Source of the DNA: Minisyncoccota bacterium
Lineage (GTDB): Bacteria; Patescibacteriota; Minisyncoccia; Phycocordibacterales; UBA5272
Assembly (NCBI GenBank): GCA_031972295.1
Contig: DALYEZ010000001.1
Coordinates: 1 to 55,758 of the forward strand
DNA length: 55,758 nucleotides
Direction: 5' to 3'
Made by a program: the position numbers and the translations under genes
The notes under the pieces: generated by a model
The model's input: the letters and a program-made list of their open reading frames with translations, nothing else
Told to the model about the DNA's origin: nothing
Databases searched by the model: none
Part shown: piece after piece, positions 1-55,758 of the stretch
Layout of the letters: each line of letters opens with the position of its first letter
How positions within the stretch are numbered: the stretch's first letter is position 1

Positions 1-3
1 TTG

Positions 4-75
4 TGACCCTACGGAGAGTCGAACTCCGGTTGACGGATTGAGAACCCGCTGTCCTAACCACTAGACGATAGGGCC
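4..75 (-). tRNA. tRNA-Glu(CTC)
   Basis: Reverse complement folds as a cloverleaf: acceptor GGCCCTA/TAGGGTC, D-arm CGTCTAGTGGTTAGGAC, anticodon loop TTCTCAA, T-loop GTTCGAC; 3' CCA is not encoded. Confidence 0.95.
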
Positions 76-154
76 GATGTGGATACGCTACAAACTGTAC
101 CTGTTTTGTGTATATTTTTCAATACCTATCTCTATTCTGTGTTAGGATATATGG

Positions 155-1447
155 ATGAAGAAAATAGGTATTGCGTTACTTGGCGTTCTTGTAGCGGGGG
201 CACTCTTTTTTGTGTTTACCTCAAAAACAGGACCAAATGGTCAGCCGATTGAAAATGGTCTTACTGACAAGGACTTGATTACCCTCTATTGGGAGTCAGG
301 AGACGTTTTTTTTACAAACAAGGGGGTACAAGAGGCAAGACTTAATAAAGATTCCTCAAGTGTCATTATTCAGACAGGCAGTCAGGTGCGGACAACTGAA
401 GGATCAGCATACGTGCTTTTCCCCGACAACTCGATGATGTCAATCGATAAAAATACTATCGTAACTATTGAGTACTCAAAAGAGAAAGTTTCTATTCTCC
501 AAACGCTCGGAAACACATACCACCGTGTAAAGACACTCGAATCAGGGCAACAATACGAAGTGCGTACCCCGGGAACGCTCGCTGCTGTGCGTGGTACAAA
601 GTTTGCTGTTTTCTTTGATAACAAAACCAAGAAATCGAATGTAAAAGTAACGGAGAGTAAAGTGAGTGTAAAAAAGCTCGACAGTACCAAACCACTCAAA
701 GATGCTCCTGTGGTGCTTGAAGAAGTTGTTGTTGAAGAAGGCTCACAAGTTGATGTTCCAGATACTTCTATTCAAATCACGCGACCACTTGCGCCAACTC
801 GTATGGGGGAGAAGGACAAACGAGATAGTGGCTGGATGGAGAAGAATGAAATTGTTGACGAAGCAACAGAGAAGCCAGAAAATCGCCGTGAATTTATTGA
901 AAAGATGATTGAGGAGGTGAAGAAACAAAAAGAGGGAATGAATGACAAAGAAAAGATGGATGCGCTCCGTGATCGAGTTAAAAAGTTTAAACAAGAAAAA
1001 GGAATACAAGATGATTCTGTTTCTGAAGAAGACAATTCTAAAGTTCTTGTGGCAAGAAAGACGACTGATGACGCGATTTTAAAACCTCTTCTTGTAGATA
1101 CTAAGCCAGCAGACGACACTCCTTCTTTGAGTGACGACGAAAACCTTCCACCACTTGATCCAAGTATGAGTGATAGTGATGATCCTTTTGTACTCGAGTT
1201 TGATAGACGTTATGAATATTGGTTCCCAATTTACTCAGACAAAGCGACATTATGCTCGCGGGTGAATCCGCTTACCCCAGAAATACTCAAGGCGCGCTTG
1301 ATTGCTTTTGAGACAACCTACAAAGGCACGGTGCCAAATAAAGACGGTATTCTTAATTTTCTTCGAGCATTAAAACTATTCTGTTCTTCAACAGATACAG
1401 ACAATCGAATTCTTGATGAAGGTTACACGGAGAATTACCCTTTCTAA
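155..1447 (+). CDS. Membrane-anchored FecR-domain protein
   Basis: N-terminal TM helix; FecR-like beta domain (TGSQVRT...LFPDNSMMSIDKNT...EVRTPGTLAAVRGTKFAV); charged helical C-terminal half. Confidence 0.8.
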   Translation: MKKIGIALLGVLVAGALFFVFTSKTGPNGQPIENGLTDKDLITLYWESGDVFFTNKGVQEARLNKDSSSVIIQTGSQVRTTEGSAYVLFPDNSMMSIDKNTIVTIEYSKEKVSILQTLGNTYHRVKTLESGQQYEVRTPGTLAAVRGTKFAVFFDNKTKKSNVKVTESKVSVKKLDSTKPLKDAPVVLEEVVVEEGSQVDVPDTSIQITRPLAPTRMGEKDKRDSGWMEKNEIVDEATEKPENRREFIEKMIEEVKKQKEGMNDKEKMDALRDRVKKFKQEKGIQDDSVSEEDNSKVLVARKTTDDAILKPLLVDTKPADDTPSLSDDENLPPLDPSMSDSDDPFVLEFDRRYEYWFPIYSDKATLCSRVNPLTPEILKARLIAFETTYKGTVPNKDGILNFLRALKLFCSSTDTDNRILDEGYTENYPF

Positions 1448-1457
1448 AGCATAGTCT

Positions 1458-3371
1458 GTGAAAAAAAATCTAAACATCACAACGCACAAAACTTTTCTCA
1501 TTGTTTGGATTGTCAGCATCGTTTTTTTTACGTGGGTTCTCCATTGGAATATATTTCAAAACATAAATAATATTTTCTTTGACCCACTTACTACAGGTAC
1601 CGAACGAAAAGATGTGGTTATTGTTGGTATTGATGAAAAAAGCTTGGCGCGTTACGGCGCTTTTCCGTGGGATAGGGATATTTACGCAAACCTCCTTACT
1701 TCACTTGATGGGTACAATCCACGTGTGATTGGTTTTGATATTTTGTTTGCTGAGTCGCGAGCGGGTGATGAAGTGCTTAAAAATATACTTCGTACCATGA
1801 AGACCGATGTCGTTTTTGCAACGAAGGTAGAAGAAGATGCATACATTTCGTCTTTGTATGGTGGTATTTCACCTCGTGTTCATGAAGGAGTGGTGAATGT
1901 TTTTCCTGACAACGATGCTAAGGTGCGCTCAGTCCAAAATTATTTTCTATACAACAAAGAATGTTTACCGTCGTTTTCAAAAAAGATTCTCTCTGTTGCT
2001 ACAAAAATGAGTGAGTATGTGCCAGGGAAGTGTGATACTAAGCAGAAACTTTTCCGGTATCAGGAAAATATTCAAAAAATATCATTTGTTGATGTTGTTG
2101 ATAAAGACATTCCGCTTGAAATGCTTCGAGATAAAATCATTCTTGTTGGATTTGCTACCACTGATCTTGAACAAGATTCATTCTTTGGACTTTTAGGAAG
2201 TAAGATTAATGGAGTTGAAATTCATGCAAGTGCGATTGCGCACAATCTCAATAATGTCCGATTAGTATCTGTTCCAAACTATGTGACACTTTTAGCAAAT
2301 ATTATTTTTGCATTCTTGATAGCTTTCCTTCCTTTTTTCATTAAACGTTTTTCTACACAAATAATTATTCTTGTTCTTGTTGCAGCTGCGACATTCTTTG
2401 GTGCGATTATTGGCTATGAATATGGCTATAAAACGTATGTGCCATGGGCAGTAGGGCTCCCACTTTTTTCGTACGGACTCAGTCTTCTGTATTCCTATGT
2501 GACTAATGTTCGGAAAAATGAATATCTCAAAAAGGTCTTCGGCACGTATGTGCACCCGTCGCTTTTGGAGGAACTTATCAGTGATCCAGCAAAGCTTAAA
2601 CTTGGTGGCGAAAAACGCTATATGACCGTGCTTTTTTCTGACATTCGTGGGTTCACCACTTTCTCGGAAAAACTTTCACCAGAGGGGCTTGTGGACCTTT
2701 TAAATGATTATTTAAACACCATGTCACCGCTTGTTTTGGAACGGCGAGGCACAATCGACAAGTATATTGGGGACGCGATTATGGCATTTTGGAATGCACC
2801 CGTGGCTACAGAAAATCATGAGCTTTTAGCGGTTGAGACAGCACTTGCTATGCAGGAAGCATTAGTTGCATTTAATAAAGAAAAGGCAGATGCAAATGGC
2901 ATGAAGCTTGGCATTGGTATTGGAATCAATAGTGGAGAAATGGTGGTGGGAAATATGGGAAGCGATGCGCGCTTTAATTACACCATTATGGGAGACGCGG
3001 TAAACACAGGCTCTCGTTTCGAAGGGCTGACCAAAAAATATGGCGTTGTAACTATAGTGGGTGAGTCCACGCGAAACGCTATTACGGACGATAAAATTCT
3101 TTTCCGTAAGCTCGATGTGATGACGGTAAAAGGAAAAAGTGAGCCAACAACTATTTATGAGCCGCTTCGAGCAAGTGACTCTATGCGAGAGTTTGTAAAA
3201 AACTATGAGTCTGGTTTTGATGCGTATATCAAAGGTGATTTTGAAACAGCGAAGAAATATTTGGAAACTCTAGCAGCACATGGTGATGAGCCGTCAAAAA
3301 TGCTTCTTGAGCGCATGAAGACCATTGACCTTGCAAGTTGGAAAGGTGTGTGGAAATGGGACGAAAAATAA
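1458..3371 (+). CDS. CHASE2-domain class III adenylate/guanylate cyclase
   Basis: GTG start; TM, CHASE2 motifs (VVIVGIDEKSL, FPWDR, VIGFDILF, GVEIHA), 3 TMs, cyclase core LFSDIRGFT / IDKYIGDAIMAFW / NYTIMGDAVNTGSRFEG. Confidence 0.95.
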   Translation: MKKNLNITTHKTFLIVWIVSIVFFTWVLHWNIFQNINNIFFDPLTTGTERKDVVIVGIDEKSLARYGAFPWDRDIYANLLTSLDGYNPRVIGFDILFAESRAGDEVLKNILRTMKTDVVFATKVEEDAYISSLYGGISPRVHEGVVNVFPDNDAKVRSVQNYFLYNKECLPSFSKKILSVATKMSEYVPGKCDTKQKLFRYQENIQKISFVDVVDKDIPLEMLRDKIILVGFATTDLEQDSFFGLLGSKINGVEIHASAIAHNLNNVRLVSVPNYVTLLANIIFAFLIAFLPFFIKRFSTQIIILVLVAAATFFGAIIGYEYGYKTYVPWAVGLPLFSYGLSLLYSYVTNVRKNEYLKKVFGTYVHPSLLEELISDPAKLKLGGEKRYMTVLFSDIRGFTTFSEKLSPEGLVDLLNDYLNTMSPLVLERRGTIDKYIGDAIMAFWNAPVATENHELLAVETALAMQEALVAFNKEKADANGMKLGIGIGINSGEMVVGNMGSDARFNYTIMGDAVNTGSRFEGLTKKYGVVTIVGESTRNAITDDKILFRKLDVMTVKGKSEPTTIYEPLRASDSMREFVKNYESGFDAYIKGDFETAKKYLETLAAHGDEPSKMLLERMKTIDLASWKGVWKWDEK

Positions 3372-3373
3372 AT

Positions 3374-4114
3374 ATGGCAGATTACAGTGAGTATGCCGTA
3401 GAGTGGCATGAGAATAGAAAGAACAAACGCAGTCATTCAAAAGAATATATAGAAAAGCCAGGAATCTATGAAGCTATTGGAGATGTGCGTGATCAGGATA
3501 TTCTAGTGCTTGGATGTGGCTCAGGGGTTGAGTGTGACGAGCTTGTGCAAAAAGGTGCTCGCAAAGTTCACGGCATAGACAGTGCAAGTGGACTCATTGA
3601 GATAGCACAAAAGGAATACGGAACATGTACTTTTTCTTGTGAGGATATTCGAACATTTAATGTACAAAAAGAAAGTTTTGATATTTGTATTGCAAGTTTG
3701 GTGATGCATTATGTTCCAGACTGGAAAGAAACATTTTCTCGGGTGTGGCAGTCTCTTCGTCCCGGGGGTGTGTTTGTAATGTCACTCAATCATCCTGTGA
3801 AGTTTGGTGCAGAGATTATTCGTGGGGCAGAGTATTCTGCTTTATTGGGTTATGAGAAAGGAAAGGAGGGGGTGAAAGTGTATGGCGACTATTTGAATAA
3901 AAGAAAAATAAAAGATGTGTGGCTCGGCGGACTTGAAGTAGAATTTTATCATCAATCTTTGTCAGATATTCTTAAAGAAGTTTTAGCTTCTCAATTTACT
4001 CTCGTGTCTGTATCTGAGCCAAAGCCAATTGCACGAGCTGAAAAAGAAGATCCGGAGTTTTACCAAATCCACTCTAAAATCCCTCAGTTTTTAGTGATTA
4101 AACTGCAAAAATAA
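3374..4114 (+). CDS. Class I SAM-dependent methyltransferase
   Basis: Motif I VLGCGSG, VHGID, ASLVMHY; start moved to the ATG just after the cyclase stop. Confidence 0.9.
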   Translation: MADYSEYAVEWHENRKNKRSHSKEYIEKPGIYEAIGDVRDQDILVLGCGSGVECDELVQKGARKVHGIDSASGLIEIAQKEYGTCTFSCEDIRTFNVQKESFDICIASLVMHYVPDWKETFSRVWQSLRPGGVFVMSLNHPVKFGAEIIRGAEYSALLGYEKGKEGVKVYGDYLNKRKIKDVWLGGLEVEFYHQSLSDILKEVLASQFTLVSVSEPKPIARAEKEDPEFYQIHSKIPQFLVIKLQK

Positions 4115-4140
4115 AAAGCCACTAATCAAGTGGCTTTTTA
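4112..4140. terminator. Bidirectional intrinsic terminator
   Basis: taaaaagccact-aatca-agtggcttttta inverted repeat between convergent genes. Confidence 0.85.
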
Positions 4141-4155
4141 TTTGTTTTGTATTTT

Positions 4156-4611
4156 TTACTGTACCAATCGGTCAACAACTTTCTTTACATCTCCACCGTC
4201 TGCTTTTCCTGCAAGTTCTTTGATGATCATTCCAGTAAATTTTCCAAGGGCTGTTTTGTCTACTGTTCCTGCTTCGGCAATTTTTGCTTTTACAATAGTT
4301 TCAATTTCAGCTTCAGTCATCGTTGTCGGCAAGAATTGCTCGATGATGGCAAGCTCTGCTTTTTCACTGTCGGCTAAGTCTTCACGTCCACCACTTACAA
4401 ACTGCTCAATAGAATCTTTGCGCTTTTTTTGTTCACGCTTGAGCACATTCATTGCGTCTTCGTCAGAAATAGGCTCCTGAGGAGGAATACCTTTGTTTAC
4501 AAGTTCATTGGTAAATCCAGAACTAATGCCACGAAGCGCCATAAGAGCCACACTGTCCTTTGCAATCATGGCTTCCTTTAACTTTGCTTTTACTGTTTCT
4601 TGAATTGTCAT
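4156..4611 (-). CDS. GatB/YqeY domain protein
   Basis: LKEAMIAKD, KREQKKRKDSIEQF..GGREDLA..EKAELAIIEQFLP, GKADG motifs. Confidence 0.92.
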   Translation of the reverse strand: MTIQETVKAKLKEAMIAKDSVALMALRGISSGFTNELVNKGIPPQEPISDEDAMNVLKREQKKRKDSIEQFVSGGREDLADSEKAELAIIEQFLPTTMTEAEIETIVKAKIAEAGTVDKTALGKFTGMIIKELAGKADGGDVKKVVDRLVQ

Positions 4612-4660
4612 ATGGCTATTCTACCACAAATGATTTTTCAGTATATAATGCAGGGTATCT

Positions 4661-5779
4661 ATGAATACTGTCGTGATCATCGCTGTTTTTGTTCTTCTTT
4701 TCGTGCTTTTTGCGATAGGACTTATTTTCTTTATTTCAAAGATGATGCGCCAAATGAAACAAGGCGACAATGATGGACTTCGTCTTGTGCAGAGCTCGCT
4801 TCAGCAACAGATGGAAAACTTAGCCAGTCGTTTTGAAACAAATGTTCGCTCACTCGACTCAAAATTTGTTGAAAGTAATCGTGACATGCAAAGTCATGTA
4901 CGTACACAGTTTTCGGAATCGCAAATCCTTATTAAAGATATTACTGACAAAGTAAGTGAAGTGCGAGAAAAAGTTGCTGAAGTGCGCGAAGCAAACAAGC
5001 AAGTGTTTACCATTGCTGAACAGCTCCAAAACCTTGAAAAGGTGCTCAAGCATCAAAAGCAGCGTGGGAATTTGGGCGAAGCGTCGCTCGAGCTCATTCT
5101 CTCCAATATCTTGCCAGCGAATGGATTTCAAATGCAGTACGGATTTGCAAATGGTGAAGTGGTAGACGCTGTTATCATGACGCGCGACGGACTTATTCCT
5201 GTTGACGCTAAGTTTTCACTCGATAACTATTCGCGAGTAATGAATGAGCGTGATGATGTGCGACGGGCAGAGCTTGAGAAAATGTTTGTACAAGATCTTA
5301 AAAAGCGAATTGATGAAACGGCTAAATATGTGCGCATTGAGGAAGGCACACTCCCATTTGCGTTCATGTTTATTCCAGCCGAGGGTATCTATTATGACCT
5401 TTTGGTTAATGAGGTTGGTGGTGTAAAAGTAAATACCAGAAGCTTGATTGACTACGCATATAACGACAAAAAAGTAATTATTGTTTCTCCAACAACGTTT
5501 GCTGCATATCTCCAATCTGTGCTTTATGGCTTGAAAGCCTTTAAAGTTGAAGAAAATGCAAAGAAAATCGAGGCAAATGTAAGTCAGCTTATGAAGCATA
5601 TTGGTGCCTACGAAGAGTATTTCAAAAAAATGGGTATGACACTCTCCACAGTGGTAAATCATTACAATGCCGCTGACAAAGAGCTCAAAAAGATTGATAA
5701 AGATGTATATCGAATCACTGGGGAGAGTAATGAATATGAGATCGCCCCTATTGAAAAACCGAAGCTTCTTGAGGAGTAG
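4661..5779 (+). CDS. rmuC: DNA recombination protein RmuC
   Basis: N-terminal TM, coiled coil, RGNLGE..LE, PD-(D/E)xK-like VDAVI..IPVDAKF, FAFMFIPAEGIY, IIVSPTT. Confidence 0.93.
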   Translation: MNTVVIIAVFVLLFVLFAIGLIFFISKMMRQMKQGDNDGLRLVQSSLQQQMENLASRFETNVRSLDSKFVESNRDMQSHVRTQFSESQILIKDITDKVSEVREKVAEVREANKQVFTIAEQLQNLEKVLKHQKQRGNLGEASLELILSNILPANGFQMQYGFANGEVVDAVIMTRDGLIPVDAKFSLDNYSRVMNERDDVRRAELEKMFVQDLKKRIDETAKYVRIEEGTLPFAFMFIPAEGIYYDLLVNEVGGVKVNTRSLIDYAYNDKKVIIVSPTTFAAYLQSVLYGLKAFKVEENAKKIEANVSQLMKHIGAYEEYFKKMGMTLSTVVNHYNAADKELKKIDKDVYRITGESNEYEIAPIEKPKLLEE

Positions 5780-5791
5780 TTTGTATATTGT

Positions 5792-6013
5792 ATGTTAGTA
5801 AAAGTTCGTGTTAAAGCTGAAGCAAAAAAGCAACTCATCATGGAGGTTGCTCATGATTCGTATACGGTTCATGTTCAGGCATCAAAAGAACGTGGCCTGG
5901 CAAATAAGGAAATGCTTGAGATTCTCAAAGAGTACTTTAAAACAAAGCACATTAAAATCATTAAAGGTCATACAACACCTCATAAAATTGTCGATATATT
6001 TACATTGGTCTAA
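5792..6013 (+). CDS. DUF167 (YggU/UPF0235) family protein
   Basis: VKVRVKAEAKK...VHVQASKERGLANKEM..IL..YF...IIKGHT..HKIV pattern. Confidence 0.85.
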   Translation: MLVKVRVKAEAKKQLIMEVAHDSYTVHVQASKERGLANKEMLEILKEYFKTKHIKIIKGHTTPHKIVDIFTLV

Positions 6014-6031
6014 AGACGGTATAATGGCAGT

Positions 6032-6424
6032 ATGAGAATATCAATTAAAGCGACAAACATTGATCTTACTGAGCCACTTCGCTCATATGTAACCGAGCGA
6101 ATTGAATCCGTACGAAAGCTCACGACCATTTCAGATGAATCCCTTCATGCAGCGGTAGAAATAGGAAAAACATCTCACCATCACAAACAGGGAGACATTT
6201 TCCGAGCGGAGGTAAACTTTCATCTTGCACACACCATGTTGCGAGCAGTAGCTGTGAAAGATGATCTCTATGCCGCTATTGATGAAATGAAAGACGAATT
6301 AGCCCGAGAACTTTCTTCATATAAGGATAAAGACAGAACCCTTATGCGTCGCGGAGCCTCGGCGGTAAAAGCGATGATGAAAGGTGTTGGTGATATGTTT
6401 AGAACAAGACGAAGCGATAATTAA
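6032..6424 (+). CDS. raiA: Ribosome hibernation promoting factor (RaiA/HPF, short form)
   Basis: ISIKATNIDLTEPLRSYV..., DDLYAAIDE..DELAREL..YKDK. Confidence 0.92.
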   Translation: MRISIKATNIDLTEPLRSYVTERIESVRKLTTISDESLHAAVEIGKTSHHHKQGDIFRAEVNFHLAHTMLRAVAVKDDLYAAIDEMKDELARELSSYKDKDRTLMRRGASAVKAMMKGVGDMFRTRRSDN

Positions 6425-6430
6425 AATACT

Positions 6431-7135
6431 ATGAGCCTTGAAACAAAAAATGTTACCAACTGGATTCTTTTTATCTTTGTAACCCTTTCCGCTTTCGGTG
6501 TTGTATATCAAGCGGTTGCCACAACAAACAAAGAAATAGAAAAAATTAATGAAGATATTGTTAAGATGAATGAAATTGCAAATGCAAACCTTGCACTTTC
6601 AATAAACATTAAACCTACAACTCAAACACCAAAAATTATGAACGAAGCACAAATTACCCAAGCAACATTTAAAACAAATTACGGAGACATTACAGTTGCT
6701 TTTCGAAAAGAAACTCCCGTGACTGTTGCAAACTTTGTTAAACTTGCAAAAGAAGGATTTTACGATGGTGTACGCTTTCACCGAGTTATCAAAAACTTCA
6801 TGATTCAAAGTGGTGATCCAAAATCAAAAGATCTTAATTTAAAAAATGAGTGGGGAACGGGAGGACCAGGATATGTATTTAAAGATGAAGTATTCCAAAA
6901 TGATGAAATGAACCAAGGTGTGCTTGCCATGGCAAACGCAGGCCCTGGCACAAACGGCAGTCAGTTCTTCATTGTTACCGCTCCACAAGGTACAGACTGG
7001 CTCGTAGGTAAACATACGATTTTTGGAAAAGTAACTCGTGGTTTAGATGTTGCTCTTGCAATAGACAGTGTGGCTACGGTTCCAGGCGACAGGCCAGTGA
7101 AAGATGTGATTATTGAGAAAATAATTTTACAATAA
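6431..7135 (+). CDS. Cyclophilin-type peptidyl-prolyl cis-trans isomerase with N-terminal TM anchor
   Basis: [59 protein letters not shown]. Confidence 0.95.
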
Positions 7136-7146
7136 TTTACCTACAC

Positions 7147-7184
7147 AATAATAAAACCTCTCAGACTTGAGAGGTTTTATTATT
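7147..7184. terminator. Bidirectional intrinsic terminator
   Basis: Perfect 17-bp stem aataataaaacctctca-gact-tgagaggttttattatt between convergent genes. Confidence 0.9.
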
Positions 7185-8028
7185 TAAGTCCGCGGGTAAA
7201 ATCAATGTAGGGCATTTCTTTTTTTCCTTCCGGAATAACTTTTTCAATCACAAAAGTATTATTTTCAAATCGTGCGGATGTTATTTTGAGTCGAATCTTT
7301 TTGCCAGCATGTTCAACAAAAAAGAATGTGCCCGGCCACGGTTGATAGGCTAAGTATTTTAAATACTTCTGTCTTTCTGTGTCGGTAGAAAGTATCTCAC
7401 CATCTTTTTTTTCTATCTTTTGTGTAAATGTCGCGAGCTCATGATTCTGTTCAAGGGTGGGTAATACTCCAGATATGTATGGACCAAGATATTGAGCGAT
7501 AAGCTTACCTCCTTCAGAAAAACCAAGTTCGCCAAGAGTTTGTTTTGAGGGTGTTTCTGTAAAGGTGATTTCTCGCTGAGCGATTACGTTTCCATGGTCA
7601 CATTCTGAATCAAGTTTTATGATTGTTACGCCAAATGTTTTCTCGTCATTAAGAATCTGAAATTCAAGAGGGCTTGGTCCGCGATATAACGGTAAAAGTG
7701 ACGGATGAACATTCAAAATTCCTTTCGGAAAACAATCGAGAATAGATTGAGGAATTATTTTTCCGTAGGCCGCAAGAATTCCAAATTGAAATTGTTTACA
7801 GAGTGCATGAATTTCTTCGTTGTTTCTAATCTTTTCTGGTGTATATACAGGAATACCTTTTGCAAGTGCCCATACTTTTACTGGTGATGGAGCAAGAACA
7901 AGTCCACGACCTTGGGGAGCGTCAGGAGCGGTGACAATCTCACTTGGAAGTAAACCTTCTTTTTCAAGAGCGTTTAGTGTGTATGTTGATAACTCTGGTG
8001 TGCCAAAAAAAATAAAGGGTATATTCAT
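7180..8028 (-). CDS. fmt: Methionyl-tRNA formyltransferase
   Basis: FFGTPEL, PDAPQGRG, AAYGKIIP, LNVHPSLLPLYRGPSPL; start set at MNIPF just downstream of the def stop. Confidence 0.95.
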   Translation of the reverse strand: MNIPFIFFGTPELSTYTLNALEKEGLLPSEIVTAPDAPQGRGLVLAPSPVKVWALAKGIPVYTPEKIRNNEEIHALCKQFQFGILAAYGKIIPQSILDCFPKGILNVHPSLLPLYRGPSPLEFQILNDEKTFGVTIIKLDSECDHGNVIAQREITFTETPSKQTLGELGFSEGGKLIAQYLGPYISGVLPTLEQNHELATFTQKIEKKDGEILSTDTERQKYLKYLAYQPWPGTFFFVEHAGKKIRLKITSARFENNTFVIEKVIPEGKKEMPYIDFTRGLK

Positions 8029-8032
8029 GGGT

Positions 8033-8527
8033 TTATTTTTCTTGAGGTGGTTGCTCAACTACTTTTTTTGCTTTATCGATAAAAAGAATACCTTCGAGAT
8101 GGTCTGTCTCATGTTGGAAAATTTGAGAAAGTAATCCACCACCAACACGTGTAAATTTTACTCCGTTCTGATCATATGCCTCGACGGTAGTATTTACACT
8201 TCGTTTTACTTCGCCGTACTTCCAACGTACCGAAAGACAACCCTCTGGCATTACCTCCGTTTTCTTTGATTTTTTTATAATAGTGGGATTAATGAAAACT
8301 AAAGGCATATCTTTTGTATTGCCATGGTAGGCTTTTTCAGAAACAAGAAAAATACGGTATGGAAGACCGATTTGAGGTGCAGCAATAGCGACACCATCTT
8401 TCTGACTATCAAGAGCAACTTTCATTTCATTCAACATGTTGAAAAGCTTCGCTGTTTTAAAGAAGTTTGCAGGTACTACCTCTGCCTTATTTCGTAACAC
8501 TTTTTCACCAACCTGGACTATTTCCAT
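8033..8527 (-). CDS. def: Peptide deformylase
   Basis: Three PDF motifs: GVAIAAPQIG, EGCLSV, QHETDHLEG. Confidence 0.97.
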   Translation of the reverse strand: MEIVQVGEKVLRNKAEVVPANFFKTAKLFNMLNEMKVALDSQKDGVAIAAPQIGLPYRIFLVSEKAYHGNTKDMPLVFINPTIIKKSKKTEVMPEGCLSVRWKYGEVKRSVNTTVEAYDQNGVKFTRVGGGLLSQIFQHETDHLEGILFIDKAKKVVEQPPQEK

Positions 8528-8537
8528 ATTTTCCGTA

Positions 8538-9848
8538 CTATAGCAAATCTTGTACGTATTTGGCTACGAGCGCATTAAATGCAAGTCCTCGATCTTGATA
8601 ATCTTTAAACATATCAAAACTTGGTGCGCCCGGAGAGAAAAGAATAGTTTCTCCAGTTTTTGTTTTTTGAATTGCCGCTCGGAACACGTCTTCAAAGTTT
8701 CCTGTAATAACAACGTGTGGAATGTTGTGGAGAGAAAAAAGTTTGGATATACGATCTCGTTCTTCTCCGTATACGATAACGTCTTTAATAAAGAGTGACT
8801 TCTCTATACTTGTAACGAAAGGTTCTAAGTGAAGACCTCTATCTACACCACCAATAAGGAGTGTTGTGGGTGCAATCATGCTTTCAATTGCGACGTCTGT
8901 GGCTGTAGGGTTCGTGGCAAAAGAATCATTTACAAATGTAATGCCATTATGTGTTGCGATCGTCTCGATATGAAAAGGAAGCCCTTTGAATGTTTTAATT
9001 GCTTGTACAATAGATTTTTTATCTACGAGTGCCCACGTTGCTGCAATAGCCGCACAAATATTTTGTTCATTGTGTTTGCCGGGGAGTAAAGCATCCTTTG
9101 CAGCACATATTTCCTCATTGTTGTATGTAAAGAAATCGTTTTCATTTACTTGCACCAACGCATTTGTTCCGTAGGGAATTTTGTTTTTTGCAATACTAAG
9201 CGCGCTAAGCTGTGTGCTTACCTCGTTGTCTTGAAACCATATTGCTGCGTCTTCTTCCTTTTGATATTTAAAAATATTTCCTTTGGATGCTTGATATTGC
9301 TGAATGTCTTTATGCCAGTCGAGATGATCTTCGGTAACTAAAAGACAGATTGCTATCTGTGGGCTTTTGTGAAGATCAAAAAGCTGGAAACTTGAAAGTT
9401 CGTAGACAACAATAGATTGCGGAGTGAGTTTTGGGAGAATAGAAAGTGAGGGTGTGCCAATGTTTCCTACAAGGTGGACGTCTTTGCCATCAGTTTTTAA
9501 AATTTCATAGATAAGAGTTGCTGTTGTTCCTTTTCCCTTAGTGCCCGTGATGCCAATAATGGGGCAGGGACATAATTCAAAAAACTCCTTCGTGACAGTT
9601 GTAACTTTACCTTGGACGATGTCTTCAATGTCCCAGAGTGGTACTCCGGGGGAGCGGACAATGAGATCAAGTGCTGGTGAATCTGCTAAAAGAAGGTCTT
9701 TCCAATTTGATCCGAGTCTTTTGGTACATGTTGTAGGAACTTCAAGTGATTCATTTTGGTCGTACACAGAAATCTCTGCGGCTTGATTACCCCAGTATTC
9801 GAGTGCCATTTTGCCTTCTCGTCCAAATCCAACAATTCCTATTCGCAT
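8538..9848 (-). CDS. murD: UDP-MurNAc-L-Ala:glutamate ligase (MurD, probably L-Glu-using MurD2 type)
   Basis: GFGREG N-terminus, RSPGVP, GITGTKGKGTT, ELSSFQL, DHLDWH, VNDSFATNP, SPGAPSFDMF; start overlaps the murL stop. Confidence 0.93.
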   Translation of the reverse strand: MRIGIVGFGREGKMALEYWGNQAAEISVYDQNESLEVPTTCTKRLGSNWKDLLLADSPALDLIVRSPGVPLWDIEDIVQGKVTTVTKEFFELCPCPIIGITGTKGKGTTATLIYEILKTDGKDVHLVGNIGTPSLSILPKLTPQSIVVYELSSFQLFDLHKSPQIAICLLVTEDHLDWHKDIQQYQASKGNIFKYQKEEDAAIWFQDNEVSTQLSALSIAKNKIPYGTNALVQVNENDFFTYNNEEICAAKDALLPGKHNEQNICAAIAATWALVDKKSIVQAIKTFKGLPFHIETIATHNGITFVNDSFATNPTATDVAIESMIAPTTLLIGGVDRGLHLEPFVTSIEKSLFIKDVIVYGEERDRISKLFSLHNIPHVVITGNFEDVFRAAIQKTKTGETILFSPGAPSFDMFKDYQDRGLAFNALVAKYVQDLL

Positions 9849-11158
9849 GTTTCTATAATAGCGCGTAACGGAGTATTTATCTCTTCAGGGATAAAGTTGG
9901 GGTGGTAATTGGTAAGGAAGCTATCCGCAAGTTTCGCTTCATTTTCTACAGTAATCCAGTCCTCAACCGAAAGACTTTTCCCAAGCAGTGAATTTTTAAA
10001 GTCATCACTTTGAATCGCGGCGCGACACATTTCAGCTCTTGTTGCTACGCAGTCGAAAGGTTTTACAGGTGAAAGCCCTAGAAGCTCTTTGAGAAGCGGT
10101 GTGAGGCTTTCATTTTGATGCAAATCACTTCCAAATATTTCCATTCTCTTTTCAAGAGGAAGTGAAACTGACAAAAGCATATTTGTACCAAGACATTTTG
10201 CACACACACCACACCATCTTTTTGCACCACTTTCTTCAATGGTGAAGTTTTTATTGCAGCTACTAAAAGCTGGGAATACGTGAGGGCACATTTTTGCAAA
10301 TAAGTTTGTCACTCGAAGTCCACCCAGTGGCCGTAGAATAGAAAAGTATGTAATTTCTTGAGAAATGGTTTGGCGTACAAAATCTTGAACCTTTTTTTCA
10401 AAGTCACTCGTTTTTGACCACTGATGGTTCACGGGTCTGCCGAGCCATTCTGTGTTGGACTCATCAGCACTTGTTTCGTTTGCTACAACGACATACTTAC
10501 TTTGCTCGTGCTCTGCAAGCACAACTCCTGTGAAAGCGTAGATAAGAGAAATAGGAACATGTCCAAGAAAAACATTTTCTTTGAGTGTCAGTAGTTGCGG
10601 GTCTGTTTTGCGGACGACTTCAAGAAGAGGAATATTAAGTGCTTGAGTATTTTCAATGAGCAACGGAATGGATCGAACTTTTGTAGCAAAACCTGTCACA
10701 GGAACATTTATTCTTTTGAGAAGTTCTACTGCAAGCGAAGAATCTTTACCGCCACCGATTCCAACAATAGCTTTTAGTTCGTAGGAAGATGTTGTCTCAT
10801 GTGGCGGTGTACTGACTGTTTCTTCGTAAGTTATTTGTATCTGGTCGACAACACTCCACTCGAGCTTGTTTTGGTACACAAGTTCAGAAAAGCCGTTTCT
10901 AAAAAGCCACTGCCAAAATTCTTTCTCACTATCATCAATTAACCACCCTATGTGTATCTCTGGTGCAAGGTGGAGTTTGAAATAACTAATAGACGTGGCA
11001 ATAGCAAGGGCTCGGAGCGCTTTAGAATCGGAAATCTCAAAAGGAAAGATATGTTCTTCTTGAAATGAAAAAGAAGTAGCTCCGTCGGTATAGGAATAGG
11101 TATAGATTGCTGTGTTTGCAACAACCTTCGGGAGGTGAATAGTGAAGATTTTATCCAT
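9839..11158 (-). CDS. murL: UDP-MurNAc-L-Ala-L-Glu epimerase MurL
   Basis: GIGGGKDS, GHVP, ANETSA, VNHQWSK, YFSILRPL, FSSCNKNF, RWCGVCAKC, KPFDCV match the MurL motif series in order; start set at MDKIF, 7 nt after TGG-CATAAT. Confidence 0.88.
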   Translation of the reverse strand: MDKIFTIHLPKVVANTAIYTYSYTDGATSFSFQEEHIFPFEISDSKALRALAIATSISYFKLHLAPEIHIGWLIDDSEKEFWQWLFRNGFSELVYQNKLEWSVVDQIQITYEETVSTPPHETTSSYELKAIVGIGGGKDSSLAVELLKRINVPVTGFATKVRSIPLLIENTQALNIPLLEVVRKTDPQLLTLKENVFLGHVPISLIYAFTGVVLAEHEQSKYVVVANETSADESNTEWLGRPVNHQWSKTSDFEKKVQDFVRQTISQEITYFSILRPLGGLRVTNLFAKMCPHVFPAFSSCNKNFTIEESGAKRWCGVCAKCLGTNMLLSVSLPLEKRMEIFGSDLHQNESLTPLLKELLGLSPVKPFDCVATRAEMCRAAIQSDDFKNSLLGKSLSVEDWITVENEAKLADSFLTNYHPNFIPEEINTPLRAIIETCE

Positions 11159-11187
11159 TTCTTTCATTATGCCATGTGAACAAGAAA

Positions 11188-11215
11188 TTGACATTCTTAA
11201 TGTGGGGAGTAAATT
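11188..11215 (+). promoter_or_regulatory. Sigma70-type promoter (TTGACA-N16-TAAATT), divergent from murL
   Basis: Perfect -35 at 11188-11193, TAAATT at 11210-11215. Confidence 0.55.
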
Positions 11216-11255
11216 GAAAGGGTGACATTCCGTCACAAGCACTCGGGAGAGTGTC

Positions 11256-11375
11256 ATGGTCAACGAGATCAAGAAAACGGACTGGGTGGAAGGTGCCGTC
11301 ATCGCCGGAATCGCAGGGGTCGCCGGACGATGGGTCAAGCACAAGTGCGGTAGTTTGGTTCAGATGAAATTCTGA
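11256..11375 (+). CDS. Candidate 39-aa small protein MVNEIKKTDWVEGAVIAGIAGVAGRWVKHKCGSLVQMKF (or ORF within a structured RNA)
   Basis: SD-like GGGAGAG upstream of ATG, 27 of 38 post-start codons end in G/C with purine-rich first positions, upstream promoter and downstream terminator; below the ORF-track cutoff. Confidence 0.55.
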   Translation: MVNEIKKTDWVEGAVIAGIAGVAGRWVKHKCGSLVQMKF

Positions 11376-11398
11376 ATCTGAACCAGGGTCATCGGTAG

Positions 11399-11425
11399 GA
11401 GGTGCTGTATAAAGGCACCTCTTTT
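11399..11425 (+). terminator. Intrinsic terminator
   Basis: gaggtgc-tgtataaag-gcacctc followed by TTTT. Confidence 0.75.
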
Positions 11426-11472
11426 CATGTCTGTATTTTTGACAAGTCGGTTATCAGGTGTACCATTTACAT

Positions 11473-11549
11473 TTTAGAGAGTGCGTGGCCAGCAGGGCGA
11501 TCAGTACTCCTAAAACCAAGCACCGAGGAATCTTTCAGTGCTTGTTTTT
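11473..11549 (+). ncRNA. Candidate ~75-nt small RNA
   Basis: TTGACA(11439)-N16-TACCAT(11461) upstream; hairpin gagtgc/gtactc; terminal hairpin caagcac/gtgcttg plus T5; uvrB has its own -10 box downstream. Confidence 0.4.
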
Positions 11550-11580
11550 GTTTAGCCCATTTTCAGGTACACTTTATCTT

Positions 11581-13593
11581 GTGAGTAATTTTAATCTCAA
11601 GGGTTTTACCCCAGCGGGCGACCAGCCAAAGGCGATTAAGGGTCTTGTGGAAGGAATCAAGAAGGGTATGCAAACACAGACCCTTCTTGGTGCTACTGGA
11701 ACAGGAAAGACTTTTACAGTTGCAAGTGTTATACAGCAAATCCAAAAACCAACTCTCGTCATAGCGCACAATAAAACTCTTGCCGCACAGCTTGCCCAAG
11801 AGTTTCGGGAATTTTTTCCTGATGCTGCGGTGCATTACTTTGTATCCTACTACGACTATTATCAGCCGGAGGCATACATGCCGGCGACAGACACCTTCAT
11901 TGAAAAAGACGCGATGATAAACGAAGAAATAGATCGCCTTCGCCATGCTTCCACACAAGCCTTACTTACTCGTAAAGATGTGATTATTGTCGCATCTGTT
12001 TCTTGTATTTATGGTTTGGGAAGTCCAAAAGAATATGAGCGAGAAAATATCCATTTGAAGATTGGTGAAAAATATACCAAGGTGGATATCATGAAGCGAC
12101 TCGTGGCTATTCATTATGAACGCACCAACGCTGATCTTTCTCCGGGACAGTTTCGCGCAGTAGGAAACCGAGTTGATGTTATGCCAGTGTCTGAGACGGT
12201 GATGCTTTCAATTGATTTTTCAGATGGAGTTATTTCAGCACTTGCTGTCATTGACCCAGTGTCCATGAAGCTCCTTGAAAATGTACAAGACTATTTTATT
12301 TTCCCGGCGAAGCACTTTATTTCAGATGAGCCAACAAGAAATAGGGCAGTAAAAACAATTGAAGCAGAACTTAAAATGCAGCTGAAAAAATTTGAAGACG
12401 AAGGGAAGCTTCTAGAATACGAGCGTATCAAGCGCCGTACCACATATGATTTAGCAATGATTCGGGAAATTGGTTTCTGCTCGGGGATTGAAAACTATTC
12501 GCGACATCTTTCTGGTAAAACAGCAGGTGAGCCGCCAGATACCCTTATTGCATACTTTCCACACAAAAAAGATGGTACCCCGGACTTTTTGACAGTGATA
12601 GATGAAAGCCATGTTACTTTGCCACAACTACACGGCATGTATGCAGGCGACCAGTCTCGTAAAAATACTCTTGTTGAATTTGGCTTTCGTCTTCCAAGTG
12701 CAAAAGATAATCGCCCGCTTCGGTATGAAGAGTTTGCTGATCGAGTAGGGCAAACTATTTATGTATCTGCAACACCGGGAAACTTTGAGCGTGAAAATTC
12801 AGAACAAATAGTTCAGCAGATTATTCGTCCAACAGGACTTTTGGATCCACAACTCTCTGTACGTCCGGTGCTTGAGAAAGGAACCTATGGTGGGCAGGTG
12901 CAAGATTTTATTGCTGAGGCAGTAAAAGAAATAAAATCAGGTGGACGAGTGCTTGCCACAACGCTCACGAAAAAGATGGCAGAAGACCTGAGTGTCTTTC
13001 TAAAAGAGCAGAAAATAAAAGCGGAGTATTTGCACAGTGATATAAAGACTATTGAACGTATTCAGATTCTTACACAGTTCCGGAGAGGGGAATTTGATTG
13101 TTTGGTGGGTGTAAACCTCCTTCGTGAAGGTTTGGATTTACCTGAAGTTTCTTTCATTGGTATTTTGGATGCTGACAAAGAAGGCTTTTTGCGTAGTGAA
13201 ACATCGCTTATTCAAACTATTGGGCGTGCTGCGCGCAATGATAAAGGTCGGGTTATTTTGTATGCTGACAACATGACGGGCTCAATGGAGCGGGCTATTG
13301 GAGAAACAACACGACGTCGTGATACGCAGATTGCGTACAACAAGGAACACGGCATCACTCCACAAACGATTCAAAAGAATATTAAAGATATTACGAATCA
13401 GTTGAGTAAGGTTCATGACAAAGCTGTTGCAGGTGAGCTCGCCATCGATAGAAAGCTTTTTGAGAAGAATCCAAATAAGTTGCTGAAGATAAAAGAAAAA
13501 CAAATGAAAGAAGCAGTGAAGGTGCTTGATTTTGAAACCGCAGCAATTTTGCGTGACGAGATAAAGATTTTGAAAGAGCGGATGACGCAATAG
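11581..13593 (+). CDS. uvrB: Excinuclease ABC subunit B
   Basis: PAGDQPKAI, Walker A GATGTGKT, YYDYYQPEAY beta-hairpin, DESH, GRAARN, C-terminal UVR domain; GTG start. Confidence 0.98.
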   Translation: MSNFNLKGFTPAGDQPKAIKGLVEGIKKGMQTQTLLGATGTGKTFTVASVIQQIQKPTLVIAHNKTLAAQLAQEFREFFPDAAVHYFVSYYDYYQPEAYMPATDTFIEKDAMINEEIDRLRHASTQALLTRKDVIIVASVSCIYGLGSPKEYERENIHLKIGEKYTKVDIMKRLVAIHYERTNADLSPGQFRAVGNRVDVMPVSETVMLSIDFSDGVISALAVIDPVSMKLLENVQDYFIFPAKHFISDEPTRNRAVKTIEAELKMQLKKFEDEGKLLEYERIKRRTTYDLAMIREIGFCSGIENYSRHLSGKTAGEPPDTLIAYFPHKKDGTPDFLTVIDESHVTLPQLHGMYAGDQSRKNTLVEFGFRLPSAKDNRPLRYEEFADRVGQTIYVSATPGNFERENSEQIVQQIIRPTGLLDPQLSVRPVLEKGTYGGQVQDFIAEAVKEIKSGGRVLATTLTKKMAEDLSVFLKEQKIKAEYLHSDIKTIERIQILTQFRRGEFDCLVGVNLLREGLDLPEVSFIGILDADKEGFLRSETSLIQTIGRAARNDKGRVILYADNMTGSMERAIGETTRRRDTQIAYNKEHGITPQTIQKNIKDITNQLSKVHDKAVAGELAIDRKLFEKNPNKLLKIKEKQMKEAVKVLDFETAAILRDEIKILKERMTQ

Positions 13594-13597
13594 TTCT

Positions 13598-14158
13598 ATG
13601 TTCTTAGACATAGCAATCGGAATATTTGCAGGTCTTAGTGTAGGAAGTGTTTATTTTGAAACAGTTCCATATTGGTTTGTTATCCTTGGAATACTTTTTA
13701 CTCTTCTACCTGATATTGATGGAGCTTTATGGATACTAAAGCCATCTGTACGAAAAGAATGGTATAAAACTCATCGTACCTATACAGGTTACCCATTCCT
13801 ATATATCCCAATTGCAGTTATTGTCTTTGTTGTATTTGGAAAACCAATAGGTATCTTGTTTTCTGTTTGTATTCTGTGGCACCACATTCACGATACGTTT
13901 TTCTTGGGATGGGGAGTGATGTGGCTATGGCCTTTTTCAAAAGGTAAATGGAAATTCTTTCCTGATAGAGATGGAAAAATTAGTTTTGTGCCTATGATTT
14001 CTTGGTTGCCACACGAGGAAGAAAAAATTAGACAATGGAGTGGGGGACACGATGAAGGCTGGATAAAGCGGTATTATTTGCAACCAAATTTTATAGCCTA
14101 TTTGGAATACGGAACTCTTATAGTTGCTTGTTTGTGTCTATACGGCTACTATCTGTAG
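13598..14158 (+). CDS. YdjM-like membrane metal-dependent hydrolase
   Basis: Multi-TM protein with LLPDID, HRTYT, HHIHD..F..GV.WLWPFS motifs. Confidence 0.7.
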
Positions 14159-14198
14159 TTTTTCGTTCCTTTTCCTCCTTTGTGTTACATTTATACTT

Positions 14199-16799
14199 GT
14201 GAGTAAAAAGAAAATTGAGCCAAGTGACAAGATTATTGTTCGTGGTGCGCGCACCCATAATCTTAAAAATATCAGCGTTGAGTTGCCACGGAATAAGATG
14301 GTTGTTTTTACTGGACTTTCTGGATCAGGAAAGTCTTCTTTGGCGTTCGATACAATCTTTGCAGAAGGACAGCGTCGGTACATTGAGTCACTTTCTTCAT
14401 ATGCCCGACAATTCCTTAATCAGATGCAGAAGCCAGATGTAGATGAAATCGTGGGTCTCTCGCCAGCTATTTCTATTGACCAAAAATCTCGATCAAATAA
14501 CCCTCGCTCGACAGTTGCAACCATTACTGAAATCTACGACTACATGCGTGTGATGTATGCTCGCATTGGAAAACCTTTTTGTATTGAGTGTGGGTCTCAT
14601 ATCAAGAAGCTTTCAAACGAAGAAATCATTAATTTTATTCTTGAGCGCGCTAAGAAAGTTGATCTCAAAAAAGTTTCCAAGGAGGTTTTAGGTGTTGCGT
14701 ATTCAGAAACATCTCTCACTATTCTTTCGCCGATTGTTCGTGGACGAAAAGGAGAATATTACCAACTTCTTTATGACATGCTTTCAAAAGGATTCACTAA
14801 AGCCTTTGTTGATGGTGAGATGAAGAGTCTTCGTGAGCAAGTAGTTCTTGATAAGCAAAAGAAACACGATATCAGTATTGTGGTTGATGAAATCGGTATT
14901 GATGAGCTTCGTCGAAAAGATAACAAAGATGCAATGGTGCGTCTTTCTGAATCTGTAGAGCGCGCAATTTTAGAATCTGAAGGTTTAGTGGAAATTCATG
15001 TGAATGGCGAAAATCACATCATGAGTTCTAAATTCATGTGTGGTACGTGTGGTGCTTCGTTTCCTGAAATAGAGCCGCGTCTTTTTTCATTCAACTCTCC
15101 ATACGGAGCGTGTGCTACATGTAATGGTCTTGGGCTTAAGTATTTTGGGTCGCTTGACCCGTGTGAAGATTGTGGAGGTAAGCGTTTACGCAAGGAAGCA
15201 ATGAATGTTTTCTTGGATGAAAGTCATCGAAAAATAAATATTGTGGAAGCAACAAACCTTACTATTAAAGAAGCACATGAATTTTTCACCGATCTTAAGC
15301 TTACAGATCAAGAAGAAGAAATTTCTCGAGTTGTTGTAAATGAAATCGTTTCTCGACTACAGTTCATGCTTAATGTTGGTCTTGAGTACTTGCATTTAAG
15401 CCGTACTGCAAACACTCTCTCTGGTGGTGAGGCACAGCGTATTCGTTTGGCGTCACAGCTTGGCTCAAAACTTGTGGGAGCTCTCTATGTGCTCGATGAG
15501 CCAACTATCGGTCTTCATCAACGTGATAATGACAAATTGATTAAAACACTCACTGAGCTTCGTGATATTGGTAACACTATTATCGTGGTAGAACACGATG
15601 AAGATACTATTTTTGCTTCAGATTATTTAGTAGATATTGGCCCTGGTGCTGGAGTTCATGGTGGACATATTGTAGCTTCGGGATATTTGGAAGATCTCCT
15701 TACTGCAAAGAAAAATGAATCAGGCTCAAGTACACTTGCATATTTGCGCGGCGAAAAGAAAATAGAAGTTCCAAGTAAGCGCCGAGAGTTTGATCGTGGC
15801 ATGATTCGTATTGAGGGAGGAAACGCATTTAATATTAAAGATATGAAGGTGGAAGTCCCGCTTGGACGCATCGTTTGTATTACTGGAGTTTCTGGGTCTG
15901 GAAAATCTACGTTTATGTATGAGATTTTGTATAAAAATCTTGCAGAACGACTTGAGAAACGTAAAAAGATTATTGAAAATATAAACTGTACATCTTTTAC
16001 TGGCGCAGAATATCTTTCTCGTACAGTTCTTATCGACCAGTCTCCAATAGGACGTACTCCTCGAAGTAATCCAGCGACATATACGGGTGCATGGACACAT
16101 GTACGTGATTTGTTTGCATCAAGTGAAGAAGCGCGTATTCGTGGCTGGGGACCAGGACGATTTAGTTTTAATGTAAAAGGTGGGCGATGCGAAGCGTGTG
16201 AAGGAAATGGTGAAATTGCGGTAGAAATGCACTTCTTACCGACAGTGTATGTGAAGTGTGATGTGTGTGGTGGTAAACGCTTCATGAAAGAAACCCTTGA
16301 GGTAAAGTTTAAGAAAAAAAGTATTTACGATGTTCTTAAAATGACAGTAGAAGAAGGTCTTACTTTCTTTGAAGATATTCCCGCAGTGCATGATCGTCTG
16401 AAGACACTGAATGATGTTGGGCTCGGATACCTTGAGCTTGGGCAAAGTGCGAATACTCTCTCTGGTGGTGAGGCACAGCGTGTAAAAATTTCATCTGAAC
16501 TCTATCGTCCGCATGTAGAAAAGACAATGTATCTTCTCGATGAGCCAACGATTGGTCTTCATTATGATGATGTGGCAAAGCTTATCGAAATTTTGAATCG
16601 TCTTGCTGACAAGGGTAACTCGGTCATCCTTATTGAACACAACCTCGATATTATTAAGTCGTCAGACTGGGTACTTGATATTGGACCAGAAGGAGGAACT
16701 GGTGGCGGACAGCTTGTAGCAAAAGGCACACCAGAAAATGTAGCTGCAAATGTAAAATCAGAAACCGGAAAGTATTTGAAGAAGATGCTTAAAAAATAG
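14199..16799 (+). CDS. uvrA: Excinuclease ABC subunit A (insertion domain absent)
   Basis: Two ABC ATPase modules ([25 protein letters not shown]), UvrB-binding domain, zinc fingers; GTG start. Confidence 0.97.
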
Positions 16800-16901
16800 A
16801 AATCAGAAGAAGATTGAGTCCTTTCTACTGACCATTTTAATTATTAAAGTCTTCAGAGGAGATAGTTTCAGTCTTAAATTTAGAAGTGTTACAATGCTTT
16901 T

Positions 16902-17330
16902 ATGAAGCAAAATAATATAATTTCTGTACTATCGCTAATATTAGCAATATCCATAGGTTATAATTTCTACCTACTTTCCAACAGTGAATCAAGAAAAGAT
17001 ATTCTTGCTTTACAAAAAGACTGTCAATCTGTAGGTGAAAAGTTGTTTAAGGAAGATACAAAAGATTTATCTAAAACTTCTGTAATGTTTAATCCTATTT
17101 ACGGATATAATAACGAATTAAATACCTGTCTATACTATGGTGGTTATATGGATTCTAATTCTGCAATAATATATACATTCAAATGGATAAAGGATAGTTA
17201 CACAAATAAAGAAATACTTTCGTATAATGGCACAAATGAATCTTCAGTTGACCTTACTTATTGTGGTGACAGTTGTGTGGCTACGTTAGAAGAGTTTGAA
17301 CAAAGGAAGAAAGAATTATTGGGTCAGTAG
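16902..17330 (+). CDS. Hypothetical membrane-anchored Cys-containing protein
   Basis: N-terminal TM, four Cys, very AT-rich coding sequence, own TGn-TACAAT box. Confidence 0.75.
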   Translation: MKQNNIISVLSLILAISIGYNFYLLSNSESRKDILALQKDCQSVGEKLFKEDTKDLSKTSVMFNPIYGYNNELNTCLYYGGYMDSNSAIIYTFKWIKDSYTNKEILSYNGTNESSVDLTYCGDSCVATLEEFEQRKKELLGQ

Positions 17331-17381
17331 TTCATATCTTTCTATTTTTTATCTCACCAAAAAGTGAGATAATACTCTCAT

Positions 17382-18545
17382 ATGGCAACCTTTGATCCTT
17401 TTGACAAGAAATCTGCAAGCGCACAAGCTACGCGTGATAGAGAAGTTGCTGAGCGAGCACGTAAAATGCAGGCAGAGGCAGAAGCGCGTCGTAAGAAACA
17501 ACTTCTTCAAACTGATATCGCTAAAATCCAGCAAGGGATAGCTCGACTGAAACAAGAAGAAACTACTCTTGTTCAAGACACCGAACGTGGCACACGACTT
17601 CTTGAACAAAAGAAAAGGGAAGTGATGGAGGCGACGCGTGATTTGCAGGTCATTGACCGCAAGGTTGCTGAAGAGGGTAAAAAGGTAACACTTATTTCTC
17701 AGATACTCGACTCAATCAGAACAAAACTACAGAGCCTACGAACACAATTAAGTGGTCTTACTGCTAAAGAAAAACAAGAGGAAGGCTCCACTCAAAACAA
17801 AAAGATACTTCTTGCAAATGCGACACAAAAAAGAGAAGCCCTCACACTCGAGTTCGGGCGACTTGATGCTCTCGTAAAAAAAATAAAAACTGATGTTGAT
17901 ACGGAAAAGAAAGAGCTTGTTCAAAAACAGACAAATCTTGCAAAAAGGAAACATGAACGGGATGGTGTCGAGACGTCTATACAAAATACCAAACAGAGAA
18001 TTCACGATCTCGAACACGAACTCCAACTTCTTCGTGTGACTCTTTCCAAAGAAGAACAAGAAAAGACGCAAATTGATAGCAGTCATGTGCAGGAGGATAA
18101 AGAGGTGCAGATGCTACTTCAGGCGACTCAAGGTAAAGATGCGGAACTGTATCGTCTTAATCAAGAACATGAAAGAGTACGTCGAGAACTTGATCAGGAA
18201 AAAGATGTTATGGAGCGGACACGGGCTGCATTTACACAAGATGAGGGTATTGAAAAACGAGATGAGGCCGGTTTAAATAAGGCACACCAAGAAGAAGTCG
18301 CTCTTTTGAATGATGAAAAAAGGAGACGTGATGAAGCAGGTGTTGTCCAGGCTCAGTATGATAATGATTTACGTGCAAAGAAACTTCTTGAAACAAAAAA
18401 GATGGAAGCCCTTGCGCATATTTCTACTGAATCCACAGTGCTTCAACAGAGACAACAGCGTAAACGAAACGTGGAAAACGAAATCAAAAAGTTTGAAACA
18501 GAGTTACAGCAAAAGGAGAGGGAACTGCAAGGGATTCGATTTTAG
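17382..18545 (+). CDS. Hypothetical long coiled-coil protein
   Basis: 387-aa ORF rich in E/K/Q/R/L, almost no Pro or aromatic residues after the N-terminus, no TM. Confidence 0.8.
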   Translation: MATFDPFDKKSASAQATRDREVAERARKMQAEAEARRKKQLLQTDIAKIQQGIARLKQEETTLVQDTERGTRLLEQKKREVMEATRDLQVIDRKVAEEGKKVTLISQILDSIRTKLQSLRTQLSGLTAKEKQEEGSTQNKKILLANATQKREALTLEFGRLDALVKKIKTDVDTEKKELVQKQTNLAKRKHERDGVETSIQNTKQRIHDLEHELQLLRVTLSKEEQEKTQIDSSHVQEDKEVQMLLQATQGKDAELYRLNQEHERVRRELDQEKDVMERTRAAFTQDEGIEKRDEAGLNKAHQEEVALLNDEKRRRDEAGVVQAQYDNDLRAKKLLETKKMEALAHISTESTVLQQRQQRKRNVENEIKKFETELQQKERELQGIRF

Positions 18546-18670
18546 AAAACAAGATGAATGGTTTTTGTGGTCACAACTATTTCTCTGACGAGAAATTTCG
18601 CGACCCCAGCTCGCAGTTTTTGCCTTTCGTTGCACTCAAACAAAAACATCGCTCCGCTTTCCACAAACTA

Positions 18671-18694
18671 AAAAAGCCAAGCAGTTGGCTTTTT
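18671..18694. terminator. Bidirectional intrinsic terminator downstream of tRNA-Ala
   Basis: aaaaagccaa-gcag-ttggcttttt. Confidence 0.8.
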
Positions 18695-18704
18695 ATTACG
18701 TCTG

Positions 18705-18777
18705 TGGACCCTAGCGGATTCGAACCGCTCACCTCTGGAGTGCAAAACCAGTGCTCTACCAAATGAGCTAAGGGCCC
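18705..18777 (-). tRNA. tRNA-Ala(TGC)
   Basis: Cloverleaf GGGCCCT/AGGGTCC with G3:U70 alanine identity pair, anticodon loop TTTGCAC, GGTTCGAATCC T-arm; U31-U39 mismatch; CCA not encoded. Confidence 0.95.
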
Positions 18778-18875
18778 AGATTTGTTTTGGGACAGGGCGA
18801 CCCAATGCAAAATAGTATACACGAACATGGATTTTTTGGAAGAGGTGAAAAAGTACGCTATAGTAGGTACAAATT

Positions 18876-20207
18876 ATGCGGGCACCTTTCCTTATTTCTC
18901 TAGGAATAGCTTTCGGTGTTGTTGGAATCTTTTTGTTCCAGCAGTTTTTTAATATACGTACTATTGCACAAAACGTTGAAGAATATATTCCAAATACCTT
19001 ACGACAAAAAATAGTTCCAAGTGAGACGTCTAAAAACTTCCTGGAAGAAAAAATTACTGGCTTACAAAATAGTGGACAGATGTTTATTTTGGCAGATCTA
19101 ACCTCGATGCAACTTGATGTGTATAAAGATAATGTTTCTTTGCTTTCGGTTCCTATTAAAGCAAAAGGGCGAGAAGGCTCGTGGTGGGAAACTCCAGCTG
19201 GTTTGTATAGTGTTAAAACAAAAGAAAAGAATCACTTTTCTTCAATAGGTGAGGTGTATATGCCGTGGAGTATGCAGTTTCAGGGAAACTTTTTTGTTCA
19301 CGGCATTCCATATTACCCAGGTGGTAAGGAAGTTAGTACTAATTATTCTGGTGGATGTATTCGACTCGAAACTGATGATGCAAAAAAAGTATTTGATTTA
19401 ATTGAACGTGGAGCGCCTCTTGTCGTATATGAAAACGCGACAAGTACTTTGAATTCAGAAAAGTCGTACACTTTTGGACCAAGTACACTCACTGCAGAAA
19501 ATTTCCTTGTTGCTGATCTTGCTGATGGTTTTACTTTTGCTTCGCATGGTCCAGATACTGATATTCCCGCATCTGTTGCGAGTAACTTACTTGTAGGAAT
19601 TGTTGCTGCAGAGTATATGGACATAGAGCGTAAAATTACCATAGACCCCTCTGATTTAGTGACCACTGTAAGACCAAGATTAGCAGCAGGAAAAAAATAT
19701 GCTGTGCACGATTACCTGTACCTTCTCCTGCAAGAATCATCGCAGGAGGCATCTCACGTGCTTGCTCGAGCACTTGGTACCTCACGAACGGTTGATGTCA
19801 TCACCGCGAAAGCTGAAGCGATTGGTATGGAAAAAACAAAATTTACACAAGCTTCCATGTTTCAGTCAGAAAACAGGACGACACCATCAGATTTGTACCA
19901 ACTTCTTCGTTACATGTATTTTAATAGAAAGTTTCTACTTACTATAAGCGCAGATACAGCTGAGACACGTATTTATGGTGCGCCAGCTTTTTCAGATATT
20001 GAAAACCTATCTTTGTTTAAAGGAGATCCGCAATTTGTTGGGGGAGTGGTGGGGGATTCTGTAAACGGACACACAGGACTTTTTGTCTTTGAAATTCCGT
20101 TTGGCGAAACAGTTCGACCGGTAGGGATTATTCTTGATGGTTCAAAAAATGTAGAAGCTGATGTACAGGCAATACGGTCTTTTGTGGCGACAAGTTTTAG
20201 AAAATAA
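18876..20207 (+). CDS. L,D-transpeptidase (YkuD) fused to degenerate peptidase S11 domain
   Basis: TM, ETPAGLY, FVHG...SGGCIRL LDT catalytic motif; C-terminal S11-like fold with altered motifs. Confidence 0.85.
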   Translation: MRAPFLISLGIAFGVVGIFLFQQFFNIRTIAQNVEEYIPNTLRQKIVPSETSKNFLEEKITGLQNSGQMFILADLTSMQLDVYKDNVSLLSVPIKAKGREGSWWETPAGLYSVKTKEKNHFSSIGEVYMPWSMQFQGNFFVHGIPYYPGGKEVSTNYSGGCIRLETDDAKKVFDLIERGAPLVVYENATSTLNSEKSYTFGPSTLTAENFLVADLADGFTFASHGPDTDIPASVASNLLVGIVAAEYMDIERKITIDPSDLVTTVRPRLAAGKKYAVHDYLYLLLQESSQEASHVLARALGTSRTVDVITAKAEAIGMEKTKFTQASMFQSENRTTPSDLYQLLRYMYFNRKFLLTISADTAETRIYGAPAFSDIENLSLFKGDPQFVGGVVGDSVNGHTGLFVFEIPFGETVRPVGIILDGSKNVEADVQAIRSFVATSFRK

Positions 20208-20214
20208 TTAATCT

Positions 20215-21015
20215 ATGTTGCAATATATTTCAGGAAAGGAAATTGCTGACGAACAAGAAATTGTGCAAAGAGCACAAGTACAATTATTTGAGAAAAAAGG
20301 AATTGTTCCACGCCTCGCGATTATTCAAACAGTCTCATCTTCTGTTATTGATACATACGTGCGATTGAAAAAGAAATACTCTGAACAAATTGGTGTCGAA
20401 GTGGTGCATTATAATATCGTTCCAGAAGAAGTAGAAACAACTATTACGTTTTTAAATAATGATCCAGAGATTCATGGCATCATTGTGCAGCTACCACTTG
20501 ATCCGTCACTAAATCAGGACACAGTTCTTAACCTCGTTGCCAAAAATAAAGATGTTGATGGCCTTACAAAAGATTCTTTGTTTGTACCGCCAACAGTGCA
20601 AGGAATCCTTTGGCTTCTTGAAAAGCATGTTACTAATCTTATGCACAAAAAAATTGCACTTGTGGGTCGGGGTCGTTTAGTGGGCGCGCCCCTTGAAAGG
20701 GAGTTATTAAAAAGAGATATCACGGCAAGGGTTTTTACGAAAGAAGATAGTTTGGGTGACCTATATAATTTTGAAGTTATAATTTCTGCTACCGGAGTAC
20801 CAAGCCTTCTTACTAATATACATATTCAATCTGGTGCATATGTACTCGATGCGGGCACTGCAGAAGAAAATGGCGCAATTCACGGTGATGCTGCGGATGA
20901 ATTGTATAATCGTGATGATATTTCTATTACTCCAACAAAAGGTGGCGTGGGAATACTTACTGTGCGAGCACTTTTTGAAAATACACTTTTAGCTTGCGAA
21001 AAAAATATCCTTTGA
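20215..21015 (+). CDS. folD: Methylenetetrahydrofolate dehydrogenase/cyclohydrolase
   Basis: YVRLKKK, GIIVQLPL, KDVDGL, VGRGRLVGAPL, TPTKGGVGILTV. Confidence 0.93.
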   Translation: MLQYISGKEIADEQEIVQRAQVQLFEKKGIVPRLAIIQTVSSSVIDTYVRLKKKYSEQIGVEVVHYNIVPEEVETTITFLNNDPEIHGIIVQLPLDPSLNQDTVLNLVAKNKDVDGLTKDSLFVPPTVQGILWLLEKHVTNLMHKKIALVGRGRLVGAPLERELLKRDITARVFTKEDSLGDLYNFEVIISATGVPSLLTNIHIQSGAYVLDAGTAEENGAIHGDAADELYNRDDISITPTKGGVGILTVRALFENTLLACEKNIL

Positions 21016-21050
21016 TTCTGTACTAAAATTCCGTATACTAGGAGGAACTC

Positions 21051-22025
21051 ATGGTGCAAAAAATTCTCTTAGCAATGGTTACTATCTCAGTCACAAGTAT
21101 TGGGATTGTAGGTGCTGCGTCTTTGTATAGTGAAAATTACACGAGTATTCAGAAGGAGTTTATTTTTGCAGAGAATATTCCAGATGCTACCAAAACTTTT
21201 CCACCAGTGTCTTTTCCAGAAATTACTGTTCAGGCTGTTGGGTTGTATGTTGGTACGGTTGACCTGACTTCAGGCACAGTGACACCTCTTTATACTAAAA
21301 ACGAATATCAAAAACTTCCCATCGCAAGTATTTCAAAACTAATGACGACGTATGTTGCCACACGAAATAGGCGCCTAACAGACACGTTCACTATTACTGA
21401 TTGGGCAATTTCTGGTCCGTGGCCATCAAATAAGTTTACCGTCGGAGATGTCTTTTCTTTAAAAGAACTTCTTGAAGCAGCTCTTGTTGAGTCAAACAAC
21501 GATGCCGCTCGGGTCCTTGCTTCAACAATAGGAGAGCGAGCATTTGTTCAAAATATGAATATGGCAGCAGTAGCCTTTTCTCTTCCAGATACAAAATTAT
21601 ACTCAGCGGATGGTACTGAACGAATTCTTTCTGATACGTGGGTTGAAAATACATCCACGCCAAATGACATCGCTCATCTTATTGTAAGTTTATATAAAAC
21701 ATCACCAGAGCTTTTAAAAGTTACCACCATGCCTGAGGTGCTTATTTCCGATGTCACGGGTATGCATACGTTTACTGCTTACTCGACAAATAAACTTATA
21801 GATCGTTTTTCTGAAGGACTCACACTTTTAGGTGCCAAAACAGGAACTTCTGATAATGAGCGCAAGCATTTCGTAGTACTTTTTAAAGATGGTAGAGGTG
21901 ATGCCTTTGTCGCGGTCGTTTTACAGTCAAAGGATAACTTTGCTGATATGACGACAATACTTGATGCGGTGACCAAGTATCAAAATGACTTGTATGCTCA
22001 AAATCAAAAAAGTATTGTAAGATAG
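21051..22025 (+). CDS. D-alanyl-D-alanine carboxypeptidase (peptidase S11)
   Basis: Intact SxxK (ASISKLMT), SxN (SNN), KTG (AKTG); AGGAGG SD upstream. Confidence 0.92.
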   Translation: MVQKILLAMVTISVTSIGIVGAASLYSENYTSIQKEFIFAENIPDATKTFPPVSFPEITVQAVGLYVGTVDLTSGTVTPLYTKNEYQKLPIASISKLMTTYVATRNRRLTDTFTITDWAISGPWPSNKFTVGDVFSLKELLEAALVESNNDAARVLASTIGERAFVQNMNMAAVAFSLPDTKLYSADGTERILSDTWVENTSTPNDIAHLIVSLYKTSPELLKVTTMPEVLISDVTGMHTFTAYSTNKLIDRFSEGLTLLGAKTGTSDNERKHFVVLFKDGRGDAFVAVVLQSKDNFADMTTILDAVTKYQNDLYAQNQKSIVR

Positions 22026-22029
22026 ATAT

Positions 22030-22851
22030 ATGCTCGACGTACTTAAAAAAATAGCTCTTCTTGCAATAGGATTTCTTGTTATTGCACTGTTTGCATGGCT
22101 CGTTTTCCCTTCATCTCAAAAAGCTGCTGACAGTATTGCTGAAAACAATGTTACTAAAAAAAGAACACTCGGGGAAATTATCGTGCGTGATTTCTTAGGT
22201 ATTCCTAAGTGCGGTCTTTTGGGTGGTGGCTGTAGCGATCGGTTTTCAGATGGGCAAGCAACCTCTACTTCAAACGCACGTTTCTCAAATAAAGACATTC
22301 GACTTGTTGAGCCAACATCAGGGAGTAGTGTGAGAAGTGGTTTGCAAATAGAAGGCCTGGCTCGAGGAACGTGGTTTTCTCAAGGTATAGCTTCTGGAGA
22401 GGTTCGGAATGAGCGAGAAGAGAAGATAGGTGCGTTTACTATTCGTGCTAACGGGGCAACAAACTCAACTGCGTTCGTGTCTTTTTTAGGAACTATTACC
22501 TATGGTGATCCTGCGACAAAAACTGGCTATCTTGTTTTTAACAAAGCAAATCCTACGGGAGATGCGAAAAAAAATAGTGTTTTGTGGGTGCCTGTACGTT
22601 TTGAGGAAACGAGTTCTGGTTCTGGAATCCTTACTCCTCCTGGACAGAGAGAGTGTAAAAAAACAGGATGTAGCGGACAGATTTGTTCTGATGTAGATGT
22701 TATGACAACGTGTGAATATCGAGCTGAATACACCTGTTTCCAGGCAGCTCGTTGTGAACGACAAATAAGCGGGGAGTGTGGTTTTACACAAACTACAGAG
22801 TTGCAGTCTTGTCTTTCTTCTGCACGAAATAATTCTAGTAGTGGTATTTAA
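22030..22851 (+). CDS. Membrane-anchored Gmad2 Ig-like protein with C-terminal eight-cysteine-cluster domain
   Basis: TM; I.LVEP..GSSV.S.L.I.G.ARGTWF...NPTG Ig-like domain; CKKTGCSGQIC..TTCE..C..C..C..C cluster. Confidence 0.75.
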   Translation: MLDVLKKIALLAIGFLVIALFAWLVFPSSQKAADSIAENNVTKKRTLGEIIVRDFLGIPKCGLLGGGCSDRFSDGQATSTSNARFSNKDIRLVEPTSGSSVRSGLQIEGLARGTWFSQGIASGEVRNEREEKIGAFTIRANGATNSTAFVSFLGTITYGDPATKTGYLVFNKANPTGDAKKNSVLWVPVRFEETSSGSGILTPPGQRECKKTGCSGQICSDVDVMTTCEYRAEYTCFQAARCERQISGECGFTQTTELQSCLSSARNNSSSGI

Positions 22852-22864
22852 TCCATCGGTATCT

Positions 22865-23905
22865 ATGCCATATAAACTAGCTACGTACTTTGGTATAGGT
22901 GGCTTAGTACTTCTCGGTGTGGTTTTTTGGTATCAACCATTCGCAAATGTGGAAGACAATCTTTTTTTACAAGAAAATGTTCCTTTTTCAATTTTAGAAA
23001 TACCAAAGAAAACAACAATACTTGTATTTGGCGATGTCATGCTTGATCGATCTGTACGAAAGTATATAGATGAACATGGAACTGCAGCTTTGTTTAAATA
23101 TGTACAAAAAGATGTTGATGCCGCTGACATCACCCTCATTAATCTTGAAGGACCCATTACAACATACGAATCTGTTGTTTCAAAAGAAAACCTGCAGTTC
23201 ACGTTTGCTACACATACTGCTCTTGATTTAAGCGTTGTTGGTGTTGATATTGTGAGCTTGGCAAACAATCATACAAATAATTTCGGACTATCTGGTTTGA
23301 AACAAACACGAGGATATTTAGACAATGCCAAGATTAGTTATTTTGGAGACCCATCAAACACAGAATCACAACTTGCATATCTGCTAAAGAAAGAAAAACT
23401 TACTGTTTCATTTGTTGGCTATCATCAATTTGAAAATCCTGAATTTACTCCCATACAAAACAAAATAAAAGAAGAAAAACAGAAAGGCAATTTTGTTGTA
23501 CTCTATCCACATTGGGGAATTGAATACGAGAAAAAAGCTGGAGCTAAAGAGCGTGATCTTGCCCAATCCGCAGTTATTGCTGGCGCTGACATGGTTATCG
23601 GAGCTCATCCACATGTGGTACAGGATATGGATGCATACGAAGGCAAGCCTATTTTTTACTCACTTGGAAATTTTATTTTTGATCAATGGTTCACACCAGA
23701 TGTTCAAGAAGGCCTGGCGCTTCTTTTGACATTTAGCGACAACACACTTGTCTCCATTGAACTTAAGCCATTTATACGAGAACGATACCAACCAAAATGG
23801 CTAGAAGGAGATGAAAGGGGTGCGTGGTGTAATGTGTACACCAAAGAAGTCTCTTTTCAAAAAGATAGTGAGAATACTTGTATGTTGAGTACAAAAGAAG
23901 TATAA
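22865..23905 (+). CDS. CapA family metallophosphoesterase-like protein
   Basis: FGDVMLDR, INLEGPI, SLANNHT, HWGIEY, IGAHPHVVQ, YSLGNFIFDQ. Confidence 0.92.
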   Translation: MPYKLATYFGIGGLVLLGVVFWYQPFANVEDNLFLQENVPFSILEIPKKTTILVFGDVMLDRSVRKYIDEHGTAALFKYVQKDVDAADITLINLEGPITTYESVVSKENLQFTFATHTALDLSVVGVDIVSLANNHTNNFGLSGLKQTRGYLDNAKISYFGDPSNTESQLAYLLKKEKLTVSFVGYHQFENPEFTPIQNKIKEEKQKGNFVVLYPHWGIEYEKKAGAKERDLAQSAVIAGADMVIGAHPHVVQDMDAYEGKPIFYSLGNFIFDQWFTPDVQEGLALLLTFSDNTLVSIELKPFIRERYQPKWLEGDERGAWCNVYTKEVSFQKDSENTCMLSTKEV

Positions 23906-23928
23906 AAACGATATAGCAATAAGAGGAT

Positions 23929-24711
23929 ATGCAAAAAAGAAAAAACCAAATGAATACAAAGAAAACAGACTGGGAGCCAGTTTCTCTTTGGTATATGAAA
24001 TATCTACAAGAAGATACAGATTCGTATCATGCAAAAGTTATTATCCCAAATCTTCTGCGTCTTCTAGGTAATGTAAAAGGTAAACGAATTTTAGATCTCG
24101 GATGCGGAAATGGAGTTGTGGGTCATATTTTAGCTGAGCAAGGCTCTTTTATTTTCGGTGTTGATGGCAGCAAGACACTTATTGACTCGGCAAAAACCGG
24201 CGCAAAAACAAATGAAAAGTATTTCACTCAAGATGTACGCACAGGACTTCCCAAAGAGTGTAAAGATATTGATGCTTGCATAAGTATTCTTTCAATCCAA
24301 AATATGGATTCTCTGCACACAGTGTTTGAGTCCGTGGCAAAATCACTTACGAAAAATGGAACTCTCCATATAGTGACTCTTCATCCCAGTTTTCGTATTC
24401 CACAATTGAGTGATTGGACATTTGATGAAAAAAGAAATGAACAAGGCCGGACCGTTTTTACCTATATGTCTGAATCAAAAATAAGTATCGCTCAAAATCC
24501 AAGCAAAAAAGATTCTCCGCAGTCTATAACCTTCCATCGTCCACTGCAGGTGTACAGCAAAACACTTCAAAATGCAGGCTTCGGTATTCGTCGTTTAGAA
24601 GAGTGGTGCTCGCATAAAGAAAGCTTATCAGGCAAGAGAAAAGCAGCTGAAGACAAAGCGCGCAAAGAAATTCCAATGTTTTTGTATATTGAGGCTGTGC
24701 GTGTACAATAA
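23929..24711 (+). CDS. Class I SAM-dependent methyltransferase
   Basis: LDLGCGNG, GVDGS, HPSFRIP, TFHRPL; alternative start at 23950. Confidence 0.88.
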   Translation: MQKRKNQMNTKKTDWEPVSLWYMKYLQEDTDSYHAKVIIPNLLRLLGNVKGKRILDLGCGNGVVGHILAEQGSFIFGVDGSKTLIDSAKTGAKTNEKYFTQDVRTGLPKECKDIDACISILSIQNMDSLHTVFESVAKSLTKNGTLHIVTLHPSFRIPQLSDWTFDEKRNEQGRTVFTYMSESKISIAQNPSKKDSPQSITFHRPLQVYSKTLQNAGFGIRRLEEWCSHKESLSGKRKAAEDKARKEIPMFLYIEAVRVQ

Positions 24712-24717
24712 GGGAAT

Positions 24718-25323
24718 ATGAAAACGCTTCTTATTGGAATTGTTGTTATTGCATTAGGTTTTTTCGCACTTGTTTGGTTTAAGGGCGCACCTCAAGACAC
24801 CACTAATGGCGTGATTGGTGAATATAGTCCGTTTACAAAGGGGCCGAGTACAGCAAAAGTAAAAATTACAGAATATGCTGATTTTCAATGTCCATCATGT
24901 GCTGCAATGGCACCAACGGTTGAGGATCTTCTTGCAAAGTATCCAAATGACATTGAACTTACATTCAAACATTTTCCTCTCACACAAATTCATCGACGGG
25001 CACTTTTAGCCGCAAAAGTAAGTGAAGCGGCTGGAAAGCAAGGTAAATTTTTTGAAATGCATGACAAACTCTTTATCGGACAGTCAATGTGGGCATCAAA
25101 CTCAAAAGCTGACGAAATTTTTGTAGGATACGCGACAGAGCTTGGTCTTGATATTGAACAGTTTAAAACAGATCTTAAAGATGCAACAATTGCAGCAAAA
25201 ATTAAATCAGATCAAGCAGAAGGAATAAAAAATGACGTACAAGGAACTCCAACGTTTTTCGTAAATGGTTTGAAAGTTGAAAATGGTCTTTTTGTAACAA
25301 CCGTTGAGGCGGCACTTAAATAA
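24718..25323 (+). CDS. DsbA-family thiol:disulfide oxidoreductase, membrane anchored
   Basis: EYADFQCPSC, FKHFPL, GTPTFFVNG. Confidence 0.93.
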   Translation: MKTLLIGIVVIALGFFALVWFKGAPQDTTNGVIGEYSPFTKGPSTAKVKITEYADFQCPSCAAMAPTVEDLLAKYPNDIELTFKHFPLTQIHRRALLAAKVSEAAGKQGKFFEMHDKLFIGQSMWASNSKADEIFVGYATELGLDIEQFKTDLKDATIAAKIKSDQAEGIKNDVQGTPTFFVNGLKVENGLFVTTVEAALK

Positions 25324-25331
25324 ATTTATCT

Positions 25332-25574
25332 ATGATTAAAGAGTTTTTCCTTAAGAAGGTTCTTGATTATAAACTAAAGAATGTTCCTGAAGAACAAAAG
25401 AAGTTTATTATGACGATTATGGAAAAGAATCCAGAACTTTTTCAAAAGATTTCAAAAGAAATTGAACATAAAACAAAACAAGGTGAAGGTCAGATGAAGG
25501 CGTCGATTGACGTGATGAAAAAGTATCAAAGTGAATTACGAGAAGTGCTCGAAGGTACGGATATCAAAATATAA
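25332..25574 (+). CDS. Small helical hypothetical protein
   Basis: Clean 80-aa ORF tightly packed in the operon; no motif recognised. Confidence 0.75.
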   Translation: MIKEFFLKKVLDYKLKNVPEEQKKFIMTIMEKNPELFQKISKEIEHKTKQGEGQMKASIDVMKKYQSELREVLEGTDIKI

Positions 25575-25577
25575 TCC

Positions 25578-26069
25578 ATGGAAACACGGGAATTCTGGTT
25601 CTTTGTAAGTCTACTCACCGTGGCTATTCCTGCGAGCGTCTCTCTCACTACAAGTGCTATCTATATTCCTCTCAAAAAATTTCCTGCCGCCATCCGGGAT
25701 GTTGCCTCTTTTTGGTATCAGAAACTGTATGTTGCGCTTGTGTTTAGTTTATTTGCGACCCTTGTTGGGCTTGGTGTGTATGTTCCGCTGGTATACGAGT
25801 CTTTAAAATTACAAAACCTTGAGGAAATTGTTCGGAGTGCACTATTTATTATCTATACAGTGAGCCTTTTTTTTCTAACACTTTCATTTAAAAAACAAAC
25901 CCTTTCTACAGGAGGAATAGTGGCGCATAGTTTTTTTGCTTCGATGTTACTTGTTGTAGGAACACAAGAAAATACTCTCGATTTTCTTACTTACCTCTAC
26001 GTACTCATTATTCTTGCCTTGTTTGCAATTGTGCGTTACGGTGTAAGTACTTTTAGTAAAAAACTCTAA
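25578..26069 (+). CDS. Hypothetical multi-pass membrane protein
   Basis: About 5 hydrophobic helices; operonic spacing. Confidence 0.75.
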   Translation: METREFWFFVSLLTVAIPASVSLTTSAIYIPLKKFPAAIRDVASFWYQKLYVALVFSLFATLVGLGVYVPLVYESLKLQNLEEIVRSALFIIYTVSLFFLTLSFKKQTLSTGGIVAHSFFASMLLVVGTQENTLDFLTYLYVLIILALFAIVRYGVSTFSKKL

Positions 26070-26075
26070 ATATTT

Positions 26076-27173
26076 ATGGGATTATCAATCGGAATCGTCG
26101 GTCTTCCAAATGTCGGTAAGAGTACACTCTTTAATGCGCTTACTAAAAAAACAGTACCTGCAGAAAATTACCCCTTCTGTACCATTGATCCTTCGGTAGG
26201 AATTGTGGGTGTACCAGACATTCGTTTAGAAGTACTTTCAAAATTAAGTGGCTCAAAAAAGATTATTCCTGCAGCCATTGAATTTGTGGATATTGCTGGG
26301 CTTGTACGTGGTGCAGCAAGTGGTGAGGGGCTTGGAAACCAATTCCTTTCTCATATTCGAGAAACAGATGCTATAGGGCATGTGGTGCGTATATTTGAAG
26401 ATGGCGCAGTGATACATGTAGATGGTAGTGTGCAGCCGCTTCGTGATGTGGAAACGATTGAGCTTGAACTCGCACTCGCCGACCTGCAAACAGTGGACAA
26501 ACGATTACAGAACATTGGTCGTGATGCAAAAAGAGGAGACAAAGATGCTCTTCTCGAACAATCAGTACTTGAACGTATTCGACCACATCTTGATCAAGGT
26601 AAACGGGCAATTACCCTTTCATACACTGAAGAAGAATTTCGCGTACTTAGATCGCTCCAGCTTTTGACTATGAAGCCAATGCTTTACATTTTAAACAAAA
26701 AAGCAGGAGCATATAATCTTGATGAAAAGTCAGATCCGCGATTCGAAGAACTTGTAAACTATATTGCAAGCACTGGATCACTTGCAACTATTGTGGATGC
26801 AAAAATCGAAGACGAGCTCAAGGATTTTTCTCCTGAAGAGCAAGTTACTTTCCGTGTTGAACTTTCTGCACACAAAGATGGAATCCCAGAACTTATTTCG
26901 GGGGCATATAAATTACTTGGACTTGAAACATACTTAACTACTGGTGAAGTGGAAACGCGAGCTTGGACTATCAAAAAAGGTTCTACGGCACCAGTTGCAG
27001 GAATGGCAATTCATACCGACTTTAAAGAAAAGTTTATCCGTGCAGAAGTTGTGGCGTATGAAGATTTAGTTGCCTGTGGTTCGTATGCTGCTGCACGAAC
27101 CCAAGGCAAGGTACGTACCGAAGGAAAGGACTACATTGTAAAAGATGGGGATGTGATTGAGTTTAGAATTTAA
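26076..27173 (+). CDS. ychF: Ribosome-binding ATPase YchF
   Basis: [52 protein letters not shown]. Confidence 0.97.
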
Positions 27174-27193
27174 AATAAATTCTAAACTCAATC

Positions 27194-27231
27194 ATCCAGC
27201 TCGCAACTGTCTTTTTTGTTGCGAGTCGGAT
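27194..27231. terminator. Hairpin between convergent genes (probable terminator)
   Basis: ctcgcaac/gttgcgag stem extended by atcc/ggat; no clean U tail. Confidence 0.5.
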
Positions 27232-27247
27232 AAATTTAAATAGCGGA

Positions 27248-27811
27248 CTACTTCTTAATTGCCCCTAACTCTTTCTTCAGCTCAGAAAGCAAGATTTCAA
27301 TTTTAGCAATCCTCTCTTGTTGTTCACCATCAACTTTCTGTTCTCGAATCATCTCTGAGTCGGTACTTTCTTCAAGTTCAGCCACATCTTCCTGGATTTC
27401 TTCAACATCCTCACTAATTTCTTGAACATTTTTTTCGATACCTTCAACGTCCTCACTGATCTCTTCAATGTCTTCTGAAATTTCCTCAACATCTTTTTGT
27501 ATTTCTTCCATATCCTCACCGATATCTTCGACTTCTTCTTGAATGTCACCAATATCTTCCTCCACAGCTTCAAGCTGGGCGGTATTGCGGTTTATAGACA
27601 TTTGAATAAAGAGTGCTAAATATATTGCTTCAAGTGATACAGCTGTCGTGAGCACCAGGAGCGCTTGTTCAAGAGGAAAGCCAAAGAATGGGAGAGAGAG
27701 AACTACAAGAAATAAAATGGTATGTAAAATGAGAGAAAAAGGGGATCCAATCCATAAAGTTGCCTTTTCAGCAAAAGAATCTATCTTTTTTGACATCTTT
27801 TTCTCTTTCAT
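27248..27811 (-). CDS. DUF1003-like membrane protein with acidic heptad-repeat coiled coil
   Basis: WIGSP...HTILF, LLVLTTAVSLEAIYLALFIQMS.NR motif followed by (V/I)EEISED-type repeats. Confidence 0.8.
   Translation of the reverse strand: MKEKKMSKKIDSFAEKATLWIGSPFSLILHTILFLVVLSLPFFGFPLEQALLVLTTAVSLEAIYLALFIQMSINRNTAQLEAVEEDIGDIQEEVEDIGEDMEEIQKDVEEISEDIEEISEDVEGIEKNVQEISEDVEEIQEDVAELEESTDSEMIREQKVDGEQQERIAKIEILLSELKKELGAIKK
27368..27570 (-). repeat. Imperfect 21-nt (7-aa) tandem repeats
   Basis: About 9 units such as VEEISED / IEEISED / VQEISED / VEEIQED; boundaries approximate. Confidence 0.8.
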
Positions 27812-27859
27812 CTACTCAATATACCATTTCGTTTTATTTTTGATACACTCTGTAGATAT

Positions 27860-30800
27860 ATGGCACGCGTTCAAAAAACCGCAACAAAAACGGTAACTAA
27901 AAAGGCATCGAGTATTCCTGCTACATATGATCCTAAAAAAATAGAACCCATTCTTCAAAAAAAATGGGAAAAAGAAAAACCATTTAAAGCGCTTGCAAGT
28001 GGTAAGACAAAAAAGAAACCTTTTTATGTGCTATCAATGATTCCGTATCCATCAGGAATAGGACTCCATATAGGTCATCCGCGAAGCTACACTGCAACAG
28101 ACATTGTGGCACGTAAAAAAAGAATGGAAGGATTTAATGTCTTAAATCCAATGGGCTACGATGCATTCGGACTGCCTGCCGAGCAATTTGCAATACAGAA
28201 CCAAGTGCACCCCAAGAAAGCTGTCGCAATAAATGTTAAAACTTTTGAAGGACAGCTCAAAAGACTAGGATTTTCTTTCGATTGGGATAGAAAAATAAAC
28301 ACAACAGACCCTGGGTATTACAAATGGACGCAATGGATATTCTTGAAGCTTTACAATTCGTATTACGATACAAATAAAAAGAAAGCACTTTCTATTGATG
28401 AGCTTGTAAAGATTTTTGAGAAAAAAGGAAATCAAAGTATTAATGCTTTTATATCTGATCAAGTTTCTAACTTTACTAAAGATGATTGGAAGAAAATGTC
28501 TCCGTTGCAAAAGCAAGAGGTATTAATGAAGTACCGTCTTGCGTATGAGGGCGTTGCTCAAGTCAATTGGTGTGAAGCACTTGGGACTGTGCTTGCTAAC
28601 GATGAGGTTGTTGATAGTAAAGAGGGGCCTGTATCAGAGCGTGGCGGGTACCCAGTAACAAAGAAGAATGTTCGGCAGTGGTTTTTGCGAATCACTGCGT
28701 ATGCTGACCGACTTTTGTCTGGCTTAGATACGATTGCTTGGCCAAACCACATAAAGGAAATAGAAAAAAATTGGATTGGGAAAAGTGAGGGGGCTGAAAT
28801 ACTATTTAATCTTAATGTACCAGGTCAAGCTGAGGGTAAACATTCAGTAACTGTGTTTACTACTCGACCGGACACACTTTTGGGCGTAACATTTCTTGCG
28901 GTTTCAGCGGAGCTTGCACAAACGTGGCTTAATGTTGGCTGGCAGACAACTGGAGATGTTAAGGAGTATATAGAAAATGTTATTAAGGATCATGAAAAGA
29001 GTGATTTTGATGCATCGAAAGAAAAAACAGGAATTTTTACCCAGATATTTGCCACACATCCCGGAACACAAGAGAAGATTCCTGTTTGGATTGCGAATTA
29101 TGTTCTTCCTGGATATGGTACAGGCGCAATAATGGGAGTGCCAGCACACGATGAACGAGATTATGAATTTGCTCAAACGTATAATCTTCCTATCAAGAAT
29201 GTTATCGACCCAATTTTTGTTCGTGCTGACGTAAAAGATGCTACAAACTTTACTCCAAAAAATAAAATTGTCGCTCTTGTTGAAGCTCCTGACGGCAAGG
29301 TATTAACCATAAACTGGGGCTCAGCACTTGGTGGGCGGCTTCTTGTTGGTGGGACAATCGAAAATGGTGAACAGCCAGGTGAGACAGCATTACGTGAACT
29401 ACAAGAAGAAACAGGTTATTGTAATGGACAGGTTATTTCTGTTGGTGAAGAAATATTTGATTACAAATACTTTGCAACTTCTAAAAATACAGCACACCAA
29501 GCCTTTACTCGTTTCGTACATATAAAACTTAAAGATCTTGAAAATAAAGGTGATGCGCTTGAAGATAATGAGAAAGGTAAATTCAAAGTTGAGTGGATAC
29601 CGAAAGAGCAAGCCAAAAAAGAAATTGTTGAGGTGTTGCATGTATATGCTTTGGAGAAGTTTGGATATAATCTACCGTTTTCTGGCGAAGGTATTGTTGC
29701 TCGATCAGGCGTATTTTCTGGACTCACTTCCGTCCAGGCAAAAAAAGAAATTACAAAATCAGTTGGAGGTAAACTCGTCACTCGATACAAAATGCGTGAT
29801 GCTATTTTTGCTCGACAGCGCTACTGGGGTGAGCCGGTGCCACTCTTTAAAGACAAGGAAGGAATTATTCATGAAGTAAAAAAACTTCCTCTCGCGCTTC
29901 CAAATACAACCTCATATGAACCAACAGGAACCGGCGAAGGTCCGCTCGCAAATATTACCTCTTGGAAAAAAGCTGGCTATGAAACAAACACTATGCCAGG
30001 TTGGGCGGGATCAAGTTGGTATTATTTACGGTATATGGATGCACAAAACAAAAAAGTTTTTGCAGATCCAAAAGAAATAAAATATTGGAACCAAGTAAAT
30101 GTGTATCTAGGTGGAGCGGAGCACGCGACAGGCCACCTTTTGTATGCTCGTTTTTGGCACAAGGTTTTAAAGGATTATGGATTAGTGCCAACAGAAGAAC
30201 CTTTTAAGCAGTTTGTTGCGCATGGTTTGATTCTGGCCTCAGATGGACGAAAAATAAGTAAACGTTGGGGGAATGGAATAAGCCCGGATGAAGTTGTTGC
30301 AACATATGGGGCAGACACCACTCGTCTTTATATTGCCTTCATGGGTCCGTACACTGAATCTATTCCGTGGTCAGACGAAAGTATTATTGGTTGTCGGCGC
30401 TTCATTGAGCGTTTGTATAAGAAAGCCCAGTCTGCTCTAAATGAAAAAGTTTCAACGAGTGATGCTGTTGCCGAAAAAGCAATTCATAAACTTATCGATA
30501 AAGTAACAAAAGATATTGAAAGTTATAGCTTCAATACTGCTGTTGCTAAGGCTATGGAAACAATGAATATAATTGATAGTTGTAAAGTCTCAGTAAAAGA
30601 TTTTTCACTCATGCTTCAAGTGCTTAATCCATTTATTCCACATGTGACAGAATACTTATTCAAAGAGTGTGGCAACAAGGAGGGAATACACACAAGCTCT
30701 TGGCCAAAAGCGAACAAAAAGCTTCTTATTGACGATGAAATTACCATCGGCGTTCAAGTAAATGGAAAACTTCGAGGAACCATCACCGTACCCACTAATT

Positions 30801-30928
30801 CTCTCGAAAATGTAGTCAAAAAGGCTGCCCTAAATGAAGATAATGTGTTAAAATATTTGGAGGGAAAAGAGGTGATAAAGGTGGTTTATGTGCCAAATCG
30901 CATTATAAACATCGTTATTAAGCCATGA
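27860..30928 (+). CDS. leuS: Leucine--tRNA ligase with inserted Nudix hydrolase domain
   Basis: PYPSG.GLHIGH, CP1 FTTRPDT / GTGAIMGVPAHDERD, RQRYWG, GGAEHA, KISKR, QVNGKLR; Nudix box at 29351-29416. Confidence 0.96.
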   Translation: MARVQKTATKTVTKKASSIPATYDPKKIEPILQKKWEKEKPFKALASGKTKKKPFYVLSMIPYPSGIGLHIGHPRSYTATDIVARKKRMEGFNVLNPMGYDAFGLPAEQFAIQNQVHPKKAVAINVKTFEGQLKRLGFSFDWDRKINTTDPGYYKWTQWIFLKLYNSYYDTNKKKALSIDELVKIFEKKGNQSINAFISDQVSNFTKDDWKKMSPLQKQEVLMKYRLAYEGVAQVNWCEALGTVLANDEVVDSKEGPVSERGGYPVTKKNVRQWFLRITAYADRLLSGLDTIAWPNHIKEIEKNWIGKSEGAEILFNLNVPGQAEGKHSVTVFTTRPDTLLGVTFLAVSAELAQTWLNVGWQTTGDVKEYIENVIKDHEKSDFDASKEKTGIFTQIFATHPGTQEKIPVWIANYVLPGYGTGAIMGVPAHDERDYEFAQTYNLPIKNVIDPIFVRADVKDATNFTPKNKIVALVEAPDGKVLTINWGSALGGRLLVGGTIENGEQPGETALRELQEETGYCNGQVISVGEEIFDYKYFATSKNTAHQAFTRFVHIKLKDLENKGDALEDNEKGKFKVEWIPKEQAKKEIVEVLHVYALEKFGYNLPFSGEGIVARSGVFSGLTSVQAKKEITKSVGGKLVTRYKMRDAIFARQRYWGEPVPLFKDKEGIIHEVKKLPLALPNTTSYEPTGTGEGPLANITSWKKAGYETNTMPGWAGSSWYYLRYMDAQNKKVFADPKEIKYWNQVNVYLGGAEHATGHLLYARFWHKVLKDYGLVPTEEPFKQFVAHGLILASDGRKISKRWGNGISPDEVVATYGADTTRLYIAFMGPYTESIPWSDESIIGCRRFIERLYKKAQSALNEKVSTSDAVAEKAIHKLIDKVTKDIESYSFNTAVAKAMETMNIIDSCKVSVKDFSLMLQVLNPFIPHVTEYLFKECGNKEGIHTSSWPKANKKLLIDDEITIGVQVNGKLRGTITVPTNSLENVVKKAALNEDNVLKYLEGKEVIKVVYVPNRIINIVIKP

Positions 30929-30984
30929 TTTGACAAATTTATAGAAGTATCTTAATATAATAAGTAATTGTCCTATTAAAGTTT

Positions 30985-32016
30985 ATGTCTACACTAACAT
31001 TTAAGCCAAAACAGGTTACCAAAAAGCTTCTCTCACCGCTCTCAGGAAGGGCTAAAGATGTTGTTACTAGTCGTTTCGGTATTACAGATGGCGCTGAACG
31101 AAAGACCCTTGAGGCGATTGGAAAACAGTACGGCATTACTCGTGAACGAGTTCGACAAATCGAACAATTCGCCCTCTCTACAATTAAAAAGTCCGATACA
31201 TTTGGAGAATTTACTCACGTTTTTGCTGAGCTTAAACAAGCGATTCATAAACTTGGCGGCATTGTTGCAGAGCATGACTTTTTAGGTAAAGTTTCTAAAG
31301 ATGCTGAAACACAGAATCATGTGCACTTTTATCTCACACTTGGAGATGATTTTAAAAAACATAAAGAGGACGACAGTTTTCATCACCGATGGACTATTAA
31401 TCAAAAGGTAACAGACATTGTTCACAATGCTCTCACTGAGCTCTACGCAGGTTTGGATAATGAAGAGTTGGTAAGTGAAAATCATATTATCGACACTTTT
31501 ACTGCAAAACTAAGTGAACTTGCTCCAGAATATCGCAGTGAAGAAATAATTAAGCGTTACCTTACAATCTCAAAATCAATTGGCAAAAATGCTCTTGGTG
31601 AGTGGGGAAAGACATCATCACCACATATTCACACACGTGGAATTAAAGATTATGCATACCTTGTAATGCGAAAGTTTGGCTCACCAATGCACTTCAAGGA
31701 CGTAGCGAAAGATATTTCAAAATACTTTGGCAAAAAGGCACACGTTGCAACGACGCACAACGAACTCATTAAGGATGAACGATTTGTACTTGTTGGACGA
31801 GGAGTATACGGACTTCGAGAATGGGGACATGTAGGTGGTGTAGTGCGTGACGTTATTGTGGAGGTGCTTAAGGAGTCAAAAAAACCAATGAGCAAAGAAG
31901 CTATCATTGATCAGGTACTTAAAAAACGTGTCGTGAAAGCAAATACTATTGCTGTAAATCTTCAAAACACTGATTTCTTCAAGAAAACAAAAGAAGGACT
32001 CTACGACTTAGCATAA
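30985..32016 (+). CDS. Sigma70 region-4 HTH plus tandem winged-helix (HARE-HTH/RNAP delta-like) protein
   Basis: TLEAIGKQYGITRERVRQIE; L...GSPMHFKDV...HNELIKDERFVLVGRGVYGLREWG. Confidence 0.78.
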   Translation: MSTLTFKPKQVTKKLLSPLSGRAKDVVTSRFGITDGAERKTLEAIGKQYGITRERVRQIEQFALSTIKKSDTFGEFTHVFAELKQAIHKLGGIVAEHDFLGKVSKDAETQNHVHFYLTLGDDFKKHKEDDSFHHRWTINQKVTDIVHNALTELYAGLDNEELVSENHIIDTFTAKLSELAPEYRSEEIIKRYLTISKSIGKNALGEWGKTSSPHIHTRGIKDYAYLVMRKFGSPMHFKDVAKDISKYFGKKAHVATTHNELIKDERFVLVGRGVYGLREWGHVGGVVRDVIVEVLKESKKPMSKEAIIDQVLKKRVVKANTIAVNLQNTDFFKKTKEGLYDLA

Positions 32017-32045
32017 GAATTCTATAAGTTTGGTATAATAGCGTA

Positions 32046-33410
32046 ATGAATTACCTCGGGGCAATCATTACGCTATTATTTTTTATTGCACTTTCTGCAG
32101 GACTCGGCATACTCTGGTGGCGACACTGGGTACGACACGTGCAGGCTCAATTCCTAAACTCTATAAAATGGATTTTACTTGAAGTACGTTTACCTCGAGA
32201 TCTTTTTAAGTCACCTCTTGCTATGGAAATGTTTCTCACTTCTTTGCATCAAGGGGGTGGAACAAGTACATGGTATGCAAAATTTTGGGATGGAAAAGTT
32301 CGTAATTGGTTTTCATTAGAAATTGCTTCATTGGAAGGGGATGTGCGTTTCTTTATTCGTACCAATGGTAAGTTTAAAAATGCAATTGAGTCTGCGCTGT
32401 ATGCACAGTATCCAGGAATAGAAATAACAGAAACTGAAGACTACACAAACTATCTTCGTTACGATCCAAAAGAACACGATGTTTGGGGAAACGATTTTGC
32501 CCTAGTAGGTGAAGACGCTATTCCAATACGTACTTACGTAGACTATAAGCTCGACAAAGACCCTAAAGAAGAATTTAAAGTTGACCCAATAGCGCCCCTT
32601 ATTGAATGGATGGGTTCAGTGAAAAAAGGTGAGCAGATCTGGTTTCAGATTATTTGTCGTGCGGTTGATGGAAAGTTTGATACTTGGAAACTAGATGCAC
32701 AAAAAGCGCTGAACAAGATTTATTACGGACTTGAGCTTACAAATGATGAAGTAAAAGAAAAAATAAAAGAAGCGAAGGCTGAACTCGCAGAAGCTCGAAA
32801 AACAGATGATAAGGCTCGGGGGAATGTTCCAGAAGCAAAAAAAGATTCAGATCTCTCATATACAGATAAGCAAAAAGTTGAAGCGATTTATAACAATATT
32901 TCTAAACCTGGCTTCGAGGTGATGATTCGTGTTGCGTATATTGCAGATAAGAAACATTTTGATCCAAGAAATATTGATGCAGCAACAGGGTGTTTACGTC
33001 AATTTGGACATGGAAACTTCAATGGTTTTAGACCAGAAAATACAACGAGCTTCGATTTCCCTTGGGAAGATAGTACGGGAATTAAGTTAATTGGTAAAAA
33101 AGACGAAGCTGTCGCTAAAATTCAAAAACGAAAAGGCTTCTACAAGGCTCATAGCAATGAAGATTGGTATAACGGAATTCCGAGCGGTATACTTCATGAT
33201 GTTTGGGAGGCTTTTAAAATTCGGTTTTTCTCAGTTGATCCGATAAAGGCGTTTAAAAAACCATCTGTAAAAGATGACCCAACTCGTTTTATATTAAATA
33301 CGGAAGAGCTCGCAACGGTATACCATTTCCCTGGACAAGTCTCAGCTGCGCCGTCGCTCAAACGTATTGGATCTACAAAGGCAGAACCACCTATTAATTT
33401 ACCACTCTAA
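32046..33410 (+). CDS. Conserved hypothetical membrane-anchored protein
   Basis: N-terminal TM; WFSLEIAS, ESALYAQYPGIEI, FILNTEELATVYHFP; own TGn-TATAAT box. Confidence 0.75.
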   Translation: MNYLGAIITLLFFIALSAGLGILWWRHWVRHVQAQFLNSIKWILLEVRLPRDLFKSPLAMEMFLTSLHQGGGTSTWYAKFWDGKVRNWFSLEIASLEGDVRFFIRTNGKFKNAIESALYAQYPGIEITETEDYTNYLRYDPKEHDVWGNDFALVGEDAIPIRTYVDYKLDKDPKEEFKVDPIAPLIEWMGSVKKGEQIWFQIICRAVDGKFDTWKLDAQKALNKIYYGLELTNDEVKEKIKEAKAELAEARKTDDKARGNVPEAKKDSDLSYTDKQKVEAIYNNISKPGFEVMIRVAYIADKKHFDPRNIDAATGCLRQFGHGNFNGFRPENTTSFDFPWEDSTGIKLIGKKDEAVAKIQKRKGFYKAHSNEDWYNGIPSGILHDVWEAFKIRFFSVDPIKAFKKPSVKDDPTRFILNTEELATVYHFPGQVSAAPSLKRIGSTKAEPPINLPL

Positions 33411-33412
33411 TT

Positions 33413-34324
33413 ATGAAAACGGTTCCAATTCTTTTTGGGTTTGTATTTTTTATTTTGCTTTTTACACACAGCACACCTCTTTCGTGCGGACCGCTTGCTA
33501 TAACGGTTGAAAAAAATGACTCTGTTCACGATGTGGCAACAAAACTAAAAGAAGCTGAGTGCATCTATTCGAAAGGTTTATTTGAAAAATACGGCGTACT
33601 TTTTGGTGTCCATGTTCAGGAAGGGTTTTACGATATTCCTACTCGAAAAAACTTTTTCGAGTATTTGTTTCTTTTTGAAAAGAGTACCTATCGAAAAGCA
33701 ATTCGAGTGACAATTCCTGAAGGTTCAACAAATAAAGAAATAGCTGCTTTGTGTGCTCAAAAACTTTCACAATGTAACCCAAAACGTTTTCTAGAAAAAA
33801 CGAAGAATAAAGAGGGGTATCTTTTCCCCAACACGTACGAATTTATTGGAAACGAGACCGAAGACGCTCTTATTGCGGTTGCAGAGAAGGAATTTATTAT
33901 ACAGACACAGAATATTCTGACTCAACTTTCTGAACCAGAAAAGAAAAAAATTATAATTTTGGCTTCTATTTTAGAAAAAGAGGCTAATACAGAAAAAGAT
34001 ATGCGAATTGTTTCAGGAATTCTCTACAAACGACTCAAAATTGGAATGGCGCTTCAGGTAGATGCAACTCTTTTTTATGAGCGCGGAAAAACATCTGCCC
34101 AATTAACCACCTCCGATCTTGCAAAAAATTCTCCTTATAATACGTATGTAAATACTGGATTACCACCAACTGCTATTTCAAATCCGGGGAAAGTGGCGCT
34201 TCTTGCAGCACTAAGCCCAGAAACTACTTCGTACTTATTCTATTTAACGGGTGACAATGGGGAGATGTATTATGCACGCACGCACGAAGAGCATGTACAG
34301 AATAAAGCGCTTTACCTTAAGTAA
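33413..34324 (+). CDS. mltG: Endolytic transglycosylase MltG
   Basis: VTIPEG, EGYLFPNTY, LASILEKE (catalytic Glu), LQVDAT, SPYNTY..GLPPTAISNPG, YLFY. Confidence 0.95.
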   Translation: MKTVPILFGFVFFILLFTHSTPLSCGPLAITVEKNDSVHDVATKLKEAECIYSKGLFEKYGVLFGVHVQEGFYDIPTRKNFFEYLFLFEKSTYRKAIRVTIPEGSTNKEIAALCAQKLSQCNPKRFLEKTKNKEGYLFPNTYEFIGNETEDALIAVAEKEFIIQTQNILTQLSEPEKKKIIILASILEKEANTEKDMRIVSGILYKRLKIGMALQVDATLFYERGKTSAQLTTSDLAKNSPYNTYVNTGLPPTAISNPGKVALLAALSPETTSYLFYLTGDNGEMYYARTHEEHVQNKALYLK

Positions 34325-34347
34325 ATAACTAAGTACAATCAAAACAC

Positions 34348-34899
34348 ATGAAATCAGAACTCCTTGCATTTATCGATGTTGAAACAACGGGTTTGGATGC
34401 CGAGAAGCATGAAATTATTCAGCTTGCGTGCGTTATTGCAAAACAAACATCTCGTGTTGGAAAAGGTCCTGAAATAAGCATTGTGGAAGAATTTGAGCTC
34501 AAGGTAGCCCCAACTCGATTACAGGATGCGGAAGAAGAAGCGCTTCGCATTAATGGTTTTAACGAAATGGAGTGGGTATTTGCCATCGACCTAAAGAATG
34601 CCATGGAACACCTCGCAAAAAAAGCTAAAGGGGCTATTATGGTTGCACATAATCTTACGTTTGATGCTGCTTTTATTGATAAGGCATTCAAAACAACAGG
34701 TGTAGAAAACACGATGCATTTTCAAAGGCTCGATACGCTTTCTATTGCTTTTGCACAACATTACAATAAAACAGAAATTGATAAATACTCATTACGTTAT
34801 CTTTGTGAAATGTATGGTATCAAAAATGAACGTGCCCACACAGCTCTCGCTGATACAAAAGCTTTGTACGAAGTGTATAAAAAAATGATGAATGCATAA
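34348..34899 (+). CDS. DEDDh 3'-5' exonuclease (DnaQ-like)
   Basis: DVETTG, AHNLTFD, HTALAD. Confidence 0.9.
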   Translation: MKSELLAFIDVETTGLDAEKHEIIQLACVIAKQTSRVGKGPEISIVEEFELKVAPTRLQDAEEEALRINGFNEMEWVFAIDLKNAMEHLAKKAKGAIMVAHNLTFDAAFIDKAFKTTGVENTMHFQRLDTLSIAFAQHYNKTEIDKYSLRYLCEMYGIKNERAHTALADTKALYEVYKKMMNA

Positions 34900-35974
34900 C
34901 AATTCTGAAAAAACAGTATTTCTTGGAATGTCAGGCGGGGTAGACTCGTCTGTTTCAGCATATCTATTAAAACAAGAAGGTTACAATGTAGTCGGAGTTT
35001 TTATACAAGTGTGGCAACCAGAAGGTTTCCCTTGTACCGCAAAAGAGGATCGACTCGATGCTATGCGAGTAGCGGCACAGCTTGATATTCCATTCCTTAC
35101 CCTTGACCTGGAGGCGGAGTATAAAAAGGGTGTCATTGATTACATGTTGGAAGAATACAAAAAAGGTAACACGCCAAATCCTGATGTTATGTGCAATAAA
35201 GAGGTGAAGTTTGGCGCATTTTTAAATTGGGCACAAGCACGTGGCGCAGACTATGTTGCAACAGGGCACTACGTTCAGGTAGAGCATGGAGTATCCGAAT
35301 CAAAGATATTCTCCAGTATAGATTCCGAAAAAGATCAGACATATTTTTTATGGACACTTACCCAAAAACAAATAAAACATCTTCTTTTTCCTATCGGTCA
35401 TCTCAAAAAAAGTCAGGTGCGAACGATTGCTGAAAAACAAAATCTCTACACTGCTCCAAAAAAAGATAGCCAAGGGCTATGCTTCGTTGGTACTATTTCA
35501 TTCAAAGAACTCTTAAAACATGAATTAAAGCCAGTTCAGGGTAATGTTTTAAATGAAGTTGGGGATAGTATTGGAACTCACGACGGAGCTATTTTATACA
35601 CAAAGGGGGAGCGTCATGGATTTTCTATTACAAAAAAGACTCCGAATGACGAGAGATTATTTGTTGTTGATAGGGATATACAAAAAAACACCGTTACTGT
35701 CTCGAACCAAGTACCTGAAGAAAATCAAAGGTTACTTTCAAAGCATATTGTACTTCACGAAGCTTCTTTTACTAGAATTCCTTTTTCTGTTGGACAGGCA
35801 TTTCTTGTTCGTTTTCGGTATCGTGCAGAACTTTTTTCCTGCTCAATTATTGAAAATAATTCCGAAACTATTACTCTTGAAATAGATATTCCTGTATCAG
35901 TAACAAAAGGTCAGTCAGCTGTTTTGTATAGTGTGGATAACGTGGAGTTGCGCGGAGGAGGTATAATAAGTTAA
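34892..35974 (+). CDS. mnmA: tRNA-specific 2-thiouridylase MnmA
   Basis: MSGGVDSS, TPNPDVMCN, ATGHY, KDQTYFL, KKDSQGLCF. Confidence 0.97.
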   Translation: MHNNSEKTVFLGMSGGVDSSVSAYLLKQEGYNVVGVFIQVWQPEGFPCTAKEDRLDAMRVAAQLDIPFLTLDLEAEYKKGVIDYMLEEYKKGNTPNPDVMCNKEVKFGAFLNWAQARGADYVATGHYVQVEHGVSESKIFSSIDSEKDQTYFLWTLTQKQIKHLLFPIGHLKKSQVRTIAEKQNLYTAPKKDSQGLCFVGTISFKELLKHELKPVQGNVLNEVGDSIGTHDGAILYTKGERHGFSITKKTPNDERLFVVDRDIQKNTVTVSNQVPEENQRLLSKHIVLHEASFTRIPFSVGQAFLVRFRYRAELFSCSIIENNSETITLEIDIPVSVTKGQSAVLYSVDNVELRGGGIIS

Positions 35975-36426
35975 TGGAATTTTTTCAATCAACTGAAGCA
36001 CAGATTTCTGTCAGAATTATCATAGCTTTAGTTCTCGGACTCGTTATTGGTATCGAGCGTGTTCGGGCACATAAAACAGCTGGCCCGAGAACATATGGTT
36101 TGGTAGCAATGGGTGCTGCACTTTTTGTTGCATCGGGACAGCTTGTAGAAGAGCTCAGTATTGGTCCAGTTGATTCACTTCGTATTGCCGCACAAGTTGT
36201 TGCGGGTATTGGATTTCTTGGAGCTGGAGCCATTATGTTTCGTGATAATCATGTCACAGGACTCACGACAGCAACAGGCCTTTGGGTTGCTGCGGGTATA
36301 GGTATTGCGTGTGGTTTTGGATTCTACACCTTAGCAACAATCGCCACTGTTGCAACGGTTGTGACTTTCACTATTCTTTGGAAGATAGAAGATAAGTTTA
36401 TTGCTCCTCATGACGATGTTAAATAG
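35974..36426 (+). CDS. MgtC/SapB family membrane protein
   Basis: IGIER..HKTAGPRT, RIAAQVVAGIGFLGAG, GLTTATGLW. Confidence 0.93.
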   Translation: MEFFQSTEAQISVRIIIALVLGLVIGIERVRAHKTAGPRTYGLVAMGAALFVASGQLVEELSIGPVDSLRIAAQVVAGIGFLGAGAIMFRDNHVTGLTTATGLWVAAGIGIACGFGFYTLATIATVATVVTFTILWKIEDKFIAPHDDVK

Positions 36427-36895
36427 TTGGGTTGCTCTTGCTCTTTTAGGTGCTGTTGCGGCATCGCTCGGGACTATTTTTGCAAAGGTTGGCCTCGCTG
36501 ACATTCCAGCACACGTGGTGACCACTATTCGTGGAATTGTTATGGCAATTGTAGTTACATTATTTACTCTTTTCATTTCCAAAAAAGTACACGTTTCTTC
36601 ATTTTCAGAATTACCAATCTCGGCTTGGGTTTTTATAGTTCTTTCTGCTGTGTGTGGAGCACTTTCGTGGCTCCTCTTTTTTCAAGCGCTTTCTATTGGT
36701 CCGGCACAAGGAGTAACGGTGCTCGATAAAACGAGCCTTCTGTTTACCCTCATCTTAGCGGCACTTTTCCTGGGAGAATCTTTTACAGTAAAAACTGCAA
36801 TCGGCGGACTTTTTGTACTTCTTGGGACACTCCTTGTTGCGCTTCCGTGGGCATCTTTTGAGTCGTTTTTTCGATCTATTGGATTCATAAAGTAA
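36410..36895 (+). CDS. EamA (DMT) family single-domain transporter
   Basis: IFAKVGL, T.IR, LSWLLFFQAL, VLDKTSLLFT..LA.LFLGE; alternative ATG at 36416. Confidence 0.85.
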   Translation: MTMLNSWVALALLGAVAASLGTIFAKVGLADIPAHVVTTIRGIVMAIVVTLFTLFISKKVHVSSFSELPISAWVFIVLSAVCGALSWLLFFQALSIGPAQGVTVLDKTSLLFTLILAALFLGESFTVKTAIGGLFVLLGTLLVALPWASFESFFRSIGFIK

Positions 36896-36927
36896 TCACT
36901 GTTATACTCGAGACATAAGACTTGCGT

Positions 36928-38808
36928 ATGAAAACCAACGACGTACGAGCGTTATTTTTGAAGTTTATGGAGAAGAAAGGGCACGTGATTGTGGCTTCGT
37001 CTCCGCTCGTGCCAGAAAATGATCCCACAACTTTGTTTACAGGCTCTGGAATGCAGCCGATGGTACCATACCTTTTAGGGCAAAAGCATCCACTTGGAAC
37101 AAAGATTACTGATTCACAAAAATGTTTCCGCAGTCAGGATATAGAAGAGGTGGGTGACAATCGCCATACGACTTTTTTTGAAATGCTTGGAAACTGGTCG
37201 CTTGGTGATTTTTTTAAGCAAGAACAAATTCCGTGGATGTGGGAATTTTTGACAGAGGAAATTAAACTCGACCACGAACGTCTTTATTTTTCTTGTTTCA
37301 AGGGAAATGAGTCTCTTGGAATTCCAAAAGATACAGAGTCAGCAGAACTTTGGCAAAAACTTTTTAAAACAAAAGGGATTGATGCAAAAATAGGTGAGAA
37401 TCCAGAAGTTGACGGTATACAAGCCGGTGAACGAATTTTTTATTATCCTGAAAAGAAAAATTGGTGGAGTAGATCGGGAGTACCAGGAAATATGCCTGTG
37501 GGTGAGCCAGGTGGACCAGATACTGAGATGTTTTACGATTTCTACCCAGATCTCGGACGAAGCTGTATTCCAAACACAGTCTGGAGTGGCGAATTTTGCC
37601 ACGTAAACTGCGATTGCGGACGTTTTGTGGAGATTGGTAACAATGTCTTCATGGAGTACGTTAAAACAGAAAATGGCTTTGAAAAACTCGCACAGCAAAA
37701 TGTAGACTTTGGCGGTGGACTTGAGCGCATGACTGCAGCAACACAAAATGATGCTGATGTGTTTAATATGGATGTGTTTGATGTTGCAAAAGCAACCATT
37801 GAGCGATTGTCAGGAAAGAAATATGTAGGTGAGGCACAATATGCATTTCGAGTGATTCTTGACCACATTCGAGCCGCAACATTTTTAATAAGTGACGAAG
37901 TACTTCCGGGAAACAAGGATCAAAGTTATTTTGTGCGCCGACTTATTCGGCGGGCGGTGCGTTTTGCCCGCAATCTTGATATTCATACAAACTTTTGTGC
38001 GGAAGTTTCTGACTCATTTATTCAGGTGTATAAAGCTGAGTATACAAATCTTGAAACAAAGAGAGATAATATTTTGAGTGAGATCACAAAAGAAGAAGAA
38101 AAATTTAGAAAGACACTTGAAAATGGAATTAAAGAGTTTGAAAAAATAAAAGAAATAAACATTTCAGGAGAACAAGCCTTTGATCTTTTACAGTCATTTG
38201 GTTTTCCAATTGAACTAACTGAAGAATTAGCAAAAGAAAGAGCTCTGACCGTTGATCGAGCTGAATTCGACAAACTTAAAGATGCTCATGCCGAAAGTTC
38301 GCGCACCGCATCAGCGGGAAAGTTCAAAGGTGGACTAGGGGGAGATGGGGAAATGGAAGTAAAATATCACACTGCAACACACCTACTTCATCAAGCGCTC
38401 CGCGAAGTGCTCGGCGAGCATGTGTTCCAAAAAGGTTCAAACATAACTCCGGAACGTCTCCGTTTTGACTTCTCACACGACACAAAAATGACCGACGAGG
38501 AGAAAAAGAAAGTTGAAGACCTTATTAATTCAAAAATTGTTGCAGATTTGCCAGTCACTCGCGAAGAAGTTTCATTTGAAGAAGCAAAAGCTCGTGGGGC
38601 AATTGGACTTTTTGAAGATAAATATAGTGATGTGGTGAGTATTTATCGTATTGGAGAAGGTAAAAAAAGGGGGGATAGTAATCTCTACTCTATTGAATTC
38701 TGTGGTGGCCCACACGTTGAACATTTAGGACTACTTGGAACATTCAAAATTCAAAAAGAAGAAGCGGTGAGTGCGGGTGTGCGACGTATCAAGGCAGTTT
38801 TACAGTAG
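36928..38808 (+). CDS. alaS: Alanine--tRNA ligase (no C-Ala domain)
   Basis: DPTTLFTGSGM, HTTFFEMLGNWS, DFGGGLER, editing HTATHLLH and CGGPH; ends at GVRRIKAVLQ. Confidence 0.97.
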   Translation: MKTNDVRALFLKFMEKKGHVIVASSPLVPENDPTTLFTGSGMQPMVPYLLGQKHPLGTKITDSQKCFRSQDIEEVGDNRHTTFFEMLGNWSLGDFFKQEQIPWMWEFLTEEIKLDHERLYFSCFKGNESLGIPKDTESAELWQKLFKTKGIDAKIGENPEVDGIQAGERIFYYPEKKNWWSRSGVPGNMPVGEPGGPDTEMFYDFYPDLGRSCIPNTVWSGEFCHVNCDCGRFVEIGNNVFMEYVKTENGFEKLAQQNVDFGGGLERMTAATQNDADVFNMDVFDVAKATIERLSGKKYVGEAQYAFRVILDHIRAATFLISDEVLPGNKDQSYFVRRLIRRAVRFARNLDIHTNFCAEVSDSFIQVYKAEYTNLETKRDNILSEITKEEEKFRKTLENGIKEFEKIKEINISGEQAFDLLQSFGFPIELTEELAKERALTVDRAEFDKLKDAHAESSRTASAGKFKGGLGGDGEMEVKYHTATHLLHQALREVLGEHVFQKGSNITPERLRFDFSHDTKMTDEEKKKVEDLINSKIVADLPVTREEVSFEEAKARGAIGLFEDKYSDVVSIYRIGEGKKRGDSNLYSIEFCGGPHVEHLGLLGTFKIQKEEAVSAGVRRIKAVLQ

Positions 38809-38861
38809 CTTATTCTCGCTAAAAAGTTTTGTAATTCTGTTTGTAGGGTATACTTATCTAC

Positions 38862-39857
38862 ATGAAGGGTCGTGCGCCGCTTTTAAAAGAAAGTTACTCT
38901 CTTGTGCTTGATATCTATCTTGGTGGTGTTAGTGGTGCAATAGTGAGGAATGGTGTTATTGAACATCTGTCTCATAATAAAGCGCCCATTACTTTAGAAA
39001 ATGAACCGCAGAAGCTGCTTGCGCAAACGGAGATACTTCTTTTCAGAACTCTTGACGAGCTTGCCTCTAAAAAGAAAATTGTACAAACGTGCATTTTTAT
39101 CGATGCGCCCTTATCGTATTCTGAAACACATGAAGTTTTGTTTCAGAATGAAGACGCAACGTTTTTTGAACAAAATACAAAAGAGATAGAGGGTACACTT
39201 GATTTACCGAGCATATATACTGAACTTCTTGGGCCACATACTTCTGATGGGATTATTCTTGAACATTCACCACAAAATCACACCCTAAATGGTTATTCTA
39301 GTTCAAATCTTTCTCTATCAGGCGAAAGAAAGGCTGATATTGTTCAACAGTGGATACAAAGAAATGTATATACTGCGCTTCAAAAAGCAAAACAGTCCTA
39401 CATTCTAGGTAAAGACATCTTTTTACCAAATCTTATTGTAGGGAAAACTAATACTGATGTTTTGATGCTGGGTGAAATAGTGAGTGTGTATTATCACAAG
39501 AACATGAGTGCTGTTTTAAATACAGGTACGGGAATTGTAATATCAAAATGTGCACAAACACAGAGTCAATCTTTTTTACAAGTAGAAAGCATGCTCAAAA
39601 GTATTGAACGTACTCATGGAACAAAGAATGCTTTATACAAAGAAGTTGTAAAAGATTTTTCACACGCGTTCTCACATAGTTTTACAAAAGATATCCAGTC
39701 AAATAATGTCCCTTGTCCAACAGTATATGTAGGAGATTCTTTTATGCTTCCCGTTGTGGAAGATGCTTTGGCATCAGAAAAAAACATAGATTTTGTGGAA
39801 ATATACAAAGGTGGAGACGCACGTCTCACATATATTATTAAAAGTAAGGTACAATAA
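38862..39857 (+). CDS. Hypothetical protein, possibly degenerate FtsA/PilM-like actin fold
   Basis: LVLDIYLGGV resembles phosphate-1; LNTGTGIVISKCA...FLQVESML resembles the FtsA/PilM subdomain; weak. Confidence 0.5.
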   Translation: MKGRAPLLKESYSLVLDIYLGGVSGAIVRNGVIEHLSHNKAPITLENEPQKLLAQTEILLFRTLDELASKKKIVQTCIFIDAPLSYSETHEVLFQNEDATFFEQNTKEIEGTLDLPSIYTELLGPHTSDGIILEHSPQNHTLNGYSSSNLSLSGERKADIVQQWIQRNVYTALQKAKQSYILGKDIFLPNLIVGKTNTDVLMLGEIVSVYYHKNMSAVLNTGTGIVISKCAQTQSQSFLQVESMLKSIERTHGTKNALYKEVVKDFSHAFSHSFTKDIQSNNVPCPTVYVGDSFMLPVVEDALASEKNIDFVEIYKGGDARLTYIIKSKVQ

Positions 39858-39870
39858 TTACAAATATTGT

Positions 39871-41109
39871 ATGCAAGACATCGTTCCTAAAAAAAGCATT
39901 CGAGAAATTACTAAACCACATGTACCAGGAAGTGTGGCGCCACGAAACACATACCAGAAAGTTCCTGATGTGGTTACGGTTGCTAAAGATAGCGCAACTC
40001 AGTTTGATGAATATCCGCACACAAAAACTGAATTTTATACGAAAGAAAAGAAACGTGGATGGATACTTCCGGTATTTATTGTTGCGGTACTCATTTCTGT
40101 TGGTGGATTTCTTCATTTTCAAAAAAGCGCTACGGTATACGTAACCAGTAAGCAAGAAATTTTCACATTTAAGGATACTGATATTGTGATACCTACTAGT
40201 AGCTTAGAGATACTATCAATAAGTACATCAACTACTATTGATATAAAAACAAGTACTGGAACACCAGCCCTTATGAAAGCAAAAGGTACAGTGACCCTCT
40301 ACAACTCAAATTCTACCGAGCAACTCCTTGTTGCTGGCACACGACTTGAGACTCCAAATGGAAAAATATACCGTCTCGATGGACGCATTACTGTACCTAA
40401 GATGATAAATAGCAGTACCCCAGGATCAATTCAAGCTCTTGTAACAGCAGATAAGCCAGGTGAAAGCTATAATGTGTCCCAAGCAGACTTTACGCTTCCT
40501 GGGCTTGTCGGGACTGCTCGTTATAAAACAGTCTATGCTCGAACCAAGGGTGCAATTGCAGGTGGCTCAGAAACAGCAGTGCGTTTGATAGATGAAAAAG
40601 ATAAAAATCAAAAAATGGAAACATTTTTAACAGAAAACAGAGTGTCTCTTGAGGCAAAACTTCGCCTTCAAAAGAAAGCTTCTACAACTATCATTCAAGA
40701 ACCACTCACAACGAGTAGTTTTGAAAAGATTTCGGATACACAAGGACTCGTTACCCTTACTACTTCAATGCATCTTTTGGATACCAAAGAATTTGCCACC
40801 CTCCTCACAAAAAACCAAAAACAAAACACAGTTATCACAATGGATTTTGCCCAGGATTCAACAGGTATGATTGTTACATACGTATCGGAAGATAAAGAAG
40901 GAGTTCGTGTGAAAGTAAGCGGTGTAGCTTCGGTGCGCCCATATGTGAATATGGAAGATATCAAAAACGCTCTTGCAGGTACTTCAATGAAGCAGTTTCG
41001 AGAACACATTAAAGATGTACAAGGAATACAGGAGATACGATTTACTTCAAGACCTTTCTGGGTGAGCACATTTCCTTCAGCTTCTCGTATTTTTGTAGAA
41101 CAAAAATAA
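39871..41109 (+). CDS. Membrane-anchored baseplate J/gp47-like domain protein
   Basis: Disordered N-terminus, single TM, then AKGTVTLYN..LVAGTRLET.NG.IYRL..VTADKPGESYN..FTLPG..IAGG. Confidence 0.7.
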   Translation: MQDIVPKKSIREITKPHVPGSVAPRNTYQKVPDVVTVAKDSATQFDEYPHTKTEFYTKEKKRGWILPVFIVAVLISVGGFLHFQKSATVYVTSKQEIFTFKDTDIVIPTSSLEILSISTSTTIDIKTSTGTPALMKAKGTVTLYNSNSTEQLLVAGTRLETPNGKIYRLDGRITVPKMINSSTPGSIQALVTADKPGESYNVSQADFTLPGLVGTARYKTVYARTKGAIAGGSETAVRLIDEKDKNQKMETFLTENRVSLEAKLRLQKKASTTIIQEPLTTSSFEKISDTQGLVTLTTSMHLLDTKEFATLLTKNQKQNTVITMDFAQDSTGMIVTYVSEDKEGVRVKVSGVASVRPYVNMEDIKNALAGTSMKQFREHIKDVQGIQEIRFTSRPFWVSTFPSASRIFVEQK

Positions 41110-41156
41110 ATTACGTGGTTGTGACTTTGTAATTTTACTATATACTGTCTCCATAT

Positions 41157-41366
41157 ATGCCAGATGCTGAACCGGTCCAAGGACAAGTAATAGAAGCGCT
41201 CCCGAGCACGCTTTTCAAAGTGAAATTAAAAGATACCGACACTGAGGTTCTTTCGTATTTAGGGGGTAAAATGCGTATCCATAAAATACGAATTCTAGTA
41301 GGGGATAAGGTGGCTGTACTACTTGATCCATATGGTGGTAAAGCGAGAATAGTGAAGCGTCTCTAG
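41157..41366 (+). CDS. infA: Translation initiation factor IF-1
   Basis: GQVIEALPS..FKV, GKMRIHKIRILVGDKV. Confidence 0.95.
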   Translation: MPDAEPVQGQVIEALPSTLFKVKLKDTDTEVLSYLGGKMRIHKIRILVGDKVAVLLDPYGGKARIVKRL

Positions 41367-41422
41367 AGTCCTTGCGTTATACATAAAAATATCGTATTAT
41401 ACATAACCATATTGCCGTTATC

Positions 41423-41545
41423 ATGAAAATCAAATCAACAATCAAGGCAAAAGACTTGCGTAATGGAGAATTTCTTGTTCGCCGAAACGGGAAACTTTTC
41501 CGTATTAACAAGAAAGACCCAGCTCGCAAGGCTCGACAAGGGTAA
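41423..41545 (+). CDS. rpmJ: 50S ribosomal protein bL36 (Cys-free form)
   Basis: [40 protein letters not shown] between infA and rpsM; missed by the ORF track. Confidence 0.92.
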
Positions 41546-41567
41546 CAATTTATAATTATTAAAGCAC

Positions 41568-41948
41568 ATGCGAATTTCAGGTATTACAATCCCAGAGAAA
41601 AAACGTCTCGAAATCAGCCTTACCGCAGTTTTTGGTATTGGTCGACCACGAGCAAAAACAATTCTTCAGAAATTGAAGATTGATGAAAGTAAGTCAGCTA
41701 AAGATCTTACAGAAGAACAAGAAAATGCTATTCGAAAAGAGATCGAGGCTTTTAAAATTGAAGGAGATCTCAAGCGTGATGTTGCTCAAAACATTAAGCG
41801 TCTTAAGGATATCAAGGCCTACCGAGGTGTACGACATATGCGTAAAATGCCTGTACGAGGCCAGCGCACAAAGACAAACTCTCGAACTGTTCGTGGAAAT
41901 GTTCGAAAGACTATGGGAAGCGGTCGACGAAAGGCTGAAAAGACATAA
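41568..41948 (+). CDS. rpsM: 30S ribosomal protein uS13
   Basis: RISG..IP..K, FGIGR, YRGVRH...PVRGQRTKTNSRT. Confidence 0.98.
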   Translation: MRISGITIPEKKRLEISLTAVFGIGRPRAKTILQKLKIDESKSAKDLTEEQENAIRKEIEAFKIEGDLKRDVAQNIKRLKDIKAYRGVRHMRKMPVRGQRTKTNSRTVRGNVRKTMGSGRRKAEKT

Positions 41949-41977
41949 TCCTTTTACATATCTAACTATTTAATACT

Positions 41978-42412
41978 ATGGGAAAAAAACGAATTGTAAA
42001 AAAGGCTGGATCCACAATGGACCAAGGTCTTAAGGCTCGATCACTCGCAAAGCTTGTAAAGCGAAAGCTGACACATGGTGTGCTTCATGTTGAGGCAACA
42101 TACAACAATACAAAAGTAACCCTTTCTGATGTTGAAGGTAATACTATTGCATGGTCTTCAAGTGGCGCTCTTGGATTTAAAGGCGCAAAAAAGGGTACTC
42201 CGTTTGCGGCATCAAAAATTGGTGAACTTCTTGGTGAAAAAGCTCTCCAAGCTGGAATCAAAGAAGTTGACGTTATTATTAAAGGCGTTGGCTCTGGACG
42301 AGAAGGTGCACTTCGTGCATTTATCGCTCACGGTATTGATGTACTTACTATCAAAGACCGTACACCAATCCCACACAACGGTCCTAAGGCTCCAAAGCCA
42401 CGACGTGTGTAA
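41978..42412 (+). CDS. rpsK: 30S ribosomal protein uS11
   Basis: TYNNTKVTL, GFKGAKKGTPFAA, GVGSGRE, TPIPHNG. Confidence 0.98.
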   Translation: MGKKRIVKKAGSTMDQGLKARSLAKLVKRKLTHGVLHVEATYNNTKVTLSDVEGNTIAWSSSGALGFKGAKKGTPFAASKIGELLGEKALQAGIKEVDVIIKGVGSGREGALRAFIAHGIDVLTIKDRTPIPHNGPKAPKPRRV

Positions 42413-42425
42413 TCTGTAATACTAT

Positions 42426-43025
42426 ATGAAATTAAAAGCAAAAATAGCTCGACGAATTGGAGAACCTTTGATTGGACAAGCAAAGAAGGTTTCTGTTATC
42501 AAGCGAAACTTTCCACCAGGACGTCTTGACTCACAGCGAAAGCACAAGACAAGTTCTTCTGAATACAAAGGTCAGATGAAGGAAAAGCAAAAGACACGTT
42601 TTAGTTACGGTCTTAAGGAACACCAATTTAAAACATACGTAAAGACTGCCGCGCTCACAAAAAACCCTATTGATGTTCTCTTTGCAACTCTTGAACACCG
42701 ACTCGACAACGTTGTATACCGATCTGGTTTTGCAAACACACGACAGTTTGCACGACAACTTGTAACTCACGGTCACATAACAGTAAACGGTAAACGACTC
42801 AATGTTCCTTCATACCAGACCAAAAAAGGTGACGTGGTAGCTATCCGTGAGGGTAGTATGGGAAAGAGTCCGTTTCTTCTTGTTAAAGAAACGATCAAAG
42901 AACACAAAGAGCCACAATGGCTAAAAATTGATCGTATGGAACTCAAGTCAGAAATTACCAGCGAACCAAAAGACACTGAGAAGTCATTCAACCTCCAAAC
43001 GGTTCTTGAGCTTTACAGTCGATAG
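42426..43025 (+). CDS. rpsD: 30S ribosomal protein uS4
   Basis: SEYKGQMKEKQK, LEHRLDNVVYRSGF, ARQLVTHGHITVNG. Confidence 0.97.
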   Translation: MKLKAKIARRIGEPLIGQAKKVSVIKRNFPPGRLDSQRKHKTSSSEYKGQMKEKQKTRFSYGLKEHQFKTYVKTAALTKNPIDVLFATLEHRLDNVVYRSGFANTRQFARQLVTHGHITVNGKRLNVPSYQTKKGDVVAIREGSMGKSPFLLVKETIKEHKEPQWLKIDRMELKSEITSEPKDTEKSFNLQTVLELYSR

Positions 43026-43099
43026 TAGGGGATAACCGTTTGCAATTTGTCAAGCGGTAGTGTACAATTTATCAATTCTAGCTTGTTCGAGCGTATATT

Positions 43100-44044
43100 A
43101 TGTCACATTCAATACTTTTACCTTCTAAACCAAAAATAGTTTCAGAAGATGGTTTTTCGGGCGTTTACGAAATCGATGGATTATATCCAGGATACGGACA
43201 CACATTAGGAAACTCTCTTCGAAGAATTATCCTTTCGTCACTTCCTGGCGTTGCAATCACATCAATTAAAATTGATGGTGTTCAGCATGAGTTCTCTACA
43301 ATGGCGGGGGTAAAAGAAGATGTTATTACAGTTCTTCTTAATCTTAAGCGCATTCGTTTTGCTATGACAGGCGATGAACCACAAGTGGTTACTATCGATG
43401 TTAAAGGGGAAAAAACCGTTACCGCTAAAGATATCGAAGTTGGTGGACAGGTAGAAGTTACAACAAAGGACCAGTACATTTGTGAACTTACACAAAAGAG
43501 CGCTGTTTTCTCTGTTGAAATGACACTTGAAAAAGGTCTTGGATATGTTTCAAAGGAGAATCATCGAAAAGAAAAAACTCCAATCGGGACTATCGCCCTT
43601 GATGCATCATTTACTCCTATTCGTCGCGTAAGTTACGAAGTAGAAAATATGCGTGTCGGTGACCGAACTGACCATAACCGTCTTCGAATTACTATTGAAA
43701 CAGATGGCACAATTACACCTCGAAAAGCCCTCGAATCTTCAATTGAAGCCATGATCATGCAGCTCCAGGCAGTTGTTGGATTTAGAGAATCTCTTACTTC
43801 TCAAGCAAATCCTGAAAAGTCAGAAGTTGTTGCCGAAGAAACTGATCTTACAAAGGTAAAGATTGAAGACCTCGACATTTCAAAACGATCTCAAAACGCT
43901 CTTATTGAAGGAGGAATTAAATCAGTTGCAGGACTTGCTCGAAAAAGTGAACAAGATCTCCTTGAAATCGATGGAATTGCTGAAAAAGGGGTTGAAGAAA
44001 TCAAACTTGCTCTCACAAAACTCGGTGTCGTATTAAAAGATTAG
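43100..44044 (+). CDS. rpoA: RNA polymerase subunit alpha
   Basis: GYGHTLGNSLRRIILSSLPG, GVQHEFST, FTPIRRVSYEVE..RVG, alpha-CTD. Confidence 0.98.
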   Translation: MSHSILLPSKPKIVSEDGFSGVYEIDGLYPGYGHTLGNSLRRIILSSLPGVAITSIKIDGVQHEFSTMAGVKEDVITVLLNLKRIRFAMTGDEPQVVTIDVKGEKTVTAKDIEVGGQVEVTTKDQYICELTQKSAVFSVEMTLEKGLGYVSKENHRKEKTPIGTIALDASFTPIRRVSYEVENMRVGDRTDHNRLRITIETDGTITPRKALESSIEAMIMQLQAVVGFRESLTSQANPEKSEVVAEETDLTKVKIEDLDISKRSQNALIEGGIKSVAGLARKSEQDLLEIDGIAEKGVEEIKLALTKLGVVLKD

Positions 44045-44048
44045 TCGT

Positions 44049-44405
44049 ATGAATCATCACAAAACAGGAAGAAAATTTGGTCGGGAAAAGAATGCACGTG
44101 TAGCACTCGTACGAGGCTTACTCCTTTCTCTTATCGAACATGAAAGTATTGTTACAACTGAAGCAAAAGCGAAAGAAATCCGCCCACGCATTGAAAAGCT
44201 TGTAACACGAGCAAAAGAAGATACTCTTGCAAACAAACGTATTGTTCTTTCTCGACTTTACAACAGCACAAAGGCGACTCGAAAACTTTTTGCCGATATC
44301 GGTAAACGGTTTGACGGTGTACAGGGTGGCTATACTCGTATTATTAAACTTGGTCGCCGCACAGGAGATGCAAGTAAAATGGCAGTAATTGAATTCACAA
44401 AGTAA
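44049..44405 (+). CDS. rplQ: 50S ribosomal protein bL17
   Basis: TTEAKAKEIR..EKLVT, GGYTRIIKL..R.GDA. Confidence 0.97.
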   Translation: MNHHKTGRKFGREKNARVALVRGLLLSLIEHESIVTTEAKAKEIRPRIEKLVTRAKEDTLANKRIVLSRLYNSTKATRKLFADIGKRFDGVQGGYTRIIKLGRRTGDASKMAVIEFTK

Positions 44406-44406
44406 T

Positions 44407-44751
44407 ATGAAACACACAATCGACGCCACAAATCAGTCTCTCGGACGAATTGCTACACAGGTAGCTGCGCTTTTGAATGGAAAAAATACTGTTACTTTTG
44501 TTAAAAATAAAGTTGCAGAAGTAGAAGTTGCAGTTATTAATGCTTCAAAACTTAAAGTAACGGGAAGTAAAATGAAAGAATCTGTGCACAAGCGCTACTC
44601 TGGATACCCAGGAGGCCTTACACAAGAATCTCTTACACATGTTGTTGCAAAAAAAGGTCACGCTGAGCTTATCAAACATGCGGTAGAAGGAATGCTTCCT
44701 AAAAACAAGCTCCAGAAAATTCGCATGAAGCTTCTTACTATTTCTGAATAA
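44407..44751 (+). CDS. rplM: 50S ribosomal protein uL13 (short form)
   Basis: IDA..Q.LGRIA, VINASK, HKRYSGYPGGL, AVEGMLPKN. Confidence 0.95.
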   Translation: MKHTIDATNQSLGRIATQVAALLNGKNTVTFVKNKVAEVEVAVINASKLKVTGSKMKESVHKRYSGYPGGLTQESLTHVVAKKGHAELIKHAVEGMLPKNKLQKIRMKLLTISE

Positions 44752-44756
44752 CTTTT

Positions 44757-45155
44757 ATGACAACAAAACGATACATTGAATCAGTAGGACGACGAAAAAC
44801 CGCAATTGCGCGAGTACGTATTTCTGAAGCTGCAAAACGAGTTGTTACAGTAAATGATAAAGAACTTGCTGTGTACTTTCCAACGAAAGAACTCCAAGCA
44901 ATCGTTCTTTCTCCTCTTGAAGCAGGAGAACTCGTACACACGTACTCAGTTTCGGTAAAAGTTCTCGGCGGTGGTATTCATGCTCAGGCAGAAGCTGTTC
45001 GTCACGGACTTTCTCGATCTTTAGTGAAAGCAGAAGGTACTATCAAGGATGCTCTGAAGAAGCTTGATCTTCTCAAACGTGATCCTCGAGCTGTAGAACG
45101 AAAGAAATTTGGTCTCAAGAAAGCTCGCAAAGCTCCAACTTGGTCAAAGCGTTAA
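44757..45155 (+). CDS. rpsI: 30S ribosomal protein uS9
   Basis: GRRKTAIARV, GGGIHAQAEAVRHG, ERKKFGLKKARKAPTWSKR. Confidence 0.98.
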   Translation: MTTKRYIESVGRRKTAIARVRISEAAKRVVTVNDKELAVYFPTKELQAIVLSPLEAGELVHTYSVSVKVLGGGIHAQAEAVRHGLSRSLVKAEGTIKDALKKLDLLKRDPRAVERKKFGLKKARKAPTWSKR

Positions 45156-45178
45156 TTTTCAATCGAAAATTCTATATG

Positions 45179-45205
45179 AAAAACTGCCATTTTATGGTAG
45201 TTTTT
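45179..45205 (+). terminator. Intrinsic terminator after rpsI
   Basis: aaaaactgccat-ttt-atggtagttttt. Confidence 0.8.
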
Positions 45206-45212
45206 TGTATAT

Positions 45213-45785
45213 ATGGATGAGAAAGAATTAGACGAAACACAAATAGAAGATGTATCTTTTGAGTCTACCGACACTGAAGGTGTAGAAGAAACTCAGGGTG
45301 CAAAAATAAAGAAACTCCGTGAAGAAATAGAGAAATTACGTAAGGAACGTGATGAGTATTTGGTTGGCTGGCAAAGAGCTAAAGCTGACTATGTAAACCA
45401 ATCTAAAACGTATCTTGAAGAACGCTCTGATTTAATTAAAAACGCAGCTCGAAAAACTATCTCCGCAATACTTCCAACACTTGATACCTATGACTTAGCG
45501 AAAAGTAATATTGACGCCTGGAATGCAGTGGATGCAAATTGGCGCACAGGCATAGAATATATCTTTCAGCAACTCTTAAATACTCTTGAAAATGAAGGTT
45601 TAAAAAAGTTTGGAAAGGTTGGAGATGTGTTTGATCCAAACCTCCACCAGAGCATTGAAGCAATCCCAGTTTCTGATAGAATGCAAGATGGTACCGTCCT
45701 TTCAGTCCTGCAAAGTGGCTATATGCTACATGAGAAAGTTATTCGTCCAGCAAAGGTGAATGTCGGAATATACAAACAAGAATAA
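45213..45785 (+). CDS. grpE: Nucleotide exchange factor GrpE
   Basis: YL..WQRAKADYVN, FDPNLHQ, VLQSGY.LH.KVIRPAKV.V. Confidence 0.96.
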   Translation: MDEKELDETQIEDVSFESTDTEGVEETQGAKIKKLREEIEKLRKERDEYLVGWQRAKADYVNQSKTYLEERSDLIKNAARKTISAILPTLDTYDLAKSNIDAWNAVDANWRTGIEYIFQQLLNTLENEGLKKFGKVGDVFDPNLHQSIEAIPVSDRMQDGTVLSVLQSGYMLHEKVIRPAKVNVGIYKQE

Positions 45786-45814
45786 TATTATTTGAAATTA
45801 GAACATTTTAGACT

Positions 45815-47674
45815 ATGGCAAAAATTATCGGAATCGACTTAGGAACAACAAACTCTGCGGTTGCCATTATCGAAGCAGGGCAGCCAAAGATTATTGAAAA
45901 TATTGAAGGTAATCGTACAACACCGTCAATTATTGCTCAGGCAAAAAATGGTGAACGCCTCGTAGGACTCCTTGCCAAGCGTCAGGCAGTAACAAACCCA
46001 CATAACACCATTTACGGTGTGAAGCGCTACATGGGGCACCGTTTCGACGATGCAGAGGTACAAAAAGACAAGGCAAGTGTTCCGTACAAGATTAAAAAGG
46101 CTGAAAATGGTGGCGTGCTTGTGGAAATGGATGGTAAAGACTACCGACCTGAAGAAGTTTCAGCAATGATTTTACAAAAAATCAAAGCAGATGTTGAAGC
46201 AAAACTCGGTGAGAAAATTACAGAAGCAGTTATTACTGTTCCTGCATACTTCAACGACTCACAACGACAGGCAACAAAAGATGCGGGTAAAATTGCAGGT
46301 CTTGATGTGAAGCGTATTATCAACGAACCAACAGCAGCTGCGCTTGCGTACGGATTTAACTCTAAAAAAGATCAGCAAATCGCGGTGTACGACTTTGGAG
46401 GTGGGACATTCGACGTCTCTATCCTTGAAGTCAGTGGCGATGTTATTGAAGTGAAGTCAACAGACGGTGACTCACATTTAGGTGGAGAAGACATTGACCA
46501 GAAAATTGTAAAATTTATCGCTGATGAATATAAGAAAGAAAGTGGTATTGATGTTACAAGTGATGCCCTTGCACTCCAGCGATTGAAAGAAGCAGCTGAG
46601 AAAGCAAAACATGAGCTTTCAACAACAATGGAATCAGAAATTAACATTCCATTTATTACTTCAGATGCTTCAGGGCCAAAGCATCTCCTTATGCGTATGT
46701 CTCGAGTGCAACTCGAAGGAATTGCAAAGGAATTTATCGATCGATCTATTGAGATCACTAAGCGTGCGCTTGAAAATTCTCCATTCAAGAAAGATCAGAT
46801 TGATGAAGTGATTCTTGTGGGAGGACAGACTCGTATGCCTGCGATTGTAGAGGCGGTAAAAGCTTTCTTTGGGAAAGAGCCAAATAGAACTATCAACCCA
46901 GATGAAGTAGTAGCGCTCGGTGCAGCTGTGCAAGCCGGAGTTCTGCAAGGTGATGTGAAGGATGTTCTTCTTTTGGATGTGATCCCACTTTCTCTCGGTA
47001 TTGAAACTATGGGAAATGTAGCTACAAAGCTTGTAGAACGTAATACCACTATTCCAACGCAGCGATCTCAAACCTTCTCAACTGCTGCTGACAATCAAAC
47101 TTCAGTGGAGATTCATATCGTACAAGGTGAGCGACCTATGGCGGCTGACAACAAATCTCTTGGGCGATTTGTACTCGACGGCATTCCACCAAGTCCGCGT
47201 GGTGTACCACAAGTAGAGGTAACCTTTGATGTTGATGCGAACGGAATTTTGCAGGTAAAGGCAAAAGACAAGACTTCAGGTAAAGAACAGAGTATTCGTA
47301 TTGAGGCATCTTCTGGTCTTAAAGAAGAAGATATCAAGCGTATGCAGCAAGAAGCAGAAATCCATGCTGAGGAAGACAAGAAAAAGAAAGAATTAATTGA
47401 GGCTCGTAACATGGCACAGTCACTTGCATACACCGCTGAGAAAGCTCTCAAAGATGCTGGAGATAAAATAAGTGACGAGGTGAAGAAAAATGTACAAATA
47501 GAAATTGAAAACGTACAGAAAGTAATGTCAAGCGAAGACAAAGATGCTATTGAAAAAGCAACGGAAAGCCTAAGTACTGCAATGCAAAAAATTGGTGAAG
47601 AAATGAGTAAGCACCAAGCTGATGCACCACAAGCTGACGCTGAACCAAAGCCGGAAGAACCAAAAACTGAATAA
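45815..47674 (+). CDS. dnaK: Chaperone DnaK
   Basis: [44 protein letters not shown]. Confidence 0.99.
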
Positions 47675-47678
47675 TTTT

Positions 47679-47718
47679 TATAAAACAAAATCCTGCAAAA
47701 GCGGGATTTTGTTTTATA
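47679..47718 (+). terminator. Intrinsic terminator between dnaK and dnaJ
   Basis: 18-bp stem tataaaacaaaatcctgc-aaaa-gcgggattttgttttata (one G-U pair). Confidence 0.85.
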
Positions 47719-47756
47719 TTGAAAAGTTATAAAAATCAAGTACTATATGAATACCT

Positions 47757-48842
47757 ATGGCGGCGAAAAACTACTATGACATTCTTGGGGTTTCAAAAGG
47801 TGCCTCTAAAGATGAAATAAAAAAAGCTTTCTATAAACTCGCCCACAAGTACCACCCAGACAAAAAAGAAGGTGACGAGGCAAAATTTAAAGAAGTAAAC
47901 GAGGCATACCAAACTCTCTCTGATGATCAAAAACGACAACAATACGATACCTACGGACAAACCTTTAATGGCGCTGGTCCTCAACAAGGTGGAGGTTTTG
48001 GTGGATTTGATTTTTCTGGATTTCAAAACAGCGGAGGCTTTAATGTAAACATGGATGATATTGGAGATATCTTCGGTGATTTTTTTGGAGGTTTCGGTGG
48101 TGGTGGACGATCTCGAAAACCTCGTGGGGCAGATATCTCAGTACAAGTTCTTGTTTCATTTGAAGAATCTGTTTTCGGGGCAAAAAGAACACTCCAGATG
48201 ACCAAAAATGCAGCATGTGAGACATGTACTGGCACAGGTGCGGCACCTCACTCAAAGATGAAAACCTGTGACACCTGTAAAGGTCAAGGTAAGGTGAAAG
48301 ATACACGAGCATCTTTTTTGGGTGGAATATCAATGGTGCGAATTTGCGATACGTGTCATGGGGATGGAAAAGTTCCAGAACAAAAATGTAAGACTTGTAG
48401 TGGAGATGGAGTAACCCGTAAGCGAGAGGAAATAACAATTGAAATTCCAAAAGGTATTCAAAATGGAGAGACGCTGCAGATGTCAGGTGGTGGGGAGTCA
48501 ATACAAGGTGGAACACCAGGGAATTTGTATGTGCAGATAAAAGTTGAGCCGCACAAACTCTTCAAGAGAGATGGGTATGACATTGTGTATAAACACTCTA
48601 TTTCTGTGAGTGATGCAATTCTTGGTGCGAAGCAAACTATTAAAACTCTCGATGGGGAGCATGCTCTCCATATACCAGAAGGTTCAGCTCATGGATCTCT
48701 TGTACGTATTTCCGGAAAAGGTGTGCCGAATGACCGAGGTAAGCGTGGCGACTTTGTAGTGGTACTTGATTTAAAAGTGCCACAAAAGCTTTCTAAGAAA
48801 GCAAGAGAATTAGTGGAAAAACTAAAAGAGGAGGGACTCTAA
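47757..48842 (+). CDS. dnaJ: Chaperone DnaJ
   Basis: J-domain HPD, G/F-rich region, four CxxCxGxG zinc motifs. Confidence 0.98.
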
Positions 48843-48847
48843 AAATA

Positions 48848-48893
48848 CAAAACCCCGCAAAACTGAGACACGACTTTCGTGGGGTTTTGCGGG
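48848..48893. terminator. Bidirectional terminator between dnaJ and a small convergent ORF
   Basis: aaaaccccgc/gtggggtttt stem, with alternative cccgcaaaac/gttttgcggg pairing. Confidence 0.7.
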
Positions 48894-48897
48894 CAAT

Positions 48898-49077
48898 TTA
48901 GATGTAGGAAGGACTCATAAACAAAGCCTTCTCTTGTGTCTTTTCAAAAAAATCTCGTTGGCTTAAATGCCAAATGGTTCCTGATTGGTCTTGAATCACG
49001 TACACACCCGCCTTAACATCTAGAACCATTGCGTAACAAAATGATCCTTCTTGATCATATATTCGCACAATTTCCAT
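48898..49077 (-). CDS. 59-aa hypothetical protein (MEIVRIYDQEGSFCYAMVLDVKAGVYVIQDQSGTIWHLSQRDFFEKTQEKALFMSPSYI)
   Basis: AGGAGAGG SD, TTGACT-N17-TACAAA upstream, ends at a shared terminator; missed by the ORF track. Confidence 0.65.
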   Translation of the reverse strand: MEIVRIYDQEGSFCYAMVLDVKAGVYVIQDQSGTIWHLSQRDFFEKTQEKALFMSPSYI

Positions 49078-49165
49078 GAACCCTCTCCTGAGATTGTTGT
49101 TTTAATTTGTAACAATAGACAAAATAAAAGTCAAGGTCGTGATTTCTCTATATAATTGATACTAT

Positions 49166-50182
49166 ATGCAGATGAATACGGAAGATATAGTACTCACTGG
49201 CGATCGACCAACAGGAAAACTGCACCTTGGACATTTTGTTGGTTCAATACAAAACCGGCTCAAACTTCAAGATGAATACCAGAACTGCTATTACATGATT
49301 GCGGATATTCAAGCACTTACCGACAATGCGGATAATCCTCAAAAAGTACGTGACAATGTGCTTGAAGTCGCACTCGATAATCTCGCATGTGGTCTTGATC
49401 CAAAAAAGACTACTATGTTTATTCAGTCGCAAGTACCCGAGATTGCTGAGCTCACAGTACTTTTCTTAAATCTGGTAACAGTTGCGCGTCTAAAGCGTAA
49501 CCCAACCGTGAAAGCAGAGATGAGGCAAAAGGGGTTTGGTGAGGATGTACCGGCTGGATTTCTTACGTATCCTATAAGCCAAGCAGCGGACATCCTTTCA
49601 GTAAAAGGAAATGTAGTTCCTGTTGGAGAAGATCAGCTTCCTGTGCTTGAGCAAGCAAATGAAATCATTGATTCGTTTAATAGAATTTATGGCGAGACAT
49701 TTAAAAAAATTACAGGTCTTCTTGGTGCGAAAAACACTCAACGGCTAGTTGGCTTGGATGGTAATGCAAAAATGAGTAAATCTCTTGGTAATACCATTAA
49801 CCTTGCTGATGATGAAAAAACAATCATTTCTCAGGTGCGAAAAATGTACACTGACCCAGCACATATTCACAAAGAAGAACCTGGAAAAGTAGAGGGTAAT
49901 GTGGTGTTTACGTATCTCGATATTTTCGACTCAAACAAAGATGAAGTTGCAGAACTCAAAAGGCAATATAAGAAAGGGGGATTGGGGGACATGGAACTTA
50001 AGAATCGTCTATCGGCACGACTCGATGAAATTATTGCACCTATCCGTGCGCGGCGTGAAGAGCTTGCAAAAAATCCAGACGCGGTGATGAAAATCCTTGA
50101 AGAGGGAACAAAGAAAATGAGAAAAGAAGCTCAAAAGACTCTCTCTGAAGTAAAAGAGAAACTCAAGATATCCTATTTTTAA
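49166..50182 (+). CDS. trpS: Tryptophan--tRNA ligase
   Basis: TGDRPTGKLHLGH, YPISQAADIL, PVGEDQ, KMSKS. Confidence 0.97.
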   Translation: MQMNTEDIVLTGDRPTGKLHLGHFVGSIQNRLKLQDEYQNCYYMIADIQALTDNADNPQKVRDNVLEVALDNLACGLDPKKTTMFIQSQVPEIAELTVLFLNLVTVARLKRNPTVKAEMRQKGFGEDVPAGFLTYPISQAADILSVKGNVVPVGEDQLPVLEQANEIIDSFNRIYGETFKKITGLLGAKNTQRLVGLDGNAKMSKSLGNTINLADDEKTIISQVRKMYTDPAHIHKEEPGKVEGNVVFTYLDIFDSNKDEVAELKRQYKKGGLGDMELKNRLSARLDEIIAPIRARREELAKNPDAVMKILEEGTKKMRKEAQKTLSEVKEKLKISYF

Positions 50183-50210
50183 TTTTACCTAAAAAAGGTA
50201 GAATACCCAG

Positions 50211-51635
50211 ATGAAACGCGTATACATAGGAGGACTTGCACAGCACGCAGATACCGCAGTGTCAATTCAAGGGTGGGTTCATACAAAAAGAAATCAAGGA
50301 AAGATGGTTTTCTTTGAATTTCGTGACATGACAGGAAAAGTGCAGGGAGTTGTCCTTCCAGGCAATGAAAATCTTAAAGCCCAGGCGGACGAACTCCGTG
50401 ACGAGTGTGTCGTAGAAATAACCGGTACAATCAATAAGCGTCCCGAGAAGAATGTGCAGGTTGGGAAGATAAACGGCGATATAGAGATGGTGATCGAGTC
50501 GATTTCTCTTCTCAACAAAGCTGAGGTTCTCCCTTTCCCCATTGCAAGTGATACACGAGAAATTGGCGAAGATGTACGGTTTACGCACCGCTACCTTGAT
50601 TTACGAAGTGAGCGCATGCAACGAAATATTCGCAAACGTGGAGAGGTTTTGCAATTTATTCGTAACTACCTTGCGGAAGAAAAGTTTACTGAAGTTGAAA
50701 CACCACTGCTTACAAAATCAACTCCTGAGGGTGCTCGTGATTTTGTAGTACCTGCACGGCTCTATCCTGGAAGTTTTTATGCGCTTCCACAATCTCCACA
50801 ACAATACAAACAACTTCTGATGACCGCAGGAATTGAACGTTATTTTCAAGTAGCTAAATGTCTTCGAGATGAAGATTCTCGTGGTGACCGTCAGCCAGAA
50901 TTCACACAGCTCGATATGGAAATGAGTTTTGTGAAAAAAGAAGATGTTATGGCATTAAACGAGAAGCTTCTTATTGAGCTTGTTTCGAAACATTATCCTG
51001 AGAAAAAGATTCAGCAAATTCCTTTTCCGCGCATTTCGTATAAAGAGGCAATGGAAAAATATGGAAATGATAGACCTGATATTCGTGAAGATAAAAATGA
51101 CCCAGATCTTTTGGCATTTTGTTGGGTAGTAGATTTCCCATTCTTTGAACGTACTGATAAGTCTGATAACCCTGATACTTTTGGAGACTGGACGTTCACT
51201 CACAATCCATTTTCTCGCCCAGTTTCAGAGCACATGAGTAACCTCATGGAAAAGAAAAACATTGGAGATATCATTACTTCTCAATATGATATTACATTAA
51301 ACGGTTACGAGATTGGTGGTGGAAGTATTCGAAATCATGAAGTAGGAGCACTCATGACTGTTTTTGAAATTCTTGGTTACAAAGAAGAAGAAATAAAAGC
51401 AAACTTCGGACACATGCTTACCGCATTTTCACTTGGCACACCACCTCACGGAGGTATTGCCTGGGGGTTTGATCGCCTCATGATGATTCTCCACAACGAA
51501 GCAAATATTCGTGAAGTTATGGCATTTCCGAAAACAGGCGAAGGAAAAGATCTTATGATGCAATCGCCAAGTACTATTTCAGACAAGCAACTTAAAGAAC
51601 TTTCTCTTGAGCTCAAACTCAAAAAACATGTCTAG
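50211..51635 (+). CDS. aspS: Aspartate--tRNA ligase, bacterial type lacking the GAD domain
   Basis: STPEGARDF, ALPQSPQQYKQLLM, RDED.RGDRQPEFTQLDMEM, NGYEIGGGSIR, PPHGGIAWGFDRL. Confidence 0.96.
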   Translation: MKRVYIGGLAQHADTAVSIQGWVHTKRNQGKMVFFEFRDMTGKVQGVVLPGNENLKAQADELRDECVVEITGTINKRPEKNVQVGKINGDIEMVIESISLLNKAEVLPFPIASDTREIGEDVRFTHRYLDLRSERMQRNIRKRGEVLQFIRNYLAEEKFTEVETPLLTKSTPEGARDFVVPARLYPGSFYALPQSPQQYKQLLMTAGIERYFQVAKCLRDEDSRGDRQPEFTQLDMEMSFVKKEDVMALNEKLLIELVSKHYPEKKIQQIPFPRISYKEAMEKYGNDRPDIREDKNDPDLLAFCWVVDFPFFERTDKSDNPDTFGDWTFTHNPFSRPVSEHMSNLMEKKNIGDIITSQYDITLNGYEIGGGSIRNHEVGALMTVFEILGYKEEEIKANFGHMLTAFSLGTPPHGGIAWGFDRLMMILHNEANIREVMAFPKTGEGKDLMMQSPSTISDKQLKELSLELKLKKHV

Positions 51636-52347
51636 TGATTTTGTAGTTAAAGCACGAGATTTTGAAGGGCCGCTCGAGCTCTTGCTTGAGCTTATTGAGG
51701 AGCATAAACTTTCTGTTAATGAAGTTTCTTTAGCTACTATCTCAGACGAGTATATCCGCTATTTAGAAACAATAGGTATTCGAGATAGGGAATCACTATC
51801 TCAATTTATTTCTGTGGCAGCAACCCTGATGCTTATTAAATCTCGTACGCTTTTACCTGAACTTGCACTTACCGAAGAAGAGGAGGGGAATATTGACGAA
51901 CTTGAGCAACGTCTACGTGCGTATGCTGAAATAAAAGATGCTTCAAAGAAAATTGAGAGTTTATTTTTAAAATTTCCCCTTTTCCATACAAAGCATTCAC
52001 CGCGCACAATTGCAGTTTTTACTCCTGATCCTTCCGTTACTCAAGCACTCCTGCAAGAATGTATCAACACCATACTTCACGAGTTACCGAAACAAGACAT
52101 GCTTCCTGAAGCTAAAGTTAAAAGAACCCTCGACATAAAAGACGTCATCGAAAGTTTGGTAGCGCGTGTACGTGGGCAAATGAAAATTCCTTTTTCAAGC
52201 CTTATTTCAGATAAAGAAGTTTCTGAACGAAAGTCACTTATTGTGATTCACTTCCTTGCACTTCTTGAACTCATGAAATACGGCACTATTTCCGTTGGGC
52301 AAACTGAAGAGTTTGGTGAGATAATGTTAGAATCACAAAGTATATGA
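51628..52347 (+). CDS. scpA: Segregation/condensation protein A
   Basis: FEGPLELLLELI, FI.VAATL..IKSR.LLP, FLALLELMK. Confidence 0.95.
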   Translation: MSSDFVVKARDFEGPLELLLELIEEHKLSVNEVSLATISDEYIRYLETIGIRDRESLSQFISVAATLMLIKSRTLLPELALTEEEEGNIDELEQRLRAYAEIKDASKKIESLFLKFPLFHTKHSPRTIAVFTPDPSVTQALLQECINTILHELPKQDMLPEAKVKRTLDIKDVIESLVARVRGQMKIPFSSLISDKEVSERKSLIVIHFLALLELMKYGTISVGQTEEFGEIMLESQSI

Positions 52348-52877
52348 CCCCGACACTCGCACAAACCATTGAAGGATTACTTTTCTATTTTGGGGACACT
52401 ATTTCTATTGCAAATCTTGCAATCTACACAAAGAAAACTGAGTCTGAAGTAAAGGAGGCTCTCTCAAATCTTGAGGAAAACCTCAAAGAACGGGGAATTA
52501 TTTTGATTATTCAAAACGAAAAAGCAACCCTCGCGACTCACCCTCTGATTTCGGCAGTAATTACATCAATTCAAAAAGAGGAACTCGAGGGTGAACTTTC
52601 TAAAGCAGCTCAGGAAGTTCTTTCTATTGTTTTGTACGCTGGACCAATTTCAAAAGGCTATATTGATTATATTCGCGGTGTAAATTCGACAGTTAGTGTC
52701 CGCAACTTAGTGGCACGTGGACTCATTGAAAAAAAAGATGGTAGTGCGCGTTCTCAATATGTTGTTACAACTGACTTTTTAATGTCGCTCGGAGTAAGTA
52801 CTCCGCAGTCGATTGAAGGGTACGAAGAAATTAGAACTAAACTTGAAGCAGTGCTTCAAGTATCAAAAAAAGATTAA
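52344..52877 (+). CDS. scpB: Segregation/condensation protein B
   Basis: IEGLLF, LSKAAQEVLSIV.Y.GPI, IDYIRGVNS, Y.VT.DFL. Confidence 0.94.
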   Translation: MTPTLAQTIEGLLFYFGDTISIANLAIYTKKTESEVKEALSNLEENLKERGIILIIQNEKATLATHPLISAVITSIQKEELEGELSKAAQEVLSIVLYAGPISKGYIDYIRGVNSTVSVRNLVARGLIEKKDGSARSQYVVTTDFLMSLGVSTPQSIEGYEEIRTKLEAVLQVSKKD

Positions 52878-52880
52878 TAT

Positions 52881-53933
52881 ATGACTGGAGAACTTTTAAA
52901 ACTATTCATTCCAAGTATCCTTACGTTTTCTATAGGTATTCTAATTACACCAATAGTGACCCACTATCTTTACAAATATAAACTTTGGAAAAAAAGTAGT
53001 GTGAAAATGACCACTGATGGCCAAGTGGCAGAACTTACTAACAAACTCCACAACGATGAAAGTAAGAAAACTCCACGCATGGGAGGTGTTGTAGTCTGGG
53101 GAAGTGTATTTTTAACTACAGGATTTCTCGCCCTTCTTTATGTATTGTTTCCAAGTCAAACAACCGAAGAATTGCAATTTTTTAGTCGCGAACAAACATG
53201 GATTCCTCTTTCAGTAATGCTTGTTGCGGCACTTGTTGGTCTTGTTGATGATCTTTCTGTGGTAAAAATGTTTGGAAATGCAACTGGCGGAGGGCTTTCT
53301 TTAAAAATCCGTATTGGCGCCATTGCTCTTATTGGTGCACTAGTAGGTTACTGGCTATACTCGAAACTTGACCTTACAGGACTCTATCTACCATTTGTTG
53401 GCATGATAAACGTTGGCGTTCTTATTATCCCAATCATTGTCATTTTTATGATTGGCATTTTTTCAGGCGGGGTTATTGACGGAATAGACGGGCTTTCAGG
53501 TGGAGTACTAGCGTCAGCTTTTCTTGGATTTGCCACAATCGCTGGTTACCAGGCTCAATTTGATATTGCCGCGCTTTGTATGGCGATCGTTGGAGGAATT
53601 CTTGCGTTTTTGTGGTTTAATATCCCGCCCGCTCGCTTTTATATGTCAGAAACTGGCATGATGGCTCTCACGACAACTTTGTGTGTTGTGGCAGTACTTA
53701 CAAACTCACTTTTAGTACTTCCCATCATTGCGTTCCCACTTGTGCTTGCTGCAGGGTCAAGCACACTCCAGCTCATTTGGAAAAAAGTTTTCAAAAAGAA
53801 ACTTTTCTTGGTTGCGCCAATTCATCATCATTTTGAAGCACTCGGTTGGCCACCATACAAAGTAGTAATGCGTTTTTGGATCGTCGGAGTTTTTTCAGCA
53901 ACGCTAGGGGTAGTGATTCATATCTTAGGTTAA
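52881..53933 (+). CDS. mraY: Phospho-N-acetylmuramoyl-pentapeptide transferase
   Basis: KTPRMGG, VGLVDD, DGIDGL, WFN.PPARFYM, APIHHHFE. Confidence 0.95.
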   Translation: MTGELLKLFIPSILTFSIGILITPIVTHYLYKYKLWKKSSVKMTTDGQVAELTNKLHNDESKKTPRMGGVVVWGSVFLTTGFLALLYVLFPSQTTEELQFFSREQTWIPLSVMLVAALVGLVDDLSVVKMFGNATGGGLSLKIRIGAIALIGALVGYWLYSKLDLTGLYLPFVGMINVGVLIIPIIVIFMIGIFSGGVIDGIDGLSGGVLASAFLGFATIAGYQAQFDIAALCMAIVGGILAFLWFNIPPARFYMSETGMMALTTTLCVVAVLTNSLLVLPIIAFPLVLAAGSSTLQLIWKKVFKKKLFLVAPIHHHFEALGWPPYKVVMRFWIVGVFSATLGVVIHILG

Positions 53934-53940
53934 ATATTCT

Positions 53941-55053
53941 ATGAAGAATGTTTCCGGACACGCGTTTGATAAGATACTCCTCACTCTTACTCTCATCATT
54001 ACCGTTATTGGGTTTTCATTCTTTGTTTCTGCGTCGCTTGGAATATTTGCAGTCAACAGTGCTAAATTTTACAGTATTCTTGTAAACCAGAGCACATTTC
54101 TGGTTCTGGGTGTTGCGGGATTGTTTGTAACAGCAAAACTATTTCCTTACGAACTTTTGCGACGATACGCACTTCCTATTTTTACACTTGGACTCCTTCT
54201 TTGTTTTCTTGTTTTTGTTCCAGGACTTGGATTTTCTCACGGAGGAGCGACGCGTTGGATTAATCTAGGATTTACTACATTTCAAACAGGAGAGTTTCTA
54301 AAGATTGCAGCCATTATCTACTGCGCGGGTTGGTTTTCTATTTTTAAGCATAAAATTAAGGATTCAAGATATGGTCTCATTCCACTTTGTTGCATTATCG
54401 GACTTTCAGGAATAGCACTTCTTTTACAGCCAGATACTGACACATTTATGGTTCTCGCGGTTGCGTGCGTCGCTATTTATTTTGCTGCTGGTGCACCGTG
54501 GAGAAACTTATTCATACTTGGGGGGCTAGGACTTACACTCATTGTAGGACTTGTTTTAGCTCGTCCATATATCTTGTCGCGACTACTTACATTTGTTGAC
54601 GGTACCAGTGTTGACGTTCGTGGAGCAGGCTACCAAGCCTACCAATCACTTTTAACAGTTGGATCTGGTGGAATAGTTGGACAAGGAATAGGGCAGAGCG
54701 TACAAAAATTTGGTTTTCTTCCTGAGCCAGCAGGAGACTCTATTTTTGCAGTTATTGCAGAGGAAACAGGGCTCATAGGGTCAACAATTCTCCTTCTCCT
54801 GTACTTGCTCTTCTTTTTACGAATTGTGTACATCGCACGTCGAGCTGAAAACACATTTGGTGGACTCTTGGCTCTGGGAATTGGTATACTAATACTCGTA
54901 CAAGCTTTTTTGAATATTGGATCAATGATAGGTATCGTGCCGCTCTCCGGACTTCCGCTTCCACTTGTTAGCCACGGCGGTACCGCTCTTTTTCTAACAC
55001 TCATTCAAATAGGAATTATTCTTAATATTTCAAAAAATATACGCACTATATGA
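53941..55053 (+). CDS. ftsW: FtsW/RodA/SpoVE SEDS family protein (FtsW)
   Basis: GATRWI.LG..TFQ.GEF.K, LLQPD, GYQ..QS, PEPAGDSIFAVIAEE, GLPLPLVSHGG; between mraY and murG. Confidence 0.93.
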   Translation: MKNVSGHAFDKILLTLTLIITVIGFSFFVSASLGIFAVNSAKFYSILVNQSTFLVLGVAGLFVTAKLFPYELLRRYALPIFTLGLLLCFLVFVPGLGFSHGGATRWINLGFTTFQTGEFLKIAAIIYCAGWFSIFKHKIKDSRYGLIPLCCIIGLSGIALLLQPDTDTFMVLAVACVAIYFAAGAPWRNLFILGGLGLTLIVGLVLARPYILSRLLTFVDGTSVDVRGAGYQAYQSLLTVGSGGIVGQGIGQSVQKFGFLPEPAGDSIFAVIAEETGLIGSTILLLLYLLFFLRIVYIARRAENTFGGLLALGIGILILVQAFLNIGSMIGIVPLSGLPLPLVSHGGTALFLTLIQIGIILNISKNIRTI

Positions 55054-55758
55054 AAGTAGTTTTCACAGGAGGAATCACAGGCGGGCATTTTTTCCCAATT
55101 ATTGCAGTCGCACAAAAAGTGTTTGAAGTTTCTGAGGAACGAAAACTTCTCGAGCCAACACTATATTATTTTTCAAACGATCCCTTTAAAGAGAATCTTC
55201 TATACGATAATCATATTAAATATGTACGGATTGGCTCAGGAAAAATGCGTCGCTACTCTTCGATTCAAAACATAATTGACATAATTCGTTCAGGATTTGG
55301 TTTCTTCAAAGCTCTCTTCAAGTTATATTCTATTTTTCCTGACCTTGTATTCAGCAAAGGTGGTGGTGATGCTTTTCCAACACTTTTAGCTGCAAGAATC
55401 CTTGGTATTCCAGTATTTATTCATGAATCAGATTCAGTGCCAGGGCGAGCAAACATGTGGGCAGGTAAGTTTGCATACCGTGTGGCGGTATCATTTGAAG
55501 AGGCGGGAACATATTTCAAAAAAGAAAAAGTTGCCTACACGGGCCAACCTGTTCGTTCAGAGATTTTACACCCACTTCATGAAGGAGCGTACGAGTATCT
55601 TGATCTTAAAAAAGAAGTTCCGACAATTCTTATTTTAGGAGGCTCACAAGGTTCAGAAAATATTAACGATGTTGTTCTTTCAGTCTTACCAGAACTTCTA
55701 AAAAACTTTCAAGTTATCCATCAAACTGGTGTAAAAAATATCGAAGAGGTTAAACATC
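55050..55758 (+). CDS. murG: Undecaprenyl-PP-MurNAc-pentapeptide GlcNAc transferase MurG (partial, runs off the window)
   Basis: MKVVFTGGITGGHFFP, GKMRRY, FSKGG, IHESDSVPGRAN, TGQPVR, LGGSQGS; ATGA overlap with ftsW. Confidence 0.93.
   Translation, partial: MKVVFTGGITGGHFFPIIAVAQKVFEVSEERKLLEPTLYYFSNDPFKENLLYDNHIKYVRIGSGKMRRYSSIQNIIDIIRSGFGFFKALFKLYSIFPDLVFSKGGGDAFPTLLAARILGIPVFIHESDSVPGRANMWAGKFAYRVAVSFEEAGTYFKKEKVAYTGQPVRSEILHPLHEGAYEYLDLKKEVPTILILGGSQGSENINDVVLSVLPELLKNFQVIHQTGVKNIEEVKH

Follow-up and report, generated by a model that had tools for sequence, protein, structure and literature searches.

The window, the whole stretch of 55,758 nt that was analysed, contains two adjacent genes on the forward strand: ORF1 (38862–39857, +; 331 aa), whose cytoplasmic product has an actin fold of the FtsA/PilM class and degenerate nucleotide-binding motifs, and ORF2 (39871–41109, +; 412 aa), encoding a predicted bitopic N-in membrane protein. 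The coordinates of ORF2 are counted from the ATG at 39871, the same N-terminus being found in all close homologues. The genes are separated by an intergenic gap of 13 nt (39858–39870, +) without an obvious Shine-Dalgarno sequence. Upstream of ORF1 lies alaS (36922–38808; identified as tRNA-synt_2c in syntenic loci), and ORF2 is followed by infA (41157–41366), rpmJ (40 aa) and then rpsM, rpsK, rpsD, rpoA and rplQ. We could thereby confirm the two-gene unit with its 13-nt gap between alaS and infA that a preliminary description of this DNA had delineated. The order alaS, pair, infA-rpmJ-rpsM-rpsK-rpsD-rpoA-rplQ recurs in related loci, the GC content of the pair (0.37–0.39) is that of the remaining window, and a database of 5.8 billion proteins holds 16 protein clusters for ORF1 and 43 for ORF2. 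Both are real genes under selection. Pfam scans of 30 further ORFs of the window returned housekeeping genes only, with no sheath, tube or other baseplate gene, in line with the earlier remark that phage tail genes are absent nearby; the syntenic loci likewise carry only housekeeping genes. The neighbourhood hints at housekeeping and at nothing more specific on function.

Conservation and transcription of the pair

The ORF1 and ORF2 families are adjacent, with short gaps or overlaps, in 74/76 testable loci (the window and nine loci, plus 64 of 66 testable metagenome loci), the ORF2-family gene lying directly downstream, and the pair occupies the same genomic position in >70 diverged lineages. 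In two loci (L091, L093) an ORF2 relative lies between alaS and infA but lacks an ORF1-family neighbour, and in two others (L041, L043) ORF1 is followed by uvrB with no ORF2 downstream. Because of these loci the partnership does not require linkage in cis, and ORF2 may use its N-terminal motif, described below, to bind some other target. Joint conservation, as assumed in the preliminary description, therefore stands for the adjacency in nearly all testable loci and falls short where ORF2 relatives occupy the same site without ORF1. Proteins of the window clade are shorter than those of the wider families, with 331 vs ~385 aa for ORF1 and 412–421 vs 450–498 aa for ORF2. A search for related loci with the ORF2 clade alignment recovered only 3 GTDB loci.

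A −10 box, TATACT (38849–38854, +), is located 7 nt before the ORF1 ATG and, judged from the sequence and its relatives, is a probable promoter. Within the window alone this box is not above chance (12 promoter-like sites vs 12.6 expected), but −10-like hexamers end 5–9 nt before the ORF1-family ATG in 72/77 related loci, most of them with a TGn extension, so that the suggestion of a −10 box belonging to the pair itself was borne out by its recurrence. In the related loci only ORF1 is preceded by the promoter. Because the −10 box sits 5–9 nt before the ORF1 ATG, the ORF1-ORF2 transcript is probably leaderless and initiated from its own extended −10 promoter.

Fold and decayed ATP motifs of ORF1

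The AF2 model of ORF1 (pLDDT 91, pTM 0.90) places the protein among actin folds of the FtsA/PilM type, as had been proposed. All of the 29 best Foldseek matches in the PDB belong to FtsA or PilM, at E 1.6e-11 to 1.2e-7; FtsA leads (E 1.6e-11), and PilM structures match at E 1.5e-10 to 1.2e-7; the PilM-PilN (2ych, 5eou) and FtsA-FtsN (7q6i) complexes are among the top matches. The highest TM-scores, up to 0.60, belong to FtsA structures. MreB-MreC, in which an actin-fold gene is likewise followed by that of a bitopic β-barrel protein, was considered and dropped, because neither protein appears among the Foldseek matches and ORF1 has the FtsA/PilM-type insertion.

At the sequence level, single-sequence scans of ORF1 gave no Pfam, NCBIfam or PHROGs match, and a PDB search with the family profile gave only weak hints of Alp12 and PilM. 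Alignments of the ORF1 family by hhalign to E. coli FtsA (probability 2.8%) and HofM (0.07%) were not significant and were used only for lining up motifs. The ORF1-clade profile was not significant against single distant upstream proteins; they were linked transitively via one intermediate (P0066) and then by profile search.

An inserted subdomain, residues 85–166 (39114–39359, +), occupies the position of subdomain 1C of FtsA and PilM in the model and, by this place in the fold, can be taken as 1C. It includes the most conserved block across the whole family (E134, G144, Y145). In the window clade, residues 1–166 (1A and 1C) account for 65 of the 96 positions with ≥85% conservation, while domains 2A and 2B contribute only 16/122. 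The modelled chain stops within the last core helix (H320–330 of 331 residues), with no FtsA-type C-terminal amphipathic membrane helix after a linker. Membrane localization of ORF1 would therefore depend on a partner.

ORF1 has degenerate versions of the phosphate-1, phosphate-2 and adenosine motifs, in keeping with the word 'degenerate' that the preliminary description had applied to this FtsA/PilM-like gene. In place of the canonical FtsA ATP-binding motifs (DxG..., DxGGGTxD, GGG), the aligned positions of ORF1 read DIYLGG, LMLGEIVS and VGDS. The decay is stepwise: a deep-branching relative in L092 retains DIGTAS / DIGGEVT / TGGGS, the ~385-aa family has DVQSS / HxHGELTD / ISAE, and the window clade DIYLGG / LxLG[DE]xVS / VGDS. 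From the loss of the canonical motifs we infer that ORF1 does not bind nucleotide and is probably a nucleotide-independent scaffold. Its relatives would then form a graded natural series from an actin-fold ATPase to a probable pseudo-enzyme.

Architecture of ORF2 and kinship of its barrel

The AF2 model of ORF2 (pLDDT 83.8), together with hydropathy and charge, supports the earlier proposal of a disordered N-in tail, one transmembrane helix and an ectodomain. Residues 1–16 (39871–39918, +), MQDIVPKKSIREITKP, form a near-invariant cytoplasmic short linear motif; clade alignment A5, with a mean column identity of 64%, shows no variation at 14/16 of these residues, and the core [VI]xDIxP is found in 40/41 family members. 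Similar sequences are the N-terminus of E. coli HofN, which is of PilN type (INFLPWRQQRR), and, more loosely, the FtsZ C-terminal peptide (DIPAFLRK). It is followed by a predicted disordered, basic and poorly conserved cytoplasmic linker (residues 17–64; 39919–40062, +), which varies in length and sequence across the family; pLDDT is <50 at residues 14–17 and 19–57. The single transmembrane segment (residues 65–83; 40063–40119, +), a helix in the model, has a Kyte-Doolittle mean of 2.39, and N-in topology is predicted from the charge pattern around it, with a net charge of +3 in the 15 residues before the helix and +1 after it. The ectodomain comprises a β-barrel (residues ~135–215; 40273–40515, +) and, in residues 242–412 (40594–41106, +), a long helix followed by an α/β region in the model. 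The latter part has no sequence match in the PDB and carries a conserved PFW..FP motif at the C-terminus of ORF2, with P395 and W397 invariant.

The barrel is homologous to those of GlxA domain 2 and Mu gp47. Alignment to Mu gp47 by hhalign gave E 2.5e-5 at 30% identity over 64 columns (residues 135–206), and the ORF2-family profile against the PDB retrieved GlxA chains at 4.6e-4 and gp47 at 0.019. Among 35 ORF2 relatives, PF21110 matches 25 at E <0.01 (best 5.8e-7), PF04865 matches five at E <0.01, its best hit of 19.9 bits being below the gathering threshold of 21.1, and phrog_6 matches 15. The window ORF2 alone has no Pfam match at E up to 10, neither PF04865 nor PF21110, and its single-sequence NCBIfam and PHROGs scans returned nothing meaningful. 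Foldseek assigned a probability of 1.0 to several solved baseplates and to many J-like proteins of BFVD; the alignments to wedge proteins span ~340 columns at a TM-score of ~0.2 and an rmsd of 20–38 Å, and sequence homology to baseplate-J ends at the barrel. The baseplate-J likeness put forward in the preliminary description thus holds for the barrel (hhalign, Foldseek, phrog_6) and is weak for a wedge domain covering the whole ectodomain.

The homologous barrel is shared with baseplate J, Mu gp47 and T4 gp6-type wedge proteins (PF04865, phrog_6). Unlike these, ORF2 has a membrane anchor and a tail in the cytoplasm, is not accompanied by genes for a partner wedge, sheath or tube protein and occupies a core-genome position. 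The closest sequence relative of the barrel is domain 2 of GlxA of Streptomyces lividans (PF21110; 4unm, 5lqi); GlxA, like ORF2, is N-in, anchored by a transmembrane helix and extracytoplasmic. In this copper radical oxidase the barrel is inserted into a β-propeller, which ORF2 lacks, and GlxA has no actin-fold partner. GlxA works with CslA in envelope glycan deposition and shows that such a barrel can belong to a cellular envelope protein that is TM-anchored and extracytoplasmic (PMC11022532). Since the nearest sequence relative of the barrel is a cellular domain and not a phage protein, phage descent of ORF2, and with it the proposed domestication of a phage fold, is unproven.

Candidate roles of the pair

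In our preferred reading, to which we give about an even chance, ORF1 and ORF2 form a PilM-PilN- or FtsA-FtsN-type tether between cytoplasm and envelope with a housekeeping role in the envelope or in division. The unit would be an operon with a housekeeping function that Paceibacteria (Patescibacteria/CPR) inherit vertically, and ORF1 a cytoplasmic scaffold of the FtsA/PilM actin-fold class, probably nucleotide-independent. The N-terminal motif of ORF2, on its flexible linker, would most likely dock on domain 1 of ORF1 (1A/1C side), analogous to the N-terminus of PilN on PilM and that of FtsN on FtsA. By such docking ORF1 would be retained at the membrane and connected with the J/GlxA-type barrel ectodomain, and the pair would likely serve a constitutive envelope process, e.g. 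division or wall/glycan growth. Docking of the ORF2 tail and the cellular role of the pair are inferred. In favour of the tether are the fold of ORF1 and its lack of a membrane helix, the stepwise decay of the ATP motifs, the clustering of conserved positions in 1A and 1C, the constancy of the ORF2 motif beside a variable linker, the recurrent adjacency and promoter, the housekeeping synteny and the GlxA precedent. Like ORF1, PilM (2ych, 5eou) has an FtsA-like actin fold and no membrane helix of its own; like ORF1-ORF2, PilM-PilN places the actin-fold gene directly upstream of the gene for an N-in bitopic protein; and the N-termini of PilN and ORF2 share a hydrophobic-(N/D)-hydrophobic-hydrophobic-P-x-(K/R) pattern. 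The cytoplasmic N-terminus of PilN binds a groove on PilM (PMC5285504). In FtsA-FtsN (7q6i), FtsA binds a cytoplasmic N-terminal peptide of its bitopic partner, and the insertion of FtsA (4a2a) is, as in ORF1, at the 1C position. Counting against the tether, the linker between motif and transmembrane helix has ~50–100 aa and is far longer than in PilN. The FtsZ C-terminal peptide binds FtsA subdomain 2B, not 1A/1C, and the loose likeness of the ORF2 motif to this peptide also counts against the tether.

The same structural matches allow ORF1 to be read as the lineage's own, extremely diverged FtsA, with ORF2 as a bitopic divisome partner like FtsN, FtsQ or DivIB, which we regard as unlikely. 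FtsA structures lead the Foldseek matches, 5/38 members of the ~385-aa family weakly match TIGR01174 ftsA (best 4.1e-6), relatives match PF14450 below threshold (12–16 bits vs 31.8), JGI labels some members 'cell division ATPase FtsA', the ORF2 motif recalls the FtsZ peptide, and the pair is apparently single-copy and near-universal. However, relatives reach only ~15–16 bits against the TIGR01174 cut-off of 175.85 and the window ORF1 has no match; unlike FtsA, ORF1 has a degenerate nucleotide site and no C-terminal amphipathic helix, and its least conserved part is 2B, with which FtsA binds FtsZ. Linkage to division genes is likewise absent: no ftsZ or ftsQ was found in the window or 8 kb beyond its end, and no ftsA, ftsZ or ftsQ in ~0.69 Mb of related loci, a figure that refers to loci and not to whole genomes. 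A role of the pair resembling that of PilM-PilN, as the alignment subcomplex of a type IV pilus or a related fibre machine, is very doubtful. PilM and PilM-PilN complexes rank among the top structural matches of ORF1, gene order and the anchorless ORF1 fit this arrangement, and the ORF2 motif resembles that of HofN/PilN. Yet the pair is located among translation genes, no pil gene (ATPase, platform, pilins, PilO) is adjacent in any of ~90 loci, ORF1 has neither a PilM Pfam match (PF11104) nor the ATP motifs, and the Foldseek matches of the ORF2 ectodomain, a barrel of J/GlxA type, include no PilN/PilO-type structure.

The adjacency itself could be frozen synteny of unrelated neighbours in a dense housekeeping region, which we consider quite improbable. 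The flanking genes are all strongly syntenic too, and each gene occurs without the other, ORF2 relatives at the same site and ORF1 in L041 and L043; against this stand the 74/76 adjacent loci with their short gaps or overlaps, the promoter before ORF1 only, the shortening of both proteins in the window clade and their complementary architectures, an anchorless ORF1 beside an ORF2 with a conserved cytoplasmic motif. It is vanishingly improbable that ORF2 is left over from a prophage tail or from the baseplate of a contractile injection system, even though Foldseek, PHROGs and Pfam all indicate baseplate wedge or J proteins. The homology is confined to the barrel, and the protein is TM-anchored with its tail in the cytoplasm. 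The scanned ORFs of the window include no sheath, tube, gp25-like or gp7-like gene, the position is constant in >70 diverged lineages, and the composition equals that of the host genome. Synteny and gene content effectively rule this candidate out, and the unit is likely neither phage nor contractile injection system.

The tether that we prefer can be extended to a CPR-specific trans-envelope scaffold, in which a nucleotide-free FtsA-derived pseudo-actin would assemble beneath the membrane and be connected, through the ORF2 tail, to a surface array of baseplate-wedge-like ectodomains that takes on a divisome or host-contact function whose canonical components Paceibacteria lack. We judge this decidedly unlikely; in it, the cytoplasmic motif of ORF2 may be a mimic of the peptide by which FtsZ or PilN docks.

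Very little is known of the cell biology of Paceibacteria, which are abundant but for the most part have not been cultured. Full-text literature searches found no publication on the ORF1-ORF2 pair, which looks like a so far undescribed link between cell interior and envelope. In these bacteria a near-universal pair at a single locus combines a decayed FtsA/PilM-type protein with an outward-facing J/GlxA barrel, and ORF2 provides, after GlxA, a second cellular setting for a barrel that is mainly familiar from the baseplates of phages. The pair is a concrete candidate for cytoplasm-envelope coupling in reduced cells, be it in division, wall growth or host contact.

Genomic setting and conservation of the gene pair

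ORF1 (38862-39857; 331 aa) and ORF2 (39871-41109; 412 aa) lie on the same strand, 13 nt apart, between alaS (36922-38808) and infA (41157-41366), so that the coordinates and neighbours of the two-gene unit in the preliminary description are borne out. The mechanical ORF of ORF2 opens at TTG 39793; we set the biological start at ATG 39871 because MQDIVP opens all close homologues. Downstream of infA follow rpmJ (41423-41545; 40 aa, too short for the window ORF list) and then rpsM, rpsK, rpsD, rpoA, rplQ, rplM, rpsI, grpE, dnaK and dnaJ. The rpmJ product, an L36 homologue, is without the zinc-ribbon Cys/His residues of its orthologue in the related locus L002.

The ORF1-family gene lies directly upstream of the ORF2-family gene in the window and in nine loci reached from either gene, followed in each by infA-(rpmJ)-rpsM-rpsK-rpsD-rpoA-rplQ. 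All relatives with named source records are assigned to Paceibacteria/Parcubacteria (Patescibacteria, CPR). Scanning metagenomes with motifs of the ORF1 family as seeds yielded 79 loci, 66 of them with enough downstream sequence; an ORF2-family gene is immediately downstream in 64 of the 66 (E 1e-29 to 1e-113), with infA next in most. In the two exceptions, L041 (1947-4813) and L043 (3489-6744), alaS and the ORF1-family gene are followed by uvrB with no ORF2 downstream, and rearrangement has split the pair. Conversely, in two further loci divergent ORF2 relatives sit directly between alaS and infA (L091, 5001-6401; L093, 2046-3245) with no ORF1-family gene. The proposed joint conservation holds in 74 of 76 testable loci; ORF2 at the alaS-infA site therefore appears more widespread than the pairing and is possibly older.

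A -10-like hexamer, often TGnTATAAT, ends 5-9 nt upstream of the ORF1-family ATG in 72 of 77 cases among related loci L001-L092 (mode 6-7 nt); in the window (38849-38864, box through ATG) the hexamer is TATACT, at 38849-38854. This extended -10 box, assigned to the unit in the preliminary description, points to a conserved promoter and, judging from the -10-to-ATG spacing, a probably leaderless mRNA. Window infA also has such an element, TTGTGA-16-TATACT, which stops 10 nt short of the infA ATG.

ORF1: an FtsA/PilM-type fold with a decayed nucleotide site

ORF1 matched no curated model, and its 331-aa form is rare (16 clusters). Profile searching across 1.8 billion representatives led to P0066, a 386-aa protein homologous to the gene preceding ORF2 relatives in distant loci, and a subsequent profile search recovered 128 clusters of this ~385-aa family. 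The AlphaFold2 model of ORF1, built from a 121-sequence alignment, is confident (pLDDT 91, pTM 0.90). In the PDB, the 29 top-ranked structures are FtsA or PilM without exception (E 1.6e-11 to 1.2e-7, TM-score 0.46-0.60), PilM-PilN and FtsA-FtsN peptide complexes among them; next come sugar kinases and the cytoplasmic domain of GspL/EpsL, and MreB or ParM-type actins are not at the top of the list. In the model, residues 85-166 form an inserted alpha/beta subdomain where FtsA and PilM have 1C. The chain stops inside the last core helix and therefore is without an FtsA-type membrane helix.

We tabulated the motif columns from an alignment on E. coli FtsA VVDIGGGTMDIA, in which the ATP motifs decay in three steps. 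A deep-branching 404-aa relative (L092, 2530-3744; hhalign probability 98.6% to the family), overlapping its ORF2 partner by 4 nt, keeps near-canonical motifs (phosphate-1 LDIGTAS, phosphate-2 DIGGEVT, adenosine TGGGS); it may show the family as it was ancestrally, when it probably bound ATP. The ~385-aa family has DVQSS, HxHGELTD and ISAE, and the window clade of close relatives has DIYLGG, [FL]xLG[DE]xVS and VGDS, which justifies calling the gene degenerate. HxHGELTD is nearly invariant in the ~385-aa family (H 103/105, H 104/105, D 105/105 in alignments A4 and A6, columns matching ORF1 residues 201-208) and lost from the window clade; instead of being simple decay, this replacement of the phosphate-2 loop may have created a new site for a metal or ligand.

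Within the window clade, residues 1-166 (1A and 1C) contain 65 of the 96 positions conserved at 85% or more, and in 2A and 2B 16 of 122 positions are conserved at least 85%. Residues identical in both ORF1 subfamilies include P83, E134, G144 and Y145, which lie within the subdomain at the 1C position or at its border. From these patterns we infer a loss of nucleotide binding, with domain 1 as the constrained surface. PilM binds PilN, and FtsA binds FtsN, on this same side.

ORF2: a membrane-anchored barrel with a conserved cytoplasmic motif

In the ORF2 model (pLDDT 83.8) residues 1-57 are disordered and 65-83 are helical; the ectodomain is mostly beta but includes a long helix at 242-267. All 41 family members have one hydrophobic segment, and in nearly every one the preceding flank carries more positive charge than the following flank, consistent with the N-in, single-pass topology proposed earlier. 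Ectodomain homology is confined to a barrel at about residues 135-215. Matches among 35 relatives were to PF21110 (GlxA barrel; 25), phrog_6 'baseplate wedge subunit' (15) and PF04865 (Baseplate_J; 5). Against PDB sequences the family profile found GlxA (4.6e-4) and Mu gp47 (0.019), and an hhalign comparison with Mu gp47 spans 64 columns (E 2.5e-5, 30% identity). Foldseek ranked GlxA first (3.7e-8), then the solved baseplates of Mu, A-1(L), phi812, Pa193, XM1 and Milano, and most named BFVD matches are 'Baseplate J-like'. These structural alignments have TM-scores of about 0.2 and a large rmsd. Of the gp47/J-like wedge domain described initially, the barrel alone is secure as a baseplate-J/GlxA relation; for the whole ectodomain, the modelled likeness to a wedge is suggestive at best. 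Such an extracytoplasmic barrel has one cellular precedent in GlxA, an extracellular protein that is TM-anchored and partners the glycan synthase CslA; for the GlxA barrel, domain 2, no function is reported (PMC11022532).

The motif [VI]xDI[VI]P occurs within the first 20 residues of 40 of the 41 members, usually followed by (K/R)SIR(E/D)I and then by a freely variable linker of 25-100 aa; it is reduced to an [IV]xDIxP core in the L091 and L093 relatives. Of the first 16 residues, 14 never vary in the window clade, where mean column identity is 64%. This motif is similar to the N-terminus of E. coli HofN, a PilN-type sequence (INFLPWRQQRR), and loosely similar to the FtsZ C-terminal peptide (LDIPAFLRK).

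A putative tether at the cell envelope

A groove on PilM binds the cytoplasmic N-terminus of PilN (PMC5285504). The ORF2 motif on its flexible linker and the anchorless ORF1 would form a tether of PilM-PilN or FtsA-FtsN type, a reading based on (i) the missing ORF1 anchor, (ii) conservation on domain 1, (iii) the constrained ORF2 motif and (iv) co-orientation behind a common promoter. Because the motif resembles both HofN/PilN and the FtsZ peptide, its docking site on ORF1 may be PilN-like or FtsZ-peptide-like. That the two are unrelated neighbours is improbable given their near-constant adjacency, though the loci with one gene and not the other speak for it; a pilus alignment complex, which the HofN likeness favours, is likewise improbable. 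It is possible but unlikely that ORF1 is a true, very diverged FtsA with ORF2 as its divisome partner: JGI labels some ~385-aa members 'cell division ATPase FtsA', and sequence-level links to FtsA are present, yet far under threshold (TIGR01174 matches 5 of 38 relatives, scoring ~15 bits where the cut-off is 175.85 bits; PF14450 gives 12-16 bits, its threshold being 31.8).

A prophage or injection-system remnant, which the barrel might recall, is hardly credible in this setting. Pfam scans of 30 further window ORFs found no sheath, tube or other baseplate genes, in line with the absence of phage genes reported initially; those with a match are housekeeping and envelope genes only, including leuS, YceG, mnmA, uvrA/B, a Mur ligase, DD-peptidases, scpA/B, mraY and ftsW, and GC content is even across the window. 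Three sizeable ORFs had no Pfam match at E < 0.001 (9839-11344, minus strand, 501 aa; 22030-22851, plus, 273 aa; 32046-33410, plus, 454 aa). The same scans revealed a leucyl-tRNA synthetase (27860-30928) whose editing domain is followed by a NUDIX insertion (residues 471-587, E 5.5e-12), a 443-aa protein (18876-20207) joining a YkuD L,D-transpeptidase to a beta-lactamase/DD-carboxypeptidase-like domain, a distinct DD-carboxypeptidase (21051-22025) and, at 155-3371, a FecR-domain protein and, after it, a fusion of a CHASE2 sensor with an adenylate/guanylate cyclase domain, signalling proteins that one would not expect as a pair in a reduced genome.

For the ORF1-ORF2 tether, the housekeeping locus and near-universality point us towards a constitutive role, in the envelope or in division, that the pair would serve. 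A full-text literature search found no paper on the pair or on baseplate-J-like proteins in CPR. The logic of an actin-fold protein with a bitopic partner is already known; new are the ORF1-ORF2 family, the decay of its nucleotide site and an ectodomain built on a J/GlxA barrel. The pair is of interest for CPR cell biology.
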